Assembly: GCF_003044305.1 (NCBI RefSeq)
Contig: NZ_PZOX01000005.1
Location: 451,493 to 515,492, forward strand
Source: Vitiosangium sp. GDMCC 1.1324
GTDB lineage: Bacteria; Myxococcota; Myxococcia; Myxococcales; Myxococcaceae
Direction: 5' to 3'
DNA: 64,000 nucleotides
In this document: in pieces, positions 1 through 64,000 of the stretch
How positions within the stretch are numbered: position 1 is the first letter of the stretch
Layout of the letters: each line of letters starts with the position of its first letter
Notes under the pieces: model-generated
Database searches by the model: none
Seen by the model: the letters and a program-made list of their open reading frames with translations, nothing else
Told to the model about the DNA's origin: nothing
Made by a program: the position numbers and the translations under genes

Positions 1-686
1 TTGTACTTCTCCGCGACCCTGCGCTGCATGTCGATGTGGATGGCACGATCCCTGGCGGCGCCGATCGTCAAGACCGGCACGCCGATGCGCGCTTCATCGA
101 TGTGGGAGATCCTCTGGGTGTCCATCTCGCGATGGAACAGATCGCGATAGACGAGGCCCGATTCGTAGCACGTGTTCGCGTAGATTCCCGCGTGCCGAGA
201 AAGGGGAACGCAATTCAAGATTCCCCAACTGAAGCCAATCCTCCAGAACTTGTGAGCCCGGGTCTCGGACTGTGGGGAATACAAGATGTTGGCAAAAGTG
301 AACCGCGGCGCCAACGAGCGCTTGGGCTGCAAGCCAGACGGCGCTGTCGGCGTCAGGAGAACGACCGCCCGAGCCACACCCCGCTCCGCGAGCTTTTGCG
401 CGATGAGTCCTCCCATGGAGTGACCGAAGATGACCGGAGGCCGACCCGTCTCGGCTTCGAGCCGGCGCGCCGCCGCCTCCATGTCCTCGACATAATCAGC
501 CAGCTTCAGCTTCAAGAGCTCCGCGGACGGATCGGCCCTCACCCTGAGCTGCGGACGGAACGTTGGCGTTTCCACGCGCCAGCCGATGTCTCGGAACTGC
601 CCGGCCATACGGCCCCAGACCTCGCCCGTGCAATTCACGCCATGGATCATCAATATCGCGCCCTTGGCACCTGCGCGGTCAGCCAC
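1..686 (-). CDS. alpha/beta hydrolase (lipase/esterase family), C-terminal end runs off window start; start codon uncertain (GTG ~686 or ~731, ATG 650)
   Basis: Manual reverse translation gives ...GAKGAILMIHGVNCTGEVW...GRPPVIFGHSMGGLIAQKLA... with the GHSMGG nucleophile-elbow motif. Not in the ORF track because there is no stop inside the window. Confidence 0.6.
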   Translation of the reverse strand, partial: MADRAGAKGAILMIHGVNCTGEVWGRMAGQFRDIGWRVETPTFRPQLRVRADPSAELLKLKLADYVEDMEAAARRLEAETGRPPVIFGHSMGGLIAQKLAERGVARAVVLLTPTAPSGLQPKRSLAPRFTFANILYSPQSETRAHKFWRIGFSWGILNCVPLSRHAGIYANTCYESGLVYRDLFHREMDTQRISHIDEARIGVPVLTIGAARDRAIHIDMQRRVAEKY

Positions 687-883
687 GGTTTTCTCCCCTG
701 ATCGTGATCGGGCCGGCGGAAGTGCTCCCACGCAGCTTCAGCCCGGCCGACACGTACGACGGCCAGCGCGACTCCGCAAGAGAAGAAAGAGGTGTCTTCA
801 CCGCTTTTACTACAGTTGTAGATTCGTATGCCGAGCTGATCTGAGATCTGTGATTGCGACCATGACGCGGAAGCCACGCGCAG

Positions 884-1016
884 TGTCTGCGTAAATCCAC
901 GTACTCCGGCGATCTGGATATCCCAGGCAGGCTGTCTGCGTATTTCCGCGTACTCCGGCGATCTGGATATCCCAGGCAGGTTGTCTGCGTATTTCCGCGT
1001 ACTCCGGCGATCTGGG
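884..1016. repeat. 49-bp tandem direct repeat, about 2.7 copies (tgtctgcgtatttccgcgtactccggcgatctggatatcccaggcagg..)
   Basis: Copies start at 884, 933 and 982; the third is partial and diverged. It accounts for the repeated PEYAEIRRQPAWDIQIAGVRG peptides in three overlapping minus-strand ORFs. Confidence 0.85.
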
Positions 1017-1149
1017 CTGGACGCGGGAGCGACATCCCCCCCCTTCTCCTTCGAGCGAACAGGCAGCGGCAGAGGCAGCACCCCGCTCTCGCTGTCGGCT
1101 GGAGGACAGGATCACCCGCCCGACCTGCGAGCAGTGGTCTCCGGGCGAG

Positions 1150-2520
1150 ATACTGCAGCGGCAGCTCGGAAGAAGACGGCGGAAGCTCGCTGTTGACGCA
1201 ACGGAGGGGAAAGAAGGGGGATTCCCGTGTCCGCCGCTACACCCACCCAAGGGGGCGAGGCTGCCGTCGCCCAGACGCTGCCCGAAGGGTTGAGGGAGCT
1301 GGCGGCCTGGCTGGCGCCGCACTTCCGCCGACGGGAGGCACTCGAAGCGGCAGGGTCCTTCCTACGGGCGCTGCTGTCCCGAGCGGAGCGGAAGAATGCG
1401 TGGGGCCTCGCGGAGGAAGCCGGGAAGACGGACCCCTACGCGTTTCAACACCTGCTGGGGCGCGCCAGATGGGACGAGGATGCAGTACGCGACGGTGTGC
1501 TGGCCTACGCACGGCAGAGGCTGGGCGAAGGGGGCGTGCTGGCTGTGGCCGAGATGGACTTCCTCAAGAAGGGGGACAAGTCCGCGGGCGTGGCGCATCA
1601 GTACGCCGCAACAGCTGGCCGCATTGAAAACTGCCAGGTGGGTGTCTTTCTCGCCTACGTCACCCGCGAGGGCCGCTCCCTGGTGGATCGCGAGCTGTAC
1701 CTGCCCGAGGAGTGGACGAAGCACAGGAACAGGCGCCATGAGGCTGGCATCCCGGAAGAAGTGGTCTTCCGTACCAAACCCCAACTGGCACAAGTCATGT
1801 TGCAGCGAGCCCTTGATGCGGGGTTGGCCCCCTCGTGGGTGATAGGCAACGAGGTGTATGGCAGTGATGGAAACCTGCGACGCGTCCTCGAACGACACCA
1901 TCAACGCTACCTGCTGGCGGTGACCGCCAACACATCCGCGTGGCGCGCCACCACCCGGTTGACGGCCGGCAGAGCCTTGAAGGAGCTGAAGAAGAGGGAC
2001 TGGGCACGCCTGTCCGCGGGCGCAGGTCCCCAGGGCCCACGCCTGTACGACTGGGCGCGCATGAGCGTCAAGTCGCATACGGGCACTCTCTCCCGGTGGT
2101 TTCTCTTCCAGCGCGGCCTCTCGGATGAAACAGAGGTCGCCTTCTACCTGGTGCACGCACCGGCCAACACCTCGCTGGCTTCCATGGTGGAAGCTGCCGG
2201 CAGTCGCTGGCCGGTGGAGGAGTGCTTCGAATCCGCCAGGGGCGAGGTCGGCCTGGACGACTATGAGGTACGCAGCTGGACGGGTTGGTATCGACACATG
2301 ACGCTGTGTCTGGCGGCTCATACGTTCCTCGCGGCTGCACGCGCCAGGGCCAACTCGAAGGAGGGTCTCCTCCCCAAAGCGTCGAGCAGGCCGCATGGGA
2401 AGAAACACATGTCTGCTTTCCGCCGCCGCCAGGGCCTCCGTTCGTCCGGCTCCCCCCCCAGAACGTGAGGCTTTCCATGGATCCGCCCCCAGAATCGTTT
2501 CTGGGGCTCGGGCCTATCCC
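1150..2520 (+). mobile_element. IS701-family insertion sequence (boundaries approximate; terminal inverted repeats not identified by eye)
   Basis: Single transposase ORF flanked by short non-coding regions, inserted 3' of the anti-sigma gene. Confidence 0.4.
1227..2468 (+). CDS. IS701-family DDE transposase
   Basis: 413 aa. Contains ...AVAEMDFLKKGDKSAGVAHQYAATAGRIENCQVGVFLAYVTREGRSLVDRELYLPEEWT..., typical of IS701/ISAzo-type transposases. GTG start. Confidence 0.85.
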   Translation: MSAATPTQGGEAAVAQTLPEGLRELAAWLAPHFRRREALEAAGSFLRALLSRAERKNAWGLAEEAGKTDPYAFQHLLGRARWDEDAVRDGVLAYARQRLGEGGVLAVAEMDFLKKGDKSAGVAHQYAATAGRIENCQVGVFLAYVTREGRSLVDRELYLPEEWTKHRNRRHEAGIPEEVVFRTKPQLAQVMLQRALDAGLAPSWVIGNEVYGSDGNLRRVLERHHQRYLLAVTANTSAWRATTRLTAGRALKELKKRDWARLSAGAGPQGPRLYDWARMSVKSHTGTLSRWFLFQRGLSDETEVAFYLVHAPANTSLASMVEAAGSRWPVEECFESARGEVGLDDYEVRSWTGWYRHMTLCLAAHTFLAAARARANSKEGLLPKASSRPHGKKHMSAFRRRQGLRSSGSPPRT

Positions 2521-2521
2521 G

Positions 2522-3034
2522 TCAGTCGTATTCGTCCGCGGGGGCGAGGGGCTTGTCCGAGGGCACCTCTCTCAGCTGGGCTTCCGCCTTGTCGCGGGAG
2601 GGCGGTGAGTTCCTCTTGGATGCGCCCGGGCGCAGGTCGGCGGGAGGACAGGCGGACCGGTTGTCTCCGGACAGGCACTGGATGACCTGGTCGGCGACCT
2701 CCGTGCCCGCTGCCGTGGACTGGGTGGAAGACGCGGGGTGAAACACCTGGGAGCGCATCAGCAGCAACACCGCCAGGGCCGCCGCCGCCAGCCCGGCCAC
2801 GGCCAGCAGCAGCAGCTTCGGCCTGGGACGACCCAGCAGCCGCTTCGGGGCGGGAGGCTCGCTTCGGGCCAGCTCGCGCAGCTTCGCCTCCGCGAGCGCC
2901 TCCCGCTGAAGCACCCGCGCGCACGCGTCACACTGGGAGGCGTGCACCTCGAAGAAGGACCGCTGCTGCGGCTCGAGGAGGCCATGCAGGTACTGCGCGG
3001 CCATCTCGGCCGTGATGTGGGGCTGCTCACTCAT
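2522..3034 (-). CDS. anti-sigma factor, zf-HC2 (ChrR/RsrA-like) N-terminal domain, single TM, Pro-rich C-terminus
   Basis: N-terminus MSEQPHITAEMAAQYLHGLLEPQQRSFFEVHASQCDACARVL carries the H-x3-C-x2-C zinc motif. Start overlaps the upstream sigma gene stop by 8 nt. Confidence 0.7.
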   Translation of the reverse strand: MSEQPHITAEMAAQYLHGLLEPQQRSFFEVHASQCDACARVLQREALAEAKLRELARSEPPAPKRLLGRPRPKLLLLAVAGLAAAALAVLLLMRSQVFHPASSTQSTAAGTEVADQVIQCLSGDNRSACPPADLRPGASKRNSPPSRDKAEAQLREVPSDKPLAPADEYD

Positions 3035-3599
3035 GGCGGTCCTCCTCCACCAGCTGGCGCAGGCGGCTGCGGATTTCCCAGAGAATCTGCCGCACGCGCT
3101 GCACGGAGAGTCCCACATGTTCGGCGACTTCCGCATGGCTCAGGTCGGGGCGACCGAAGACGAGCTGGAAGACACGCTGACCGGAGGGGGAACACTGCTC
3201 GAGCAGGGCGCGGGCCCGCTCCAACTCCTGCTTGGACAACAGCCGCGCCTCGGGGGAAGGGGTGGCATCCTCCAGCGCCTCGACCTTCAGGTCCTCCAGG
3301 CTGGCAAAGCGCTCGGGCCGGCGGCGAACCTCGTGCAGAAGCAGGAAGTGGGCCTGGGTGAGGGCAATGCCTGGCAGCCGCAGCTGCTGGAGCTTGCCGC
3401 GCTCCTGCTGGGCGAGCAGCGTGGCCCACGTCTCCTGCACCAGCTCCTGGGCCCGGTCCACCCGGACGCCCCGTGCCAGCAGGAAGACGAGCACCTCGTG
3501 ACCGTGGCGTTGGATGAGCTCGCCCCAGGCCTCACGGTCGCCCGCCAGGGCCCGCGCCGCCACGTCCGCGTTGCTGCGGTCCATCTCCTTCACCTGCAT
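3027..3599 (-). CDS. ECF (sigma-70 family group 4) RNA polymerase sigma factor
   Basis: MQVKEMDRSNADVAARALAGDREAWGELIQRHGHEVLVFLLARG... (region 2) and ...LSHAEVAEHVGLSVQRVRQILWEIRSRLRQL (region 4 HTH). Start chosen at ATG 3599 inside the longer 374-aa ORF. Confidence 0.8.
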   Translation of the reverse strand: MQVKEMDRSNADVAARALAGDREAWGELIQRHGHEVLVFLLARGVRVDRAQELVQETWATLLAQQERGKLQQLRLPGIALTQAHFLLLHEVRRRPERFASLEDLKVEALEDATPSPEARLLSKQELERARALLEQCSPSGQRVFQLVFGRPDLSHAEVAEHVGLSVQRVRQILWEIRSRLRQLVEEDRHE

Positions 3600-3760
3600 G
3601 CGGGGCGATCGGGACAGTCTGAGTGTCAGGGCATTCTGCACGGACGGCGACCTCCAGAGCAACGGAGGCATCAATCCGCAAGGGAGGAAAAGATATCGGC
3701 CGCAGTGTAGAAAAAAGGCGTTGATTGCGCACGCGCCCCGGCTTCTGAGAGGAGGAGCCA

Positions 3761-6700
3761 ATGCCTGCCCTCTCTCCGCGGCTGCGGCTGTTGCTGTTGC
3801 TGGCCGTCCTGCTGGCCTGCGCCCTGGTCTATTCCGGGCAGGCCCTCGCGCCTGCGCACCCCACCGCACCTCTGCCCGGCATGCCCCTGCCGCTCCCGCG
3901 AGACCCGAGAATCCGGCTCCAGGGCCTCCCCTCGTTCCGGGCCGCGTACGAGGAGTCCTTCCGCAGCAAGCCGGACGCGCGTTTCTTGCGAGCCCTCTCC
4001 GAGCTCGAGCGCCTTCTGGGGGGCAGCGCGTCAGCGTCCGTGGACGCCCGCTTCCACGAGGACGGATGGATACTCCAGGTGGAGGGGAAGGAGGTGGGAA
4101 GGCTCCCGGAGTTCCCCGACTTCGCCGATGCCTTGTCGCTCCTGGAGACACGCGCCCACCAACTGGGCGTGAAACGGTTGGAGCTGCAGACAGGCTCCCT
4201 CCCTCCTGGCGCGTCGCCGCTTCCCATGGGCCGAGCGACCCTGGAGACCTTGCGAGAGCTCGACGAAGCCTGGTCCCGCGGCAAGCGCAGCCCCGCCACG
4301 CTCGTGGGCGCCGCGCGGGCCTCGGTGGCCCTGGCGCTCCAGCTCACGGATCTGACCGAAACCGCCGATGCGGTCCCAGCCCGGGCCCTGGCGCTGCTGG
4401 CGCTGGGGCGCGCGACGACCTCGGCGGCCCTCACCGAGGAACGTGCGCTGCTCTCGCATGTCCTGGGGTACGAGCGCACGGCGCGCCAGCTCGCCTCGGC
4501 GCTGCCCTCCGGGGGGGCGGCGCGCGCCTTCCTGCTTCAGGAGGACGATCTCCTCGAGGCGCTGGCGGAGCGCGACGCGGGGGCCGGAGTAGCCAGTCAT
4601 CTCTGGGTACGCCGGCTGGCGCGGATGGGACGCGTGGAGCGTGCGGAGCGCTCCAGCCGGCTGGCCGCCCAGCAACTCGGGGTGGGGCTCCACGTGGTGG
4701 CGCCAAGGCTGCTGATGGATGGCACGCACCCGGAAGATCAGTTCATCGGGAGGGTGGCCGCGCCCTTCATCCTGGCCGAAGTGGCCTGGGCGAACGCCCA
4801 TGAAGCCCCCGGCGTGGCCAACCCCTACGGAATGCTCCCGCCGACGTGGCCCCGGACCTCGGACTCGGATGAGGCGCTCCTCCAGTGGATGCACCACAGC
4901 CGTGAACTCCTCCCCGTGAAGGAGCGTGGCCTGCTTCCCCTCTTCGACGAGCTGCTCGAGAAGACGGGCCGCCCGGGCGCCGTCTTCCTGGATGCCGAGG
5001 TGGAGCGCGCCTTCTTCCGGGGCCTGTTCGATTCGGCCCTCTACCGCAGCGCCATGCACTGTCTGGATGGGCTCGCCACGCCCGAGGCCACGGCGGACTG
5101 CACCGAGAGCTTCGGCACCCGGGAGGCCAGGACCTCGGGGGATTTCCAGCAGTGGTACGCGCGACTCGTCGCCGCCCGCAAAGGCCCTAGGGATGAGCAG
5201 GTGCTGCTCCAGAGCCTCAACGATTTGAAGAGCCTGGGAGCGCCCTTGATCAACGAGCTCCACGATGAGCTGGAAGCGACGATCGACCGCATCGACCCCG
5301 CGCGTACGACGATGACCCGGCGCCTCGCCGCCCGACTCGACACCCGCCCGGACCATCGGGTCATCCTGGCCGACGCACTGAGGGGCTCCCTCTCCAATCT
5401 CGTCCTGTCCGAGCGGCTCTACCGCGCGAGCCTGGAGGCCTGCCAGTACCCCGGGGTGGAGAGCTGGCTCGCGTGGCGGGAGCGCGACTTCGCGAAGATG
5501 AAGCAGTTGCTGCACGACCCTGCCGTGGGAGGGACGAACCAGCTCATGCTGCTCGAGAAGCTGCTCACGGAGAAACAATTGACCGCCGAGGAGGTGGCTC
5601 GCGAGCTGGAGGCATTGGTCGCCACTTCCGGCGACCAATGGTCCTTCACCCTCCGGGGAGTGGAGATGCTGGAGCGCGCGCGGGACTACCCGCGGGCGAG
5701 AGCCCTCGCCGAGCGGTGGCTGGAGTGGAATGCGCAACTGGATGACGTCACGCGCGGTGTCGTCCTGGTGAAACTGGCCCATCTGCACGCCCTGGAAGGC
5801 AACCCCGCGCGCGGCTGGGAGGTCCTCACCCCCGCGCTGACCACCTACCGGCACGAGGTCCTCGAACAGGGAGCGCTCCTGCTCCAGGCGCTCGGAGATG
5901 AGAAGAGGGCCCTGGCCATGGCGGAAGGAATGGCGCACCGCTACCCCGGCCCTTCCAGCCTGGCGCTGATCGCGGAGCTTCACTGGCGCAGCGGGCGCTA
6001 CGCGGAAGCCGCCGCGGCCCTCAAGGCCTCTCCGGTGCGCCGCCTGCTCGCGAAGAACTGGAGGCTCATGGGGACCAGGTTCGCCGATGTCTTCGGCGGC
6101 AAGCCCCTGGAGGAGGGACTGCGTGCCTTCAACATGCTGCAGGAGGGGGGTCTCAATGCCGCGGAGCTTCAATTCCTGACGAGCTTCGTCAGAACCCGGG
6201 AGTCCTGGCAGCTGTCAGTCGAGCTGGATTCGAGAATCCAGTTCCCCGACGCGTCGATTCGCCTGGGGTCCCAGTTGCGAACCTATCAAAGCCTGGCTCG
6301 ATGGAAGTCCAAGGCCGAGGCACTAGAGTGGCTGCGCCCTCGCGTGCCTCCCCCCCTGCGGGGAGTCCAGCTGGCGACGCTCGCCTTCGAGGCTGGAGCG
6401 GACGACCTTCTCTGGGAGTATGTCCAGAGCAACCATGAAGGGGAGCGCGATGTCGCCTATACTTGGTTGTTGAAGGCAGCCTCCAGCGTGCGCACTCGCG
6501 ATGACAACCCGGAACACCGCCGGGCGCTGGAGGAGTACTTCCAGCTCGAGCGCCCGGACTTCTACCACCAGGTGGGCCGTTACCTGCTGGGGCTCACCTC
6601 GGAGGAGGAGGTGCTGGCATTGGCGAAGCAGCCGGACCAGCAGCAGGAGCTGGCCTTCTTTCTGGCACTCAAGGCCCAGGCCGAGCGGCGCTACGAGGAC

Positions 6701-6835
6701 GCCGCGACCTGGTATGCCGCCGCCGTCGAGCAGGGCCTCTACCGCGAGGGAGAATACCAGTGGTCCCTCGCCCAACTGTGGCATTGGAGGGCGCAGGAGC
6801 TGAGCCTCGCGCAATTGCAGAAGCGCGGGCTGTAG
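3761..6835 (+). CDS. large secreted alpha-helical (TPR-like) repeat protein of unknown function
   Basis: 1024 aa. Signal peptide MPALSPRLRLLLLLAVLLACALVYSGQALA. Leu/Ala/Glu/Arg-rich helical content; high GC3 codon usage. Divergent from the ECF sigma/anti-sigma pair. Confidence 0.6.
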   Translation: MPALSPRLRLLLLLAVLLACALVYSGQALAPAHPTAPLPGMPLPLPRDPRIRLQGLPSFRAAYEESFRSKPDARFLRALSELERLLGGSASASVDARFHEDGWILQVEGKEVGRLPEFPDFADALSLLETRAHQLGVKRLELQTGSLPPGASPLPMGRATLETLRELDEAWSRGKRSPATLVGAARASVALALQLTDLTETADAVPARALALLALGRATTSAALTEERALLSHVLGYERTARQLASALPSGGAARAFLLQEDDLLEALAERDAGAGVASHLWVRRLARMGRVERAERSSRLAAQQLGVGLHVVAPRLLMDGTHPEDQFIGRVAAPFILAEVAWANAHEAPGVANPYGMLPPTWPRTSDSDEALLQWMHHSRELLPVKERGLLPLFDELLEKTGRPGAVFLDAEVERAFFRGLFDSALYRSAMHCLDGLATPEATADCTESFGTREARTSGDFQQWYARLVAARKGPRDEQVLLQSLNDLKSLGAPLINELHDELEATIDRIDPARTTMTRRLAARLDTRPDHRVILADALRGSLSNLVLSERLYRASLEACQYPGVESWLAWRERDFAKMKQLLHDPAVGGTNQLMLLEKLLTEKQLTAEEVARELEALVATSGDQWSFTLRGVEMLERARDYPRARALAERWLEWNAQLDDVTRGVVLVKLAHLHALEGNPARGWEVLTPALTTYRHEVLEQGALLLQALGDEKRALAMAEGMAHRYPGPSSLALIAELHWRSGRYAEAAAALKASPVRRLLAKNWRLMGTRFADVFGGKPLEEGLRAFNMLQEGGLNAAELQFLTSFVRTRESWQLSVELDSRIQFPDASIRLGSQLRTYQSLARWKSKAEALEWLRPRVPPPLRGVQLATLAFEAGADDLLWEYVQSNHEGERDVAYTWLLKAASSVRTRDDNPEHRRALEEYFQLERPDFYHQVGRYLLGLTSEEEVLALAKQPDQQQELAFFLALKAQAERRYEDAATWYAAAVEQGLYREGEYQWSLAQLWHWRAQELSLAQLQKRGL

Positions 6836-6949
6836 CGAATACCGGCTACTGAGGGGTGAGACTCCCCGTAGGACGCGTTGGAGAGATTGGAGGCCACGGC
6901 TGGCCACGCCCAGGGGCTCCAACACCTCGCTCAACCCCATCCGCCTCAT

Positions 6950-7972
6950 TCAGGCATCAACTACAACCTCACGCACCTGCGACGACACCTGGCTCACCGA
7001 AACCTTCACATCGAGAAAGTGCGCGAACGTCTCAATCTGCGTCTGCGCATGTCCATCAAGCGGCAGGGTCCGGAACGAGCCACCACGGGCCAGCGCCAGC
7101 AACAGCATGAGCTGATCACACAGGTGCTCTCCCACGGGCACACCGGCCTCCAGGTAGACCCGAGCCTCCTCCGACACCGCCTCGGCCACGGCCTCCGAGC
7201 GCACACCCTTCTCCCCGAACGCGGTGAATACCTCGGTGACGTGCTCGCTCTCGACCTCCAGGTACAGCGCGTTCCCCGGTCCCACCGAGTTCTTCACCTC
7301 CTCCACCCGCCGCTCGTCCGGGAACCACGCGAGCTTCCTCCCTACCGTCTCCAGTTCCCGCTTCGCCACCTCGAACGGCACCTGCGAGATCAGCGCCGTG
7401 GCCTGCCGCCGCAAGACCTTCCCCCGCTCGAGCAGGTGCAGGGGCTTGAGCGGCGCGGGCTCCACGCTCACGAGGAACTTCCCTCCCCCGGCCGGGAAGA
7501 ACCCAGGCCGCTCCAGCGTCGCCTCCACGCTCGGCCCCATCCGACGCACCAGCGGCAGATACGCCTTCGTCAGGAAGTCGAACGGCGGCGCCGCCGGGTT
7601 GTGCGTCCCTCCCTCGAGCACCAGCATCGACGGCCCGCTCGCCCCCAGCAGCGCGGGCAACACCGTCTGCAGCACGAGCGTCGCACTCCCCGCCGTCCCC
7701 ACCGCGAAGTGGTACTCGCCGGACTTCAGGCTCCGAGGCCGGAACGTCAGCTCCTTCGAGTGCAGCTCCGCCCCCTCCAGGTCCGCGTCGCCCACGGCCG
7801 CCGCGGCCTTCACCGCCGTCAGGTGCTGGCGCAGCAGTCCCGGCTTCGAGCGTCCCGCCCGGATGTTCACCATCTGGAAGGGCTGTCCCGTCACCAGCGA
7901 CAGTGCCAGCGACGTGCGCAGCACCTGCCCCCCTCCCTCTCCCTTCGAACCGTCGATGCGAATCATCTCCAA
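6950..7972 (-). CDS. rtcA: RNA 3'-terminal phosphate cyclase
   Basis: MEMIRIDGSKGEGGGQVLRTSLALSLVTGQPFQMVNIRAGRSKPGLLRQHLTAVKAA... matches the RtcA N-terminal signature. Confidence 0.85.
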   Translation of the reverse strand: MEMIRIDGSKGEGGGQVLRTSLALSLVTGQPFQMVNIRAGRSKPGLLRQHLTAVKAAAAVGDADLEGAELHSKELTFRPRSLKSGEYHFAVGTAGSATLVLQTVLPALLGASGPSMLVLEGGTHNPAAPPFDFLTKAYLPLVRRMGPSVEATLERPGFFPAGGGKFLVSVEPAPLKPLHLLERGKVLRRQATALISQVPFEVAKRELETVGRKLAWFPDERRVEEVKNSVGPGNALYLEVESEHVTEVFTAFGEKGVRSEAVAEAVSEEARVYLEAGVPVGEHLCDQLMLLLALARGGSFRTLPLDGHAQTQIETFAHFLDVKVSVSQVSSQVREVVVDA

Positions 7973-8121
7973 ACCTCCCGTGAACCCCGTGTGCCCGCAC
8001 GTAGCGATGCCCGCTCCCTCATCCTAGCGACCGAAGTCTCGGAGAGAGCGGGCATCTCGATGTCTCTATCCCCTCATGTGTCTCCTCCCATGCTTGGGGT
8101 CCCCCCTTCTGGCTCACTCCT

Positions 8122-9360
8122 TCAACCCTTCACGCACACCACCTGGCGCAGCGTGTGGACCACGTCCACCAGGTCCGCCTGCGCCGCCATCACCGCGTCG
8201 ATCGGCTTGTACGCACCCGGCGTCTCGTCGATCACCTCCGCGTCCTTCCGGCACTCGATGCCCTCCGTCGCCTTCGCGTGGTCATCCAGCGTGAAGCGCC
8301 GCTTCGCCGCCTCGCGCGACATCACCCGCCCCGCCCCGTGGCTGCACGAGTGGAACGCCTCCGCGTTCCCCTTCCCTCGCACGATGTACGAGCGCGCACC
8401 CATGCTCCCGGGGATGATTCCCAAGTCCCCCTCTCGCGCCCGCACCGCCCCCTTGCGCGTCACGAAGACGTTCTTCCCGTAGTGGTGCTCGCGCGCCACG
8501 TAGTTGTGGTGGCAGTTCACCGCCGCCTCCGTGAGCTCGAACTCCGGCAGCTCACCGCTCGCCTTCAGCGCCTCCACCACCGAGCGCAGCATCAGCTCGC
8601 GGTTCATCGCCGCGTACTCCTGCGCCCAGCTCACCGCGTGGATGTAGTCCTCGAAGTACTCCGTCCCCTCGGGCAGGTACGCCAGGTCCTGCTCGGGCAG
8701 GTGGATGAAGAAGCGGCGCATGTCCTCCTTCGCCAGCTCGATGAAGTGGCTCCCAATCCGGTTCCCCACCCCGCGCGAGCCGCTGTGCAGCATCAGCCAC
8801 ACGTGGCCGGCCTCATCCAGGCACACCTCGATGAAGTGGTTCCCCGTCCCGAGCGTCCCGAGGTGCCCGAGGTCCGGGCCGCGGTCGATGCGCGGGTGCT
8901 TCGCGATGATGGCGTCGTAGCCGGGCTTCAGGCGCGCCCACGCCTCGCGGTGCATGGCGGGCGAGTCCTGCCACGCGCCCCGGTCGTTCCGACCACCGTT
9001 ATCCGTACGGCCGTGCGGCACCGCCTGCTCGATGGCCGAGCGCACCTTCGCCAGGGAGTCCGGGAGCTGCTCGGCGCGCAGCGTGGTGCGCACGGCGATC
9101 ATCCCGCAGCCGATGTCCACGCCCACCGCGGCCGGAATCACCGCGCCCGCCGTCGCCACCACGCTCCCCACCGTCGCGCCGTACCCGCGGTGCACGTCCG
9201 GCATCACCGCCACCCACTTGTGGATGAAGGGCAGGGCCGCCATCGCCTTCAGCTGCTTCTTCGCCTCGTCCTCGAAGGGCACCCCCACCGTCCACGCCTT
9301 GATGGGCACTCCACCCGTCTCGTTCGTCAGCACCTCGTAGTTGCGCGGCGTCGTCTGCAT
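8122..9360 (-). CDS. rtcB: RNA-splicing ligase RtcB
   Basis: MQTTPRNYEVL...HRGYGATVGSV...GTGNHFIE...HSGSRGVGN...CHHNY...GAGR conserved RtcB motifs. Start set at ATG 9360 within the longer 521-aa ORF. Confidence 0.9.
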   Translation of the reverse strand: MQTTPRNYEVLTNETGGVPIKAWTVGVPFEDEAKKQLKAMAALPFIHKWVAVMPDVHRGYGATVGSVVATAGAVIPAAVGVDIGCGMIAVRTTLRAEQLPDSLAKVRSAIEQAVPHGRTDNGGRNDRGAWQDSPAMHREAWARLKPGYDAIIAKHPRIDRGPDLGHLGTLGTGNHFIEVCLDEAGHVWLMLHSGSRGVGNRIGSHFIELAKEDMRRFFIHLPEQDLAYLPEGTEYFEDYIHAVSWAQEYAAMNRELMLRSVVEALKASGELPEFELTEAAVNCHHNYVAREHHYGKNVFVTRKGAVRAREGDLGIIPGSMGARSYIVRGKGNAEAFHSCSHGAGRVMSREAAKRRFTLDDHAKATEGIECRKDAEVIDETPGAYKPIDAVMAAQADLVDVVHTLRQVVCVKG

Positions 9361-9391
9361 GACCTGCTCCTTCGGAATCGTTCGCCCGGTC

Positions 9392-9431
9392 CGTGCCGGG
9401 CACGCGAGGGGGTAGAGCAGGCCGCGTGCCA
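9392..9431 (-). promoter_or_regulatory. putative sigma-54 promoter for rtcBA (minus-strand TTGGCACGcggcCTGCT, plus coords 9431-9416) plus a 6-1-6 perfect palindrome cgtgcc-g-ggcacg (9392-9404)
   Basis: Matches -24 TGGCACG and -12 (C/T)TGC with canonical spacing, ~50 nt upstream of rtcB. It lies in the divergent intergenic region shared with the sigma-54 activator gene rtcR. Confidence 0.4.
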
Positions 9432-9501
9432 ACGTCCTTCCCGAGGGAGAACGCGAATCCCCTGCCCGTCTTCCTATCCTCCAGGATAAAGTCCTATCCG
9501 C

Positions 9502-11136
9502 ATGGCGAAGACTCGGGCGCGCGAGACGGTGGTCATCGGGATGCTGGGCTCCATCCTCGACACGGGGCGAGGGCCCAAGCGCTGGGAGAAGTGGCGCCCC
9601 ACGGTGTCCCTCTGTCAGCAGGAGGACCTGCTGGTGCACCGGCTGGAGTTGCTCCACCAGAGCGCCCATGCCGAAATGGCGCGGCATGTGGCGGAGGACA
9701 TCGCCCAGGTGTCACCCGAGACGCGCGTGCACCTGACGGCGATGGACATCCAGAACCCGTGGGACCTGGAGGAGACCTATACGGCGCTGCTCGACTACGC
9801 GAAGGCCTACCCCTTCCAGCCCGAGCAGGAGGACTACCTCGTCCACATCACCACCGGAACGCACATCGCGCAGATCACCATGTTTCTGCTGACCGAGAGC
9901 CGGCACCTCCCCGCGCGGCTCATCCAGACGTCCCCGCCCACGGGAGGCAAGGACTACGGCGGCCCGGGAGCGCACACCATCATCGACCTGGACTTGTCGA
10001 AGTACGACACGCTGGCGAGGCGCTTCCAACAGGAGCAGCGCGAGGGCCTGTCCTTCCTGAAGGCGGGCATCGACACGCGCAACGCGGCCTTCAACCGGCT
10101 CATCGAGCGGATTGAACAGGTGGCCACGAGCTCGCGAGCGCCGCTGCTGCTCATGGGGCCCACGGGGGCGGGCAAGTCGCAGCTCGTCAAACGCATCTAC
10201 CAGCTCAAGAAGACCCGGCGGCTCGTGAACGGCCCGTTCGTGGACATCAACTGCGCCACCCTGCGCGGAGACGGGGCCATGTCCGCGCTCTTCGGGCACG
10301 TGAAGGGCTCGTTCACCGGGGCGCTGGCGGACCGGCCGGGGCTGCTGCGCCAGGCGCACGGCGGCGTGCTGTTCCTGGATGAGATTGGCGAGCTGGGCGC
10401 GGACGAGCAGGCCATGCTGCTGCGGGCGCTCGAGGACAAGCGCTTCCTGCCGGTGGGCGCGGACAAGGAGGTGGAGAGTGATTTCCAACTCATCGCCGGC
10501 ACCAACCGGGACCTGCAGGCCGAGGTGGAGCGCGGACGCTTCCGGGAGGATCTGCTGGCGCGCATCAACCTGTGGACCTTCCGGCTGCCGCCCCTGCGCG
10601 AGCGGCCCGAGGACATCCCTCCCAACCTCCTCTACGAGCTGGACCAGGCCTCGCAAGCACTGGGGACGCGGGTGACGATGAACAAGGAGGCCCAGGAGCA
10701 CTTCCTGCGCTTCGCCACCTCACCCGAGGCACGCTGGAGCGGCAACTTCCGGGATCTCAACGCGGCGGTGCTGCGGATGGCGACGCTCGCGCCCGGTGGA
10801 CGCATCACCCGCGAGGGCGTGGACGAGGAGCTGGAGCGGCTGCGCACCGCGTGGGCCAGGAACGGGCCGAGGCAGCAAGAGCCAGCGGTGGACCTCGTGG
10901 TGGAGGTACTCGGGGAGGAGAAGGCCCAGGCGCTGGATCGGTTCGACCGCGCGCAGCTCGCCGAGGTGCTCACGGTGTGCCGGCAGGCGCACTCGCTGTC
11001 CGACGCGGGGCGGGCCCTCTTCGCCCAATCGCGAGCGCAGAAGAAGAGCGTCAACGACGCGGATCGGCTGCGCAAGTACCTTGCCCGCTTCGAGCTGAGC
11101 TGGGCCGACGTGGCAACCCTGTCACCCACGGTCTGA
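9502..11136 (+). CDS. rtcR: sigma-54-dependent transcriptional regulator RtcR (CARF domain + AAA+ activator + HTH)
   Basis: 544 aa. N-terminal CARF-like region. GPTGAGKSQ Walker A, GSFTGA (GAFTGA variant) and ...FLDEIGEL. Divergent from rtcBA. Confidence 0.85.
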   Translation: MAKTRARETVVIGMLGSILDTGRGPKRWEKWRPTVSLCQQEDLLVHRLELLHQSAHAEMARHVAEDIAQVSPETRVHLTAMDIQNPWDLEETYTALLDYAKAYPFQPEQEDYLVHITTGTHIAQITMFLLTESRHLPARLIQTSPPTGGKDYGGPGAHTIIDLDLSKYDTLARRFQQEQREGLSFLKAGIDTRNAAFNRLIERIEQVATSSRAPLLLMGPTGAGKSQLVKRIYQLKKTRRLVNGPFVDINCATLRGDGAMSALFGHVKGSFTGALADRPGLLRQAHGGVLFLDEIGELGADEQAMLLRALEDKRFLPVGADKEVESDFQLIAGTNRDLQAEVERGRFREDLLARINLWTFRLPPLRERPEDIPPNLLYELDQASQALGTRVTMNKEAQEHFLRFATSPEARWSGNFRDLNAAVLRMATLAPGGRITREGVDEELERLRTAWARNGPRQQEPAVDLVVEVLGEEKAQALDRFDRAQLAEVLTVCRQAHSLSDAGRALFAQSRAQKKSVNDADRLRKYLARFELSWADVATLSPTV

Positions 11137-11219
11137 ATCCAGACGCAGTCCATGCGGCCGAACAACTTATAACATCCGCGCGCCGTCACCGGATTCCTCC
11201 TCCCCACAATGCACTCACA

Positions 11220-11241
11220 CCTCGACTTGCAAGAGTCGAGC
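11220..11241. other. perfect 7-bp inverted repeat with 6-nt spacer (ctcgact tgcaag agtcgag)
   Basis: Seen in the rtcR/T6SS intergenic region; possible operator or stem-loop. Function unknown. Confidence 0.3.
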
Positions 11242-11539
11242 ATGACCGGGGCTCGCTTCCTCGACGCTTGACACATCCGATTCCGCGACAGGTCCCTCCA
11301 CGTCTCGGAATACGGTGTTGCAACGGCTGAAGATCGGGCTCGCGCGCGATCAGGCAACGCGTATTCCGTCTCAGCCGAGGCACTCCCCCTTGCCGGGTGC
11401 GCTGCCGGGGAGTCCGGCTCGCGACCCGCCCGCGTTCGTCACAGACCTCACCCACCGTCTCCGCCTTGGAGCAGCAAGGGCAACTCTACGGAGCCCTCGC
11501 GGGGCCGCGTCCATCCACCGGCCCGAGGACACGACATCC

Positions 11540-11909
11540 ATGACTCGTGCATACGATCTTCCCGGTGCCGTGCAGTGGCATGAAGGAATGCTGCTCGCAC
11601 CCCAGCACTTCCAACAGCAGGACCGCCGATACGAGGCGCTGCTGCACTTCCATCTCGGCCTGGACATACCCTTCCACTGGGGCGTGAGCCAGCTCCAGTA
11701 TGACTGGGTCTTCCAGTCCTCCACCTTCACGCAGCCCTCGCTGCTGCGCGGCCTCTACTTCTGCGGTGCCCTCCCACCTGCTGGAGCGCAAGGCCTTCCC
11801 CGAGAGCGGACTGGCCAGCCCGAATGTCGAGGCCGCGCGCATCAACCGGCGGGGCGCCTCACCCTTCGATGACGCCCCCCCGCCCCCACCCTCCTCCCCG
11901 AGCCCCCAG
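11540..11909 (+). pseudogene. remnant in-frame fusion of tssK N-terminus (~50 codons) to an internal segment of the tssM-like gene, with a frameshift
   Basis: MTRAYDLPGAVQWHEGMLLAPQHFQQQDRRYEALLHFHLGLDIPFHWGVSQLQYD is ~80% identical to the N-terminus of TssK at 27028. It continues as VFQSSTFTQPSLLRGLYFCG (vs LFESSPYTEPALLRGIYFCG in the 23211-24827 protein). In another frame it reads HLLERKAFPESGLASPNVEAARINRR (vs QLLERKAFPESGLASPEAEALRKNRR). Confidence 0.6.
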
Positions 11910-11911
11910 CC

Positions 11912-13006
11912 ATGGACGACATGAACCCCGCCTCTCCACTGGACCTCGAGCCGATCCTGCGGCCGATCTCCCCCGACGCGCCCTCGGGACGCAGCCTGCG
12001 CTACGAGCCCCTCTACGATCAGATCCGCGAGGCGCGCCGCGAGGATGACCCCTCGCTGCCCCAGGGCGTCTGGCAGACCTCCCTCAAGCGCGCCAACTGG
12101 GCCCAAGTGACCGAGCTCTGCCAGCAGGCCCTGGCGCACGAATCCAAGGACCTGCAGCTGGCCACCTGGCTCACCGAGGCCTGGGGAATCCAGCAGGGCT
12201 TCCCGGGCGTGGCGCAGGGACTGAGCCTGACCACCGCGCTGGTGGATCGCTTCTGGGATTCCCTGTGGCCGGCCCTCGAGGACGAGGATGCGGAGGCCCG
12301 GCTCGCCCCCCTGGCATGGCTCGACGACAAGCTTCCCCTCGTCCTGGGCAAGGTGCCCCTCGTCAAGGCGCAGACTCCCGGCGGCGTGAGCATTGACTTC
12401 GCGGCCTGGCAGCGGATCCTCCACCGGGAGAAGCACCAGGGAGCTGGCCAGGACGAATCGAGCCCAGAGAAAGCCGGGGCCTCGAGTGGCCCTCTGAACC
12501 GGGAGACCTTCCTGGCCAGCGCCGCGCTGATGCCAGCCCCCGCCCTCGACATGCTCGCGCGAGGGGTGGACGCCGCACTGGCGGCCAGCTCCGCACTGGA
12601 GCAGGCCCTCGACTCGCGGCTGGGACGAACCAGCGCGGCACTGCGCCGCACCCGCTCCACCCTCGGCGACCTCCAGACGCTGGTCTCCACGCTGCGCGCC
12701 AACACCCCTCGGGAGGAACCCGGAGCGGGAGTCGAAGCCCCGCTGGACACGGCGGTCGCGGACATGCCCTCGGTACCGGGGCGGCGTTCGGGCGCCATCC
12801 GTAGCCGGGAGGAGGCCTACCAGATGCTGGCCCTCGCCTCCGACTACCTGCGGCGTACCGAGCCCCACAGCCCCGTCGCCTACCTGGTCAAGCGCGCCGT
12901 GAGTTGGGGACAGATGCCGCTCGCCCAGCTCCTCTCGGAGCTCGTCCCCGATTCCTCCAACCTGGAAGCCATCCAATCTCTGCTCGGCATGAAGAAAGCG
13001 GAGTGA
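11912..13006 (+). CDS. tssA: type VI secretion protein TssA (ImpA N-terminal domain)
   Basis: PISPDAPSGRSLRYEPLYDQIREARREDDPSLPQGVWQ is the ImpA_N signature. 364 aa. Confidence 0.8.
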   Translation: MDDMNPASPLDLEPILRPISPDAPSGRSLRYEPLYDQIREARREDDPSLPQGVWQTSLKRANWAQVTELCQQALAHESKDLQLATWLTEAWGIQQGFPGVAQGLSLTTALVDRFWDSLWPALEDEDAEARLAPLAWLDDKLPLVLGKVPLVKAQTPGGVSIDFAAWQRILHREKHQGAGQDESSPEKAGASSGPLNRETFLASAALMPAPALDMLARGVDAALAASSALEQALDSRLGRTSAALRRTRSTLGDLQTLVSTLRANTPREEPGAGVEAPLDTAVADMPSVPGRRSGAIRSREEAYQMLALASDYLRRTEPHSPVAYLVKRAVSWGQMPLAQLLSELVPDSSNLEAIQSLLGMKKAE

Positions 13007-13026
13007 GCCCCTCGTGAGGCCAGACC

Positions 13027-13494
13027 ATGACACAGAGCAAGCAGCTCCGCGGATTCCCGGCCCCGCTGTTCGACAGGCTGATGGACCTGGAGACCGTCCC
13101 CGCCGTGCTGGATGAGCAGGAATTGCGCGCCTCGGTGAGGCGCGAGGTGGCCCATGCGCTGAGCACCCGCTGCATGCTCTCCCTGGAGCAGGCGGATGCG
13201 CTCGAGCCACACGAGCGCTCGGTCCTGGACTATGGGCTGCCCGACCTGCGGACACTCGGCTCCACCGCCGACGCCGCCCGGCAACTGGAGCGGATCATCT
13301 CCCGCGCGGTGGAGGCCTACGAGCCACGCCTGCGGCAACTCCGGGTCTCCGTGCGGCTTCCTCCCGAGGAGGAAGGCCTCCCCGTCGCGGTGATCACCGC
13401 CCGGCTGGTGCACGAGCCCATGACGGAGCCCATCACCTTTCCGCTGCAGCTGGACCGGAGCGGGAGGCTGTTGGAGGTGGGCGAGGAGCGCTGA
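13027..13494 (+). CDS. tssE: T6SS baseplate protein TssE (gp25-like)
   Basis: PLFDRLMDL...ASVRREVAHALSTRCMLSLEQ...VLDYGLPDL...RAVEAYEPRL is the GPW/gp25 family pattern. 155 aa. Confidence 0.75.
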   Translation: MTQSKQLRGFPAPLFDRLMDLETVPAVLDEQELRASVRREVAHALSTRCMLSLEQADALEPHERSVLDYGLPDLRTLGSTADAARQLERIISRAVEAYEPRLRQLRVSVRLPPEEEGLPVAVITARLVHEPMTEPITFPLQLDRSGRLLEVGEER

Positions 13495-13553
13495 AGCCTC
13501 ACAAAGGATGCCGGCGGTTTCTCCCTTACATGTCTCACGGAAAGGAGCGGTAG

Positions 13554-14129
13554 ATGACATACATCAACATGACGACGGGACTGCTGAATGCGACGTACAG
13601 ATTGCTCGCCGAGTCGGCGAAGAATCCCGTCGAGGTCGGACTGCTGATGCGTTGGAACGAGGACGACCGTTACCTCTGGACGATCTGGTCCGAGGCATAC
13701 CATCCGGGCATCGTCACCAGCTATTCCTCGGCTGGGATGAGACGCGATGTCGGTGGGCATGCCGAGGAGATATTGATCAAGAATTGGAGGGGATACGAGC
13801 AAGAGGCGGGTTTCCGCCCCCGGATCGTCGATCTGATCCTCACCAAGCTTCCCTGCTTCATGACTTCGAATGCCGTGACGCTGGGCACGCGTCAACTGCC
13901 CGTGGGTTGTGCCGGCAAGCTCAAGGTGCTCATCGAGGAGATACAGCCCGGCGTGCTCGATTGGCGGCTCGCCTATTTCAGGGAGCTGAACCCCGGCCCC
14001 AACTCGGATATCGAGAACGGTGGATCCCTGTCGCTCCTGAGCACAATCCAAAAGCTGTCGGTCTACTCATTCTTGGATCACCATTCCTTCGTGGCGCAGG
14101 GCTTCGGGGATGGGCTGACGATTGCCTGA
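13554..14129 (+). CDS. hypothetical protein, lower GC than neighbours; candidate deaminase-like fold (HAE ... PC motif spacing)
   Basis: 191 aa. Contains GGHAEEILIKNW followed ~29 aa later by LTKLPCFMTSNAV. RBS ggaaaggag upstream. GC visibly lower than flanking T6SS genes. Confidence 0.55.
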   Translation: MTYINMTTGLLNATYRLLAESAKNPVEVGLLMRWNEDDRYLWTIWSEAYHPGIVTSYSSAGMRRDVGGHAEEILIKNWRGYEQEAGFRPRIVDLILTKLPCFMTSNAVTLGTRQLPVGCAGKLKVLIEEIQPGVLDWRLAYFRELNPGPNSDIENGGSLSLLSTIQKLSVYSFLDHHSFVAQGFGDGLTIA

Positions 14130-14213
14130 ATTGGCGCCCGTCACATCTCCCCGCGCCACGCTCTACCCTGGAGTGCGCAGTGAAAGCCAGACACACTGAA
14201 AAGGAAGAATGAC

Positions 14214-14723
14214 ATGCCCACAAAGGAAAGCATCCAACACGTTCTGGATCGGGTCCGCCCTCCGCGGGTGCAGATCACCTACGACGTGGAGATTGGTGAC
14301 GCGGTGGAACAGAAGGAGCTGCCGCTGGTGGTCGGCGTCCTGGCGGACCTGGCCGGCCAGCAGAAGGAGCTGCCTCGGTTGAAGGAGCGCAAGTTCGTGG
14401 AGATCGACCGCGACAACTTCAACAAGGTGATGGCGGCCATCGGGCCCCAGCTGCGGATGTCCGTGCCGGACAAGCTGCGCGACGATGGCGGCAGCATGGC
14501 CGTGGAGCTGCGCTTCAAGAGCATCGACTCCTTCCACCCGCGCCAGCTCGTCGAGCAGATAGAGCCCCTGCGGAAGCTGCTGGAGGCGCGCCAGCGGCTG
14601 GTGGACCTGCTCGCGAAGCTGGACGGCAATGACGCGCTGGCGGAGCTGCTGCGGTCCGCGCTGGAGGACAGGGCTCGCCTCCAGGCGCTCGAGTCCGAGC
14701 TGGCGGCGAAGCGCGAGCAGTGA
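14214..14723 (+). CDS. tssB: T6SS contractile sheath small subunit TssB (VipA)
   Basis: MPTKESIQHVLDRVRPPRVQITYDVEIGDAVEQKELPLVVGVLADLAGQ; 169 aa. Confidence 0.9.
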   Translation: MPTKESIQHVLDRVRPPRVQITYDVEIGDAVEQKELPLVVGVLADLAGQQKELPRLKERKFVEIDRDNFNKVMAAIGPQLRMSVPDKLRDDGGSMAVELRFKSIDSFHPRQLVEQIEPLRKLLEARQRLVDLLAKLDGNDALAELLRSALEDRARLQALESELAAKREQ

Positions 14724-14764
14724 GCACCCGTACCCATCCACACACACGACACGGAGAGAGAGAG

Positions 14765-16261
14765 ATGTTCCAGGAAGAAATGAAGGAAGAGGCACGGGGT
14801 ACCCAGACGGCGGTGACGGAGCCGGAGCGGGGACTGCTGGCGCGCATCATCGAAGAGGGCAGGCTGGCGCGCGACGACAGCCAGCAGCCCCGCGCCCGCG
14901 AGCTGGTGGGCGAGCTGGTGAGCCAGGCGCTCTCCACGGAGTCCATTCCCAGCGGCATGGACGTGGTGTCGCTCATCAACCAGCGCATCGCCCGCATCGA
15001 CGAGCTGCTGGGCACTCAGCTCGACGAGGTGCTCCACGCCGAGCCCTTCCAGCGGTTGGAGGCCTCCTGGCGGGGGTTGCACATGCTGGTCCATGGCACC
15101 GAGACGGGGACGAACCTGAAGCTGCGCGTGCTGCACGCCACCAAGAAGGAACTGCTGGATGACCTGGAGCGGGCGCCCGAGTTCGACCAGAGCGCCCTCT
15201 TCAAGAAGGTCTACGAGGAGGAGTACGGCACCTTCGGCGGTCAGCCGTACGGGGTGCTCATCGGCGACTACGAGTTCGGCCGGGTGCCCCGGGACGTGGC
15301 GCTGCTGGAGTCCATCTCCCACGTGGCCGCCGCCGCCCACGCCCCTTTCATCACCGCGGCCAGTCCCTCGCTGTTCGACCTGGACAGCTTCACGGACATT
15401 GGCGCCCCGAGGGACCTGGCGCGCATCTTCGAGAGCACCGAGCTCATCCGCTGGCGGAGCTTCCGGGATTCGGAGGACGCCCGCTACGTGTCGCTGGTGT
15501 TGCCCCATGTGCTGGGAAGGCTGCCCTATGGCGAGGACACCCAGCCGGTGGAGGGCTTCGGCTACCAGGAGGACGTGGACGGCAGGGATCACCGCAAGTA
15601 CCTGTGGGGCAACGCGGCGTACGCCCTGGGCCTGCGTATCACCGCCGCCTTCGCGCTCTACCAGTGGTGCGCCAACATCCGCGGGGTGGAAGGGGGCGGC
15701 ATCGTCCAGGGGCTGCCCACGCATACCTTCCGCACCGACGAGGGGGACATCGCCCAGAAGTGCCCCACCGAGGTGGCCATCACCGACCGGCGTGAGAAGG
15801 AGTTGAGCGACCTGGGCTTCATCGCCCTGTGCCACTGCAAGGGAACCGACTACGCGGCCTTCTTCGGCTCGCAGACGGCCAACAAGCCCCGCCGCTACGA
15901 CACGCCCCAGGCCAATGCCAACGCGGAGCTGTCCTCCCAGCTGCCCTACATCCTGTCCTCCTCGCGCTTCGCCCACTACCTCAAGGTCATCATGCGCGAC
16001 AAGATTGGCGGCTTCGCCTCGCGCGAGGAGATCTCCGACTACCTCAACCGGTGGATCAGCCAGTACGTGCAGACGAACGAGAACGCATCCTTCTCCATCA
16101 AGGCCCGCCAGCCGCTGCGCGAGGCGCAAGTGGACGTCACCGAGGTGCCGGGCCACCCTGGCAGCTACCGGGCGGTGGTGTTCCTCCGCCCCCACTTCCA
16201 GCTCAACGAGCTGACCGCCTCCATCCGCCTGGTGGCCGAGCTGCCCAAGTCGGCCGCGTGA
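14765..16261 (+). CDS. tssC: T6SS contractile sheath large subunit TssC (VipB)
   Basis: ~498 aa with conserved TssC core (..YGVLIGDYEFG.., ..LPHVLGRLPYGE.., ..GLPTHTF..). ATG 14765 preferred over GTG 14720 (RBS ggagagag). Confidence 0.9.
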   Translation: MFQEEMKEEARGTQTAVTEPERGLLARIIEEGRLARDDSQQPRARELVGELVSQALSTESIPSGMDVVSLINQRIARIDELLGTQLDEVLHAEPFQRLEASWRGLHMLVHGTETGTNLKLRVLHATKKELLDDLERAPEFDQSALFKKVYEEEYGTFGGQPYGVLIGDYEFGRVPRDVALLESISHVAAAAHAPFITAASPSLFDLDSFTDIGAPRDLARIFESTELIRWRSFRDSEDARYVSLVLPHVLGRLPYGEDTQPVEGFGYQEDVDGRDHRKYLWGNAAYALGLRITAAFALYQWCANIRGVEGGGIVQGLPTHTFRTDEGDIAQKCPTEVAITDRREKELSDLGFIALCHCKGTDYAAFFGSQTANKPRRYDTPQANANAELSSQLPYILSSSRFAHYLKVIMRDKIGGFASREEISDYLNRWISQYVQTNENASFSIKARQPLREAQVDVTEVPGHPGSYRAVVFLRPHFQLNELTASIRLVAELPKSAA

Positions 16262-16319
16262 GCCCCGGCCTCCACCGTCGTCATCTCCCAGACTCATTTC
16301 CATGAGGCGTTAGAAAGAC

Positions 16320-16781
16320 ATGGCTTCAAGCATTTATCTCAAGATCGCCAAGGCAGAGGGCAGCTCGCAGACCGATAAATTCAAGGACCAGATCGAGGTC
16401 CTCTCCTACCGTTATGAAATCGCCTTCCCCATGACGCTCAACGAGCGGTCCAACAAGGACGGGGGGATCGTCCGGCAGGGCCGCTCCGATCACGGACAGG
16501 TCGTCATCACCAAACACGTGGACAAGGCCTCGCCCAATCTCTTTCTGTCCTGTTGCGTAGGGGATAGCGTCGGCAACGCCACCCTCACCGTGAGTGGAAG
16601 CAAGGACAAAAAGATTTTCACCTACGAAATGACAGACGTCATCATCACCTCGGTCGCCGTCGGGGGCGGGGGCTCGGACGACCCGGTGGAGACGGTGAAG
16701 CTCGACTACGGCACCATCAAATGGGCGCAGGGCGAGAGCAACTCGACGAAGTGGGATCGCAAGAAGAACGAGTCGACCTGA
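16320..16781 (+). CDS. hcp: Hcp (TssD) tube protein
   Basis: MASSIYLKIAKAEGSSQTDKFKDQIEVLSYRYEIAFPM...; 153 aa, Hcp1 family. Confidence 0.85.
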   Translation: MASSIYLKIAKAEGSSQTDKFKDQIEVLSYRYEIAFPMTLNERSNKDGGIVRQGRSDHGQVVITKHVDKASPNLFLSCCVGDSVGNATLTVSGSKDKKIFTYEMTDVIITSVAVGGGGSDDPVETVKLDYGTIKWAQGESNSTKWDRKKNEST

Positions 16782-16831
16782 GCCAGAAGACAGACACGCA
16801 CACGACAGCGGCGGACGAGTGGAGGAGAGCA

Positions 16832-18649
16832 ATGGGCAGCAGTCAAGAAGAGTTGCTCCAGGCCTACCAGCGGGAGCTGGCATGGCTGCGCGGGGCGGGA
16901 GCGGAGTTCGCGGCCAGCTACCCCAAGCTGGCAGCGAGGCTGCGGCTGGGGGCCAGCGAGGTGGGCGATCCCCACGTGGAGCGCCTCATCGAGTCGTTCG
17001 CCTTCCTCACCGCGCGCGTCCAGCACGCCTTCGACAGCGACCTGCCGGAGCTCTCCACCGCCCTGCTGGGCCTGCTGGCTCCCCACCTGGTGGAGCCACT
17101 GCCCTCGCTGTCCATCGCCTGCTTCGAGGTGGATACGGCTGCCGGCCTGCCCCTGGCCGGCAGCCGTATCGAGCGCGGCACGCTTCTGCTGGCCGAGCCG
17201 CGCCCGGGGCAGACGTGCCGCTTCCACACCTGCTCCCCGGTGACGCTCTGGCCGCTGCGGGTGGCGGAGGCGAGCCTGGAGTCCCCGCTCTCCTTCGGCT
17301 GGCTGCGCGGGCGGCGGGACGTGTCGGCGGTGCTCCGGCTGCGGTTGGAGGCCAGCGAGGCCCGGCTGGCGGACCTGCAGTTGGATCGGCTCCAGTTCTT
17401 CCTCGACGGGCCCCCCGAGGTGACCTTCCGCCTCTTCGAGCTGTTCACCTGCCATGCCCGGGACGTGGCGCTCGTGCCGGACGGCTCGCCCGGCGAGCCC
17501 CGCTTCCAGCCCGCGGACAGCCTGCGGCAGCTCGGCTTCGGCCCCGAGGAGGCGGTGCTGCCTTCCCCGCCCCACCTCCACCGCGGCTACCGCCTCCTAC
17601 AGGAGTACTTCGCCTTCCCCGAGAAGTTCCTCTTCTTCGAGCTGGCGCTGGAGCGCGCGTGCGTCCAGGCCTCCCAGCAGGCGCTCGAGGTGCTCGTGCT
17701 GCTGGATGCCACGCCCGGCGAGGACCTCGCGCTCACGCCCGAGACGTTCCGGCTGGGCTGTACCCCCATCGTCAATCTCTTCCCCCAGCTGGCCGAGCCC
17801 ATCCGGTTGGACCAGCGCCGCACCGAATACCCGCTGGTGCCCGACTACCGCCGCCAGCAGGAGCTGGAGCTGCACTCCGTGCTCTCCGTCACCGCCGCCA
17901 CGGAAGGTGCCGGGCACCCGCAGGTGGTGGAGCCCTTCTTCTCCTGGCGCCACCGGGAGGACGAGCAGGAGCCGCGCGCCTTCTGGTACGCACGGCGCCG
18001 GCCCACGGGCCGCGCGCTGGGGCCCGGCTCCCAGGTGATGCTGTCCTTCGTGGACCTGGCGCTCGACCCCCACCTGCCGGCGGAGCAGACGCTGAACGTG
18101 CGCACGCTGTGCACCAACGGGGAGCTGCCCGTGCAGCTCGCGCCCGGCTCGGAGCTCCAGGTGGAGGAGCGCGTCCCCGTGGGCGCCATCCGCTGCCTGC
18201 GCCGTCCCACGCCGCCTCGCGCGCCCCCGGACCGGGGCCCCATGCTCTGGCAGCTCGTCTCGCTGCTGTCGCTCAACCACCTCTCGCTCGCCAACGGCCC
18301 CCAGGCGCTGGAGGCGCTCGAGGAGCTGCTGCGGCTGCATGACTTCTCCGGCGGCCAGGTGTGCGAGCACCAGCTCCAGGGCCTGACGGGAATGGAGAGC
18401 CGCCCGGTGGTGCGCCAGCGCGGCTGGGATGCCTGGCGGGGTTTCTGCCGGGGCCAGGAGATCACCCTCACCTTCGACGAGTCCCTCTACGTGGGCGGCA
18501 GTGCCCTGCTCCTCGCGGCGGTGCTCCATCACTTCTTCGGCCTGTACGCCCCGGTGGATTCCTTCACCCAGCTCGCCGCGAGGAGCGAGCAGCGAAAGGA
18601 CACATGGAAACGATGGCCCCCCATGGCCGGCGACGCGCCCCTGGTGTAG
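16832..18649 (+). CDS. tssF: T6SS baseplate protein TssF (ImpG/VasA)
   Basis: MGSSQEELLQAYQRELAWLRGAGAEFAASYPKLAARLRL...DPHVERLIESFAFLTARV is the TssF N-terminal signature. RBS ggaggagagc. Confidence 0.85.
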   Translation: MGSSQEELLQAYQRELAWLRGAGAEFAASYPKLAARLRLGASEVGDPHVERLIESFAFLTARVQHAFDSDLPELSTALLGLLAPHLVEPLPSLSIACFEVDTAAGLPLAGSRIERGTLLLAEPRPGQTCRFHTCSPVTLWPLRVAEASLESPLSFGWLRGRRDVSAVLRLRLEASEARLADLQLDRLQFFLDGPPEVTFRLFELFTCHARDVALVPDGSPGEPRFQPADSLRQLGFGPEEAVLPSPPHLHRGYRLLQEYFAFPEKFLFFELALERACVQASQQALEVLVLLDATPGEDLALTPETFRLGCTPIVNLFPQLAEPIRLDQRRTEYPLVPDYRRQQELELHSVLSVTAATEGAGHPQVVEPFFSWRHREDEQEPRAFWYARRRPTGRALGPGSQVMLSFVDLALDPHLPAEQTLNVRTLCTNGELPVQLAPGSELQVEERVPVGAIRCLRRPTPPRAPPDRGPMLWQLVSLLSLNHLSLANGPQALEALEELLRLHDFSGGQVCEHQLQGLTGMESRPVVRQRGWDAWRGFCRGQEITLTFDESLYVGGSALLLAAVLHHFFGLYAPVDSFTQLAARSEQRKDTWKRWPPMAGDAPLV

Positions 18650-19632
18650 CCCAGGAGCTCTTCGAGTCCGGCCACCGCTTCGACTTCTTCCAGGCCATGC
18701 GCCTGCTGCGCCTGCTCCGCCCGAAGGATCCGGTGCGGCTGCGCGCCTCGGTGGACCTGGCCTTCCCTCCCAGCGACATCGTCCAGGTGAAGCCGCCCGC
18801 GAAGCCGGGGGCCGCACCGGAGATGACGGTGGCCTTCCTCGGACTGGGCGGGGTGCAGGGGCCGCTGCCGAGGCCCTTCGCCCAGCAGCTCCGGGACCGC
18901 ACGCGCGCGGGAGACACCGGGCTGCGCGACTTCCTGGACATCTTCCACCACCGGCTGCTGTCGCAGCTCTACCAGGGGCGGGTGCTGCGCCGGGTGTGGC
19001 TGGAGCCGGGCCCGCCCGAAGCACACGCCGTGGCGCGCTACCTGTATGCGGTGATGGGCCTGGGCACCCGGGGCATGCGCGAACGGCTGGAGGTGGAGGA
19101 TCGGCTGCTGCTGCGCTACGCCGGGCTGCTGGCGCACCGGCCCGTGTCCCTGGAGGCGCTGCGGGCGATGCTCTCGGACGCGCTGGGGGTGGGGGTGAGG
19201 CCGCGGGCGCCCCGGGGCGCCTGGCTGGAGCTGGAAGAGGAGCAGCGCACGCGCCTGGGCCCCACCGGACGCAACCAGCGGCTCGGCCAGGGCGCGGTGC
19301 TCGGCGGGCGCGCCTGGCTGGAGCAGGCGGGCCTGGAGCTGGAGCTCGGGCCCCTCTCCTGGCGCCGCTACGTGGACCTGCTGCCCGGTAGCCGGGGACT
19401 GGGCGCCCTGCGCTCGCTCACCCGCTTCGCGCTGGGCCCCGGCCCCGAGGTGCGCCTGGTGCTAGCGGTGCGCACCGGGGAGATCCCCGAGCAACCCCTG
19501 AGCGCTCCGCACGGCCCGCGCCTGGGGTGGACGTCCTGGCTGAGAGCCAGACCGGGCCGGCAGGGAACGCAGGCGGTGGCGCTCTCGCCCCGTCACATGT
19601 CCGCGCCAGGCGCGCGGGAGGATGGAACATGA
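18604..19632 (+). CDS. tssG: T6SS baseplate protein TssG (ImpH)
   Basis: ...GHRFDFFQAMRLLRLL... is the TssG N-terminal motif. Start ambiguous (ATG 18604, 18613 or 18626); overlaps the tssF 3' end. Confidence 0.8.
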   Translation: METMAPHGRRRAPGVAQELFESGHRFDFFQAMRLLRLLRPKDPVRLRASVDLAFPPSDIVQVKPPAKPGAAPEMTVAFLGLGGVQGPLPRPFAQQLRDRTRAGDTGLRDFLDIFHHRLLSQLYQGRVLRRVWLEPGPPEAHAVARYLYAVMGLGTRGMRERLEVEDRLLLRYAGLLAHRPVSLEALRAMLSDALGVGVRPRAPRGAWLELEEEQRTRLGPTGRNQRLGQGAVLGGRAWLEQAGLELELGPLSWRRYVDLLPGSRGLGALRSLTRFALGPGPEVRLVLAVRTGEIPEQPLSAPHGPRLGWTSWLRARPGRQGTQAVALSPRHMSAPGAREDGT

Positions 19633-21479
19633 GGTCGGGATACACGCAGGACAACGTCTACCTCTCCGTCACCACGCCCCTGGGCAAGGACGTGCTGCTG
19701 CTGCACGGCATCCAGGGCGAGGAGGCCCTCTCCCAACCCTTCCACTTCACCCTGGAGCTGCACTCCGATCGGCTCGACGTGGACTTCTCGCGGGTGGTGG
19801 GCAAGAGCGCCACCATCTCCCTGGCCCAGCGGGACGGCAGTGAGCGCTTCTTCCACGGCATCATCACCCGCTTCGTCCAGGCCGGCACCTTCGCGGACTT
19901 CACCCGGTACATCGCCGAGCTGCGCCCCTGGTTCTGGCTGCTCACCCTCACCCGCGACAGCCGCATCTTCCAGAACCAGACGGTGCCGCAGATCCTCCAG
20001 CAGCTCTTCCAGGACCAGGGCTTCACCGACTTCCGGCTGGCGCTGCGGCGCACCTACACCCCTCGCGAGTATTGCGTGCAGCACCAGGAGTCCGCCTTCG
20101 ACTTCGCCTCGCGGCTGATGGAGGACGAGGGCATCTTCTACTTCTTCGAGCACACGAAGGACCGGCACACGCTGGTGCTGGCAGACGACGCGGCGGCCCA
20201 TGTGCCCTGCCCGGGGCCCGGGGTGGCGAAGGTCCAGGGGCACCTGAACGCGGCGCGGACGGAGGATGCCGTCACCGGGTGCGAGCTGGAGCAGCAGGTG
20301 GTGCCCGGGCGCTATGCCCTGGGGGACTACTTCTTCGAGACGCCGTCGACCCGGCTCCAGACCCAGGTGAAGGGCAAGGAGGGGAGCCAGGAGCAGTACG
20401 AGTACCCCGGGGACTTCACGCGCCGGGACGTGGGCGAGCGGCGCGGCCGGGTCCGGCTGGAGGCCCACGAGGCGCAGGCCCGGACCCTGCGAGGCCAGGG
20501 CCACGTGCGCTGGTTCATCCCCGGCTACCGCTTCACCCTCGCCGAGCACGAGCGCAAGGACCTCAATGGGGCGTACGTGCTGCGCTGGGTGTCGCACTCG
20601 GCCACGGTGGAGGCGTACTCCAACAGCTTCGAGGCCTTCCCCGCCGCCACGCCCTTCCGTCCGCCCCGGGTGACGCCCCGGCCGGTGGTCCACGGCGTCC
20701 AGAGCGCCCGGGTGGTGGGCAAGGCGGGCGAGGAGATATGGACGGACCGGTTCGGCCGGGTGAAGGTCCAGTTCCACTGGGACCGCGAGGGCAAGAAGGA
20801 CGAGAGCAGCTCGTGCTGGATGAGGGTGGCCCAGGGCCAGGCCGGCAAGGGCTGGGGCAACTTCTTCCTGCCCCACGTGGGCCAGGAGGTGCTCGTCACC
20901 TTCCTGGATGGGGATCCGGATCGGCCCATCGTCACCGGCTCCGTCTACAACGCCGAGCAGGTGGTGCCCTATCCGCTGCCCGCCGGACAGACCAAGAGCA
21001 CGTTGCGCGGGGATTCCTCCGGCAAGGGGGAGCCCAATGAGCTGCGCTTCGAGGACAAGAAGGGCGCGGAAGAGCTCTACCTGCACGCCCGCCGGGACAT
21101 GAAGACCACCGTGGCGCGCGACAGCGTGACGGAGATTCAAGGCAACTGCACCATCCGGGTGCGGGGCAACCTCACCCTGGACGTGGGGGGTTCCATCAAA
21201 ATCAAGGCGGGGAGGAGCCTCACCCAGGAGGCGAAGATGTCGCTGACGAGCATCGCGGGGATGAACCTCACCCAGAAGGCGAAGCTCGCCCTGGAGAGCT
21301 CGGCGGGAACGATGCTGATGCACAAGTCCAAGCTCATGATGATGAACGACGCCCAGATGCTGCTCAGCAACGTCAAGACAATGCACGTGCTCAAGGGGAT
21401 GCCCATGATGCTCCAGCTTCCGTTCCTCCCTGTCCCGGCGGGGGTGCCTCCACTCCCACCGATTCCGGACACCCCCTGA
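19629..21479 (+). CDS. vgrG: VgrG (TssI) spike protein, core only, no C-terminal effector extension
   Basis: MRSGYTQDNVYLSVTTPLGKDVLLLHGIQGEEALSQPFHFTLEL... (gp27-like), then gp5-like OB and beta-helix; 616 aa. ATGA start/stop overlap with tssG. Confidence 0.9.
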   Translation: MRSGYTQDNVYLSVTTPLGKDVLLLHGIQGEEALSQPFHFTLELHSDRLDVDFSRVVGKSATISLAQRDGSERFFHGIITRFVQAGTFADFTRYIAELRPWFWLLTLTRDSRIFQNQTVPQILQQLFQDQGFTDFRLALRRTYTPREYCVQHQESAFDFASRLMEDEGIFYFFEHTKDRHTLVLADDAAAHVPCPGPGVAKVQGHLNAARTEDAVTGCELEQQVVPGRYALGDYFFETPSTRLQTQVKGKEGSQEQYEYPGDFTRRDVGERRGRVRLEAHEAQARTLRGQGHVRWFIPGYRFTLAEHERKDLNGAYVLRWVSHSATVEAYSNSFEAFPAATPFRPPRVTPRPVVHGVQSARVVGKAGEEIWTDRFGRVKVQFHWDREGKKDESSSCWMRVAQGQAGKGWGNFFLPHVGQEVLVTFLDGDPDRPIVTGSVYNAEQVVPYPLPAGQTKSTLRGDSSGKGEPNELRFEDKKGAEELYLHARRDMKTTVARDSVTEIQGNCTIRVRGNLTLDVGGSIKIKAGRSLTQEAKMSLTSIAGMNLTQKAKLALESSAGTMLMHKSKLMMMNDAQMLLSNVKTMHVLKGMPMMLQLPFLPVPAGVPPLPPIPDTP

Positions 21480-21495
21480 GCGGAGGGAAGAGCCC

Positions 21496-22119
21496 GTGCC
21501 AACGGAAATCATCGAGAAGGACGAGCGGGGGCAGGTGCGCGAGCGTTACTTCGAGGACGACGAGGGCCGTCTGGAGGGAGTGGCCAGCCACTATGACGAG
21601 GACGGCCGGCTCGTCCAGGAGTCGCACTGGCGCGCGGGGACACTACACGGCCCCACGAGCTCCTACGGCCCCGACGGCCAGCTGTTGCAGCGGGTCCTGT
21701 TCGCGGACGGCCAGTTGCATGGACCGGCGGAGCTCCAGGACGAGCAGGGACGCCTGCGCATGCAGCTCGGATTCCACGAGGACAGGCCGCATGGCGAATT
21801 GCTCGCCTGGCAGGACGGCCAGCCCCTGATGAAGCACACCCTGGCGGAGGGCAGGCCCGAGGGTCCGCTCGAGCTCTATGAGGACGGCAAGCTCACCCGC
21901 CGGGTGCTCTTCGAGCGGGGATGGCCCCTGGACCAGGGACAGCCCCCGGAGCAGGCCTCGAAGGCTCAAGACGCGAAGGCTCAAGACGCGAAGGCTCAAG
22001 ACTCGATGGCTCCTGGACCGGAGGCCTCCGGGGACATTCCCTTGGAGCAGGAAGAGCAGGCACGGGCGCCACTCGACACCTGGTTCCAAGGCTGGCTCCG
22101 GGGAAGCGGCGGCTCCTGA
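21496..22119 (+). CDS. MORN-repeat-variant (YwqK-like) protein, possible VgrG-associated immunity/accessory protein
   Basis: Repeats of type G.L.G....Y..DGQL (HYDEDGRLVQESHWRAGTLHGPTSSYGPDGQLLQRVLFADGQLHGP...). C-terminal low-complexity KAQDAKAQDAKAQD. Confidence 0.55.
   Translation: MPTEIIEKDERGQVRERYFEDDEGRLEGVASHYDEDGRLVQESHWRAGTLHGPTSSYGPDGQLLQRVLFADGQLHGPAELQDEQGRLRMQLGFHEDRPHGELLAWQDGQPLMKHTLAEGRPEGPLELYEDGKLTRRVLFERGWPLDQGQPPEQASKAQDAKAQDAKAQDSMAPGPEASGDIPLEQEEQARAPLDTWFQGWLRGSGGS
21961..22005 (+). repeat. 15-bp tandem repeat x3 (aaggctcaagacgcg) encoding KAQDA repeats
   Basis: Seen directly in the sequence. Confidence 0.9.
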
Positions 22120-22260
22120 GGGAGCTGCTGCCGCCCCAGGATTCCTCGCCCAGCGCAACGCGAATGCACACGTCCGGGTCTACGACAGCTTCATTCCCCG
22201 GCCACTGTATGCCCTTCCGGTTCCCCACATGACTCCAACATGCGGCGAGATGAAACACGC

Positions 22261-23087
22261 CTACGGCTGGATGTTCTTGTTCAACCGGAAGAAGTTGGTC
22301 GGGTCGTAGGTGCGCTTCAGGGCGGTGAGGCGCTTCCATTTGGCCTCGCCGTACGTCTCCCGCACACGCCCGGCGGGCTCGTCGGCGTCGATGAAATTGA
22401 GCGGGGTCCCCCCGCTCGAGAAGGAGTGGGCGGCTTGCCAGGCGTCCTGCACCCAGCGAGTGTGGCGCTCGGCGTCGGCCGGGTCTCTCCAGCTCGACTG
22501 GAACATCGAAAAGAAAGGCGACGCGCGCCCCGAGAATGCGGTCTCGTCCTCGCCAACCCACGCGATCGCGCCCTTCATATGGGCGAGCTCCAGGAAGCAG
22601 AGGGACGACGGGGCCGCTCGAAGCTGCGCGGTGATGGCCTCGATGGCCTCCTCTCCCAGCTTGGAGAGATAATCCGAGCGGATGGCTTGACTGTAGCCAT
22701 GGGCAGCCCCCGGTCCCGAATCGAGTACCTTCTGATGACCCCCGCCTGAATGCGCGCGGTGCGCCGCGCTGGATCGACGCGGATGCCCTTCATGAGGGAG
22801 AGATCGATCACCAGGCCGCCGTCGCACACGCCGTTGCCGGCGACATCGTGCCCGCCGCCCCGCACCGCGACCAGCGCGTCGTGCTCCCGCGCGAACCGCA
22901 CGGCGGCGAGGGACATCGGCGGCCCCGGTGCATCGAGCGATCAACGCCGGCCGCTTGTCGATCCGAGCATTCCAGACGACGCGGGCCGCGTCGTAGCGCG
23001 GGCTGCCGGGGCAATGAGCTCGCCGCGAAAGTTGGACCGAAGCGAGTCGAGCGCGGATTGCTTGAAGCGAGCTCCCTGGGAATTCAT
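22261..23087 (-). pseudogene. decayed FAD-linked oxidase (BBE/PCMH-type) gene: three frames, internally deleted
   Basis: Frame 1: MNSQGARF...IAPGSPRYDAARVVWNARIDKRPALIARCTGAADV. Frame 2: AVRFAREHDALVAVRGGGHDVAGNGVCDGGLVIDLSLMKGIRVDPARRTARIQAGV (FAD_binding_4). Frame 3: ...GEDETAFSGRAS...YGEAKWKRLTALKRTYDPTNFFRLNKNIQP (BBE C-terminus). Total span ~830 nt versus ~1.4 kb expected. Confidence 0.55.
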
Positions 23088-23210
23088 GGTGGAAGGCCTC
23101 CTGGCGCCGAAGGGCGGGAAACCGCGGCGGCGGATGATGTGCGGCACGAGCAGGATGAGCACTTCCGTCCCCGGGCGGTGGAGATGCCGCCCAGGGAGGG
23201 GAGGGGCGCT

Positions 23211-24827
23211 TCATCCCTGGGGAATGACGATCTGCTGGCCCGGCATGAGGTTGTCTTTGTTGAGGCCGGGGTTGGCCTCCACGATGCGAGGCCATTGATT
23301 GCCGTCGTGCAGGTAGCGCTGGGCGATGTCGTAGATGATGTCGCCCGGCTTGACGGTGTAGAGCGTGCCCTTGGGTTTGTCCTTGGGCGCGTACTGGGAC
23401 GCGTACTGGGACGCGGAGGCCACGGGGCCCGTCTGGTTGGTCCAGCGGGGGCGCCCATCCGGGCCGCGGATGAGCAGGATGCCGTCGTCCCGCATCACCA
23501 GCTCGCTCTTCTCCTGGCCCTGGGTCTTGCTGCTCCACACGGGCGCATTGGCGGCCTGGTACACGACGAGATTGCCGTCGCGCTGCATGGCCGTGCGCCA
23601 GGCCCGCTTGCCCTGGGTGTTGGTGGCCCAGCGGGCCTGCTGGGTGGTCAGGTCGTAGATGACGAGGTTGCCGTCGTCCTGGTACACGAGGGCGAAGCGG
23701 CCGTTGGCGGAGACGAGCCGCTCGCCGGGCGTGAGGAACGCGTTGTCCCCTCCGCGCAGCACGCTCTTGGAGCCTCCGAGGAACACGCCCAGGAGGATCA
23801 GGAGCACGCCCAGCAGCACGCTCGCCGCGAGCCCTGCCTTGAGCAGGGTCAACTGCCGCCGGTTCTTGCGCAGGGCCTCGGCCTCGGGACTCGCCAGGCC
23901 GCTCTCGGGAAAGGCCTTGCGCTCCAGCAGCTGGGTGATGAAGGCCGGAGAGCGGGGCTCGCGCAGCCCGTCCCGGCCCGGCCGGAGGACACCTTCCGCG
24001 TCCGGATCCCCGCAGAAGTAGATGCCTCGCAGCAGCGCGGGCTCCGTGTAGGGGCTGGACTCGAAGAGTCCATCGAGCAGCCGCCGCACCGGCTCGGCCA
24101 TGTCGCGCAGCTGGGAGGGGAAGAGGAAGGCGGACTCGCGCTCGGCCGCGGTGCCGCGCCCATCGGCGAACAGCTCCAGCTGCATCGTGCACAGGCCCTG
24201 GTGGATGCTGGCGAAGGCCTCGTTCACCCACGCGGAGATGTACGGCTCCTGGGGCGGGTGGGGAGTGGACCAGCCGAGCATCTCCTCGCGCAGGCTCGGT
24301 GGCAGGGAGCGGCACCACGCCGTGAAGCCGGGGAGGACGTCACACTGGGTGATGACGACGTAGATGGGGAAGCGCACGCCCAGCTCGCCGCGCAGGGACT
24401 GCAAGCCCTGGAAGAGGGCACGCGCCTTGCGGTCGAGTCCGACGTCGTCGAGCGCCTGCGGGCCCATCAGCTCATGGGCCGGTATCGTGAGCAGCACGCC
24501 GTCGATGGGGCGCTGGCCCCGCACGCGGCGCAGATCTCTCAGCACGCCCTGGAACTCGGGCCCCGGCTCCTCCGTCAGGCCGGGCATGTCGATGACGGCG
24601 CCCTGGTCGTAGAGCCAGACGCCCCAGCCCTCGGCCTCCATCTCCTTGCGGCTGGGCGTACCGTAGGGACGGCGCAGGTGGGCGCCCGCGGCCAGCGAGG
24701 TGCGCCCCGAGCGCGGCTCTCCCACGAGCATGAGCCAGGGCAGTTGGTAGCGGCGATTGCGACGGGTGCCGGTGGCCCCGATGCGGTCGATCGCCGTGTC
24801 GATGGGAGATTTCTGGAGGGCGGTCAT
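23211..24827 (-). CDS. TssM/IcmF-like N-terminal NTPase domain protein fused to TM helix, bulb-type lectin (B_lectin) and C-terminal LysM domain
   Basis: Start MTALQK (ATGA overlap with tssL stop). YQLPWLMLVGEPRSGRTSLAAG (degenerate P-loop), PIYVVITQCDVLPGFTAWC (ImcF-related N-domain). TM LLKAGLAASVLLGVLLILLGVFLGG. Two QxDGNLVxY lectin motifs. LysM YTVKPGDIIYDIAQRYLHDGNQWPRIVEANPGLNKDNLMPGQQIVIP. Confidence 0.7.
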   Translation of the reverse strand: MTALQKSPIDTAIDRIGATGTRRNRRYQLPWLMLVGEPRSGRTSLAAGAHLRRPYGTPSRKEMEAEGWGVWLYDQGAVIDMPGLTEEPGPEFQGVLRDLRRVRGQRPIDGVLLTIPAHELMGPQALDDVGLDRKARALFQGLQSLRGELGVRFPIYVVITQCDVLPGFTAWCRSLPPSLREEMLGWSTPHPPQEPYISAWVNEAFASIHQGLCTMQLELFADGRGTAAERESAFLFPSQLRDMAEPVRRLLDGLFESSPYTEPALLRGIYFCGDPDAEGVLRPGRDGLREPRSPAFITQLLERKAFPESGLASPEAEALRKNRRQLTLLKAGLAASVLLGVLLILLGVFLGGSKSVLRGGDNAFLTPGERLVSANGRFALVYQDDGNLVIYDLTTQQARWATNTQGKRAWRTAMQRDGNLVVYQAANAPVWSSKTQGQEKSELVMRDDGILLIRGPDGRPRWTNQTGPVASASQYASQYAPKDKPKGTLYTVKPGDIIYDIAQRYLHDGNQWPRIVEANPGLNKDNLMPGQQIVIPQG

Positions 24828-25657
24828 CGGCGGTTCTCCTGGGCGGTGCGGGCGGCCGCGGGAGTGTGGTCGTGAGAGGTGTTGAGGACGATGGCGGTGG
24901 GGACGAGGACGAGGATCGCGGCGGCGATACCGGCGGCCCAGGGCCAGCGCGGCGCGAGCCGCCGATCCGAGCGCTCGTCCAGGGTGTGCGCGTAGGTCTG
25001 GGGCAGCAGCCGGCGCGACGGCGCGTCGGGCTCGGGCGGGCGTTGGTGGATGAGCACGTAGAGCTGGCGCTGCAGATCCTGCAGGAGCGCCTCCTCGCCG
25101 TGCTCGCGGTAGCGGCCCTGGAAACCGAGCGCGAGCATCAGCAGGTACACTTCGGCCATCTCGGCCTGGGTCGGGTCGCGGTCCTGCAGCAGGCGCTTCA
25201 CGTCTTCGAAGATGCGCTCGCCGGCGTGGTGGGTGCCAAAGAGCACGTCCTCCAGCAGGCCCTCGCGCCAAGCATCACGGCCGTACCACGGGGTGTTGAC
25301 GAGCACCTCGTCGGCGAAGCTGGCCATCACGTAGCGGCACTGCTCGAGCTGGCGCTCCTGGAGCGAGCCGCGGGGGGCGCCCTCGAGCCGGCTCTGCTGC
25401 TCCACGCGCGCGAGCAGTCGCTGGCGGATCTCCTCGACACTGGGGCCCTGCCGCCCCTGTCCGGAGGGGCGGGAGATGGCCTGCAGGCGTTGGCGCAGCT
25501 CGAGCAGCTCCGTGAAGAGCGTGCGGGTGCGCTCGAGCAACAGGGAGGAGCCGGACGGCTCATCGAAGAAGGGAGGCGTGTTCATGGCGGAAGAGGGCTC
25601 GCGGCGCCTGCCCCGGTCGTTCCAGGACGAGGAGGCGGAATGGGATGACGGACTCAT
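24824..25657 (-). CDS. tssL: T6SS membrane protein TssL (DotU family)
   Basis: LEQCRYVMASFADEVLVNTPWYGRDAW...FGTHHAGERIFEDVKRLL...EVYLLMLALGFQGRY plus C-terminal TM AAGIAAAILVLVPTAIVL. Alternative start ATG 25585. Confidence 0.8.
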   Translation of the reverse strand: MSPSSHSASSSWNDRGRRREPSSAMNTPPFFDEPSGSSLLLERTRTLFTELLELRQRLQAISRPSGQGRQGPSVEEIRQRLLARVEQQSRLEGAPRGSLQERQLEQCRYVMASFADEVLVNTPWYGRDAWREGLLEDVLFGTHHAGERIFEDVKRLLQDRDPTQAEMAEVYLLMLALGFQGRYREHGEEALLQDLQRQLYVLIHQRPPEPDAPSRRLLPQTYAHTLDERSDRRLAPRWPWAAGIAAAILVLVPTAIVLNTSHDHTPAAARTAQENRR

Positions 25658-25714
25658 GTGTGGTGACTCCTTCGGTTCTCAGGGTGAGTGGTGACGGCTG
25701 GATGTGACGTGGAC

Positions 25715-27028
25715 TCACGGCTCGTTGCGGATGAGCAGGGAGATATCGGCGGCGGCCTGCACCTCTCCGGGCTCCAGCGTGTTCTCGAGCAACAGCCGCT
25801 CATCGGGCCGGAGGTAGAAGGGACTGGCCTCCAGGGAGAAGAGGAGCGCACCAGGGCGGGGCACCAGGCCCGCGGGGGGCTCGATGAGCTCGCGCCGGGC
25901 CCCGAGCGTGCGCGTCTCGCGCATCTGCCGGTGGCGCGTGTCCGAGCCGATGCGGCACCCGGCCATCCATCCCAGCACCTGCTGCCGCGTGGTGCCCGGA
26001 CGGCCGCGCACTTCGAGCACCATCTCGCGGCCCATCCACGCGGGGAGCAGGCGCGTGTGGAAGCCGCTGCCCTCGGGAGTGAGCTGCACCCGCGTGTACG
26101 CCTCGGAGAGGCCCCGCTCCAGCGCGCCCTCGACGAAGTCGAACACCTGTTGGAAGGAGCGCAGCGGATCCAGGTGCTCGTACGCGGGGAACGCGGGAGG
26201 GATGCGCACCTCCGCGACGTGGGCGACCTGGCCGGCCAGGGAGCACAACGCGAGGTAGAGGGTGAAGGGGTGCACCTCGCCGGAGCGCAGCAGGGCCTCG
26301 TAGGGCGGCAGCCCGGCCACGAGCCAGTGCAGCTGACGCTGGTGCTCGGCGAGCACGTGCGGCTCGTCGGCGGCGTCGCGCATGGCCTCCACCAGGTGGG
26401 CGGCTTTCTGCCGGACGCGCAGGGAGAGCCGGTCACAGCGCTCGCCGAGCGTCGAATCCAGGCCCACGGCGAGCAGCGGCGGCAGGTAGTCCTCCACGGC
26501 GAAGGACTCGCCCAGGCGGCGCACCTCCACGAGCGGCAGGGAGGCGTACCCGGCGGGAGGCAGGCCGGCGAACAGCTGCAGGCGCGGGGTGAGCTGGGGG
26601 ATGCTCAGCGGCGTGTCCCCGGTGCTCTCGTCGACGAGCGGCTCGCTGGTGGTGGACACGAAGCGGCTGGGATTGCTCGTGCGCCCGGTGGGCACGCCCA
26701 CGTGCAGACGCACCGGGTGCTGCCAGTTCACCTCGGTGAGGCCCGCGAAGGCGAGTTGGAGGGGCGGGGCTCCTTCTCCCGCCTGGTACGAGAGGAACAG
26801 CCCATCGGGCAGCAGGGCCTCCAATTCCCGGAGCTGGAGGGTGCCCGCCACCAGGCGCGTGCGGTCGTACTCCAGCCGGCTCACGCCCCAGTGGAAGGGC
26901 GCGGCCCGCTGGAGATGGAAGTGCAGCAGCGCCTCGTGGTGCTGGTCCTGCTGTTGGAAGTGTTGGGGGGCCAGCAGCATGCCCTCGTGCCATTGCACGG
27001 CGGAGGGAATCGGCGGGGTGGGAGGCAT
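25715..27028 (-). CDS. tssK: T6SS baseplate protein TssK
   Basis: MPPTPPIPSAVQWHEGMLLAPQHFQQQDQHHEALLHFHL... is the canonical TssK N-terminus; 437 aa. Confidence 0.85.
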   Translation of the reverse strand: MPPTPPIPSAVQWHEGMLLAPQHFQQQDQHHEALLHFHLQRAAPFHWGVSRLEYDRTRLVAGTLQLRELEALLPDGLFLSYQAGEGAPPLQLAFAGLTEVNWQHPVRLHVGVPTGRTSNPSRFVSTTSEPLVDESTGDTPLSIPQLTPRLQLFAGLPPAGYASLPLVEVRRLGESFAVEDYLPPLLAVGLDSTLGERCDRLSLRVRQKAAHLVEAMRDAADEPHVLAEHQRQLHWLVAGLPPYEALLRSGEVHPFTLYLALCSLAGQVAHVAEVRIPPAFPAYEHLDPLRSFQQVFDFVEGALERGLSEAYTRVQLTPEGSGFHTRLLPAWMGREMVLEVRGRPGTTRQQVLGWMAGCRIGSDTRHRQMRETRTLGARRELIEPPAGLVPRPGALLFSLEASPFYLRPDERLLLENTLEPGEVQAAADISLLIRNEP

Positions 27029-27680
27029 GAACTGTCTCTCGGAGGGAAGGGAGTCGGCTGGCAGGTCCCCCCAGGTCCGAGCCCGAGGAAATCCGCCTCA
27101 GGGGTGGAGCCACGGTGGGCGCGATGTGATGTGACTGCTTCCGGGACGTGCTTCCCCGCCCGCCGTCAGACCCGCTGGCTGTTGTGCTCGAAGGCTTGTC
27201 CCATGCGCGCCATCAGTTCCTCCGTGCCCAGCCGCCAAAGTCCGGCAGGTGCACCCCGGGTGGGAGGAACCACGTGCACGGGTGGCACTGTATGGGCGCT
27301 TCGTACGCCACCATGTGGTGGACGGAGTGGCGAAGCGATGGGCTGGTACTCGCCCCCTGAGCGGCCGAGCAACCCCGCGCAACCTCGGGCATCCATGCTC
27401 CCGTGCGGCCACCGGGGCCGTACATCGGCGCCCCGCACACGTCACCAAGAGATTCCCCCCGCGTGACCCGAACGATGCTATCGAACAGGCAGCAGACCGG
27501 CCCCTGCTCGGTTAGTTGCTCGACGCCGACCCATGGTCATGGGAGATGGCGGTGCCCGGTGAAGAGTGGGCCCAGGGACGTACGCAGTTCCCGGTTCGAG
27601 GCCGAGCTCGTCCCGGGGAGCAGGTGATCAACGTGGACACAGCAGTCATGCATGACGGTCAGTCGCGGGGACAGGCCCCC

Positions 27681-29027
27681 ATGGGGCTCTTCCGGCTGAC
27701 CTGGCCGATCTTCTTGGAGTTCCTCCTCTTCATGCTGATGGGCACGGCGGACACGCTGATGCTCAGTGGCGTCTCCGACGACGCGGTCTCCGCGGTAGGT
27801 GTCGTCAACCAGTACGTCTACATCTCCATCCTGATCATGGAGGTGATCAGCAACGGGGCCTCCGTCGTCGTGGCGCAGTACATCGGCGCCCAGAGAACAC
27901 GGGAAGCCGCCCGGATCGCCGCGCTCTCCATCACGCTGAACCTGCTGCTCGGCCTCGCGGTCAGCGCGGGCCTGCTGCTGATTGGAAACACGCTCCTGGA
28001 CGACATGAACCTGCACGGCCAGGTGTTGGCCCATGCGAAGACGTACATGGGCATCGCGGGCGGATTCCTCTTCCTGCAGGCGCTCATCAACGTCTTCTCC
28101 AGCATGATCCGCACGTACGGATTCACGAAGCAATCCATGTACGTCTCGCTGGGCATGAACGTGATCCACGTGTTCTGCAACTACCTGCTCATCTTCGGCC
28201 ACTTCGGGCTGCCGAAGCTGGGGGTGGCCGGTGCGGCGGTCTCCACTGTAATAAGCCGGTCCCTCGCGCTCGTCGTCTTCGTCTGGATGCTGTACCGCGT
28301 GATGGACGTCCGGATGGTGACTCGGGACTACGTGACGTTCTCGAAGGAGTACATCCGGAAGATCCTCAAGGTGGGCATTCCTTCCGCCGTCGAGCAGGTC
28401 ACCTATCACGTCTGCCAGACGGTGTTCGTTTACTACGTGACCTTCCTCGGCTCCGCGGCCCTGGCGTCCAGGCAGTATGCGATGGCCATCTCCCAGTATG
28501 TCTTCCTGTTCAGCCTCTCCCTGGGGATCGGGACCTCCATCATCGTCGGACGTCTGGTGGGGGCGAGCCGCACGGACGACGCGTTCCGCCAGACCCTCAC
28601 CAGCTTGAAATGGGGCGTGGCGCTCACCGTCGCGGTGGACGTGATCGCCATCCTGTTGCGCAAGCCATTGATCGGACTGTTCACGGAGAATGCCGACATC
28701 ATCCGGATCACCTCCCAGGTCATCGTCCTGAGTCTCGTCCTCGAGACCGGGCGGTCCTTCAACCTCGTGCTGGTGAACTCCCTGCGGGCCGCCGGAGATG
28801 CCACGTTCACCGTCTACATGGGATTCCTGTCCATGGCCTGTTTGAGCCTGTCCCTGGGCTACCTCTTCGTCTTCAAGCTGAACCTGGGATTGCCCGGCGT
28901 CTGGCTCGCCGTCGCGGCGGATGAGTGGACGCGAGGCATCGTCTTCTGGTTCCGCTGGCGCAGCAGGGCCTGGGAGAGAAAGTCGCTCGTCGCCCCCGCC
29001 GAGCCCGCGACGGTGGCGCTCACGTGA
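27681..29027 (+). CDS. MATE family efflux transporter
   Basis: 12-TM profile; MGLFRLTWPIFLEFLLFMLMGTADTLMLSG... Alternative upstream start ATG 27648. Confidence 0.8.
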   Translation: MGLFRLTWPIFLEFLLFMLMGTADTLMLSGVSDDAVSAVGVVNQYVYISILIMEVISNGASVVVAQYIGAQRTREAARIAALSITLNLLLGLAVSAGLLLIGNTLLDDMNLHGQVLAHAKTYMGIAGGFLFLQALINVFSSMIRTYGFTKQSMYVSLGMNVIHVFCNYLLIFGHFGLPKLGVAGAAVSTVISRSLALVVFVWMLYRVMDVRMVTRDYVTFSKEYIRKILKVGIPSAVEQVTYHVCQTVFVYYVTFLGSAALASRQYAMAISQYVFLFSLSLGIGTSIIVGRLVGASRTDDAFRQTLTSLKWGVALTVAVDVIAILLRKPLIGLFTENADIIRITSQVIVLSLVLETGRSFNLVLVNSLRAAGDATFTVYMGFLSMACLSLSLGYLFVFKLNLGLPGVWLAVAADEWTRGIVFWFRWRSRAWERKSLVAPAEPATVALT

Positions 29028-29893
29028 GGCACTTCGTCATGGTCGCCTTGGGGGCCACCCTCTGGGGGTGCTGGTCCCTCTTCCTGCGCCCCGCTGGGCT
29101 CTCCGGCATCCAGTGCGCCTTCCTCTCCATGGCCCTCATGGCGCTCCCGGCGCCCTTCGTCCTCCGGCCCCAGGCCTTCCGGGACCGGCGGGCCACGCTC
29201 GCGCTCGGCATCCTCGGGCTGTCCGACGCCGCCAACTGCGCCCTCTTCTTCGCCGCCGTCCAGCGCGGCCCCGTCGCCGTCGCCGTCCTCACCCACTACC
29301 TCGCCCCCCTCCTCATCGCCCTCGCCGCCCCCTGGGTCCTCCGCGAGCGCCGCTCCACCCGCGCCCTCCTCGCCGCCCCCCTCACCCTCGCCGGCCTGGC
29401 GCTCCTGCTGGGGACTCCGCGCGGCGGCTTCTCCGACCCCTGGACCGCCCTGCTCGGAGGAGGCAGTGCCCTCTTCTACATGGCCAACGTCCTCGCCTCG
29501 AAAGAGGCCTCCCGGGCGTACTCGCCCCTGGCCGTCTCCGCCCTCCACGCCCCCATCGCCGCCCTCGCGCTCCTGCTCGTCTTCGGACGCGGCGCCCTGC
29601 CGCCCACGCTCGACTCCCACGTCCTCCTGGCCGCCGCCGGCTGCGTCCTGTGCGGCCTCTTCGCCAACATGCTGTTCCTCGCCGGACTGCGCGGCATCCC
29701 CACCACCGCCGCGGGAGCCCTCACCTACCTGGAGCCCCTCACCGCCGCCCTCGTCGGGCAGCTCGTCTTTGGCGAGGCCCTCGGGCCCCTGGGGGTCCTC
29801 GGGGGCCTCGCCGTCCTCCTCACGGGGGTCTGGGTCGCCAGCGAGCCTCGGGCCGGCGCCCAGCCGGTTCCCGCCCCCACGAGTACGGGGTAA
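29024..29893 (+). CDS. EamA/DMT family transporter
   Basis: 10-TM protein with duplicated EamA-like halves. GTG start overlapping the MATE stop (alternative ATG 29039). Confidence 0.7.
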   Translation: MRHFVMVALGATLWGCWSLFLRPAGLSGIQCAFLSMALMALPAPFVLRPQAFRDRRATLALGILGLSDAANCALFFAAVQRGPVAVAVLTHYLAPLLIALAAPWVLRERRSTRALLAAPLTLAGLALLLGTPRGGFSDPWTALLGGGSALFYMANVLASKEASRAYSPLAVSALHAPIAALALLLVFGRGALPPTLDSHVLLAAAGCVLCGLFANMLFLAGLRGIPTTAAGALTYLEPLTAALVGQLVFGEALGPLGVLGGLAVLLTGVWVASEPRAGAQPVPAPTSTG

Positions 29894-29917
29894 CCCGTGG
29901 GGTCGGGGGGGTCGAGG

Positions 29918-30256
29918 CTACTTCAGTTCCTCCTCCAGAGCGGCCCGGACCTGGGCGGTGAAGCCCGCCAGGAGCTGGCCGCCCGTGTCGATGAGGGGTC
30001 TGCGCACGTGGTTCGGGTTCGCCGCCAGGTGCCGCACCAGCTCCTCCTCCCCGAGCGCCCCCAGCTCCGCCTTCCTCTTGGGGGCGATCAGCTCCCGGAC
30101 TCCGCCCAACCTCGCCGCCAGGGCCCGGACCTCGGCCTCGCTCAGCGGCTTCTTCGCCAGCTCCCGCACTTCCGCCTGCACTGCCTTGTGCGCGAGAAAC
30201 TCCCGCGCTGACTTACAACCCGTTCAACCGTTCTTGATATAGAGCGTGATGGACAT
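29918..30256 (-). CDS. ArsC/Spx/YffB-family thioredoxin-fold protein with in-frame TGA (30226-30224) at the catalytic Cys position: candidate selenoprotein (U-T-G-C redox motif)
   Basis: Manual translation: MSITLYIKNG-[TGA]-TGCKSAREFLAHKAVQAEVRELAKK...RPLIDTGGQLLAGF...; compare YffB [20 protein letters not shown]. The ORF track shows only the 87-aa piece from GTG 30181. Hairpin GCGCGGG-AGUUU-CUCGCGC begins 16 nt 3' of the UGA. GGGAGG SD before ATG 30256. Confidence 0.5.
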
Positions 30257-30367
30257 GCCTCCCGTCTACCAGTCCACCCCCCTCCCCTCAAATACCCGCT
30301 TGCGCTGAGGGCCGGGGGAGTGGTCCTCTCTGGTCATCCCGTCTGCCTCCACGGGAGCAGTCCCCTC

Positions 30368-30913
30368 ATGGAACCCTCCGTCGATAGCCGCGAGTACCGC
30401 GTCGTCTTCTTCTGCCCGACCTCGAGCGCCCAGCTCGAACACATCGAGGCACCCGTGCGCCGCGTCCTCACGCGCATCTCCGCTCCCCCCGCCGAGCTCG
30501 CCCCGCTGGAGGCCGCCGGGACGCTCGGAGAGGCGGGCTGGCGTGTCTACCTGGTGCGCTCCATGACCGAGCGCTCCGCCGCGCACGCCCTGGCCGCCCA
30601 TGTCACCGAGGCCGCCGCGGCCATCGCCGCCGAGCTGGACACCGAGGTGCTCGGGCTCTACGTGGACGTGGCCAGCGACTCGTCGCGCGTGTGCCGCTGC
30701 ATGCCGGACGAGAGCCCCGAGACATTCGCCGGCCGCCGCCGCAACGTGCTCGACCGCACGGCCGAGTGGCTGGACGTCAACCCGGCCAGCCTGTCGGCCC
30801 TCTTCCAGCTCGGCATGGAGACGGACGAGGAGATGGACGCCGAGGACCGCTTCGTCGAGGCCAAGCTGCGCGAGGCGCGCGAGCTCATGCAGCGCTATCG
30901 TCAGGGCAAATGA
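30368..30913 (+). CDS. hypothetical protein, translationally coupled to the downstream DTW gene
   Basis: MEPSVDSREYRVVFFCPTSS...; stop TGA overlaps ATG of the next gene (caaATGAgg). Confidence 0.5.
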   Translation: MEPSVDSREYRVVFFCPTSSAQLEHIEAPVRRVLTRISAPPAELAPLEAAGTLGEAGWRVYLVRSMTERSAAHALAAHVTEAAAAIAAELDTEVLGLYVDVASDSSRVCRCMPDESPETFAGRRRNVLDRTAEWLDVNPASLSALFQLGMETDEEMDAEDRFVEAKLREARELMQRYRQGK

Positions 30914-31503
30914 GGTCTCGGACCCCGGCGGATCTCGCCGGTCGCTGCCCCGGCTGTTACCTGCCCACCGCGCTGTGCCTGTGCGCCGACGTGCCCCGGC
31001 TCGAGACGCGCACGCGCTTCCTCGTCATCCGCCACAACAAGGAAGCGAACAAGTCCACCAACACGGCGCGGCTGGCGGCGCTCGCCCTGACGAACTGCCA
31101 CATCGTCTCCTATGGAGCCCCGGGTCAGCCCTTCGACCTGTCGGTGCTCGCGGCGCCGGACACGTGGCTGCTCTTCCCGGATGCCCAGCCGCCCCCGCCC
31201 GGTACGCCTCCGCCCGAGCGCGTGGTGGTGCTGGATGGCAACTGGACGCAGGCCCGGCGCATGTACCAACGACTGCCCGAGCTGCGCCGCCTGCCGGGGC
31301 TCCCCCTGCCTCCTCCCCCGCCAGAGGCCCGGCGCCTGCGCCGCTCGCCCCACCCCTATGGGATGTCCACCGTGGAGGCCATCGCCGGGGCCATCTCCGT
31401 CCTCGAGGGCGAGCCGGTGGCCCGCTCGCTCCATGCGCTCCACGAGCTGATGATCGACCGCGTGCTCGCCGCCCGGGGCCGGATCAACGACGACGACGAC
31501 TGA
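30910..31503 (+). CDS. DTW-domain protein (tRNA-uridine aminocarboxypropyltransferase TapT/YfiP family)
   Basis: CPGCYLPTALCLC Cys cluster and VLDGNWTQARRMY (DTW motif). Confidence 0.75.
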   Translation: MRSRTPADLAGRCPGCYLPTALCLCADVPRLETRTRFLVIRHNKEANKSTNTARLAALALTNCHIVSYGAPGQPFDLSVLAAPDTWLLFPDAQPPPPGTPPPERVVVLDGNWTQARRMYQRLPELRRLPGLPLPPPPPEARRLRRSPHPYGMSTVEAIAGAISVLEGEPVARSLHALHELMIDRVLAARGRINDDDD

Positions 31504-31556
31504 GCGACGCCGCGGCGCGCCACGAGCCCCTGCCTGGAAGAGCGGCCGGGTGACGG

Positions 31557-32138
31557 ATGGTCATCGGACAGCATCTCGGTGGTAGGGTCGGCGCCGTGAA
31601 TCAAAGGCTGATCTTCGATTACACACTGCAGAGCAACCTCCGGGTGCTGGGACAACCGCTCGCGCCCGAACATGTCTCCGGGCTGATGGAGCTGGGCGTC
31701 GACCCGAGCAGGCCGTTGCTGCCGGCGTACCCGGTGGAGACGTACACCGCGGTCATCGACTTCATCGCCGCGCAGCTGTGGCCGGGGCTGCCTCGGGACG
31801 AGGCGGGCTTCGAGCTGGGCCGGGCCTTCATGCGCTCGTACCGGGAGACGCTGATGGGCAAGGCGGTGCTCTCGGTGACGCGGGTCATCGGGCCGCACCG
31901 GACCCTGGAGCGCATGAACCGCAACTTCCGCAGCGCGAACAACTACACCGAGACGCGCCTGCAGAAGGTGGGGCCGAGCACCTACGAACTGTGGTTCAAC
32001 TATGCGATGCGCACCGGCTACTTCCGGGGGCTGATCACCGAGGCGCTGGAGAAGACCAGCGCCAAGGCGCTCTCGGTGACGCTCGTCGCCAGCAGTACCG
32101 GCGGCGAGGCCACGTTCCGCATCTCGTGGACGGATTGA
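31557..32138 (+). CDS. TIGR02265/DUF2378-like protein (myxobacterial paralogous family), tentative
   Basis: 193 aa. Its 3' ~125 nt is duplicated at 34496-34628. Confidence 0.5.
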   Translation: MVIGQHLGGRVGAVNQRLIFDYTLQSNLRVLGQPLAPEHVSGLMELGVDPSRPLLPAYPVETYTAVIDFIAAQLWPGLPRDEAGFELGRAFMRSYRETLMGKAVLSVTRVIGPHRTLERMNRNFRSANNYTETRLQKVGPSTYELWFNYAMRTGYFRGLITEALEKTSAKALSVTLVASSTGGEATFRISWTD

Positions 32139-32146
32139 GCCTCCCG
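32021..32146 (+). repeat. Repeat A copy 1 (intact 3' end of gene 31557-32138)
   Basis: ~90% identical to 34496-34628. Confidence 0.85.
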
Positions 32147-32168
32147 CGGGGAGGGGCAACGGTCCCGA

Positions 32169-32288
32169 TGCGGCATCCCGGAGACACGCCTGAGACCGGC
32201 TCGCGCCGCCCGGAAACCGGCTGGCGACAAGCGCATGGAGCCTTCGAGAAGCGGCCCCCATCATTGCACTCCAGGAGGGACCATGAAC
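32169..32288 (+). repeat. Repeat B copy 1: 120-bp conserved upstream element ending ...ctccaggagggaccATGAAC
   Basis: ~83% identity, gap-free, to 39484-39603. Contains direct repeats GAGACCGGCT/GAAACCGGCT with 21-bp periodicity. Confidence 0.8.
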
Positions 32289-32328
32289 CTGATGACGCAC
32301 CCCGCCACCGGGCGCGTAGGCTGCGGCA

Positions 32329-33633
32329 ATGATGCAGAGAGCTTCGTTCCTCCTCCCTCGCCTGTTCCTAGCGCTGAGCCTCGCCCTTGCCTCCTCGTGT
32401 GCCACCTCTCAATCCGGTGTGGCCGACAACCAGAGCCAACCACCTGCTGAGCCCCAAGTGGTGCGCGCCACGTGGTTGCTGGGAGAGCAGCTCCAGCTCG
32501 ACTTCGAGCCCGTCCCGCTGCCTCCCCGTCTGGAGACAGTCACGGTGGAGGAAATCCGTTCGGTGCTTGCCGACTTCCTCCAATGCGTCGAGGACACGTC
32601 CCAGTTCCAGATCCTTCCCGTCCTGGCCTCATCCACGAGCGGGCTCCCGCCATGGGAAGCGCGGCTGCGTGCGGAGTTCCTCACCCGGTACGGCCCAGGG
32701 CTGTTGCCACTGCCCGACTCGTTGGAACGCAGCCCGCTTTTCATGGCCCTCAGGCTCTCGCCTCGCTATATGGGGCCGGGCCTCCGCGACGCAGCGCGAG
32801 AGCTGTTCCGCTCGCCCATCTTCCTGGCCAGCGTCACTCTGTCGATCCTGGTGTACTTCTCCGCGTGGGTGCTGCCCGAGCCCCTCTTCTCCAAGGCGTT
32901 CGCCGCCACGCTTACCGCCAGGCTCGCGCTCGCGGTGGGACTGTTGGAGCTGCGCAACATCGCGCTGGCCTTCCTGCAGTTCTACAGAGAGGCACAAACG
33001 GCCAGGACGATGAAGGAGATAGAAGCCGTCGCCGAGAGGTTCGGCCGTGCGCTCGGAGGCACGGCGCTGCGCGTGCTCGTCATGGCCGCCAGCTTCGGCG
33101 TGGCGAAGGCCCTGCCCAACGTGCCTCCCGGCGGGCTCGGCCCGCTGCTGAGTTCTCCACGCTTTGCCATGGCGGGGGGAGGAAGCGTCCAGTTCGCGAG
33201 CACGGCTCATGTGGTGGCGGACGGCACCATTGTTCTCGCGGGAGCGGCCATGGGGACTGCCGGCTCCACGGCGGGCGGTGTCTGCAGTGACGGCTCCGAG
33301 AAGAAGGACGGCTACCAGTGGCACCACCTGGCCACAGACAAGAATGACGCTTCACCTCTGAGAGGTGGACCTTGGACACCGCGCTTCCAGCGGCTCTTTG
33401 GCAAGGCGGGAATGCAGCTCAACGATCCCGCGAACCGCGTCTACCTCTTGGGCCATCTGGGACCACACCCAGAGCGGTATCACGCGGAAGTCCACCGGAG
33501 GCTCGAAGCAGCCCTGGAAGGCTGTGGCAGCATCTCGCAGTGCAGAGTGCGCTTGGTGGAGGAACTCCGAAGAATCAAGGATGAAGTATGCACCCGCGGC
33601 TCCCCCCTGCATCGGCTCCTGACGGAATCGTGA
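32329..33633 (+). CDS. lipoprotein polymorphic toxin with C-terminal HNH/EndoVII-fold nuclease domain of WHH/AHH type (SitA-like)
   Basis: Lipobox LALSLALASSC. C-terminal DGYQWHHLATDKNDASPLRGGPW...QLNDPANRVYLLGHLGPHPERYHAEVHRRL (HH...N...H...H pattern of WHH/AHH toxin domains). Confidence 0.6.
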   Translation: MMQRASFLLPRLFLALSLALASSCATSQSGVADNQSQPPAEPQVVRATWLLGEQLQLDFEPVPLPPRLETVTVEEIRSVLADFLQCVEDTSQFQILPVLASSTSGLPPWEARLRAEFLTRYGPGLLPLPDSLERSPLFMALRLSPRYMGPGLRDAARELFRSPIFLASVTLSILVYFSAWVLPEPLFSKAFAATLTARLALAVGLLELRNIALAFLQFYREAQTARTMKEIEAVAERFGRALGGTALRVLVMAASFGVAKALPNVPPGGLGPLLSSPRFAMAGGGSVQFASTAHVVADGTIVLAGAAMGTAGSTAGGVCSDGSEKKDGYQWHHLATDKNDASPLRGGPWTPRFQRLFGKAGMQLNDPANRVYLLGHLGPHPERYHAEVHRRLEAALEGCGSISQCRVRLVEELRRIKDEVCTRGSPLHRLLTES

Positions 33634-33656
33634 AGGATCGAGGCGAGAGTCAAAGT

Positions 33657-34220
33657 ATGACTTGGTATTACGATTTACTGGACGACACGCGGCTGCCAGG
33701 AAGATGGCAGCTTGGGGCGCCCCTGGATGATGGGGGAAACGAAATCGACCCGTGGCAGTTCAAGAAAGGGCGCGTTCTGGAGCTGGGATGCGTGCCCCGC
33801 TTCACGCTTGATCTTCCTGGCCATCCGCTGGATTTCAGCTGGGCGGCTTTTAGCATCCCAGTGGTCTCTGGCCGCTTCGCCAAACTGTTCGAGCGACTGC
33901 GCGTAGAGGGTGTGCAGTTCATTAAAGCCCAGGTCGATGATCAGCCAGAGCCCTGGTACATCCTCAACGCGCTCCGGATCATCCGTTGTATTGATGACGC
34001 TCGTAGTGAGCAAGTCCAATACTGGAAGCCCCAAGACAACCGGCCGGACAAGCTGGGCGAGTATCGTGCTGTCTATGGCATGCGCATTGACTCAGCGAAA
34101 GTAGGGGACGCTCGCATCTTTCGTCCTTGGGGCTGGCGCGTAGCGCTCATCGTTGCAGGGGACATCAAGCAGGCCATCGAAGACACGAACCTCTCTGGAG
34201 CAAGATTCGTAGAGGTTTAG
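33657..34220 (+). CDS. putative cognate immunity protein (lower GC)
   Basis: 187 aa, MTWYYDLLDD...; immediately 3' of the nuclease toxin gene, small and cytoplasmic. Family not recognised. Confidence 0.45.
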   Translation: MTWYYDLLDDTRLPGRWQLGAPLDDGGNEIDPWQFKKGRVLELGCVPRFTLDLPGHPLDFSWAAFSIPVVSGRFAKLFERLRVEGVQFIKAQVDDQPEPWYILNALRIIRCIDDARSEQVQYWKPQDNRPDKLGEYRAVYGMRIDSAKVGDARIFRPWGWRVALIVAGDIKQAIEDTNLSGARFVEV

Positions 34221-34263
34221 AGGCGGCGCGAATCGAACCCGCGCTGGGCGGTGCGAAACCTCT
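34211..34263 (-). other. tRNA T-arm-like stem-loop (minus strand CGCGG-GTTCGATT-CGCGC) nested in an 8-bp outer stem; possible tRNA 3' fragment/att remnant or terminator
   Basis: GGTTCGATTC motif on the minus strand. Outer complementary AGAGGTTT / AAACCTCT. Sits right after the immunity gene stop. Confidence 0.25.
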
Positions 34264-34320
34264 AGTACTACTGTGTCATAAACGTCAGGCTCTGCCGGTG
34301 ACGGTACGGACAGCCGATGC

Positions 34321-34500
34321 ATGAAGGATGAGGACTGCCCGAAAGAGTTCTCCTGCCTGCCCGTCAAAACCAAGGATGGACAGGCCCTGGTCCGCAGGTG
34401 CTCGCTCATTGGAGAGCGGAAGGAAGGAGAAAGGTGTGACGTGCTCGCACGCAGTCATCGTTTCGGCTGCGCGCGAGGACTCCTCTGCCAGGCGGGCACC
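34321..34500 (+). pseudogene. Cys-rich gene fragment (DEDCPKEFSCLPVKTKDGQALVRRCSLIGERKEGERCDVLARSHRFGCARGLLCQ)
   Basis: Orphan ORF fragment fused to repeat A copy 2; no start context. Confidence 0.3.
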
Positions 34501-34628
34501 GGCTACTTCCGGGGGCTGCTCACCGAGGCGCTGGAGAAGACCAGCACCTCGGCTCTCGGTGACGCTCGTCACCAGCAGTGCCGGCGGCGAGGCCACATTC
34601 CGCATCTCGTGGACGGATTGAGCCTCCC
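34496..34628 (+). repeat. Repeat A copy 2 (frameshifted fragment of the TIGR02265-like gene 3' end)
   Basis: GYFRGLLTEALEKTS... then a 2-nt deletion; ...LSVTLVTSSAGGEATFRISWTD* continues in another frame. Confidence 0.85.
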
Positions 34629-34724
34629 ACAGTGGGCTCTCTCCGGGCCAGAGAGTCCTTCTCCTATGCTATCTCCGGGTGACTCGAGTACGCAGAGGAG
34701 CGCGATGGATACCGAAGTGGAAGT

Positions 34725-35643
34725 CATGAAGACGCGGTGGTTGTTACCCGCGGCGTTGCTGCTGGCCATCACGGGATGCGGTGCGCGTTCCGGTGGCGCG
34801 GAAGGCAAGGTCACGTACGCGGAGGTGCCCAGCCCGAGTGAGCCCCGCGGGGTGCATCCGCTGACACTCGACATCGCGGTGCCAGAGGGGCCGGGGCCCT
34901 TTCCCGCAATCGTCTTCATCCACGGTGGCGGATGGGTCATCGGAGATCTGCACGAAGGGAATCTCGAAGAACGAGTCCAGGAAGCGAGCCGGCGGGGCTT
35001 CGTCGGGGTGACCCTCAACTATCGACTCGCGAACCTCGACGATGGACACGGCAAGGCCCTCCATCCCTGGCCGGCGCAACTGCAGGACGTGCGTTGTGCG
35101 CTCCGGTGGCTCGCCGCGAATGCCTCCACGTACAAAGTGGATACGGCCCGGGTGGGGGTACTCGGCCAGTCCGCCGGCGGGCACCTCGCGATGATGTCGG
35201 CGTACGCCCGAAACGACGCACGCTTCGAGCCAGCCTATTGCCCCTACAACGAGAACCTCGAGGTGAAGGCCGTGGTGTCCATGTGCGGCGCCGGTGACCC
35301 CGCGTCCGTCTATGAGACGACAGACTGGTGGGTCAAACCCTACATCTCCCGGTTCCTCGCGCTGCCGGACGGAGCGAAGGTGCGGGATGCGCCCGAGGTC
35401 TTCGCTGACGTCAGCAACCTCACCTACATGGGCCGCGGGCCCAAGGTGCCCCTGCTGATTCTCCAGGGGACGAAGGACACCCTCGTCGTCCCCGAGGTGC
35501 AGCGAGCCTTCGCGGCATCAGCCGAGCTGCTCGGGCAGGAGGTCCACGTCCAGTACTTCGAAGGCGCGGGCCACGACATTGATGCCACCCACCGGGCCGA
35601 GTCGGACGTGCACATCTGGAAGTGGTTCGGGGAGCGGCTATGA
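34725..35643 (+). CDS. lipoprotein alpha/beta hydrolase (esterase/lipase, HGGG + GxSxG)
   Basis: MKTRWLLPAALLLAITGC lipobox; IVFIHGGGWVIGD; GVLGQSAGGHLA. Confidence 0.75.
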
Positions 35644-36170
35644 AGATGCGCCACTTCATCGGCATGCTCGTCCTGCTGGGGGCGCCGCGAGCACTGGCTC
35701 AGTCAGGCGAAGCGCAGACCCAAGCTCCAACCGCGGAGCCCTTCGCTCTTCGGCTGGGGCTCAGCGCCCGGCCGCTCATCGGGCTCAGTGGGCTGAGTGC
35801 TATCAGGACCCACACGCTTCGGGACGGAGGGTGGGTGGTCGCGGACGTCGCCCCCTCCTACCGCCTGTCACGATTCTTCGCCGCCGAGCTCGGCCTGTCG
35901 GCGATGGTGCCCGTGAAGGACGCGTGGGGGTTTCCGGACTTCCGGCTCGCGGTGACACCCGCTGCCCGGCTCGATGCCGGGCCTCTCTACCTGCGCGTCG
36001 GGGTCCCCTTGATGTTCGGGGAGGGATTCAGCATGGGCGCACAGGCCGCGGTGGGCGCGACGCTCTTCAACCACTTCTACGTGGGAGTCGTCGGGGAGGC
36101 CAACGTCAGAGACCTCCTGGGGATGGCGGGGCTCGAACTGGGCGTCCGCTTGGGTGGCCCGAAGCCCTGA
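35640..36170 (+). CDS. secreted hypothetical protein (possible small beta-barrel)
   Basis: Signal peptide MKMRHFIGMLVLLGAPRALAQ; ATGA overlap with the upstream esterase gene. Confidence 0.5.
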   Translation: MKMRHFIGMLVLLGAPRALAQSGEAQTQAPTAEPFALRLGLSARPLIGLSGLSAIRTHTLRDGGWVVADVAPSYRLSRFFAAELGLSAMVPVKDAWGFPDFRLAVTPAARLDAGPLYLRVGVPLMFGEGFSMGAQAAVGATLFNHFYVGVVGEANVRDLLGMAGLELGVRLGGPKP

Positions 36171-36711
36171 CAAAGAGCGCGGAGCCAAGCAACGTCTTGG
36201 CGCGCGCCACCAGTCGCGAGCGATCCTGGGCGGGAACGGCCAGCATGCCCCCCTCGATCATCGCCCAGCTGCACACGAAATCGTCGAGCGTCACACCCGG
36301 CCGCACGAGTCCCTGCGCTCGCGCCGCCTCCACCGGCCCGGCGAGCAGGCCGCGCAACTGCTGGTTCAGTTGTTCGAGGGCTGTCCTCCCTGCTTCCGTG
36401 GATGCCAGGTACGGGTGCAATCCCGGGATGGCGCTCAAGGTGTCAGCGATCCAGAAGAAGATCTCCTCGACGGAGCGGGCCGGGTCGGGGGCCGCGGCGA
36501 GGCGTTGTTCGATGAGGTCCACGCGGCGCTCGATCATCGCCCGGGCGAGGTGGTCGCGATCCGGGAAGTGGCGGTAGAGCGTGCCTCGCCCGACCCCGGC
36601 GCGCTCGGCGATGAGCTGGAGCGGCACGTGGAGGCCGTGCTCACGGAAGACCTGTTCGCCCGCCTCGAGGAGAAGTTCGCGGTTGCGTTGAGCGTCCTGT
36701 CGTTGCGTCAC
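36106..36711 (-). CDS. TetR family transcriptional regulator
   Basis: HTH ...LQLIAERAGVGRGTLYRHFPDRDHL...; GTG start (VTQRQDAQRNRELLLEAG) chosen over the upstream ATG, which would place the operators inside the gene. Confidence 0.8.
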   Translation of the reverse strand: MTQRQDAQRNRELLLEAGEQVFREHGLHVPLQLIAERAGVGRGTLYRHFPDRDHLARAMIERRVDLIEQRLAAAPDPARSVEEIFFWIADTLSAIPGLHPYLASTEAGRTALEQLNQQLRGLLAGPVEAARAQGLVRPGVTLDDFVCSWAMIEGGMLAVPAQDRSRLVARAKTLLGSALFVRASGHPSGRPVRAPPSPGGL

Positions 36712-36730
36712 GCCCAGGAGTGTACCCCAC

Positions 36731-36794
36731 GAAATGGACACCCATGTCCGCTTCGTGGTATGGCGCTTCCAGAAACGGACATCCATGTCCGCTT
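36731..36794. promoter_or_regulatory. two copies of a 23-bp operator-like repeat, each with the 14-bp palindrome GGACAyCCATGTCC, between tetR and the divergent SDR gene
   Basis: aaatGGACAcCCATGTCCgcttc (36731-36753) and aaacGGACAtCCATGTCCgcttc (36772-36794). Confidence 0.55.
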
Positions 36795-36833
36795 CTCCGG
36801 AGAAACAACCCTACGCCCAGGGAGACCCGCCCC

Positions 36834-37658
36834 ATGACCGCACCGCACAAGGACGTCATCGTCATCACTGGCCTCGGCGGCATGGGCCTCGCCACCGCCC
36901 GCCGCCTCGGCTCCGGCCGCCAGCTCGTCCTCGCTGACTACGCCCAGGAGCTCCTCGACCGCGTCGCCGACACCCTCCGCGGCGAAGGCCACACCGTCCA
37001 CCCCCTCCGCGTCGACGTCTCCGACCCGCGGTCCGTCGAACGGCTCGCCCAGCACGCAGGTGCCCTCGGCTCGCTCCGCGCTGTCGTGCACACCGCCGGC
37101 GTCTCCCCCGTGCAGGCCAGCCCCGAGCGGGTCGTGCAGGTGGACGTCCTCGGCACCGCCCACGTCCTCGATGCCTTCCTCCCCTTCGTGACGCTCGGCA
37201 GTGTCGCCGTGTGCATCGCCTCGATGGCCGGTGCGATGGTCCCCCTCCCCCCCGAGGCCGAACGGGCCCTCGCCACCACCCCCACGAGCGAGCTCGCGGG
37301 GCTCCTCATGCTCGACCCCAAGAAGCTCGATTCCGGCGCCGCCTACAGCGTGGCGAAGCGCGCGAACCAGTTGCGCGTCCAGGCGGCGTCGATTCCGTGG
37401 GGGCGGCGGGGCGGCCGGGTGGTCAGCGTCAGCCCGGGCATCATCTCCACCCCGATGGGTCAGGCGGAGTTGCAGGGCCCTCACGCAGAGGCCATGCGCG
37501 GCATGATTCAAGCGTCCGGCACGGGGCGCATCGGCACCCCGGACGACATCGCCAGCGCCGTCGAGTTCCTGATCAGCCCTCGGGCGTCATTCATCACCGG
37601 CACCGACCTCCTCGTCGACGGCGGCGCCGTCGCCGCGGCGCGCTACGCCCGGCCGTAG
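36834..37658 (+). CDS. SDR family oxidoreductase
   Basis: ITGLGGMGLATARRLG (Rossmann); catalytic YSVAK; start at MTAPHKDVIVITG. Confidence 0.8.
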   Translation: MTAPHKDVIVITGLGGMGLATARRLGSGRQLVLADYAQELLDRVADTLRGEGHTVHPLRVDVSDPRSVERLAQHAGALGSLRAVVHTAGVSPVQASPERVVQVDVLGTAHVLDAFLPFVTLGSVAVCIASMAGAMVPLPPEAERALATTPTSELAGLLMLDPKKLDSGAAYSVAKRANQLRVQAASIPWGRRGGRVVSVSPGIISTPMGQAELQGPHAEAMRGMIQASGTGRIGTPDDIASAVEFLISPRASFITGTDLLVDGGAVAAARYARP

Positions 37659-37766
37659 CGCATCCCTTCCACGAACCCCATCAGGAGCATTTCCATCAAG
37701 GGAGCCCCCCATGAGGGTGGGGAGGCTCACCGGCCGATGCCCCTTATCGGACTTCCCTGAAGCAGG

Positions 37767-39392
37767 TCAGAACTTGAAGTTCCCGCCATCCAGCGTCGTG
37801 GAGCTGCCGCAGGCCGCCGTGGTGGCCTCGCGGTTGCCGCTGGAGGTGGAGGCGTTGCTCTCCCACACGGCCGTGCTGCCGTTGTACTTGACGAACTTGT
37901 ACTGGATGGCGGTGGAGGGGCTGAGCTGCACCGTGCCGCTCCAGGTGACGTTGGCGCCCGAGCCCTGGATGGTCAGCTTGAAGCCGTTGGCCGGAGTCCA
38001 ATTGCCCAGCTGCGACTGGTTGCCCACCACGTAGAGATCCTGCCCGAACGTGGTGTTCGCGTTGCTGATGCTGAAGGTCACGGGCACCGTGGTGCACGTA
38101 CCACCGCCCCCTCCGGTTCCACTCGTCCACACCGCATAGTTGGACCCCGACGCGGCCTGCGTCCAGCCGGTGCCCGGGCTCCAGGAGTTGGGGCCGATCT
38201 TCACCGCCGTGTTGCCGTTGATGATGGCCGCGTAGAGGCCCGTCTCGGCGACCTGGATGGCCACCGTGGAGGTCGAGGTGATGCCCTGGGCCTTGCGCAC
38301 GTCCATCAGCGCCTTGATCTGCGCCTTGAGGCCCCAGTCGTAGATGTGCGGGTAGTAGACCGAGGGGATACCCGGATGCGTCAGCACGTAGGCATAGCCC
38401 TGCATCACCTTGTCACAGGGCACCGGCCAGTGGTTCTGCCCGTTGCCACAGGACTCGCTCGGGCCGGTGTCGTGGTTGTCCACGAACGTCACGGACTTCT
38501 GCGCCCACCAGCCGATGGCCCCCGCCGGCTTGCCCGCGGAGTCCTTCAGCCGCCCGTACTCGTTGTTGGCCAGCGCCTGGTTGAGCAGACCCTTGGTGGT
38601 GAAGTCGAACGCGCCGCACGTCCCCTGCGTCCCGTCGATCCAGTTCATCAACTGCTGACGGTGCGCATCCACGTTGTTGTAGTCGAGGTTCGTCCAGATC
38701 TCGCCGACACAGAAGTCCGGCTGCATGGCGTCCTGGTAGAGCTTCGCGTAGCTGGGGGCATAGCCCTTGGAATAGTCAAAGCGGATGCCACTGAAGCCCA
38801 CGCCCTTGAGCCGGCTGGACAGCCAGTTCTTGAGGTCCGTCTGGACGACGGAGTTGCTGTGATCCAGGTCCCGGGCGGCGCTGTAGCCATCTCCCGAGTC
38901 CGCGGCGCCCGTGGAGCAATTGCACTCATCGCCCGCGGCGATGGAGGACGTGCCCCAGGACGGATTGGTGAAGTCATACCAACCGGTCGACCCCACGCGG
39001 TGGTTGATCACCACGTCCGCCACCGACTTGATGCCAGCGTTGGAGAAGGCGGTGATGGCGTTCTTCAGGTCGGTCTCGCTGCCGTAGCTGGAGTTGAGGA
39101 CGTTGAGCTGGCGCGGCAGGTAGCCCTGCGTGGAGGCCGCGTCGGAGGGCGGCGGGAGCCACACGTGGGTGAAACCCATGGCGCCCAGGTCGCTCGCCTT
39201 GCCCTGCAGGACGTTGTACCAGTTGGGGTTGGAGTAGCTGGCCGAGTTCCAATGAAAACCCTGCACCAGGATGGCCGTGCTGGCCTGGGTCTGCTGGGTG
39301 GCCGCGGCGGCCTCTCGGGCCGGAACCAGACAGGCCAGCGCCAGCGCGGCGTACGACATCCACTTCGAATGGTTCATCTTCTTGTTTCTCAT
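37767..39392 (-). CDS. secreted alpha-amylase (GH13) with C-terminal CBM20 starch-binding domain
   Basis: Signal peptide. GFTHVWLPPP, DVVINHR, GIRFDYSKG, FVDNHDT (GH13 regions I-IV). C-terminal VTFSISNANTTFGQDLYVVGN...LGNW...QYKFVKYNGSTAVWESN (CBM20). Confidence 0.85.
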   Translation of the reverse strand: MRNKKMNHSKWMSYAALALACLVPAREAAAATQQTQASTAILVQGFHWNSASYSNPNWYNVLQGKASDLGAMGFTHVWLPPPSDAASTQGYLPRQLNVLNSSYGSETDLKNAITAFSNAGIKSVADVVINHRVGSTGWYDFTNPSWGTSSIAAGDECNCSTGAADSGDGYSAARDLDHSNSVVQTDLKNWLSSRLKGVGFSGIRFDYSKGYAPSYAKLYQDAMQPDFCVGEIWTNLDYNNVDAHRQQLMNWIDGTQGTCGAFDFTTKGLLNQALANNEYGRLKDSAGKPAGAIGWWAQKSVTFVDNHDTGPSESCGNGQNHWPVPCDKVMQGYAYVLTHPGIPSVYYPHIYDWGLKAQIKALMDVRKAQGITSTSTVAIQVAETGLYAAIINGNTAVKIGPNSWSPGTGWTQAASGSNYAVWTSGTGGGGGTCTTVPVTFSISNANTTFGQDLYVVGNQSQLGNWTPANGFKLTIQGSGANVTWSGTVQLSPSTAIQYKFVKYNGSTAVWESNASTSSGNREATTAACGSSTTLDGGNFKF

Positions 39393-39483
39393 CGGTGGGG
39401 GGGTCCGAGGGCGAGGGGTCCCCTTCAACCACTTTCGCCGTGTATGACTTGATTTCCTCACTATCGGTGAAGTCAAGGAGCGG

Positions 39484-39603
39484 TGCGGCATCCCGGTGAG
39501 AGACTCGAGACCGGCTCGCGCCGCCCGGAGACCGGCTGGCGACAAGCACATGGAGCCGTGGAGGACCGGGACCCATCCTGGCGCTCCAGGAGGGACCATG
39601 AAC
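39484..39603 (+). repeat. Repeat B copy 2, provides SD and start codon of the acyltransferase gene
   Basis: See repeat B copy 1; two perfect GAGACCGGCT direct repeats 21 bp apart. Confidence 0.8.
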
Positions 39604-40770
39604 CCGATACCGAAACCCGCCATCGAGCGCCGCCCGGACCTGGACTGGCTCCGGGTGGTGGCGATCCTGCTGCTCCACCTCTTCCACACCGGAATGATGT
39701 TCAACTCCTGGGACTGGCACCTGAAGGCCCCCGAGCTCCTGCCCGTCCTGGAGCCCCCCATGGAGCTCCTGCACCACGTGCGCATGCCCCTGCTGATGCT
39801 CATCTCGGGGGCGGTCACGGCCGTGGCCCTGAGACGGCGGGGAGTCGGGGCGTTCGTGTGGGACCGGACGAAGCGCCTGCTGTGGCCGCTCGTCTTCGGC
39901 ATCTTCGTCATCGTCCCGCCGCAGATCTACGCCGAGCGCCTCTTCCGGGGCACCTTCCACGGCGGCTATCTGGACTTCTACCCGTCCGTCTTCCAGTTCG
40001 TGTCCTACCCCGCGGGCAGCTTCAGCTGGCACCACCTCTGGTTCGTGGCCTACCTCTTCGTCTACTGCCTCCTGGCCGCGCCCCTGTTCGCATGGCTGGA
40101 GACGACTCGAGGCCGGGCCTGCTTCGAGCGCGCCGAGGAGTGGCTCGCGCGGGGATGGAACCTCTGGCTCCTCTTTCTGCCCCTGGCCCTGGGCCGCATC
40201 CTGCTGCGGCGCTTCCCCGAGACGCACGCGCTCACCGACGACCCCAACACCTTCGTCTACTACGGCCTGCTCTTCCTGCTCGGGCACCTGCTCGGCCGAG
40301 GCTCCCGGCTCCAGGAGCGGCTGGTGGTCATGCGCCAGCGTTCCCTGGCAATCTTCGGGGTGCTCTTCGCGCTCATGGTGCCGCCCTCCGAGTACCCCTT
40401 CCCCTTCGAGCACCTCGGCACCTACGCCTTCGTGTGGTGCCTGCTGCTCACTGCCCTCGGCTACGCGCGAGCCCACATCACCACGCGCAGCGCCTGGGTG
40501 ACGTACGCCCAGGAGCTCGCCTATCCGTTCTACATCCTCCACCAGACCGTCATCGTGCTCGTGGGCTTCATGCTCCTGCGGCCAGCCGTGGGCCCGTGGA
40601 CCCGCTTCGGACTGGTGCTCACCCTGTCCTTCCTCGTCACCTGGGCACTCTGCGAGGGCGTGAAGCGCGTGTCCTGGCTCCGCCCCTGCTTCGGCATGGC
40701 AGGCCGGAAGCCGGTGGCGCCGGGAGCGGTTCCCTCCCCGAGTCCCCTCGAGGCGAAGTCCGGAGTCTGA
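39598..40770 (+). CDS. acyltransferase family 3 (OpgC-like) membrane protein
   Basis: MNPIPKPAIERRPDLDWLRVVAILLLHLFH...; ~10 TM helices. Confidence 0.8.
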   Translation: MNPIPKPAIERRPDLDWLRVVAILLLHLFHTGMMFNSWDWHLKAPELLPVLEPPMELLHHVRMPLLMLISGAVTAVALRRRGVGAFVWDRTKRLLWPLVFGIFVIVPPQIYAERLFRGTFHGGYLDFYPSVFQFVSYPAGSFSWHHLWFVAYLFVYCLLAAPLFAWLETTRGRACFERAEEWLARGWNLWLLFLPLALGRILLRRFPETHALTDDPNTFVYYGLLFLLGHLLGRGSRLQERLVVMRQRSLAIFGVLFALMVPPSEYPFPFEHLGTYAFVWCLLLTALGYARAHITTRSAWVTYAQELAYPFYILHQTVIVLVGFMLLRPAVGPWTRFGLVLTLSFLVTWALCEGVKRVSWLRPCFGMAGRKPVAPGAVPSPSPLEAKSGV

Positions 40771-40776
40771 GTCCCC

Positions 40777-41949
40777 ATGGAAGCCACCCCCACGCGCCAG
40801 CCCGCACTGGAGTCCCGCCCCTGGCGCTGGCCGAACATCCGTCCGCGCCCGGCCCTGGCGTTGCTCGGGTTCGGCGTGACCGTGGGCCTCTGGCTGGGCA
40901 GCACGGTGTGGCTCACCCTGAGGGCGGACGGCAGCACGGTGCCCTGGACCCGCCCCTTCCTGTGGGAGCTCACCGGGGCCCTCAGCGCCCTCCCGCTGCT
41001 GCCCATCCAGCTGACCGCCGTGCTGAACGCCCCGAGTCCCCGTGCCTCGGGGGAGAACCGTGGCGCGGCGTGGGGGCGCTTCCTCGGCATCCACCTGGGC
41101 GCCTTCCTGCTCTACACCTCCCTGCACATCCTCTTGATGGTGGGCTCCCGGCACCTGCTCTACTCGCTCCTGGGATGGGGCTCCTACAACTACGGGCTCC
41201 TGGGCTTCCGGGTGCCCATGGAGGTCCAGAAGGATCTGATCGTCTACGGGCTCTCCTACACGGGCCTCACCCTCTACGGTGCCTGGAAGGAGCGCCAGGA
41301 GAACGCCCTGCGCGAGGCCCGGCTCGAAGGACAGCTCAAGGCCGCCCAGCTCCGCGCGCTCATGGGCCAGCTCAACCCGCACTTCCTCTTCAACGCGCTC
41401 AACACCATCAGCTCCGTGATGTACGAGGACCTGGCGAAGACGGACCGGCTCCTGAGCGACCTCGGGCTGCTGCTGCGCGAGAGCCTCGAGCGCGGCACGG
41501 GCCCCACCTGGCCGCTCGCCGACGAGCGCAAGCACACCGAGCGGTTCCTCGCGCTGATGCAGGCCCGCTTCGGTGAGCGGCTCCGCGTCCGCTGGGAGCT
41601 GGAGCCCGGTCTGGAGCCCCTCCCCGTCCCCCGCTTCGCGCTGCAGCTCCTGGTGGAGAACGCCCTCAAGCACAACCAGGAGCAGCTCACCGGGCTGGAG
41701 GTCCGGCTCCGGGCCCGGAGCGAGTCCGGCGCCCTGCTGCTGGAGGTCGAGGACACCGGACGGGGCCTCGCGCGCCCCTCCCCGGCGACACACGGCTCCG
41801 GCCTCGGCCTCACCGGGCTCCGGCAGGCGCTGGAGCTGCTCCATGGTCCCGAGGGCCACCTGGAGCTGGGCGCGGGCCCCGAGGGTGGCGCCCGCGTCCG
41901 CATCCGGGTGCCCCTCTCGCGGACCCGTTCCGAGGAGGCCCTGCCATGA
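40777..41949 (+). CDS. sensor histidine kinase, LytS/YehU family
   Basis: N-terminal TM domain; QLNPHFLFNALNTISSVM (His_kinase); HATPase GLGL. Confidence 0.8.
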   Translation: MEATPTRQPALESRPWRWPNIRPRPALALLGFGVTVGLWLGSTVWLTLRADGSTVPWTRPFLWELTGALSALPLLPIQLTAVLNAPSPRASGENRGAAWGRFLGIHLGAFLLYTSLHILLMVGSRHLLYSLLGWGSYNYGLLGFRVPMEVQKDLIVYGLSYTGLTLYGAWKERQENALREARLEGQLKAAQLRALMGQLNPHFLFNALNTISSVMYEDLAKTDRLLSDLGLLLRESLERGTGPTWPLADERKHTERFLALMQARFGERLRVRWELEPGLEPLPVPRFALQLLVENALKHNQEQLTGLEVRLRARSESGALLLEVEDTGRGLARPSPATHGSGLGLTGLRQALELLHGPEGHLELGAGPEGGARVRIRVPLSRTRSEEALP

Positions 41950-42716
41950 CGACTCCCCTCTCCGTGCTCGTGGTGGATGACGAGGCCCCTGCCCGGGCCA
42001 AGGTGAAGCGCTTCCTCGCGGAGGATGAGCGATTCTCCCTCGCCGGAGAGGCCCAGGACGGCGCCGAGGCGCTCGCACGCATCGAGGTGCTGAAGCCACA
42101 CCTGGTGCTGCTCGACATCCAGATGCCAGGGCTCACCGGGTTCGAGGTGTTGGAGGCCCTGGGGCCCGAGCGCTGCCCCGAGGTCATCTTCTCGACGGCC
42201 TATGATCAGTTCGCCCTGAAGGCCTTCGACGCCCACGCCGTGGACTACCTGCTCAAGCCCTACGACGCCGAGCGATTCCGGAAGGCCCTGGACAAGGCCT
42301 GGACCCGGCTCGACGGGGGGCGTACCGACACGGAGCGCCTGAAGGCGCTGCTCTCCAGCCTGGAACCAGGCCGGGAAAAACCCCTGGAGCGCCTGCTGGT
42401 GAAGACCGGGGAGGCCTGGATCGCCCTGCGCGTGGACCGGGTGAGCCGCTTCTCCGCCGAGGACAAGTACGTGCGCGTCTTCTCCGACGAGGGCGAGCAC
42501 CTGGTGCGCCAGACGCTCAAGCACCTCGAGGAGCGCCTGGACCCGCGGCGCTTCGTGCGCGTCCACCGCAGCGAGCTCATCCAGTTCGACGCCGTGGTCC
42601 GGCTGGAGCCCTGGAGCCATGGCGATGGCCTGCTGATGCTCCGGGACGGCAGCTCCGTGGTGCTCAGCCGCACCTACCGGGAGGCCTTCCTGGAGCGGTG
42701 GGGCGTGGAGGGGTAG
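41946..42716 (+). CDS. LytTR-family response regulator
   Basis: REC domain (VLVVDDEAPAR...LLDIQMPGLTGFEV) plus LytTR DNA-binding domain; ATGA overlap with the kinase gene. Confidence 0.85.
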   Translation: MTTPLSVLVVDDEAPARAKVKRFLAEDERFSLAGEAQDGAEALARIEVLKPHLVLLDIQMPGLTGFEVLEALGPERCPEVIFSTAYDQFALKAFDAHAVDYLLKPYDAERFRKALDKAWTRLDGGRTDTERLKALLSSLEPGREKPLERLLVKTGEAWIALRVDRVSRFSAEDKYVRVFSDEGEHLVRQTLKHLEERLDPRRFVRVHRSELIQFDAVVRLEPWSHGDGLLMLRDGSSVVLSRTYREAFLERWGVEG

Positions 42717-43142
42717 GCTCCCTCAAGCCCCAGAAAAGACCGCGGCCCGCTCCCCGATGCCCCCCGGCATCAAGAAGCGGGCCACGTAGAATCCCGCGTG
42801 CCCCCCCGGACCTCGCGGGAATCGGAGGCGCCTCCCCCCTTTGCACTGCAAGGCGCCTCCTGGAGGTTTTCGGATTCCGCAGTGCAAGCCCCCTCGCTCG
42901 ACGGAACCGTCCCCCGTGTTCTGAAAGCACCTTCTCACGAGTCCGCCGCCGAGGCTGTGAGCCGGCTCACTCGCCCGCTGTGAAATGTTTCACACCCCCC
43001 GCCCCCGCCCATACCCCCTGTACAGGCAGGCAGGCCCTCTCGCGAGGCGCTCGCACGCGGAGCCCCACTCCACGCTTCGGTGGATCGCGGTGGGTGCGCT
43101 ACCGTTCGGTTCCCGGACGCTCTTCTTCCCCCTGGAAGGCAC

Positions 43143-45440
43143 ATGCCGCGTACCCTGCTCACGAGTTTCGCCCTGGCCTTCGGCCTCGTCGCCTTGACCG
43201 CGTCGGCGGCGGAGCCCCCCCCCACCGCCCTCCCCTCCCGCGAAGAGCGCCTGGATCGACTGGCCCGGTTGTGGGGACAGGTGCGTTACCGCCACCCCTA
43301 CCTGGCCTACAAGGACATCGACTGGGACGCCGCGCTCGTGGCCGCCATCCCCCGGGTGGAGGCCGCCAAGGACCGGGCCGCCTACGCCACGGCCGTGCAG
43401 GACATGCTGGAGGAGCTGAGAGATCCGGCCACCCGCATCCTGCGCCCCGACGAGCAGCAGGAGGCCACGCAGAAGGCGCCGACGGCCCCGGTCCGCGACC
43501 TGCGCAGCTGGGAGGCCAAGGACGTGCTCGTGCTGGACCTGCGAGCCGCCCAGCAGCCGGCGGCCCTGGCGCTCCTGCGCGGCAAGTCCGAGGAGCTGCG
43601 CCCGGACCTCGCGAAGGCCAAGGCCGTCATCGTCGATCTGCGCGCCCGGGGCGTGGACGAGCGCACCACCTGGTCCATGAATGACCTGCTCGGCAAGGTG
43701 CTCCCGCTCTTGCTGACCCAGGAGCTCCAGGTTCCGGGAGAGCGCTCGGTGTACCACTCGGGCTACCGCCCGCAGTCCGGTGGCAGCAGCGGCGGTTACG
43801 CCATGTCGTTCCTCACCTCGGCGGGCGAGCTCATCTCCCCTCAGGGAGAGGGAAAGGCTCGCCCGGTCATCTTCCTGCTGGATGACAAATCCTATGCGGA
43901 TCCCCGCGTCCTCACCATGAAGGCCCAGGGGCAGGCGCAGATCGTCACCGAGGGACGGCTGGACGACGGGGCGGCGGTGCAGAAGACGCGGGTGGAGCTC
44001 GGCGGCGGGCTGACGGCGGTGGTGCGGCTGAGCGAGCTCGGCATCCCCCTGCGCGCGGACGCGGTGCTGCCCAAGCGCGCGCGCTCGGAGGGCAAGGATG
44101 ACACGCTCCAGAAGGCGCTCGAGCTGGCGCGCAAACCGGCGAAGAAGGGCAAGGCGCGCGAGCTCGACCTGCCCCCGGCCCGGTGGCAAGCGGACCGCAA
44201 GTACGAGGACATGCTCTACCCGAAGCGCGAGTACCGCCTGCTCGCGCTCTTCCGGCTGTGGAACGTCATCCAGTTCTTCTACCCGTACAAGCACCTGATG
44301 GACCGGGACTGGGACGGCACGCTGGCCACGTTCCTGCCGAAGTTCGAGAAGGCGAAGGACGCCGCGGAGTACGCGCTCGCGGTGGCGGAGATGAGCACGC
44401 TCATCCAGGACGGGCACACGGGCCTGCGCGGCCACCCCGAGCTGGAGAAGCGGGGCCTCGCCGGCGTGGGCGCGCCCTTCGAGCTGATGGAGATCGAGGG
44501 CCAGCCGGTGGTGGTGGGCATCCGGGACGCGGAGGCGGCTCCGGGGCTCGCACCGGGCCAGGTGGTCGAGACGATCGACGGCAAGCCCCTCGCGGAGCGG
44601 GTGGAGGCGCTGAAGCCCTATGTCACGGCCTCGCACCCCGTGCACCTGCGGCACATGCTGCTGGCGCGGGCCATGATGGGGCCCGAGGGCTCCCAGGCAA
44701 CGCTGGGCGTGCGTGACGCCGCGGGGCAGCCCAAGCAGGTGCGCTTCACCCGGAGCGTGAAGTCGTTCCAGAAGCCCCGGCAGGGCGAGGCCTGGCGCGT
44801 GTTGCCGGACAACATCGGCTACGTGGACCTGACGCGCCTGCAGGTGCCCGAGGTGGCGGGCATGTTCGAGAAGCTGAAGAACACGAAGGCGATCGTGTTC
44901 GACATGCGCGGCTATCCGAAGGGGACGGCCTGGAGCATCGTGCCGTACCTCAACACGCGCAAGGCGCGCTACGGGGCGGTGTTCGAGCGCAACGTCATCA
45001 CCGCGGTGTCCGAGGAAGAGGCGAATGGGCGGTACAAGTTCTTCCAGGAGCTGCCCAAGGCCGACGTTCCCTTCCTGTACCGCGGCCGGACGGTGATGCT
45101 CATCGACGAGCGGGCCATCAGCCAGTCCGAGCACTCGGGCCTGTTCTTCGAAGCGGCCAACGGCACCACCTTCATCGGCAGCCCCAGCGCGGGAGCCAAC
45201 GGCGACGTCACGGACCTGGTGTTGCCCGGCGGCATCACCCTGGGCTTCACCGGCCACGACGTGCGGCACCTGGACGGCCGCCAGTTGCAGAGGGTGGGTC
45301 TGCGGCCCCAGGTCTTCGTGAGGCCCACGATCCTGGGCGTGCAGGCCGGGAAGGACGAGGTGCTGGACAAGGCCCTCGAGTTCCTCAAGGGCGGCAGCAG
45401 CAGCGGCGGCGCGGCGGTGGCCGGCGACTCGGTCCGGTAG
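43143..45440 (+). CDS. secreted S41-family peptidase (tail-specific/C-terminal processing type) with PDZ
   Basis: Signal peptide MPRTLLTSFALAFGLVALTASAA; S41 core ...VFDMRGYPKG...LIDERAISQSEHSGLFFEA.... Confidence 0.7.
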   Translation: MPRTLLTSFALAFGLVALTASAAEPPPTALPSREERLDRLARLWGQVRYRHPYLAYKDIDWDAALVAAIPRVEAAKDRAAYATAVQDMLEELRDPATRILRPDEQQEATQKAPTAPVRDLRSWEAKDVLVLDLRAAQQPAALALLRGKSEELRPDLAKAKAVIVDLRARGVDERTTWSMNDLLGKVLPLLLTQELQVPGERSVYHSGYRPQSGGSSGGYAMSFLTSAGELISPQGEGKARPVIFLLDDKSYADPRVLTMKAQGQAQIVTEGRLDDGAAVQKTRVELGGGLTAVVRLSELGIPLRADAVLPKRARSEGKDDTLQKALELARKPAKKGKARELDLPPARWQADRKYEDMLYPKREYRLLALFRLWNVIQFFYPYKHLMDRDWDGTLATFLPKFEKAKDAAEYALAVAEMSTLIQDGHTGLRGHPELEKRGLAGVGAPFELMEIEGQPVVVGIRDAEAAPGLAPGQVVETIDGKPLAERVEALKPYVTASHPVHLRHMLLARAMMGPEGSQATLGVRDAAGQPKQVRFTRSVKSFQKPRQGEAWRVLPDNIGYVDLTRLQVPEVAGMFEKLKNTKAIVFDMRGYPKGTAWSIVPYLNTRKARYGAVFERNVITAVSEEEANGRYKFFQELPKADVPFLYRGRTVMLIDERAISQSEHSGLFFEAANGTTFIGSPSAGANGDVTDLVLPGGITLGFTGHDVRHLDGRQLQRVGLRPQVFVRPTILGVQAGKDEVLDKALEFLKGGSSSGGAAVAGDSVR

Positions 45441-45524
45441 CACCCGCGACGGACAGTCCACCAGGGAGGCACGGGCGCTGGTAGGGTGCCGGCGCACCGT
45501 CAACCCTACCCTGGAGGACCCGAC

Positions 45525-45887
45525 ATGCCGACCCTCATCCCCGCCCCCACGCGCATCACCGCCGCGGGCAACAAGCCCAAGCTCATCGACGAGTACGTGG
45601 GGCGGGTGAACACGAAGCAGGGCGAGCTCAGCGTCGCCCACATGCGCAGCCCCGGCGGGTGGCTGGAGCCCGGCCAGACGCCCGAGTTCCGGGAGATCAC
45701 CGTGGTCATCAAGGGCCTGCTGCGCGTGGAGCACAAGGGCGGCCACCTGGACGTGCGCGCCGGCCAGGGCGTGGTGACCGAGCCCGGGGAGTGGGTGCGC
45801 TACAGCTCTCCCGAGGCCGAGGGCGCCGAGTACATCGCCATCTGCCTCCCCGCCTTCTCGCCCGACACCGTCCACCGCGACGCGTAG
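45525..45887 (+). CDS. cupin-domain protein
   Basis: 120 aa, ...GGWLEPGQTPEFREITVVIKGLLRVEHKGG... beta-barrel pattern. Confidence 0.45.
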   Translation: MPTLIPAPTRITAAGNKPKLIDEYVGRVNTKQGELSVAHMRSPGGWLEPGQTPEFREITVVIKGLLRVEHKGGHLDVRAGQGVVTEPGEWVRYSSPEAEGAEYIAICLPAFSPDTVHRDA

Positions 45888-45905
45888 CCGCCGCGGGGCC
45901 CGGCG

Positions 45906-47324
45906 CTAGTTGACCTTCTTCATCTCCACGACGAAGGAGCGCGGCGCCAGGAAGCCCGTCACCCTCGGGGCGGGGAGGATCTCCCCAGTGGAGGAGACGA
46001 ACGCCACCGTGGGCAGTCCCTCCACCCCGAAGCGCTCCATCAGCGAGTCCAACGCGTCATCGCTGTTCGTGGCATCGACCTTCACGTTGATGAAGCGCTC
46101 GGACTCCGCGATGACCTCGGGAGCCGGGTACGTCTCACGATCCAGCTCCTTGCAGGCCGCGCACCAGTCCGCGAAGAAGTCGATCATCACCGGCCGCCCC
46201 TCGCTCTTCGCGCGAGCCATCACCTGCGCGAAGGACTCGGACGAGAAGCCGTTGCCCTTGGCCGGCATCACCGCGTGCCACGCGAAGGAGGGCGCCTTCG
46301 GCTGCTCCATCACGCCGAGCGACACCCACAGGGAGCCCACGCTCTTGGTGTCCATGGCCCCACCGCGCAGCACCAGGGCCACCACCACCAGCGCCACGCC
46401 GAAGCCCTTGAGGGTGAAGTCCCTCGCCCCCTCCTTGAAGGACAGGTGGATGGCGCCCAGCAACACCCCCAGCGCCGCCAGCACCGCAGCGATGACCGTG
46501 CCCGGCGTGCGGCCGAGCTGCTCGGCAACGCCCTTCACCGCGCCACCCAGCGCCGGGAAACCATCCTTCAGGTACGAGATGGCGAGCGCCACCAGCACGA
46601 TGCCCAGCACGCTCTTCACCCACTCCATCCACACGCCGCCCCGGGGCAGGCGCACGGTGAAGACGCCGATGAGGAAGAAGGGCACGCCGATGCCGAGCGC
46701 GTAGATGAAGAGCAGCACCGCGCCGAGCAGCGTGCTCTGCGACTTCGCCACGAAGGCCAGCAGGCCCGTGAGCACCGGCCCGGTGCACGGAGCCGCGAGG
46801 AAGCCGGACACGCTGCCCATGAGGAAGGCGCCCGTGACGCCCGAGCCACCCACCGAGTTGAGCCGCTGCTGGAGCCCCTGGGGCAGCGCCAGCTCGAAGG
46901 CGCCGAACATGGACGTGGCCAGCGCCAGGAGGAACACCGCCAGCCCCGTCACCACCACCGGGCTGCCCAGCATCGAGCCAAAGGCCTGTCCCGTCTTCGC
47001 CGCCAGCACCCCCAGCCCGCTGAACACCACGCCCATGCCGACGATGTAGGAGCTGGTCAGCACGAGCGCCTTGCCTCGGCCCTCGGCCTTGCGCGCCCCG
47101 AAGACGGACACGGTGATGGGGATGAGCGGGTAGACGCAGGGCGTCATCGCGGTGAGCAGGCCACCGGCGAACACCACGGCCGCGCCGAGGGCGAAGCTGC
47201 CCGCCTTGAGGAAGCGCGCGGCGTCCAGCCCCGAGCTCGGGCCCGTCGGGAGGAGCCAGGGCACGATCACCACGGCCAGCCCGAATACCGCTGCAATGAC
47301 CCCCACCTTCTTCTTCGCGTCCAT
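45906..47324 (-). CDS. dsbD: thiol:disulfide interchange protein DsbD-like (CcdA membrane core + C-terminal thioredoxin domain)
   Basis: CVYPLIPITVS... and TGPVCYAS-type TM Cys pairs; C-terminal FFADWCAACKE thioredoxin motif. Confidence 0.8.
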   Translation of the reverse strand: MDAKKKVGVIAAVFGLAVVIVPWLLPTGPSSGLDAARFLKAGSFALGAAVVFAGGLLTAMTPCVYPLIPITVSVFGARKAEGRGKALVLTSSYIVGMGVVFSGLGVLAAKTGQAFGSMLGSPVVVTGLAVFLLALATSMFGAFELALPQGLQQRLNSVGGSGVTGAFLMGSVSGFLAAPCTGPVLTGLLAFVAKSQSTLLGAVLLFIYALGIGVPFFLIGVFTVRLPRGGVWMEWVKSVLGIVLVALAISYLKDGFPALGGAVKGVAEQLGRTPGTVIAAVLAALGVLLGAIHLSFKEGARDFTLKGFGVALVVVALVLRGGAMDTKSVGSLWVSLGVMEQPKAPSFAWHAVMPAKGNGFSSESFAQVMARAKSEGRPVMIDFFADWCAACKELDRETYPAPEVIAESERFINVKVDATNSDDALDSLMERFGVEGLPTVAFVSSTGEILPAPRVTGFLAPRSFVVEMKKVN

Positions 47325-47492
47325 GTGACTCCTCTTGCCCCTACCGGCCCCTATATACGCGCGAGGGGCCGATGGTTACACCGGAGGTTGCTCCAGGGCG
47401 CGCGCACCTGACGGAACCCAACCCGGCGAGCCAGCCCTCCTCCGCCCTGGTCCCCACGGTGGCCGGAGAACCGTTCCCGGAGCCCTTCTTTT

Positions 47493-48740
47493 CTACACCT
47501 GGGGTGAAGCGACGGGCTCGGGCAAGGGCTGCGTCCGCCGCAGGGGCAGGAGGAGCGCCACGAAGGCCACCGACAACACCGTGCCGAGCAGGAACACGTT
47601 CGAGTAGCTCCAGCCCAGCCGGGTGGCCAGTAGCCCCGCGAGGGGGCCCCCAGGCGACTTGCCCAGCACTTCCACGCTCGCCAGCAGGGTGTAGTGCGTG
47701 GCCCCGATGCGCTTGTCCACCCGCGACATCATGAACGCGAACAGCGCCGTGGTGAGCACTCCTCCGAAGAAGTGCTCCGCCACGGTGACGGCGACGACGC
47801 CCGGGGCCGTGGGCCCATGGAGCGCCAGCCACCACTCGCCACCGAGCGGGAACACGCGCAGGCACGAGGCGAGCGCCAGTGCCCCCAGCAGCGGCATCCG
47901 GCTGGCGAGCCACCCTCCCGCGAAGGAGCCGAGCAACGAGGCCACGAGGCCCCACGTCCCCACCCACTGGCCGATCTGCGCGGGCGTGAAGCCCACATCC
48001 ACGAGGAAGGGCTTGAAGAGCACATCCACGAGGGTCTCACCCAGCTTGTAGGTGCCGATGAAGAGCAGCATCCACGCCGTACCGGGCAGGCGCAACGCGG
48101 CCAGGAGCCGCGCCCGCACATCGGACCAGGAGACCCGTTCGCCCTCCGGGCCCTCCGCGGCGCGACCGGGCTCGCGCACCAGGGCCGCCACGCCCAACAC
48201 CCCCAGGGACAGCAACGACATCGCCAGGAAGAGCCCCCGCCAACCGACGAAGTCGATCATCCACATGAGCAGCCCGCCCGAGGTGAGCATCCCGGCCTTG
48301 TAGCCCACCACCTGGGCCGTGTTGCCCCACCCCAGCTCGTGCGGCTCCAGCAGGTCCACCGCGAGCCCGTCCACGGCGATGTCCTGCGTGGCCGCGAAGA
48401 AATTCATCAGGAAGACGAGGCCCAGCAACAACCACAACGCGCCCGGCACCGGCACGAAGGCGGCCGCCGCGCACGAGGCCGCCAGCCCGGCCTGCATGGG
48501 GAGGATCCACGACTTGCGCCGGCCCAGACGCTCCGAGCCGTAGCGATCCACCAGGGGCGACCACAGGGCCTTGCCCATCCAGGGGAGCGCCAGCAGCCCG
48601 ATGCTGCTGATGACCATCAGCGACACGCCCTGCGTGCGCAGGTACACCGCCAACGCGGTGGTCTGGAAGCCGTACGGCATCCCCTGCACGAAGTACAGAG
48701 CGCTGAGCAGCCCCAACTTCCGGTACGAGAGCCTCTTCAC
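47493..48740 (-). CDS. MFS transporter, AmpG-like
   Basis: [41 protein letters not shown]...[18 protein letters not shown]. Confidence 0.7.
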
Positions 48741-48782
48741 CCCCCGAACCCTAGCGGAGAACCGCCCCGCGCGCTCGCGGGC

Positions 48783-49242
48783 TCAGGCCTCCGAGGGGCG
48801 GCGGCGGAACAGCACGATGGCGTTCTCGGTCATCACCACCTCGCCCTGCTGGTTGCGGACCTCCATGCGCATCTTCAGGGTGCCGCGATCCGGCTTGCTG
48901 CGCGAGGGCGTCGACTCGAGCACCTCGATGCGCGCGGAGAGCGTGTCACCGGGACGCACCGGGACGCACCGGGCGCAGCCAGCGCAGCTCGTCCAGCCCC
49001 GGCGAGCCCATGCTCGAGGAGCCCTCCAGCACGGCGCGCACCAGCAACCGGTGGCAGATGGCGGCGGTCTGCCAACCGCTCGCGATGATGCTTCCGTAGA
49101 TGGATTGACGACCCGCTTCCTCGTCCACGTGGAACGGCTGCGGATCATACTGCCGGGCGAACGCCAGGATCTCCTCGCGCGTCACCACGTACGAGCCAAG
49201 CTCCAGCACCTGGCCCACCTGGAAGTCCTCGAAATAACGCAT
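48783..49242 (-). pseudogene. MaoC-like (hot-dog fold) dehydratase disrupted by a 10-bp tandem duplication
   Basis: N-terminal and C-terminal halves lie in two frames (ORFs 48946-49347 and 48783-49148). Duplication cgggacgcac cgggacgcac at 48951-48970. Confidence 0.6.
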
Positions 49243-49418
49243 GTGCTCCTCGGAAAGAATCCACGCGGGGAGCCACAATCGAACATCTCGCTCCGCGCGG
49301 GAATCCAAAGTCGCGGAGATCGTTGACGCCCGCCCCTCAGTGTTCAAGAAATACCGCCCTCTGGCGACTCTGGTGGCGGACCCGCGGCTGGGCCTCCCCT
49401 CCCCCCTCAGGAGGCGGC

Positions 49419-49880
49419 ATGGGCATCTCGGACTTCATCAGCCTCGATGACTCGCTCTGGCCCCTGCTGATCGCGAAGTTCGTGGGGCAGCCCTCGCTCC
49501 AACAGCAGGAGGAGTACTTCTCCCGGCTGCTCGACTACCTGGGACGCGAGGAGCAGTTCGTGGGCATCCTCGACACGCGCCAGGTGCGGATGATGACGGC
49601 CGAGCATCGCCAGCGGCTGACGGAGTTCATGGAGAAGCACGACGCACTGATACGGGCCCGGTGCGTGGGCTGCGCCGCCGTCATCACCTCGCCCGTGATG
49701 CAACTGGTGGCGAGCCTCGTCCTCTACTTCAGACCCATGCCCTTCCCGTACTACTCGACCTCCACCCTGCCCGAGGCGGTGAGATGGACGGCGAGGTGCC
49801 TGGAAGACGCGGGACACCAGCCCGACGCCAGCCGCATCCGGCAGCACTACGGCCTGCACGTGGAGAAGCGCGCGGGTTGA
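49419..49880 (+). CDS. hypothetical protein
   Basis: MGISDFISLDDSLWPLLIAKFVGQPS...; no recognised domain. Confidence 0.4.
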   Translation: MGISDFISLDDSLWPLLIAKFVGQPSLQQQEEYFSRLLDYLGREEQFVGILDTRQVRMMTAEHRQRLTEFMEKHDALIRARCVGCAAVITSPVMQLVASLVLYFRPMPFPYYSTSTLPEAVRWTARCLEDAGHQPDASRIRQHYGLHVEKRAG

Positions 49881-49886
49881 ACGGGC

Positions 49887-50177
49887 TCACCGCGCTCCGA
49901 ACGTCTTCACCATCTTGTTGTAGACGCCCATGATGAGCAGCGGCCCCACCCACATGCCCACGAAGCGGCTGGTCCGGGTCCGGTGCGCCAACTCCATGCC
50001 CAGCGAGAAGGCCATCGCGCACAGGCTGGCGAAGAGGAACACGTCCGAGGGAACCTTCGCCGTCTGCTGCTCCAGCAGCCGGGTGAACGAGCCCTCGTCG
50101 TGCTCGGCCCGCATCACCGTCGCGGCCCGGTAGTCCCTCATCGACTTCTCGCTCGCGGGATTGATGTCCTGCTGCAT
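49887..50177 (-). CDS. small membrane protein (hypothetical)
   Basis: MQQDINPASEKSMRDYRAATVMRAEHDEGSFTRLLEQQTAKVPSDVFLFASLCAMAFSLGMELAH...; C-terminal part of an otherwise implausible 321-aa ORF. Confidence 0.4.
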   Translation of the reverse strand: MQQDINPASEKSMRDYRAATVMRAEHDEGSFTRLLEQQTAKVPSDVFLFASLCAMAFSLGMELAHRTRTSRFVGMWVGPLLIMGVYNKMVKTFGAR

Positions 50178-50285
50178 GCCGCACCCTTCCTTCCCGTGTT
50201 GCTGAGGCCGAGGCCCTGCCTCGACCCCCGTGCGCCCACCATTGCGCCGTGCACCATATTTAGGCCGTCCGGCGGAGGAGGCGAG

Positions 50286-50903
50286 ATGGCGGAGGCAGGC
50301 ACGGAAACAGGCGGCAGCATGCACGAGGGGCTGCTCTCCGCGGTGGAGGGCGCCGGGCCGCTGCTGCAGCGCGACTACTGGGCCATCATCGATGGCTGCG
50401 GCTGCTCCCCCTCGGAGCTGATGGAGCTGGTGTCCTCCCGCTTCGCGGAGTTCGCCCCGGAGGAGTTGGTCATCTTCGGGCGCGAGACCGAACGAGACTC
50501 GCCGATCGAGCCTGGGGACGAGCTGCGGGTGCGCATCCGAGGCGCGGGGACATTCCGCGTGCGCATCATCCACCGGGATCGCCAGAGCATCACCATGGCC
50601 ACGCTGCCCGGACACCCCGAAGCGGGACGCATCACCTTCGGGGCCTACCGCAACGAGCGGGGCGACGTCATCTTCCACATCCGCAGCCGGGCGCGCTCGG
50701 GCTCGCGGGTGAAGTACCTGGGGTTCCGCACGGGCGGCGAGGCCATGCAGACCAACACCTGGACCGACTTCGTGAACACCGTCGCCCTCACCGTGGGACA
50801 GGGCGTCATCGGCTTCATCCACGCGGAGACCACCGTGATGAAGGAAGCACACGAAAACGCGGATGACGTCCGGGGCCCCACCTTCCTCGCGCGTGGAGAC
50901 TGA
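50286..50903 (+). CDS. DUF1990-like hypothetical protein (paralogue of next gene)
   Basis: TLPGHPEAGRITFGAYRNERGDVIFHIRSRARSG parallels TLWGHIEAGREWFLLSKDHGSGELRFHIKASWREG in the next gene. Confidence 0.45.
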   Translation: MAEAGTETGGSMHEGLLSAVEGAGPLLQRDYWAIIDGCGCSPSELMELVSSRFAEFAPEELVIFGRETERDSPIEPGDELRVRIRGAGTFRVRIIHRDRQSITMATLPGHPEAGRITFGAYRNERGDVIFHIRSRARSGSRVKYLGFRTGGEAMQTNTWTDFVNTVALTVGQGVIGFIHAETTVMKEAHENADDVRGPTFLARGD

Positions 50904-50905
50904 AC

Positions 50906-52138
50906 ATGACGGATGTCGAGTGGCGCTGGCTGAGGGGCTGGTCGAAGGACGAGGTGTTGGCGCGGCTCGATCAGGCCGCCACCCTCCCCCTCAACTTCGA
51001 GACTCCCGAGGAGGAGATGACGCTCGACAACGGCTGGAGCCAGGTGGAGTCGCAGGCCGTCATCGCCCACGACCGCCCGGGTCCGCCGTCCGGGGATGAC
51101 GCGTTCGACAGGTTGAAGCATGCCGTCACCCACTTCGGATTCTCCGACCCCCGCATCGTGTACGGACACTTCGACGCCTCGGAGCCGCTGAAGGGACGCC
51201 CGATGCTGCTCGAGCTGCGGACCCTGGGCCCGCGCTATCTCTGCCCGGTGCGGATCGGCGCCGTCCGCGCCGAGAACGAGGCGGAGCGCACCGTGTTCGG
51301 CTTCCGCTTCGACACCCTGTGGGGGCACATCGAGGCCGGGCGGGAGTGGTTCCTCCTCAGCAAGGACCACGGCAGCGGCGAGCTGCGCTTCCACATCAAG
51401 GCGTCCTGGCGCGAGGGCCACTTCCCCAACTGGTGGAGCTACGTGGGCTTCGAGCTGGTGGGACGCCGCTACCAGCGAGCCTGGCACCACCTGGCCCACG
51501 CGCGGCTGCGGGAGCTGATGCGCACCGGCCACCTGGAGCGGCACCCCGAGGTCGAGGAGCTGCTCCACGCGGAGCTGCGGGTCGGGCACAAGCCGGTGCA
51601 GTTCTATTCACAGAGAGGCACGGGACGCCGCCTCGGCGGCGTCGAACGGGAGGTCGAGCGCGTGAGACGAGATAGACTGCTGACCACGGTGGGTTTCGGA
51701 GTGTTGGCCGGGATGCGGGCCTTGAGCGCGCCCGCGCTCCTCAGTCACCAGCTCTCACGGGAGCCCGTCGAGGCCCCCGAGGGACGCTCGCATGTGCTCG
51801 CCTCACCGAAGGCCTCGCGCGTGCTGGCCGTGCTGGCCGCCGGTGAGCTCGCCGCGGACAAGACCCCCTGGATTCCCGCGCGCATCTCGCCACCGGCGCT
51901 GGTGGGACGGGCCCTCTCCGGCGCGTTGACCGGCGCCGCCGCGGCCGCACCGCACCGGCGGCTGTCCGCCGGACGCGCCCTGCTCGGAGCGGCGGCGGCC
52001 GTGGCCTCGAGCTTCGCCTTCTATGAGCTGCGGCGGCTCGCGACGAATCGGCTGGGCCTGCCCAACGTGGTGGCGGGATTGCTGGAGGACGCCGTCGCCG
52101 TGGCGCTCGGGGGCAGGCTGCTCACCGCCATGCACTGA
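50906..52138 (+). CDS. DUF1990-like domain fused to a C-terminal hydrophobic (DUF4126-like) region
   Basis: 410 aa; see paralogue above. C-terminus Ala/Leu/Gly-rich and membrane-like. Confidence 0.45.
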   Translation: MTDVEWRWLRGWSKDEVLARLDQAATLPLNFETPEEEMTLDNGWSQVESQAVIAHDRPGPPSGDDAFDRLKHAVTHFGFSDPRIVYGHFDASEPLKGRPMLLELRTLGPRYLCPVRIGAVRAENEAERTVFGFRFDTLWGHIEAGREWFLLSKDHGSGELRFHIKASWREGHFPNWWSYVGFELVGRRYQRAWHHLAHARLRELMRTGHLERHPEVEELLHAELRVGHKPVQFYSQRGTGRRLGGVEREVERVRRDRLLTTVGFGVLAGMRALSAPALLSHQLSREPVEAPEGRSHVLASPKASRVLAVLAAGELAADKTPWIPARISPPALVGRALSGALTGAAAAAPHRRLSAGRALLGAAAAVASSFAFYELRRLATNRLGLPNVVAGLLEDAVAVALGGRLLTAMH

Positions 52139-52165
52139 GGCCTGCCCACCGCCACCGGCTGCTGC

Positions 52166-53128
52166 TCACCGGTAGCCGGTGGCGTCGGCGGGCTTGCCCG
52201 CGTCCTGGACCTCGCGGACGTAGCGCCAGGCATCGGGCTGGGAGCCGTCGAGATCGGTGAAGCCGTAGACCTTCGCGAGCTGGCCGCTCGAGAGAGACTG
52301 GCCGCTCCAGCGCGCCACGTCCGGATCCGCCGCGAGCGCGGCGACCGCGCGCCCCACGTAGTGAGGCGTCTCCGAGATGATGAAGTGTGGCTGCTTCCGG
52401 GTCGCGTCGCGCCAGTTCGCCTCGGTGACTCCGAAGATCTCCAGCATGAGCTCTGAACGCAACCAACCCGGTGTCAGCGCGACGGCGGTGGCACCGTGGG
52501 GCCGCAGCTCATGGGCCTGGGCCCACGCCAGGCGAATGATGGACGTCTTGGCGAGGTCGTAGAAGAGCGACAGCCGGTAGTTCGTGGCGTTGTACTCGGC
52601 GGTGCCGTCCGTGACTTCGACGAGCAACCCCCTCGGGGATTTGATCAGCAACGGCAACGCGAAGTGGCTGGTGATGACATGAGTGTCGATCGCCAGCCGC
52701 AGGAGCCGCAGCCCTTGCTCCAGCGGCTGCTCCCACAACGGCTTGTTCCATTCGAAGAGGAACTCGGCGCCCCAGATGTCGTTGACCAGCACATCGAGCC
52801 GGCCGTGCTCACGCTCAATGCGCGCCACGAGCTCCCGCACCTGGACGGGCTCCAGATGATCGACCTGGACCGCGATGCCCTGGCCACCGGCCCGGGTCAC
52901 CAGTTCCGCGGTCTCTTCGATCGTCTCGGGGCGGTTCAGCTCCGAGCGCTGCGCACGCGTGCTGCGGCCCGTGACGTAGACCGTGGCGCCAGCCACACCC
53001 AGCTGGACCGCGATCCCTCGGCCCGCGCCGCGCGTCGCGCCCGCGACCAGCGCGACCTTCCCGTGCAGAGGCAACATTCCCTTCTTCATCCCCTCGGTGT
53101 GTTCGCTCATTCGCACCGAAGGTACCAA
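52166..53128 (-). CDS. SDR family NAD(P)-dependent oxidoreductase
   Basis: VALVAGATRGAGRGIAVQLGVAGATVYVTGR (Rossmann); YDLAK catalytic motif. Confidence 0.8.
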   Translation of the reverse strand: MVPSVRMSEHTEGMKKGMLPLHGKVALVAGATRGAGRGIAVQLGVAGATVYVTGRSTRAQRSELNRPETIEETAELVTRAGGQGIAVQVDHLEPVQVRELVARIEREHGRLDVLVNDIWGAEFLFEWNKPLWEQPLEQGLRLLRLAIDTHVITSHFALPLLIKSPRGLLVEVTDGTAEYNATNYRLSLFYDLAKTSIIRLAWAQAHELRPHGATAVALTPGWLRSELMLEIFGVTEANWRDATRKQPHFIISETPHYVGRAVAALAADPDVARWSGQSLSSGQLAKVYGFTDLDGSQPDAWRYVREVQDAGKPADATGYR

Positions 53129-53169
53129 CCATTGTTGACACCTTCTGTCAGGTATCGCGGCGGCCCTGT

Positions 53170-54381
53170 TCAGCGCGGGTGGGGATCTCCGTGCGGGAGC
53201 TCGAGCATCTCGGGTGCGTCCGCCAGGAGGTTGGCGAACGGGAAGAGGGTGACATGCGCCGCCTGACGTTCAATCAAGCCCTGGAGTCCCCCCGGCGCGA
53301 GGGTGAAGGGCGCGCCATGCACCTGGAAGGCAGCCTCGTCGTAGAGGCGGGCCATGTGCCTGCGCCAGGAGGGCGGCAGCTTCTGGGCCGTCTGCCGGGC
53401 GCGCTCGCTCAGCGGCTCGTCCACGGGGGTGTCGATGTCCGCGAGCACCGCCCGTTGGAAGCTCTCCCTCACCCGAGCCCGCTCCGCCGGGGTGGCGGGG
53501 GCCAGAGCACGGATCGCCTCGGACAGACACTTCCAGAGCTCCAGCGACACGGCGAAGGGAACGGTCGAGATGAAGTTGTTCACCATCACGTGCATGGGCG
53601 AGAAGGACTCGACGTGATGCCACCAGAAGGGCGGGATGAGCAGCACATCCCCGGGCTCGAGCACGGCCACGTAGGCCTCTTGCAGCGCGGTGCGGAACTT
53701 CGGGTAGTGGTCGAAGTTGGCCTTGAGCAACTGCACGTGCGTGGTGGGCGCGTAGCCGCACAGGATGTCGTAGGGGGCGTGGTACATGTTCGGCATCTGC
53801 TCCGGGGGGAACATCGTCACCCGTTTGGTGCCTTCGAACATGCAGATGAAATTGATGAAGTCGTCATAGTGCAGGTTGAACACCTGCCCATCCGAGCCCA
53901 CCCAGAACTTGCTCCGCGCCCCGATGGGATTGGAGAACTTCAAGAAGTCGAACTGGAGCGCCCCTCGTACGAGCTCCTGCTCGAGGACCCCGTCCTGCAT
54001 GTATACATACTCACCCGTGGTGGGGGCGGCCTTGAGACGCCGGGCGAACTCGGAAAAGGGCACGCCTTGCACGGCCACGTCGTCGCCGTGGCCCAGGGTC
54101 GAGACGAGCTCGGGCAGGTAGTGGCCCCCGGACTCGGGAGGCAACACACAGAAGTCCACGGTCCGGTCCTGGAAGTACTCGCCGAGCACGGAGATCCTGG
54201 CGTCCAGCGTCGAGCGGGATTGGAACTCCTTGAGCAGCGGGCATGAGTCCAACATCCCCTTGAGGAAGACCGGCTCCCGGTAGTGCCACTCGCGCAGCTC
54301 GTCGAGGGGCGGGCGATGGAGCTTCCGGGGGGTCTTGGCATCGAAGGGAAGCGGAGGCAGTGGCATGGGAAGGTCCAGCAA
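53170..54381 (-). CDS. JmjC/cupin-8 family (2-oxoglutarate oxygenase-like) protein
   Basis: ...FWVGSDGQVFNLHYDDFINFICMFEGTKRVTMFPP...LIPPFWWHHVESFSPMHVMVNNF (JmjC HxD...H). Confidence 0.6.
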   Translation of the reverse strand: MLDLPMPLPPLPFDAKTPRKLHRPPLDELREWHYREPVFLKGMLDSCPLLKEFQSRSTLDARISVLGEYFQDRTVDFCVLPPESGGHYLPELVSTLGHGDDVAVQGVPFSEFARRLKAAPTTGEYVYMQDGVLEQELVRGALQFDFLKFSNPIGARSKFWVGSDGQVFNLHYDDFINFICMFEGTKRVTMFPPEQMPNMYHAPYDILCGYAPTTHVQLLKANFDHYPKFRTALQEAYVAVLEPGDVLLIPPFWWHHVESFSPMHVMVNNFISTVPFAVSLELWKCLSEAIRALAPATPAERARVRESFQRAVLADIDTPVDEPLSERARQTAQKLPPSWRRHMARLYDEAAFQVHGAPFTLAPGGLQGLIERQAAHVTLFPFANLLADAPEMLELPHGDPHPR

Positions 54382-54546
54382 GAGGGGGGGATCGCGATGC
54401 TAGCGTGGAGGCCTGGGGCGGAACAATCCACCCGCCCCCAGTCCTCCCTCCCCTCGAACGGGACGCACACAAGGGCCGGAAGCCGCTGAGCTCTCAGTGG
54501 CTTCCAGCCCTGGTGTTTTCACGTCTCCAGAATGTCGCGATGGGCC

Positions 54547-55185
54547 CTACTTCTTCGGCTTCTCCTGCTCCATCTTCGGCTTCTCCTGCTCCATCTTCGG
54601 CTGCTCCTTGTTCATTCCGGAGCCGCCAACGCCAGTAGACGGGACGTCGCCCCAGCCCGGCTCGAACATCGCCTTCCACTTCCACTGGCCATCGCGCTTC
54701 ACCAGGAGCCCGGCGTTCCGGCCGGCCAGATTCTTCCCGCCCATGCTCATGGTGTAGTCATCGGCATAGGAGACGAGCGAGTCCGACAACACGGTGATGT
54801 TGCGCTTGTGGGTCAGCATCTTCGTGTCCGGGTGTGACTGCTCGTACATGGGCTTCATCATGTCCGTGTACTGCTGACGGTCATACAGCTCGGCCTTCGG
54901 GACGCCCTTGCTGTCATCGGTCGCCATGAAGATCGGGAAGTCGATCCGGGCGAGCGACGCATCGAAGTCGTGCTTCTTCATGATGGCGTCCTCTTCCTTG
55001 AAGAAGGCTTCAACCTCCTTCCGGGTCTTGGCTTCGTTGGTTGGCTTGCGGGTCCAGGGTCCCATCTTGGACATGTCCATGGGCGCGCCCGTGGTCCCCG
55101 TGGCGGTGCCGGGCTGCGTGTCTTGCGCCCAGACGGGAGCGGTGAGCATGAGAGAGACGAGACACATTGCGATTCGACGCATCAT
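54547..55185 (-). CDS. secreted NTF2/SnoaL-like protein with C-terminal EQEKPKM tandem repeats
   Basis: Signal peptide MMRRIAMCLVSLMLTAPVWAQ. Lower GC. 21-bp tandem repeat gagcaggagaagccgaagatg x2 near the 3' end. Confidence 0.5.
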   Translation of the reverse strand: MMRRIAMCLVSLMLTAPVWAQDTQPGTATGTTGAPMDMSKMGPWTRKPTNEAKTRKEVEAFFKEEDAIMKKHDFDASLARIDFPIFMATDDSKGVPKAELYDRQQYTDMMKPMYEQSHPDTKMLTHKRNITVLSDSLVSYADDYTMSMGGKNLAGRNAGLLVKRDGQWKWKAMFEPGWGDVPSTGVGGSGMNKEQPKMEQEKPKMEQEKPKK

Positions 55186-55310
55186 GAGCGACCTCCTCCT
55201 CGCCCGAAGGTGAGGGCGGTCCTATTCCCGGGCAAACCCGCCTGCCGAGGTCGCCCCACCCTGGGGTCCGCCCCCCAGCCAGACTTCTGTACACGCCGGG
55301 CGCGGGCACG

Positions 55311-55520
55311 GTGGTCGTGAGCGTCGACGGACGGCCGGACAACCGGCTCGGCGGGCCTCCCTACAACCCGGACATCGAGGCGCTGAAGAAGAACCCGATG
55401 GAGCTCGCCGGCAACGTGGTGGTCATCGACCACGGAGGTGGGGAGTACAGCCTGCTGGCCCACATGCAACAGGGAAGCGTCACGGTGAAGGCCGGCGACA
55501 AGGTTCGCGCCGGCCAACCG
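55311..55520 (+). pseudogene. M23 peptidase gene remnant
   Basis: VVIDHGGGEYSLLAHMQQGSVTVKAGDKVRAGQ (M23 HxxxD/HxH region) with no proper N- or C-terminus. Confidence 0.4.
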
Positions 55521-55702
55521 AACCCGGCTCTTTCCCCAAGGCCGCCCGCTCGCCCTCCGGCCAGCCCCAGCCCTCGGGGGAAGACCCACGCTCCTGGTTC
55601 CGGACAGCCGCACCCGGCGCGGCTTGACCCCCACGGAATTGAAACCTATTCTCATTCTCACTTGAACGCCGCGCGCCGCGGCCAGCCGTGAGTCGAACCC
55701 GT

Positions 55703-55939
55703 ATGATCGTCTGCCTCTGCCATGTCGTGTCGGATCGGACCATTCGCGCCCGGATCTCCGAGGGAGCCCGGACCGTGGACGCCCTGGGAGATGCGTGCGG
55801 AGCGGGGACCGGATGTGGCGGGTGCAAGGGCCAGCTGGCGCAGATGCTGGTGGAGGCCCGCCAGGGGCCGTGCCCCAGGGCCGCCCACCGTGAAGATTGT
55901 GCGGTCGTCGCCCTGCCGCTAGTGTCCGCGGCGCTATGA
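55703..55939 (+). CDS. bfd: bacterioferritin-associated ferredoxin (BFD-like [2Fe-2S] domain)
   Basis: [18 protein letters not shown]...[11 protein letters not shown]. Confidence 0.7.
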
Positions 55940-56412
55940 AAGGCCACCCACAGGTCATCGACCTGCTCAACGACGTCCTGACGACCGAGCTCACGGCGAT
56001 CAACGAGTACTTCCTGCACGCGCGTATCGCGGACAACTGGGGGTACGACCGGCTCGGAAAGAAGATCTACGAGGAGTCGATCGGCGAGATGAAGCACGCC
56101 GATCGGATCGTCAAGCGCATCCTCTTCCTCGATGGCCTGCCCAACCTGCAGCGCCTGGGGAAGGTGAACGTGGGGGAGACGATCCCGGAGATGCTCCGCC
56201 TGGATCTGGACCTGGAGCTCGGCTCGCAGAGGCGCCTCAACGACGGCATCGAGCTGTGCCGTTCACTGGGCGACAATGGCAGCCGCGAGCTGCTGGAGGC
56301 GATCCTCGAGGACACCGAGGAGCACATCGACTGGCTCGAGGCCCAGCTGGAGCTGATGAAGCAGGTGGGTGAGACGAACTACCTCGCCCAGCAGATCAAG
56401 AAGGAGAGCTGA
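55936..56412 (+). CDS. bfr: bacterioferritin
   Basis: [56 protein letters not shown]. Confidence 0.9.
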
Positions 56413-56418
56413 GCCCGT

Positions 56419-59400
56419 CTACGCCCTCCGCAGGCTGTTGAGCAGCCGTGGGCGCATGATGGTGGGGATGTGCTCCGCGCGCCGGAGTGCCTCCTCCAAC
56501 AGCACCACTGCTACCTGGCGCTCGCCCCGCCTCAGCCGGGCGAGGGCCTGGAGCTCCAGGACCTCTAGCGGCTCCTGCTCCACGGAGCACGCGTCCGAGC
56601 GCACCCGCAGTGCCTGCCACTCCTCGGGTGAGGTCGGGCGCGTGGCCATCTCCACCAGTGAGAAGAGGACGGACTCGGAGGGGTTGAGCTCCGTTCCCGG
56701 CCGCTCCGCCAGTGCCTGGCGGATGGCTTGTAATGCCTGGCGGGCCTGCTCCTCCTGCCCCGCGTAGGCCAGGGCCCGAGCCCGCAGCAGCAGGCCCCAT
56801 GGACGGGGTGCCACCTCCGGGTGGTTGCGCTCCACCTCCACCGCACGCGCGATGTGGGGCTCGGCCGCCTCGAGGTCTCCCATCTGGTAGTGCAGCTCGC
56901 CCATGTTGTGCTCGGCGAAGTACTCCCAGCCCACCATCCCCAGCTCCCGCCCCAGCCGCTTGAAGTGCTCCTGGTCCTCCAGTGCCCGCGCGAGCTCTCC
57001 GCGAGCCACCCAGAGGTTGCGGCGATTGTTGATGGCGCTACCCAGGTGCAGCGTGTCTCCGCGCGCGGAGCAGGCGGCGATGCACTCCTCCAGCACGCGC
57101 TGCGCGTCGCCGATGCGGCCCAGGTTGGGGAGGATGAAGCCCAGCAGCAGCAGGGAGATGATGCGCGACTCGTAGCCGGCATCCCCCAGGAGGCCGCCCT
57201 GAGCCGAGGCGGCCTCCAGCAGGACGCGGGCCTGCTCCCACCGACCCTGGCGAAACCTGACGCGTCCCATACCGAGCAGCACCCGCACCTGCGACAGCGG
57301 TGTGTCCAACCGGGCGGCGACGGCCAGGGACCGCGCCTGCTCGACGCGCTCCGCGGAGCGTGCGTAGTCATTGGTCCAATCCAGGGCGGTGGCCTCGTCC
57401 AGCAGTACCTCCAACTCCTCGCGTGTATTGCCGAGATGGCGGGCCAGCTCCCGGGCGCGCTCCAGGTCGGCCAGCGAGTCCTCATAGCGGCCCACCCTGT
57501 AGCGCATGAGGCCCCGGCCGCGCAGGGCGGCGAGGCACCACAGGTCGGCCATGTCCGGTAGCAACTCCAGGACGCGGGTGTAGGTGGCCTCCGCCTCCAG
57601 GTATGCGTGACGGGCCCGGGCCGACTCGGCCAGCTCCATGTAGAGGGCGGAGGACTCCCCCCGCAGGCCGCAGGCGGCGGCGTGGAAGGCCAGCCGGGGC
57701 TGGCGCGGGCGCCCGCGGGTGCAGGCCTCGCGCAGGTGGTATTGGTGGGCCGCGCGGTGGATGCGCCAACGCCAGGCCTCGGACAGCGAACGGGTCACCG
57801 CCTCCCGCAAGAGCTCATTGCGGAAGCGCAGACCCTCCCGGGGGTGGGCCACCAGCAGCCCCAGCTCCACCAGCCGGTGGGTGGCATGACGGGGCTCCAA
57901 GGGGAAGTCGGAGGCGCCGTCCTCCCTCGCCAGTTCTTCCACCACCCCCTCCACCTCCTCGAGGTCGAAGTCGCTGCCCAACAGCGCGCACAGCAGGGTA
58001 TGCGCGGTGAGCTCTGCGGGCAGGGCCGCCAGCTCATGCTGGGCCAGCCACTCCACGAGATGGATTTCCGGCACCCGCTCCAGCTCGTCGGTGGCCAGGT
58101 ACCAGCCCCCACTGGAGCGCTGGCGCACCATGCCCTGACGCTTGAGGCCACGCGCCAGCTCGACGAGGAAGAGGGGCACGCGCTGAGCGCGCTCGGCCAG
58201 CCGGGCCAGGGCCTCCGCGGGCACGCTCTCGGCGGGGCGCAGCTCGGCGCGGCACAGCTCCATGGCGTCGGGAAGGGCCAGGGGGCCGAGCTTCAAGGAG
58301 TGGTGGTGGGCGGCGCGCGAGCCCCACTGGGGGTGGGCTCGTTTGAAGCCGGGACGGGAGAGCACGCACACCCACAGGGGAATCCGGGACTCGGCACGCG
58401 CCGCGTACTCGAGCGCCTCCAGGGTCACCTCCTCGACGAAGTGGGCATCGTCCAGCAACAGCAGCAGGGGGTGGGCCCGGGCACTGGCGGCCAGCAGCTC
58501 GCCCACGGTGCGTACCACGAGCGCGCGCAGGGCACCGGGTGCGGCGGCCTGGCTCGACAGCCCGGGGGTGGAGGTGAGCCAACCCAGGCAGCTGGCCACC
58601 ACGGGCCACAGCTCATGTACCAGCCCGACCCCCAACAGCTCCTCGCACCGGGCGCGGTAGGCGGCCTCCTCCGGCATCGTGCCTCCCCCTCCCAGCACCT
58701 GGCGCAACAGCAGGCGAAGGGTCCCCTCGGAGTCTCCCTGCACCGGCGCACGCGCACGCAGGGAGAGGACGCGGGCTCCGGGAAGCCGCTGCCTCAGGTG
58801 GTGGAGGAGCGCGGCGGCCAGGTGGCTCTTGCCCAGCCCCCGGTCCCCTCTCACCGTGGCCAGGGTGGGAGCCTGCTGCCACACCGCCGAGCAGGCGCTC
58901 CGCACCAGCGCCTCCAGCTCCCGCTGCCGGCCCAACAGCATCCCGTGCTCCAGCCACAGCATGATGGGGGTGTCTTCACCGGCCTCTGGGGAGGCCTCGC
59001 GAAACAGGCCCGGGCGCCCCGGCACCGGGACGAAGGCCAGATGCGGCAGCGTCATCACCGCCGCCTCCGTCAGCAGCAGGATGCGCGGGTCGTGCTCGGT
59101 GGGGTAGTGCTCCAGGAGGGAGAAGATGGGGCTGAGGTAGCGAGGAGAGCCATTGGCGCCACGCAGCACCTTCACCCGGGCCACGTCCACCAGGAGGGTG
59201 ACGGCCAGCCCCGTGCTCAGCATGCGCTCGGCGCATTGGCGGGCCCCCTGAAGGGGATGGGCCTCGGCCCCCGAATCGAAGACGGCGGCGAAGCAGGTGC
59301 CCTTCTGGAAGGCGAGCTGTCCGCCACAGAGGGCCAGCGCCTTCTGGACCGTGACGGGATTGGCTCCGGAGCGCAGGAAGAGCACGGCCGCGGAGCAGGA

Positions 59401-60357
59401 AGAAACGGCGGATGGGCCCGGAGGAGCGGTGCGCTGGCGAGCGGGCGCTCCGGAGGGCTGCTCCAGCGCCCGCCGCAGGGCGAGGGACAGCTCCCGGGCC
59501 GAGGCGTAGCGGCGGGAGCGCTCCTTGGCCAGACATCGCAACACCACTTCCTCCAGGGCGGGAGGCACCGCGCCCAGCTCGGAAGGACGAGGCGGGCGGC
59601 GCGTGAGGTGGGCGCGGTGGACATCCGCGGTGGGGCCGAAGAAAGGTGTCCGGCCGGTGAGCATCTCGTAGAGGAGCACTCCCACGGCGTAGATGTCCGT
59701 ACGCGCGTCCAGCGCCGCCCCCAGACATTGCTCGGGCGCCATGTACTCAGCGGTGCCGGCATAGGCCCCTACACGGGTGGAGGGAGTCTCGTCCTCCACG
59801 ATGACCAGCGGCCGCGCCAGCCCGAAGTCGAAGAAGCCCACGGCTCCGGCGGCCTCGTCGACGAAGATGTTCTCCGGCTTGAGGTCGCAGTGGATGAGGC
59901 CCCGGTGGTGAACGGTCTCGAGCGCCTCCACCAACGCCAGCGCGCGGCGGCTCCCCTCGGACAGTGATGCCCCCTCCCGCCGAGCCAGGAGCTCGGCCAG
60001 CAACGGGTGGTGGATGAACTGCATGACAAGATAGGGCGAGCCCAGGGCCACCCGGCCCGTCTCATACACCTCCGGCACGGTGGGCGGACCGATGGTGCGC
60101 AGTGCCTCGGCCTCCTGGCACAGCGCCTGCTCGGCGGGGGCTCCACGGTGATGGGCCAGCTTGATGGCGACACGCTGACCGTCTCGCAGGCGCCGGGCGG
60201 ACAGCAGGGAGCCGAAGCCACCTCGCGCCACCATGCGCTCCACGTCATATCCGGGAATGAACGGAGGCGGCAGAGGCGTAACGGGAGGTGTCTCACTGAG
60301 AGTGGCCCCCGTGGAACAGCGGAGATGGGTCCCCGCCCAACGCAGCCCGCATGTCAT
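56419..60357 (-). CDS. Ser/Thr protein kinase fused to AAA/NACHT-like ATPase and TPR repeats (start uncertain, up to 60435)
   Basis: GGFGSLLSARRL...AIK, HCDLKPENIF, DFGLA, APE kinase motifs. Central P-loop region, C-terminal TPR helices; 1300+ aa. Confidence 0.8.
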   Translation of the reverse strand: MTCGLRWAGTHLRCSTGATLSETPPVTPLPPPFIPGYDVERMVARGGFGSLLSARRLRDGQRVAIKLAHHRGAPAEQALCQEAEALRTIGPPTVPEVYETGRVALGSPYLVMQFIHHPLLAELLARREGASLSEGSRRALALVEALETVHHRGLIHCDLKPENIFVDEAAGAVGFFDFGLARPLVIVEDETPSTRVGAYAGTAEYMAPEQCLGAALDARTDIYAVGVLLYEMLTGRTPFFGPTADVHRAHLTRRPPRPSELGAVPPALEEVVLRCLAKERSRRYASARELSLALRRALEQPSGAPARQRTAPPGPSAVSSCSAAVLFLRSGANPVTVQKALALCGGQLAFQKGTCFAAVFDSGAEAHPLQGARQCAERMLSTGLAVTLLVDVARVKVLRGANGSPRYLSPIFSLLEHYPTEHDPRILLLTEAAVMTLPHLAFVPVPGRPGLFREASPEAGEDTPIMLWLEHGMLLGRQRELEALVRSACSAVWQQAPTLATVRGDRGLGKSHLAAALLHHLRQRLPGARVLSLRARAPVQGDSEGTLRLLLRQVLGGGGTMPEEAAYRARCEELLGVGLVHELWPVVASCLGWLTSTPGLSSQAAAPGALRALVVRTVGELLAASARAHPLLLLLDDAHFVEEVTLEALEYAARAESRIPLWVCVLSRPGFKRAHPQWGSRAAHHHSLKLGPLALPDAMELCRAELRPAESVPAEALARLAERAQRVPLFLVELARGLKRQGMVRQRSSGGWYLATDELERVPEIHLVEWLAQHELAALPAELTAHTLLCALLGSDFDLEEVEGVVEELAREDGASDFPLEPRHATHRLVELGLLVAHPREGLRFRNELLREAVTRSLSEAWRWRIHRAAHQYHLREACTRGRPRQPRLAFHAAACGLRGESSALYMELAESARARHAYLEAEATYTRVLELLPDMADLWCLAALRGRGLMRYRVGRYEDSLADLERARELARHLGNTREELEVLLDEATALDWTNDYARSAERVEQARSLAVAARLDTPLSQVRVLLGMGRVRFRQGRWEQARVLLEAASAQGGLLGDAGYESRIISLLLLGFILPNLGRIGDAQRVLEECIAACSARGDTLHLGSAINNRRNLWVARGELARALEDQEHFKRLGRELGMVGWEYFAEHNMGELHYQMGDLEAAEPHIARAVEVERNHPEVAPRPWGLLLRARALAYAGQEEQARQALQAIRQALAERPGTELNPSESVLFSLVEMATRPTSPEEWQALRVRSDACSVEQEPLEVLELQALARLRRGERQVAVVLLEEALRRAEHIPTIMRPRLLNSLRRA

Positions 60358-60634
60358 GCAGCGTGGCACGTGTCCTCGCCCCCTGATACCAGTCATTCCA
60401 AGACAAACCATTGTACTCCCGGCCACATCGCCCACCGCGCAATGTCATGCACCTCACCCTCGAGGTGTCGGCGGCAGGATGAATCACCGATTTTCCGGGT
60501 CTACAGACATGCCGGGACCTCCTTTTGGAGGCAATCTCTTCCTGGAGCCGTCTCCCAGGTTCCCACGCTGTCGTGGCTCCCCGGGTCCACGCTCGTTCGC
60601 GCCCGGACTACCTCTTCTTACATGGGGGGCAACA

Positions 60635-61581
60635 TGCAAGGCATTGGGTTCAAAGGACATCTCTTGGGGGCGGCATTACTGCTCTCGTCTCTGAATGGCT
60701 GCGGGCCGGTGGAGACGCGGCCAGCGAAGGAGGAGATCCTCGCCGCCAAGATGCAGGCGATGGAGGAGTTCAACGGCCTGAGCACCAACGGCCTGGGCAC
60801 CAACGGCCTGAGCACCAACGGCCTGGGCACCAATGGCCTGGGCACCAATGGCCTGGGCACCCTGCAGTTCTCCACATGGTTCCAGACAAACCCGCAGCTC
60901 AACGAGGAGGTGATGAAGTACTTCGTCTATTGTGCGGTATCCGCGGGGCAGACACGCACCTATGTCGATGCCTCCTCGGACACCACCTATACCTGGAGCG
61001 GCGGATTGGGGCTGGCGCCAGGCTGGTCCGAGGGAATACCAGCGACCGTGGACGAGCAGCAGCTCATCTCCGCCTGCCTGGCCGCCCATACGAACAAGTA
61101 TGGAGCGCGCGTCCCCATCTCCGTGCTGGGGCGCAACGCGAATGGAGAGGCCATCCCCTTCACCGAGCAGGAGCTCAAGGACTACCCGGACAAGGAGGCC
61201 TGCTTCTTCGGCAATCTCTTCAATGGCGAGGGTGTCTTCTCCGGCAGTGACGGAAGCCCGCTGGCCCGCAACAACAGCGCCGCACGCTTCTGCGCGCTGA
61301 CGGACAACTCGGACATCAAGAACGGCGAGCAGGAAGATGACGATCGCTGCGCTCCCATGCACCGCATCCGCCGCCTCAAGTGCAACAAGCTCTGCGAGCA
61401 GGATCCCGAGAAGAAATTCTACTCGACCTGCACCTACAACGGCGTCACCTACCGGGCCATCACCACGCGGATGCGCAAGCAGGATGTCTTCAAGTGCGGT
61501 GACGGCGTCTGCCAATACACCGAGAAGTGCGGCACGAGCGACACCCCCGACAACTGCAAGGACTGCGGGCCCTGTCCATAA
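60635..61581 (+). CDS. lipoprotein with NGL(S/G)T tandem repeats and Cys-rich C-terminus
   Basis: Lipobox LLLSSLNGC; 12 Cys in the C-terminal 100 aa. Confidence 0.6.
60772..60861 (+). repeat. 15-bp tandem repeat x6 (aacggcctgRgcacc) encoding NGLST/NGLGT
   Basis: Seen directly in the sequence. Confidence 0.9.
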
Positions 61582-61693
61582 GCTGCCCATGGGAATTCCA
61601 TGAGCGCCCTCCCCGGCCAGTCCACCATCCTGGCGACCGAGGAGGGCATCCCCTACGAAAAGCGCCGCTGAGCGCGGTCCAGCCTGGGCCGCC

Positions 61694-64000
61694 CTACTCC
61701 CGGGCAGCCTCGGCATGGGGCGAGGAGGGGCTGGGCGCGGACACGCGCGGTCCCGGCAGACGTCCCCGGTTGTTGACGAGGAAGTCCACGGGCGCCGAGT
61801 CCCCCACGTTGTCCGCCGCGTCGAGGGCCCGGGCGCTCAGCACGTGGGTGCCATTGGCCACGCGCGCGGAGTTCCAGGTGAACGCATAGGGCTCCGTGTC
61901 GCTGCTGCCCACCAGCATGCCGTCCACGTAGTAGTCCACGCGCGCCACCTTGAAGTTGTCCAGGGCATCGGCGATGAGCGTGACGGTGCCGGTGACCGTT
62001 GAGCCCTCCCCGGGGCGCGTCACGGAGACAGTGGGCAGCTGGTTGTCCACCCACAGCGAGAGCTCGGCCAGGCCCCGGTTGCCTCCGGCGTCATGGGCCA
62101 GCACGCGCAGCGCATGGGGCCCATCGGCCACGCCGGCCGTGTCCCAGCTGAAGAGGTAGGGAGGCGCCGTGAGCACGCCCACCTGCGTGTCGCCGTCGTA
62201 GAGCACCACCTCCATCACGCCCACGTTGTCGGAGGCGGCCGCGGAGAGCAGCACCACGCCGCGGACCGCTCCGGACGGCGGCGCGTCGACGCTCACCATG
62301 GGGGGAGCCGGGTCCTCGACGAGCACGGAGACGGGGGCGGAGAGACCCACGTTGCCCGCCGCGTCGTAGGCCCGGGCGCTCAGCACGTGCGTGCCGGGCC
62401 CCACCGGCTCCCAGGTCCAGGCATAGGGCGCCGAGACCGCGCTGCCCAGCAGCATGTCATCCACGAAGAACTCCACGCGTGTCACCCCGGACTCATCCGA
62501 CGCGGTGGCGGTGAGGAGCACGGGCTCCCCCACCGTCGTGCCGCCCTCGGGTACGGTGAGGGAGACAGTGGGTGCCTGGTTGTCCACGGTGACGGTCACG
62601 GAGGCGGAGGTGCCCACGTTGCCCGCCGCGTCGTAGGCCCGGGCGCTCAGCACGTGCGTGCCGGGCGTCACCCCCACCGGCTCCCAGGTCCAGACATAGG
62701 GCGCTGAGACCGCGCTGCCCAGCGGCATGCCATCCACGAGGAACTCCACGCGAGCCACCCCTGACTCATCCGACGCGGTGGCGGAGAGGAGCACGGGGCC
62801 CCCCACCGTCGTGCCGCCCCCGGGTGCGGTGAGGGAGACGGTGGGCGCCTGGTTGTCCACGGTGACGGACACGGAGGCGGAGGTGCCTACGTTGCCCGCC
62901 GCGTCGTAGGCCTTCGCACTCAGCGTGTGCGTGCCATTCGCAGCGTTGGCCGTGTTCCAGGTGGACGTATAGGGCGGCGCCGTGCGGGTGCTCACGAGCA
63001 CGGTGCCGTCATAGAACTCGACCCGTGCCACGCCCACGTTGTCGCTGGCCGAGGCGGTGAGGCTGACGGAGCGCCCCACGCGCGCGCCCACCGAGGGCGA
63101 CGTCAGGGCCACCGTGGGCACGACGGCATCCGCGGCGGCGACCGGGAAGGCCAGGTCGTCGTGGTCCATGATGCCGCTGTTGTAGACGCACGCGCCGTTG
63201 AATGAGCCACCCGAGTAGTAGATGCCGCGGATGGCCTGGACCCCCGCCTGCGCGGGCAGCGTGTAGTTGACGCGGATCACCTGCGCGCCGAGCGCCGGAG
63301 GCAGGTACGTGCCGATGAGCACCCAGTTCTGGCTGCTGGCGTTGGCGCTGTAATAGAGGTTCAACCGATCGTTGTACAAATCACTGGCCCACACCGTGGC
63401 CTCGATCTGCACGGTCTTGCCCGCCGTGAAGTTTCCGCCATTCACGGCCGACACCTTCAGCCGATCCAACGACTGATCGACGTGGTAGGCGCCGGCCATG
63501 CCGTCCAGGCAGGGACCGATCGTGTTGGGCTGGTTGGGCTCCGGGCCCAGCTGCCCACGGCCATTGAGCAGGGAACCCGAGTCGCAGGACGAGCCGGCGC
63601 TCACGCACTGGGGCGCCCCGAGGACGCTGTCATAGGTGGCACCGACCGCGGTGGACGGGAGGGCGACCGTCACCGTCACGGTGGCCACGTTGGACACCAG
63701 GCTCCCGTCGCTCGCCTGGAAGGTGAACGTGACCGTGCCCGCGAAGCCGGCCGGTGGCGTGTAGAGGAGGTCCGGCGCCGTGCCCGAGAGTGTTCCCTCG
63801 GAGGGCCCCGTCACCACCGTGAACGAGAGGGCATCGTTGTCCGCGTCCAGCCCCGACAGCTTGACGGCCACGGGCGTGCCCACCACCGTGGAGAGGGACA
63901 GCGGCTGGACGACCGGAGCGTCCGGAGTGGGCCGCACGGTCAGCGTCACGGTGCCCTCGGCCGAGCCCGTCCCGTCCGAGGCCCGGAAGCGAAACGAGTC
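61694..64000 (-). CDS. secreted multi-domain protein with about 5 tandem bacterial Ig-like repeats; N-terminus beyond window end
   Basis: Repeating ~95-aa units ...PTVSLT.P..G.TV.G.V.L.A.ASD..GV.RVEF.VDG..LG....APY...W......GTH.L.A.A.DAAGNVG.S..V.V.VDN. The reading frame remains open upstream of GTG 63949 to the window edge. Confidence 0.7.
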   Translation of the reverse strand, partial: DSFRFRASDGTGSAEGTVTLTVRPTPDAPVVQPLSLSTVVGTPVAVKLSGLDADNDALSFTVVTGPSEGTLSGTAPDLLYTPPAGFAGTVTFTFQASDGSLVSNVATVTVTVALPSTAVGATYDSVLGAPQCVSAGSSCDSGSLLNGRGQLGPEPNQPNTIGPCLDGMAGAYHVDQSLDRLKVSAVNGGNFTAGKTVQIEATVWASDLYNDRLNLYYSANASSQNWVLIGTYLPPALGAQVIRVNYTLPAQAGVQAIRGIYYSGGSFNGACVYNSGIMDHDDLAFPVAAADAVVPTVALTSPSVGARVGRSVSLTASASDNVGVARVEFYDGTVLVSTRTAPPYTSTWNTANAANGTHTLSAKAYDAAGNVGTSASVSVTVDNQAPTVSLTAPGGGTTVGGPVLLSATASDESGVARVEFLVDGMPLGSAVSAPYVWTWEPVGVTPGTHVLSARAYDAAGNVGTSASVTVTVDNQAPTVSLTVPEGGTTVGEPVLLTATASDESGVTRVEFFVDDMLLGSAVSAPYAWTWEPVGPGTHVLSARAYDAAGNVGLSAPVSVLVEDPAPPMVSVDAPPSGAVRGVVLLSAAASDNVGVMEVVLYDGDTQVGVLTAPPYLFSWDTAGVADGPHALRVLAHDAGGNRGLAELSLWVDNQLPTVSVTRPGEGSTVTGTVTLIADALDNFKVARVDYYVDGMLVGSSDTEPYAFTWNSARVANGTHVLSARALDAADNVGDSAPVDFLVNNRGRLPGPRVSAPSPSSPHAEAARE

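Follow-up and report, generated by a model that had tools for sequence, protein, structure and literature searches.

A predicted selenocysteine-encoding gene of the ArsC/Spx/MgsR superfamily in myxobacteria

The minus strand of a 64-kb stretch of DNA, which was analyzed over its whole length and is referred to here as the window, contains a reading frame that is interrupted at codon 11 by an in-frame TGA. Very probably the locus is a genuine selenocysteine-encoding gene, which specifies a 112-residue selenoprotein of the ArsC/Spx/MgsR superfamily with a thioredoxin-like fold. This reading is carried by the structure of the gene, by the conservation of the UGA among orthologues, by a hairpin that is constrained at the RNA level and by the correspondence between the UGA and a Cys in homologous proteins. 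The features of the locus, in window coordinates, are as follows.

29918-30256, minus strand: complete predicted selenoprotein coding sequence of 112 codons including Sec11, plus the stop codon TAG (29920-29918), delimited from translation, Pfam and orthologues
30227-30256, minus strand: the N-terminal ten codons, MSITLYIKNG, absent from the ORF call and assigned by homology to strand beta-1
30224-30226, minus strand: in-frame TGA, codon 11, predicted Sec codon and first position of the U-T-G-C redox motif
30215-30217, minus strand: TGT for Cys14, the resolving Cys of the UxxC motif, invariant in the orthologues and in the Cys homologues
30190-30208, minus strand: SECIS-like hairpin GCGCGGG-AGUUU-CUCGCGC, which spans codons 17-22 (AREFLA) and the first base of codon 23
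29918-30181, minus strand: 87-aa ORF of the mechanical ORF listing, starting with GTG at 30181; a fragment without the active site

The reading frame across the UGA and its conservation

The frame opens with an ATG at 30256-30254 of the minus strand, which is followed by nine sense codons (SITLYIKNG) and then by the TGA. Past the TGA it reads TGCKSAREFLAHKAVQAEV... and runs unbroken into the 87-aa ORF; the translation around the TGA is MSITLYIKNG-UGA-TGCKSAREFLA.... Sequence and frame thus agree with the original prediction, which had read the minus strand from this ATG through the TGA into the 87-aa ORF. Public annotations call the gene much as the 87-aa ORF does. Pfam recognizes the read-through protein with the model Glutaredoxin (28.6 bits, where 22.9 are required) and with ArsC (PF03960; 27.1 bits, where 24 are required). 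With 22.8 bits, the 87-aa fragment by itself stays below the ArsC cutoff; it also lacks the active site, as had been anticipated for a protein without the N-terminal segment. By homology the ten N-terminal codons are predicted to be strand beta-1 of the thioredoxin-like fold, which would lead into the active-site turn.

A GGGAGG upstream of the ATG at 30256 ends 1 nt before it; the spacing of a Shine-Dalgarno sequence is usually longer. Scanning positions 29600-30600 for promoter and terminator consensus sequences gave no sites. The window has a G+C content of 68.5%, and its closest relatives are Archangium genomes. A search of the window for other TGA-interrupted frames returned two candidates, at 48785 (minus strand) and 54875 (plus strand), which were unconvincing; the filter that was used missed the known gene at 30256 too, because its N-terminal exon is so short.

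The UGA is conserved. TGA occurs at codon 11 in 31 of 31 orthologous loci, which come from genomes, MAGs and metagenomes and show 55-93% amino-acid identity. Nineteen of the loci (56-93% identity) were obtained by a scan of one genome per species and belong to A. gephyra, A. violaceum, A. minus, A. lansingense, Archangium MAGs and MAGs assigned to Archangiaceae, Myxococcaceae and Myxococcales. A metagenome scan contributed nine further loci, and exact-protein look-ups added the A. violaceum chromosome, an Aggregicoccus MAG and one other MAG. A JGI contig, which likewise has the TGA, duplicates one of the loci (L026) and was left out of the count of 31.

Across the clades represented by these 31 loci the peptide pattern x-x-x-L-Y-[IFLV]-K-[KN]-G-U-T-[GS]-C is kept on both sides of the TGA; the sequence 5' of the start codon diverges freely. 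The codons that flank the TGA vary synonymously, with TAT or TAC for Tyr6, ACG or ACC for Thr12 and TGT or TGC for Cys14. A conserved peptide and synonymous codon changes, both before and after the TGA, indicate that the two sides are translated in one frame. Since this is combined with a TGA in 31 loci, a sequencing error and a recent nonsense mutation are excluded.

Protein databases contain this family in truncated form. A word-indexed search of 5.8 billion proteins recovered 44 relatives, all of which are fragments of 63-104 aa that start at or after the TGA. Two of these entries (P0001 and P0028) begin with 'MGCK...' or 'MGCN...', that is, with the codon directly after the TGA. The fragments are named 'arsenate reductase', 'ArsC/Spx/MgsR family protein' or 'hypothetical protein'.

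Two peculiarities were noticed among the orthologous loci. In a soil metagenome copy on a 1-kb contig (L030, 768-986) the TGA and the hairpin are kept, but from about residue 55 onward the frame is lost (...GERLGVRHALQLLA...), owing either to a frameshift that made the copy a pseudogene or to an error in the assembly. The MAG Archangium sp. SMAG_U3368 contains two different copies on two contigs (L002 and L007; 92% and 89% identical to the window protein), which reflects either a mixed bin or a duplicated locus. The copy L007 is identical to L008, which comes from another MAG.

The hairpin downstream of the UGA

The SECIS-like element is the 19-nt sequence GCGCGGGAGUUUCUCGCGC at 30208-30190. 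Its stem consists of seven pairs, one of them a G.U wobble, and is closed by the loop AGUUU; RNAfold adds an eighth pair (A-U), which closes a GUU triloop. Between the UGA and the first stem base lie 15 nt. The original prediction had placed the hairpin sixteen nt 3' of the UGA, a figure that is correct as the position of the first stem base and one too many for the spacer itself.

The published model of a bacterial SECIS has a loop of 3-9 nt, a stem of 4-16 bp and an MFE of -7.5 kcal/mol or lower, with a G in the first two loop positions (N1-G-[G/U]-N-N2) and a distance of 16-37 nt from the UGA to the loop (PMC13188914). The hairpin of the window agrees with this model in every respect: the loop is A-G-U-U-U, the stem has 7-8 bp, the distance is 22-23 nt and the MFE is -11.7 kcal/mol. 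The 7-bp stem with an AGUUU loop at a SECIS-like position, as originally described, is therefore confirmed. No Rfam family matched in the window at gathering thresholds. As an isolated 19-nt hairpin the element has a z score of -4.2, and 0 of 200 shuffled sequences fold as well. The fold of the 61-nt context is unremarkable for such G+C-rich DNA (z = -1.26), so that the thermodynamics of the single sequence are not decisive; it is the comparison of orthologues which shows that the hairpin is not a product of chance.

In 27 non-redundant orthologues the hairpin is invariant with the exception of loop base 5, which is U or C. Synonymous pair diversity at codons 17-22 (AREFLA) is 0.024, compared with a mean of 0.38 at other invariant, degenerate residues, and the hairpin codons have the lowest synonymous diversity of 88 six-codon windows. 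A single codon is used at five of the six hairpin codons versus three of 22 outside the hairpin (Fisher p = 0.003). Phe20, which lies in the hairpin, keeps the rare TTT; Phe99 is almost always encoded by TTC. Because the hairpin also fixes the peptide AREFLA, this stretch is under both protein and RNA constraint, and the gene would illustrate clearly how a SECIS hairpin can dictate a peptide.

The fact that the hairpin is invariant within the myxobacterial clade means that covariation cannot be seen there, and more distant relatives were examined instead. Among 1.84 billion representatives, a full HMMER search found 105 hits; the best of these were again truncated at the N-terminus, and many of them start with 'M[GTS]C'. 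In each of the contigs taken from five of these distant relatives, a TGA lies directly upstream and the distance to a hairpin is unchanged. The hairpins are the following.

L031: GCAAGAGA-GUU-UCUCUUGC
L032, a member-like hit of NCBIfam NF041106: GCGAGAGA-GUU-UCUCUCGC
L037: GGAAAGC-GUG-GCUUUCC
L033: GCGC-GGUCA-GCGC
L035: identical in sequence to the hairpin of the window

An ungapped alignment of nine hand-picked sequences, three of them divergent, has 95.8% of its cells paired, with double-sided changes in five of the eight pairs. These values of pairing and covariation were reached by 0 of 500 column shuffles and by no slid register of the alignment. Since the sample is small and hand-picked, we take this result as supporting rather than stand-alone evidence.

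The peptide AREFL after the UxxC motif, together with the hairpin that encodes it, recurs in L031 (83-148), L032 (504-569) and L035 (242-307). It is thus present in separate lineages of the ArsC superfamily, including a member of the NF041106 type, and the stems differ by compensatory changes. The recurrence suggests either one ancestral Sec form or the transfer of a SECIS-bearing N-terminus between lineages. As at least two lineages of ArsC-superfamily selenoproteins have this hairpin in versions that differ by compensatory changes, it should be useful for building a covariance model with which further members can be found.

L037 (419-1818) contains a distant UxxC gene of the Spx/MgsR type that scores 76 bits on TIGR01617 even in truncated form. 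This gene adjoins genes with Se_S_carrier (PF11823) and TusA/DsrE domains, and its surroundings are possibly a neighbourhood for selenium or sulfur trafficking.

Decoding of the UGA, alternative readings and gene surroundings

From the observations above we infer that selenocysteine is actually inserted at the UGA of codon 11. The ribosome would start at the ATG at 30256 and reach this UGA, where SelB with GTP and Sec-tRNA(Sec) would be recruited by the mRNA hairpin 15 nt downstream (stem of 7-8 bp, apical loop (A)GUU(U)), so that selenocysteine would be inserted instead of termination. In the resulting U11-T-G-C14 motif, which lies where Spx-type proteins have their CxxC, Sec11 would act as the nucleophile or as the residue that senses redox state. 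Sec11 and Cys14 would then form a reversible selenenylsulfide/selenol-thiol couple at the N-terminal end of helix 1, in the manner of the CxxC of Spx-type proteins. As to its biochemical role, the protein may be a reductase of the thiol-disulfide or of the arsenate type, or else a redox-sensing regulator similar to Spx.

The machinery for this decoding was searched for in the DNA at hand. ARAGORN found no tRNA in the 64-kb window, and a Pfam scan of its 39 ORFs revealed no sel gene; tblastn with approximate E. coli SelA, SelB and SelD queries gave no hits in the window and the fetched loci (284 kb). A search of the literature on myxobacteria together with selenocysteine returned only the A. 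gephyra genome paper, in which one tRNA-Sec is reported for the genome of A. gephyra DSM 2261 (PMC5441343). Cystobacter, Stigmatella, Myxococcus and Corallococcus are listed as Sec-utilizing, and between one and three selenoproteins are counted in related myxobacteria, with three in Corallococcus coralloides (Peng et al., PMC5029168 Table S2). The source genome presumably contains selA, selB, selC and selD.

One rival explanation of the TGA is a pseudogene or an error: an ordinary CxxC gene of the ArsC family would have been inactivated by a recent nonsense change from TGC/TGT to TGA, or would contain a sequencing error. The TGA is indeed one base away from TGT or TGC, and both gene callers and public annotations treat the site as a stop. 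The original prediction had itself raised the nonsense mutation and an error at 30224-30226 as dangers, but neither is borne out: the orthologues have TGA and not TGC or TGT at this codon in 31 of 31 loci from independent assemblies of genomes, MAGs and metagenomes, the peptide to either side of the TGA is kept while its codons vary synonymously, and no version with a Cys codon was found closer than about 37% identity. Since the divergence of the orthologues (55-93% identity) also excludes that they are copies of one contaminating sequence, this explanation is effectively refuted and deserves next to no credence. The UGA could instead be a true stop, which ends a 10-residue leader, with a hairpin that serves attenuation or translational coupling and a protein that starts downstream, for example at the GTG at 30181. 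Bacteria do have short leader ORFs with hairpins after them, and the 87-aa ORF has this possible GTG start; yet the codons that separate the UGA from the GTG (TGCKSAREFLAHK...) show conservation at the protein level in the same frame, with an invariant Cys14 and synonymous changes, and the first possible downstream start differs among orthologues, which is why the called proteins vary between 63 and 104 aa. A product without the N-terminus would have neither strand beta-1 nor any part of the active site and scores too low for Pfam, and the supposed leader peptide itself matches strand beta-1 of Spx. Taken together, it is most unlikely that the UGA separates two products.

Read-through might also occur without selenium, if a near-cognate or suppressor tRNA inserted Trp, Cys, Arg or Gly with stimulation by the hairpin. 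Downstream structure can stimulate read-through in other systems, and sel machinery was not seen in the window or the fetched loci (284 kb). However, the site is that of the catalytic Cys of a CxxC motif, where besides Cys only Sec would keep the redox chemistry, and the hairpin has specific bSECIS features, including the G-U at the start of the loop and the correct distance. In addition, the same architecture is present in the curated selenoprotein family NF041106, and a tRNA-Sec is reported in Archangium (PMC5441343). A selenium-free decoding of the codon is therefore very unlikely. A further reading accepts selenocysteine and concerns the role of the protein, which would be an Spx-like redox sensor and not a reductase; it would bind RNA polymerase, and a Sec11-Cys14 selenenylsulfide switch would replace the disulfide. 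This idea, which we regard as unlikely, draws on Spx as the closest characterized relative and on the isolated position of the gene, which has neither a reductase partner nor ars genes in its vicinity. The one hint of binding to the alpha C-terminal domain of RNA polymerase and of redox-dependent control of transcription is a Gly that aligns with the Gly of the Spx segment EDGTDEII. If it were true, the protein would be a selenocysteine-based transcriptional regulator in aerobic soil myxobacteria. A selenoprotein with a UxxC redox motif remains our preferred reading of the locus.

The surroundings of the gene were compared between clades. In Archangium and Aggregicoccus the UxxC gene is located between a divergently transcribed pair, consisting of a gene for a 181-197-aa protein without a Pfam hit followed by one for a DTW-domain protein, and a convergent pair, EamA followed by MatE. 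MatE is seen in the Archangium loci only, the Aggregicoccus contig ending after EamA. The order DTW, 181-197-aa gene, UxxC gene and EamA is shared by Archangium and Aggregicoccus; clades further away have other neighbours, namely PilZ, cNMP-binding and T2SSE genes. Because the neighbours differ in this way, the UxxC gene appears to stand alone and its context offers no functional lead. Among Archangium loci the 181-197-aa gene shows over 90% identity, and it shares a few bases with the start of the DTW-domain gene. This region, in which the 181-197-aa gene is divergent from the UxxC gene, has the following coordinates.

Window: 30320-31503
L020: 6682-7814
L038: 1-728
L039: 1676-2808

Several other features of the window were recorded. 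A gene for a DsbD-like membrane thiol-disulfide transporter (DsbD_TM and thioredoxin domains) lies at 45906-47324 on the minus strand, 16 kb from the selenoprotein gene; in one MAG (L039, 1-1020) a DsbD-like gene lies 2 kb from it. This proximity may be coincidental. Positions 11912-27028 contain a type VI secretion cluster with ImpA_N/TssA, gp25-like TssE, VipA, VipB, Hcp, TssF, VgrG, a MORN-repeat protein, IcmF-related_N with LysM, DotU and TssK. An RNA repair operon is present at 6950-11136, with the cyclase RtcA and the ligase RtcB on the minus strand and the sigma-54 activator RtcR in divergent orientation. A protein with an AHH-family HNH/EndoVII nuclease domain adjoins a DUF2378 protein (32329-33633 and 31557-32138) and is possibly a polymorphic toxin; tblastn of the AHH protein against the related loci then compared gave no match.

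Relation to Cys homologues and to known selenoproteins

The UGA corresponds to a catalytic Cys. In 10 of 10 aligned full-length homologues (28-37% identity) a Cys is found both at the UGA column and at position +3, with active sites such as PTCTGC, RGCSGC and PGCTAC; no homologue with a Cys codon at this site was found closer than about 37% identity. The best matches in the PDB are Spx proteins, namely 3l78 (E = 1.8e-7), 6ghb and 1z3e. In the alignment with Spx, Cys10 of the CxxC falls on the UGA column, and VTLYTSPS falls on the N-terminus. This alignment and the invariant Cys of the 10 homologues uphold the earlier assignment of the TGA to the catalytic first Cys of a CxxC motif. The comparison with YffB that accompanied it was fair as an analogy, although Spx proteins are the closest among the solved structures; the PDB matches to YffB (E = 0.002) and ArsC (E = 0.03) are weaker.

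Among the NCBIfam models the best match is TIGR01617 (Spx/MgsR), with 41.5 bits against a cutoff of 75.05. The window protein scores 33 bits with NF041106, 'ArsC family (seleno)protein' (cutoff 85), and 26.1 bits with the ArsC model TIGR00014 (cutoff 106.05). A true member of NF041106 (P0101) scores 81 bits with that model even when truncated. The Pfam threshold is thus passed and no NCBIfam cutoff is reached, which makes the protein a member of the PF03960 superfamily outside all curated subfamilies.

ArsC-like selenoproteins have been catalogued since 2005-2008, so that this kind of protein is already known. The catalogues include 'Arsenate reductase, UxxS' in the Sargasso Sea (PMC1088965), 'ArsC-like' selenoproteins in Desulfotalea and Desulfuromonas (PMC1794560), 'Arsenate reductase 2, cd03032, UxxC' in the GOS selenoproteome (PMC2398784) and, later, 'Arsenate reductase-like protein' with UxxC and NF041106 (PMC9312934, PMC13188914). 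These catalogues and the 44 truncated database entries agree with the statement in the original prediction that such proteins have been reported before and are missed by gene callers. By curated models and database entries the myxobacterial clade is a new, unannotated member; the earlier counts of one to three selenoproteins may include it. The value of the finding lies in annotation, given that 44 of 44 public entries are fragments without the active site and that no curated NCBIfam model reaches its threshold. It would add a selenoprotein to Archangium, Aggregicoccus and related uncultured Myxococcota, which are aerobic soil organisms, and it leaves the knowledge of selenocysteine decoding and of the ArsC fold unchanged.

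The comparison with known systems places the window protein as follows. The UxxC selenoproteins of NF041106 and the GOS data set have the same superfamily fold, with a U-x-x-C about 10 residues from the N-terminus and a SECIS position common to both. The NF041106-type relative L032 even has the same hairpin loop and the same AREFL peptide as the window gene. The window protein differs from this relative in having NPxHVRRPLIDTG instead of GTLRAPVIRIG; its clade is separate from NF041106 and was found here only in myxobacterial genomes and MAGs and in metagenome contigs of unknown origin. With Spx/MgsR (TIGR01617) it has in common the position of the CxxC, the RRP motif and the Gly of the EDGTDEII segment. 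Unlike Spx, it is predicted to carry Sec at the position of the first Cys; it is also shorter by about 20 residues, has a six-residue deletion in the helical subdomain and is without the C-terminal tail. The glutaredoxin-coupled arsenate reductase ArsC (TIGR00014) and its UxxS selenoprotein form (PMC1088965) belong to the same PF03960 and have their catalytic residue at the equivalent N-terminal position, but the motif of the window protein is UxxC and not UxxS or CxxS; no ars genes are located near the window gene. The YffB-type reductases (NF008107; PDB 1rw1) are small proteins with the same fold as the window protein, but the similarity is weak, with 16 bits against a cutoff of 121 and a PDB E value of 0.002 over residues 16-106.

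Follow-up and report, generated by a model that had tools for sequence, protein, structure and literature searches.

An AHH nuclease toxin gene and its Imm11 immunity gene in Vitiosangium sp. GDMCC 1.1324 form a SitA5-like module (positions 32316-34227 of the 64,000-nt stretch analyzed here, hereafter the window) that was probably acquired horizontally, would act in kin discrimination, and was likely integrated by illegitimate recombination. The two-gene cassette belongs to a known class of myxobacterial toxin-immunity loci and is not a new type of mobile element. The toxin, immunity, DUF2378, and esterase genes, the acyltransferase operon, and the repeats described below are on the forward strand. 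SitAI loci, which are numerous and mobile, are the "self-identity barcodes" that determine with whom a myxobacterial cell can cooperate. To our knowledge, the arrival of individual SitAI cassettes at new chromosomal sites has been poorly described.

The toxin and its immunity protein

The toxin gene (32329-33633) encodes a protein that is 100% identical to DAT35_17910 of Vitiosangium sp. GDMCC 1.1324, for which the database start is 32332. A type II (lipoprotein) signal peptide, MMQRASFLLPRLFLALSLALASS-C24-ATS, is present at its N-terminus; the lipobox C24 was invariant and S23 at least 90% conserved among 26 homologues, in agreement with the lipoprotein proposed in an earlier note on this DNA. 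The signal peptide is followed by a variable region (aa 25-108), a helical escort-domain core (aa ~109-283), a linker of low confidence (pLDDT <50), and an AHH nuclease domain (aa ~321-434). In the AF2 model, the C-terminal domain is confident and the helical core covers aa 136-260. The HNH/EndoVII-fold nuclease that had been suggested for the C-terminus was confirmed by a match to Pfam AHH (PF14412; E 1.5e-18, 67.2 bits vs. the 22.3-bit cut-off, aa 322-420). The type had been left as WHH or AHH: the literal motif is indeed W331-H332-H333, yet the profile search assigned the domain to AHH only, with no match to WHH (PF14414) or SHH at E≤0.01. Residues H332/H333, N369, H376, H380, and H385 were invariant among the 26 homologues, which leaves the catalytic histidines of the domain unchanged. 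By sequence, the toxin is thus a lipoprotein with an HNH/EndoVII-fold (AHH) domain of predicted DNase activity. The same strain encodes a paralogue (P0112) that is 56% identical.

The immunity gene (33657-34220) starts 23 nt past the toxin stop codon and encodes a 187-aa protein of the Imm11 family (PF07791; E 6.7e-11, 42.3 bits vs. the 22.1-bit cut-off) that also matches PDB 6a4c (MXAN_0049; E 0.0014). As described earlier, this is a small gene of lower GC content (57% GC, GC3 0.65), compared to a GC3 of 0.86-0.93 in the neighboring genes.

Placement within the SitA families

Escort domains define the SitA families, with the greatest diversity found among SitA5 escort domains (PMC8546572). 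Lipoprotein AHH-Imm11 loci belong to SitAI5 (PMC12077181); the pairing of an AHH toxin with Imm11 (SitI5) occurs at eight DK1622 loci (PMC12077181; bioRxiv 10.64898/2026.08.28.747804), and Imm11 proteins are the SitI5 immunity proteins, whose cognate toxins move by outer-membrane exchange (bioRxiv 10.64898/2026.08.28.747804). A pairing of this SitA5/SitI5 type was found at 32329-34220, and the resemblance to SitA/SitI noted earlier was further substantiated by a match of the escort core to the NCBIfam profile NF050093 SitA5_escort (E 5.3e-21) at 75.3 bits, below the 160-bit cut-off. These results support a SitA-like cassette with a putatively SitA5-like escort core.

The cassette shares with SitAI5 loci the lipoprotein signal, the order of an N-terminal escort region and a C-terminal AHH nuclease, the Imm11 gene directly downstream in the same orientation, the many paralogues per genome, the scattered genomic locations, and the slower evolution of the escort core. 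In contrast to those loci, the SitA5_escort profile was matched over its C-terminal half only (positions 138-255 of 262, aligned to toxin aa 138-256), whereas a canonical SitA5 (L006) and P0245 scored 215 and 309 bits. BLASTP against the L006 SitA5 gave 32%, confined to aa 172-283, and the first ~110 residues past the lipobox form a separate, family-specific region unrelated to canonical SitA5. A further difference is that all of the best 120 of 422 toxin matches carried AHH, so that within this subfamily, as sampled by these matches, the domain appears fixed and not swapped. Across contexts, identity was 86-95% for the escort core, 63-89% for AHH, and 65-88% for the immunity protein; as judged from these alignments, divergence is faster in the toxin and immunity domains than in the escort core, a polymorphic pattern.

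The helical hydrophobic core of the toxin (aa ~110-283) also occurs in eCIS_core (PF13699)/DUF4157 polymorphic toxins of 800-1300 aa, in which it precedes varied C-terminal domains (AHH, Tox-REase-9, and others). Those proteins have no lipobox and an eCIS_core domain at the N-terminus, which implies an export route different from that of the cassette toxin; since the core is common to both, the escort core alone is no proof of delivery by outer-membrane exchange. Membership in SitA6, which combines a PF09533 (DUF2380/TIGR02269) toxin with a double-CXXCG immunity protein of PF09535 (PMC12077181), was rejected, as neither family matched in the cassette at E≤0.01.

Delivery of the toxin

If the cassette behaves like the SitAI loci that have been studied experimentally, from which this model of delivery and killing is drawn, the lipoprotein toxin would be anchored in the outer membrane and would pass to neighboring myxobacterial cells via TraA/TraB-dependent outer-membrane exchange. 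The escort domain would then carry the nuclease into the recipient cytoplasm, where it would cut the DNA of cells that lack the cognate Imm11 protein. In this way, the locus would act in kin discrimination as a "self barcode" and as an addiction locus.

[quoted passage not shown] A complete-looking cluster at 11912-27028 encodes TssA, VipA, VipB, Hcp, VgrG, TssK, and an IcmF-related protein; the T6SS of M. xanthus has been proven to carry AHH-Imm11 pairs (PMC12077131, PMC12077181), and the immunity protein described here matches one of that set, MXAN_0049. The M. xanthus pairs (e.g., MXAN_0050/MXAN_0049; PDB 6a4c) share with the Vitiosangium pair the nuclease superfamily, the immunity family, and the presumed DNA cleavage and neutralization by binding. 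However, the M. xanthus toxins have no lipoprotein signal, their N-terminus is short and variable, and they require an adjacent PAAR gene. Such a gene adjoins five of the six homologous AHH loci of the M. xanthus T6SS, among them each of the four that were studied, Tox1-4 (PMC12077131). The Vitiosangium toxin, in contrast, carries a Sec/lipoprotein signal in which the lipobox Cys is invariant and an escort region of ~300 aa with a SitA5-like core, and its adjoining genes encode DUF2378 and an esterase, with no PAAR gene. T6SS genes were also missing beside the cassette in seven other genomes, and the T6SS- and exchange-delivered AHH/Imm11 pairs form separate clades (PMC12077181). An effector of the Tox1-4 type was accordingly rejected on the missing adjacent PAAR gene and the lipoprotein signal, and we consider T6SS delivery highly unlikely.

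The mobile unit

The same two genes were found in seven unrelated genomic contexts, with the toxin-Imm11 pairing kept in all seven. In five of the six other contexts (L048, L050-L054), the toxin gene precedes an Imm11 gene of 187 aa, and the gene called in L049 encodes 158 aa. The span 32316-34227, common to L048 and L049, is 89.1% and 86.2% identical to them in nucleotide sequence; the flanks beyond it are unrelated, and the edges are sharp at 32316/32317 on the left and 34223/34227 on the right. The GC3 of the two genes (0.79 and 0.65) is atypical compared to 0.86-0.93 nearby. These features point to a horizontally acquired module, which is apparently promoterless.

The module is bracketed by a direct repeat of the resident gene's 3' end, described below, and its ends fall short of both copies, by 170 nt on the left and 268 nt on the right. 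No flanking repeats were found at the six other cassette contexts. On this comparison, the mobile unit consists of 32316-34227 only and does not end at the repeats. No integrase, transposase, or recombinase ORF was found in the 29-38 kb region, and IMG/VR viral contigs held no relatives of the cassette. An integrative island with an att duplication at a tRNA or at the 3' end of a gene was rejected, there being no integrase and no tRNA and the repeats not lying at the module ends.

Like integron cassettes and orphan Rhs/CdiA CT-immunity modules, the unit is compact, has scarcely any flanks of its own, occurs in many contexts, and would depend on its host context for transcription. In contrast to them, it has neither an attC-like element nor an integrase and no upstream toxin-gene fragment for C-terminal swapping, and the duplicated fragments around it derive from unrelated neighbor genes.

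The insertion site and two local duplications

The resident gene (31557-32138) belongs to the DUF2378/TIGR02265 family (PF09536, E 1e-43; TIGR02265, E 2e-36). The left copy of a 135-nt direct repeat (32011-32145) comprises its intact 3' end and 7 nt past the stop codon; the right copy (34496-34628, 133 nt) differs by 7 substitutions and a 2-nt deletion that shifts the frame. The copies are 93.3% identical over 135 columns (blastn E 9e-53), and a 36-mer from the repeat occurs twice in the window and never in 100 shuffles. The earlier description of ~130-bp direct repeats with an intact left and a frameshifted right copy therefore holds, except that the left copy starts at 32011 and not at 32021. 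The closest sequence to the right copy is the left one at the same locus (93% vs. ≤88%; ≤85.5% to any orthologue, L014). Beyond TGAGCCTCCC, the left flank is 32146-32165 and the right flank begins at 34629; a comparison of the flanks downstream of the two copies gave p values of 0.01-0.8 and pointed to neither as ancestral.

A second duplication (32166-32315, hereafter B'), absent from the earlier sequence-only reading, is a 150-nt copy of 39481-39630 that holds the upstream region, the ribosome-binding site, and the first 13 codons of an acyltransferase gene. Its 3' end abuts the cassette start exactly (32315/32316). The source-type sequence lies 7 kb downstream, at the 5' end of the acyltransferase-LytS-LytTR operon (39453-42743; Pfam Acyl_transf_3, His_kinase+HATPase_c, Response_reg+LytTR), which is 93.7% identical in nucleotide sequence to C. 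fuscus L059 8857-12145. B' is 83% identical to 39481-39630 (E 9e-40) and 86% to C. fuscus L059 8885-9033, and it retains ancestral states common to the C. fuscus copy. The interval 32011-39630 thus has the two duplicated fragments at its ends, the DUF2378 3' end on one side and the acyltransferase 5' end on the other.

Between the module and the right repeat copy lies orphan DNA (34228-34495, 61% GC) that is homologous neither to the loci compared here nor to the rest of the window. The Cys-rich ORF fragment reported there is present (34321-34495) and matches no Pfam family (best E 0.19). The tRNA-T-arm-like hairpin (34211-34263) did not withstand scrutiny: ARAGORN found no tRNA anywhere in the window, Rfam gave nothing at E≤1, the best hit being an 18-nt tmRNA T-arm match (E 7.6), and the fold z-score was -0.24. 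The first gene to the right encodes a lipoprotein esterase (BD-FAE/alpha-beta hydrolase; 34708-35643; PF20434, E 9e-41) that is lineage-specific at this site and missing from the Archangium loci.

The proposed empty-site comparison was made with genomes none of which is closer to the host than ~88% nucleotide identity. Orthologues of DUF2378 follow DTW in syntenic positions in related genera (L002, L005, L008-L010, L013-L015, L041, and L058). In about 10 genomes (Archangium, Cystobacter, and metagenomes), DTW-DUF2378 is retained but not followed by the cassette, and homology ends within a few nucleotides of the DUF2378 stop codon. The junction differs in nearly every genome examined: in Archangium L002, L005, L008, L010, and L014 the amylase gene (window 37860+) lies ~200 nt after DUF2378; others have a 552-aa gene, a ~1160-aa gene, or a DUF2378 stump (L011); and L058 is 88% identical through DUF2378 and then continues into an unrelated gene. 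As ~10 relatives carry DTW-DUF2378 without the cassette, the comparison supports its insertion at the Vitiosangium site over an ancestral presence. The earlier proposal of an insertion at the gene's 3' end thus stands with regard to the relatives that lack the cassette, but the repeats it relied on are not the module ends, and it leaves B' unexplained.

Route of integration

The module would have entered a variable spot immediately 3' of DUF2378, with illegitimate recombination as the likely route and no site-specific or transposase event. Its integration would have left the copy of the acyltransferase operon 5' end (B') fused to the left end of the cassette and the copy of the DUF2378 3' end 268 nt past the right end. 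Because the fragments are the ends of 32011-39630, the arrangement is that expected of template switching or a duplication junction and not of a target-site duplication. We infer the following order of events: foreign DNA was joined at an apparent tandem-duplication junction of 32011-39630, after which most of the first copy was lost by deletion. Alternatively, the arrangement may stem from a single break at which the template was switched in several steps or fragments were captured. The divergence of the duplicates is unequal, 7% for the DUF2378 repeat vs. 17% for B', so a single event fits only with different constraint on the two fragments.

We regard as improbable a scenario in which a circular or linear segment (32146-34495) integrated in the DUF2378 3' end by homologous (Campbell-type) recombination or staggered insertion, duplicating ~135 bp of target, with the incoming copy restoring DUF2378 and the displaced copy decaying. 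This would account for an insert that is bracketed by direct repeats, intact in frame on the left and carrying the deletion and substitutions on the right, for the two DUF2378 copies being mutually closest relatives, and for the missing insert in related genomes. However, it offers no explanation for the acyltransferase leader copy at the cassette's left end, sets the conserved module ends well within the repeats, lacks an integrase and a significant tRNA remnant, and finds no parallel in the six other contexts, which have no flanking repeats. It also needs a donor that already carried DUF2378 3' end-B'-sitAI, which relocates the problem. Still less credible, and in our view extremely improbable, is that no insertion took place, the cassette and its surroundings being ancestral and lost in other genera and the repeats stemming from unrelated local rearrangements. 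Deletions clearly occur at the post-DUF2378 junction, which is rearranged differently in almost all genomes, and the comparison genomes are no closer than the ~88% given above; yet many independent precise losses would be required across ~10 genomes of several genera. Moreover, the module is 86-89% identical and sharp-edged in unrelated contexts, a similarity not exceeded by the flanking housekeeping genes of true orthologues, and its GC3 is atypical. Illegitimate recombination next to DUF2378 is the reading that we prefer.

A candidate captured promoter

B' contains a pair of 14-nt direct repeats, GARACCGGCTSGCG, at 32192-32226 (21 nt start-to-start), a candidate LytTR site upstream of sitA. 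In the window the pair occurs only there and at 39507-39541, and it was absent from shuffles. It is invariant in all three copies; over its full span, 34/35 positions are conserved vs. 79% in the rest of B' (1/35 vs. 24/115 differences; Fisher p 0.0095, post hoc). In a more distant operon (L061), the motif is kept only partly and with different spacing. Paired direct repeats are bound by LytTR regulators (PMC4227749), and the operon behind the source copy of B' encodes such a regulator. The copied acyltransferase leader with its double direct repeat may thus give the promoterless cassette a LytTR-controlled promoter, a promoter capture suggested by the motif and its position. That the duplication-generating illegitimate recombination itself captured the cassette and fused it to a copy of the LytS/LytTR two-component operon's autoregulated promoter seems doubtful.

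Implications

The locus does not overturn current understanding; it is an incremental, well-characterized example, and a concrete SitAI-like one outside Myxococcus. The subfamily with a fixed AHH domain and a SitA5-like core now spans Archangium, Cystobacter, Hyalangium, Pyxidicoccus, and Vitiosangium, and the core common with eCIS_core (PF13699) toxins may help delimit the membrane-translocating part of the escort domain. Two genes alone can make up the moving unit, with its ends within ~10 nt of the coding regions, and integration is possible without a recombinase signature, leaving behind duplicated scraps of local genes. Expression of the cassette may rest on a captured regulated promoter. 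If the doubtful fusion described above did take place, production of the exchanged toxin in this Vitiosangium strain would not be constitutive but would respond to a signal from the environment or the cell envelope, and sitAI modules in general would travel as two genes and nothing more, having to acquire a promoter wherever they newly insert.

Toxin, immunity protein and family placement

The source strain, Vitiosangium sp. GDMCC 1.1324, is a myxobacterium of the family Archangiaceae, and the ORF at 32329-33633 is 100% identical to its hypothetical protein DAT35_17910. The ORF product begins with a signal peptide ending in the lipobox LALASS-C24, and its C-terminus (aa 322-420) matches the Pfam family AHH (PF14412; E 1.5e-18, 67 bits). 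Residue C24 is invariant across 26 homologues of 54-86% identity, as are H332, H333, N369, H376, H380, and H385. The domain had been read in an earlier note as a WHH/AHH-type HNH nuclease; the literal W331-H332-H333 motif is present, but the matching profile is AHH, and neither the WHH and SHH profiles nor PF09533 matched the toxin. The AlphaFold2 model (mean pLDDT 62) is confident only in the C-terminal nuclease domain, with four long helices at aa 136-260 and a low-confidence stretch at aa 256-316 (pLDDT <50). A Foldseek search of this model against the PDB returned no match with E<1, and a PDB sequence search with the toxin returned none.

The downstream gene (33657-34220), which starts 23 nt after the toxin gene, encodes a 187-aa protein matching Imm11 (PF07791; E 6.7e-11) and also MXAN_0049, the solved Imm11 prototype (PDB 6a4c; E 0.0014). 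The toxin/immunity cassette proposed earlier is genuine. The GC3 values of the toxin and immunity genes are 0.79 and 0.65, against 0.86-0.93 for the native neighbours. On a metagenome contig (L052, 7968-8486), a second, diverged Imm11-like copy lies 3' of an AHH-Imm11 pair, with 69% nucleotide identity to the first, resembling the additional imm11 genes described for M. xanthus.

SitA toxins are lipoproteins of six families, each defined by its N-terminal escort domain, and the SitA5 escort domains are the most diverse among them (PMC8546572). The sole NCBIfam match of the toxin is SitA5_escort (NF050093; E 5.3e-21), with 75 bits against a curated cut-off of 160, and it spans just model positions 138-255 of 262 (toxin aa 138-256). 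The resemblance to SitA suggested earlier is thereby borne out in kind, but at a score below the cut-off and over half of the model. The canonical SitA5 of a related genome (locus L006) scores 215 bits on the same model, and its similarity to the toxin is limited to aa 172-283 (32%). On the basis of this partial match and the literature definitions of the families, we therefore filed the cassette as a SitAI5-like AHH-Imm11 locus of a distinct subfamily. AHH is fixed in this subfamily, PF14412 being present in each of the 120 matches listed out of 422.

The escort region alone (aa 24-321) was used in a full-database profile-free search, which yielded 298 representatives. The members sampled all match the same half of the SitA5 model (64-87 bits) and carry AHH, CdiA_C, RNase A, Tox-REase-5, or Tox-REase-9 as C-terminal toxins. 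Four proteins of 800-1300 aa (P0149, P0152, P0158, and P0173) hold the helical core of the escort region mid-protein, between an N-terminal eCIS_core domain (PF13699) and C-terminal toxins. The shared helical core corresponds to toxin aa ~110-283 and SitA5_escort positions ~108-260, and may be a translocation module common to two different delivery systems.

[quoted passage not shown] However, this route is very improbable: the toxin has a lipobox and a 300-aa escort region, a PAAR gene is lacking, and the cassette is not linked to T6SS genes in other genomes. An adjacent PAAR gene is found at five of the six homologous M. xanthus T6SS AHH loci, including all four studied, and lipoprotein AHH toxins are described as a class of their own that is transferred by outer-membrane exchange (PMC12077131, PMC12077181). 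The T6SS cluster itself (11112-27648, genes 11912-27028) encodes TssA/ImpA_N, VipA, VipB, Hcp, VgrG, TssK, and an IcmF-related-N protein with LysM. This 16.5-kb segment is missing from the syntenic Archangium loci, where the equivalent of window position 11112 joins that of 27648 directly.

The cassette as a moving unit

We compared the window with contigs encoding close toxin homologues. The toxin and immunity genes are paired in seven unrelated contexts with ordinary genes on either side, the neighbours including aspartate kinase, a MarR-like gene, a BBE oxidase, an adhesin, and a Ser/Thr kinase. Nucleotide homology to the two closest copies covers 32316-34227 (89.1%, L048) and 32317-34223 (86.2%, L049) and stops abruptly at both ends; the moving unit therefore consists of the two ORFs with ~13 nt upstream and ~7 nt downstream. 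This unit (32316-34227) has neither a promoter region of its own nor a recombinase. Between contexts, the escort core is 86-95% identical, compared to 63-89% for the AHH domain and 65-88% for the immunity protein, and the faster divergence of the latter two is the pattern expected of a specificity-determining pair. Flanking repeats were rejected as a general hallmark of the cassette, since self-blast of six other loci found none flanking the pair, and phage carriage was rejected, since the IMG/VR viral contigs hold no relative of the cassette.

Insertion site in related genomes

A genome-collection scan anchored on the DTW gene upstream of the cassette yielded 47 loci. The EamA-ArsC-ORF-DTW block is conserved, and DTW is followed by the DUF2378 gene in ~10 Archangium and Cystobacter genomes. 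At five of these loci (L002, L005, L008, L010, and L014), the 3' end of an alpha-amylase gene, which in the window occupies 37767-39338, lies ~200 nt after the DUF2378 stop codon. The interval 32139-37760, with the cassette, a repeat copy, an esterase, a 182-aa ORF, a TetR gene, and an SDR gene, is missing entirely from all five. A metagenome contig (L058) is 88% identical in nucleotide sequence through DUF2378 and then continues into an unrelated 552-aa gene. In every comparison, homology breaks off no more than a few nucleotides from the DUF2378 stop codon, and the site after this gene is a rearrangement hotspot. Among its other variable segments, only that of L006 carries a toxin cassette and the rest carry a ~1160-aa gene.

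The cassette is not ancestral here at the genus level. Related genomes without it at this position uphold the proposed insertion at a resident gene. A metagenome scan with DUF2378 for a closer relative gave only relatives of 41-53%, a DUF2378 protein search gave nothing above 84% besides the source itself, and the exact toxin was not found in the contig index. Since no compared genome is closer than ~88% in nucleotide identity (L058), the true empty-site allele was not seen.

Two Archangium MAGs show further variants of the region. In L011 (10607-10646), DUF2378 is cut to its last 40 nt, between DTW and the equivalent of window 42720 onward, which makes this 3' end a recurrent breakpoint of rearrangement. 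In L006 (10976-13311), the canonical SitA5 cassette lies between DTW and DUF2378, on the other side of DUF2378; its toxin has no Pfam toxin-domain match and is followed by a 208-aa gene with faint pentapeptide-repeat similarity.

Flanking duplications and the route of integration

The direct repeat described in the earlier note is real (32011-32145 against 34496-34628, 93.3% over 135 columns), and a 36-mer from it has no third occurrence in the window and none in shuffles. As had been stated, the left copy is the intact 3' end of the DUF2378/TIGR02265 gene (31557-32138; Pfam E 1e-43, TIGR02265 E 2e-36), with 7 nt past the stop codon, and the right copy is frameshifted, differing by seven substitutions and a 2-nt deletion. 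The right copy is nearest to the local gene (93%, against at most 85.5% for the best orthologue, L014). To tell which of the two DUF2378 downstream flanks is ancestral, local alignments with Archangium intergenic regions were made, and they were significant for neither.

Comparison of 31900-37900 with the window revealed a second repeat: 32166-32315 (here B'), which is separated from the left DUF2378 copy by a 20-nt segment (32146-32165), corresponds to 39481-39630 (83%, E 9e-40). The source is the 5' end of an Acyl_transf_3 gene (13 codons) together with its ribosome-binding site and the region upstream; this gene heads an acyltransferase - LytS-type kinase - LytTR regulator operon, which starts at 39453. 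B' ends at 32315, directly against the cassette (32316-34227), and keeps ancestral states that have since changed in the local source, as judged by a third copy in Cystobacter fuscus. The divergence of B' (17%) exceeds that of the DUF2378 copies (7%), as expected with drift in both non-coding copies and constraint on the functional copy of DUF2378.

Between the cassette and the right DUF2378 copy lie 268 nt (34228-34495), best described as orphan DNA of lower GC, comprising a Cys-rich ORF fragment and a hairpin, that arrived or was captured with the cassette. The Cys-rich fragment has a best Pfam E of 0.19 and no homologue in any locus compared. The hairpin had been called tRNA-T-arm-like; the minus strand does carry the GGTTCGATTC motif, but the call finds no support in any tRNA or tmRNA model, and the fold z is -0.24. 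A tRNA/att remnant was rejected: ARAGORN found none in the whole window, Rfam at E<=1 and E<=10 gave an insignificant tmRNA T-arm only, and 15-nt matches in Corallococcus loci fall outside tRNA genes. Beyond the right copy, the esterase-to-amylase stretch begins at 34629. The Cys-rich fragment, the right DUF2378 copy, and the esterase share a single open frame of 440 codons (34321-35643), and a chimeric protein could therefore appear in automatic annotation; the true esterase, which has a lipoprotein signal of its own (MKTRWLLPAALLLAITGC), most likely starts at 34708.

To the left, the foreign block 32316-34495 abuts a copy of the end of the interval 32011-39630, and to the right it abuts a copy of the start of that interval; this arrangement is the topology of a tandem-duplication junction. 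Such a junction could have arisen by ligation of foreign DNA between staggered positions on two chromosome copies, giving [a..b]-X-[a..b], with a later deletion that would have taken away most of the first copy. It could also have arisen by one replicative template-switching or break-repair event that joined short nearby templates to the foreign fragment, and neither of these two routes is clearly preferred. The route first put forward, in which incoming DNA duplicated 135 bp of its target and which would need that DNA to have carried B' already, ranks below both because it gives no account of B'.

The acyltransferase operon and a candidate regulatory site

The acyltransferase operon (39453-42743) is 93.7% identical in nucleotide sequence to a copy in C. 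fuscus Cbf 10 (L059, 8857-12145; acyltransferase 94% at the amino acid level), whereas identity between the two genomes is just 65-74% at the flanking housekeeping genes, indicating recent horizontal transfer of the 3.3-kb unit. In C. fuscus the operon lies at another locus, with IS91- and IS110-type transposases on its flanks, and Archangium loci L002, L008, and L014 have a precise empty site of the operon with both edge sequences kept (GTGAAGTCAAG ... AAAAGACCGCGG).

A 14-nt direct repeat pair, GARACCGGCTSGCG, spaced 21 nt start to start, is present in B' (32192-32226) and in its source (39507-39541); the rest of the window lacks it, as do shuffles. The pair is invariant in all three copies (B', source, and C. 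fuscus); B' and its source differ at 1 of 35 positions within it and at 24 of 115 elsewhere (Fisher p 0.0095, post hoc). In the more distant operon of L061, the motif is kept only in part and its spacing is different. LytTR sites consist of a 9-bp repeat with a 12-bp spacer. AgrA and other regulators of the LytTR type bind direct repeats that lie in pairs upstream of their promoters (PMC4227749). Since the cassette comes without upstream sequence of its own, B' may supply it with a LytTR-dependent promoter. A sigma-70 consensus scan of 31900-34800 found no promoter, and terminators there were at chance level. The acyltransferase start codon is kept in B' and opens a 71-codon out-of-frame ORF (about 32283-32450) over the sitA start (32329/32332), which could be coupled to, or interfere with, sitA translation.

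The cassette adds a member to the SitA5-like AHH/Imm11 class and was inserted horizontally into a rearrangement hotspot. The repeat that flanks it does not mark the ends of a mobile element but is one of two local duplications at a likely junction of illegitimate recombination.
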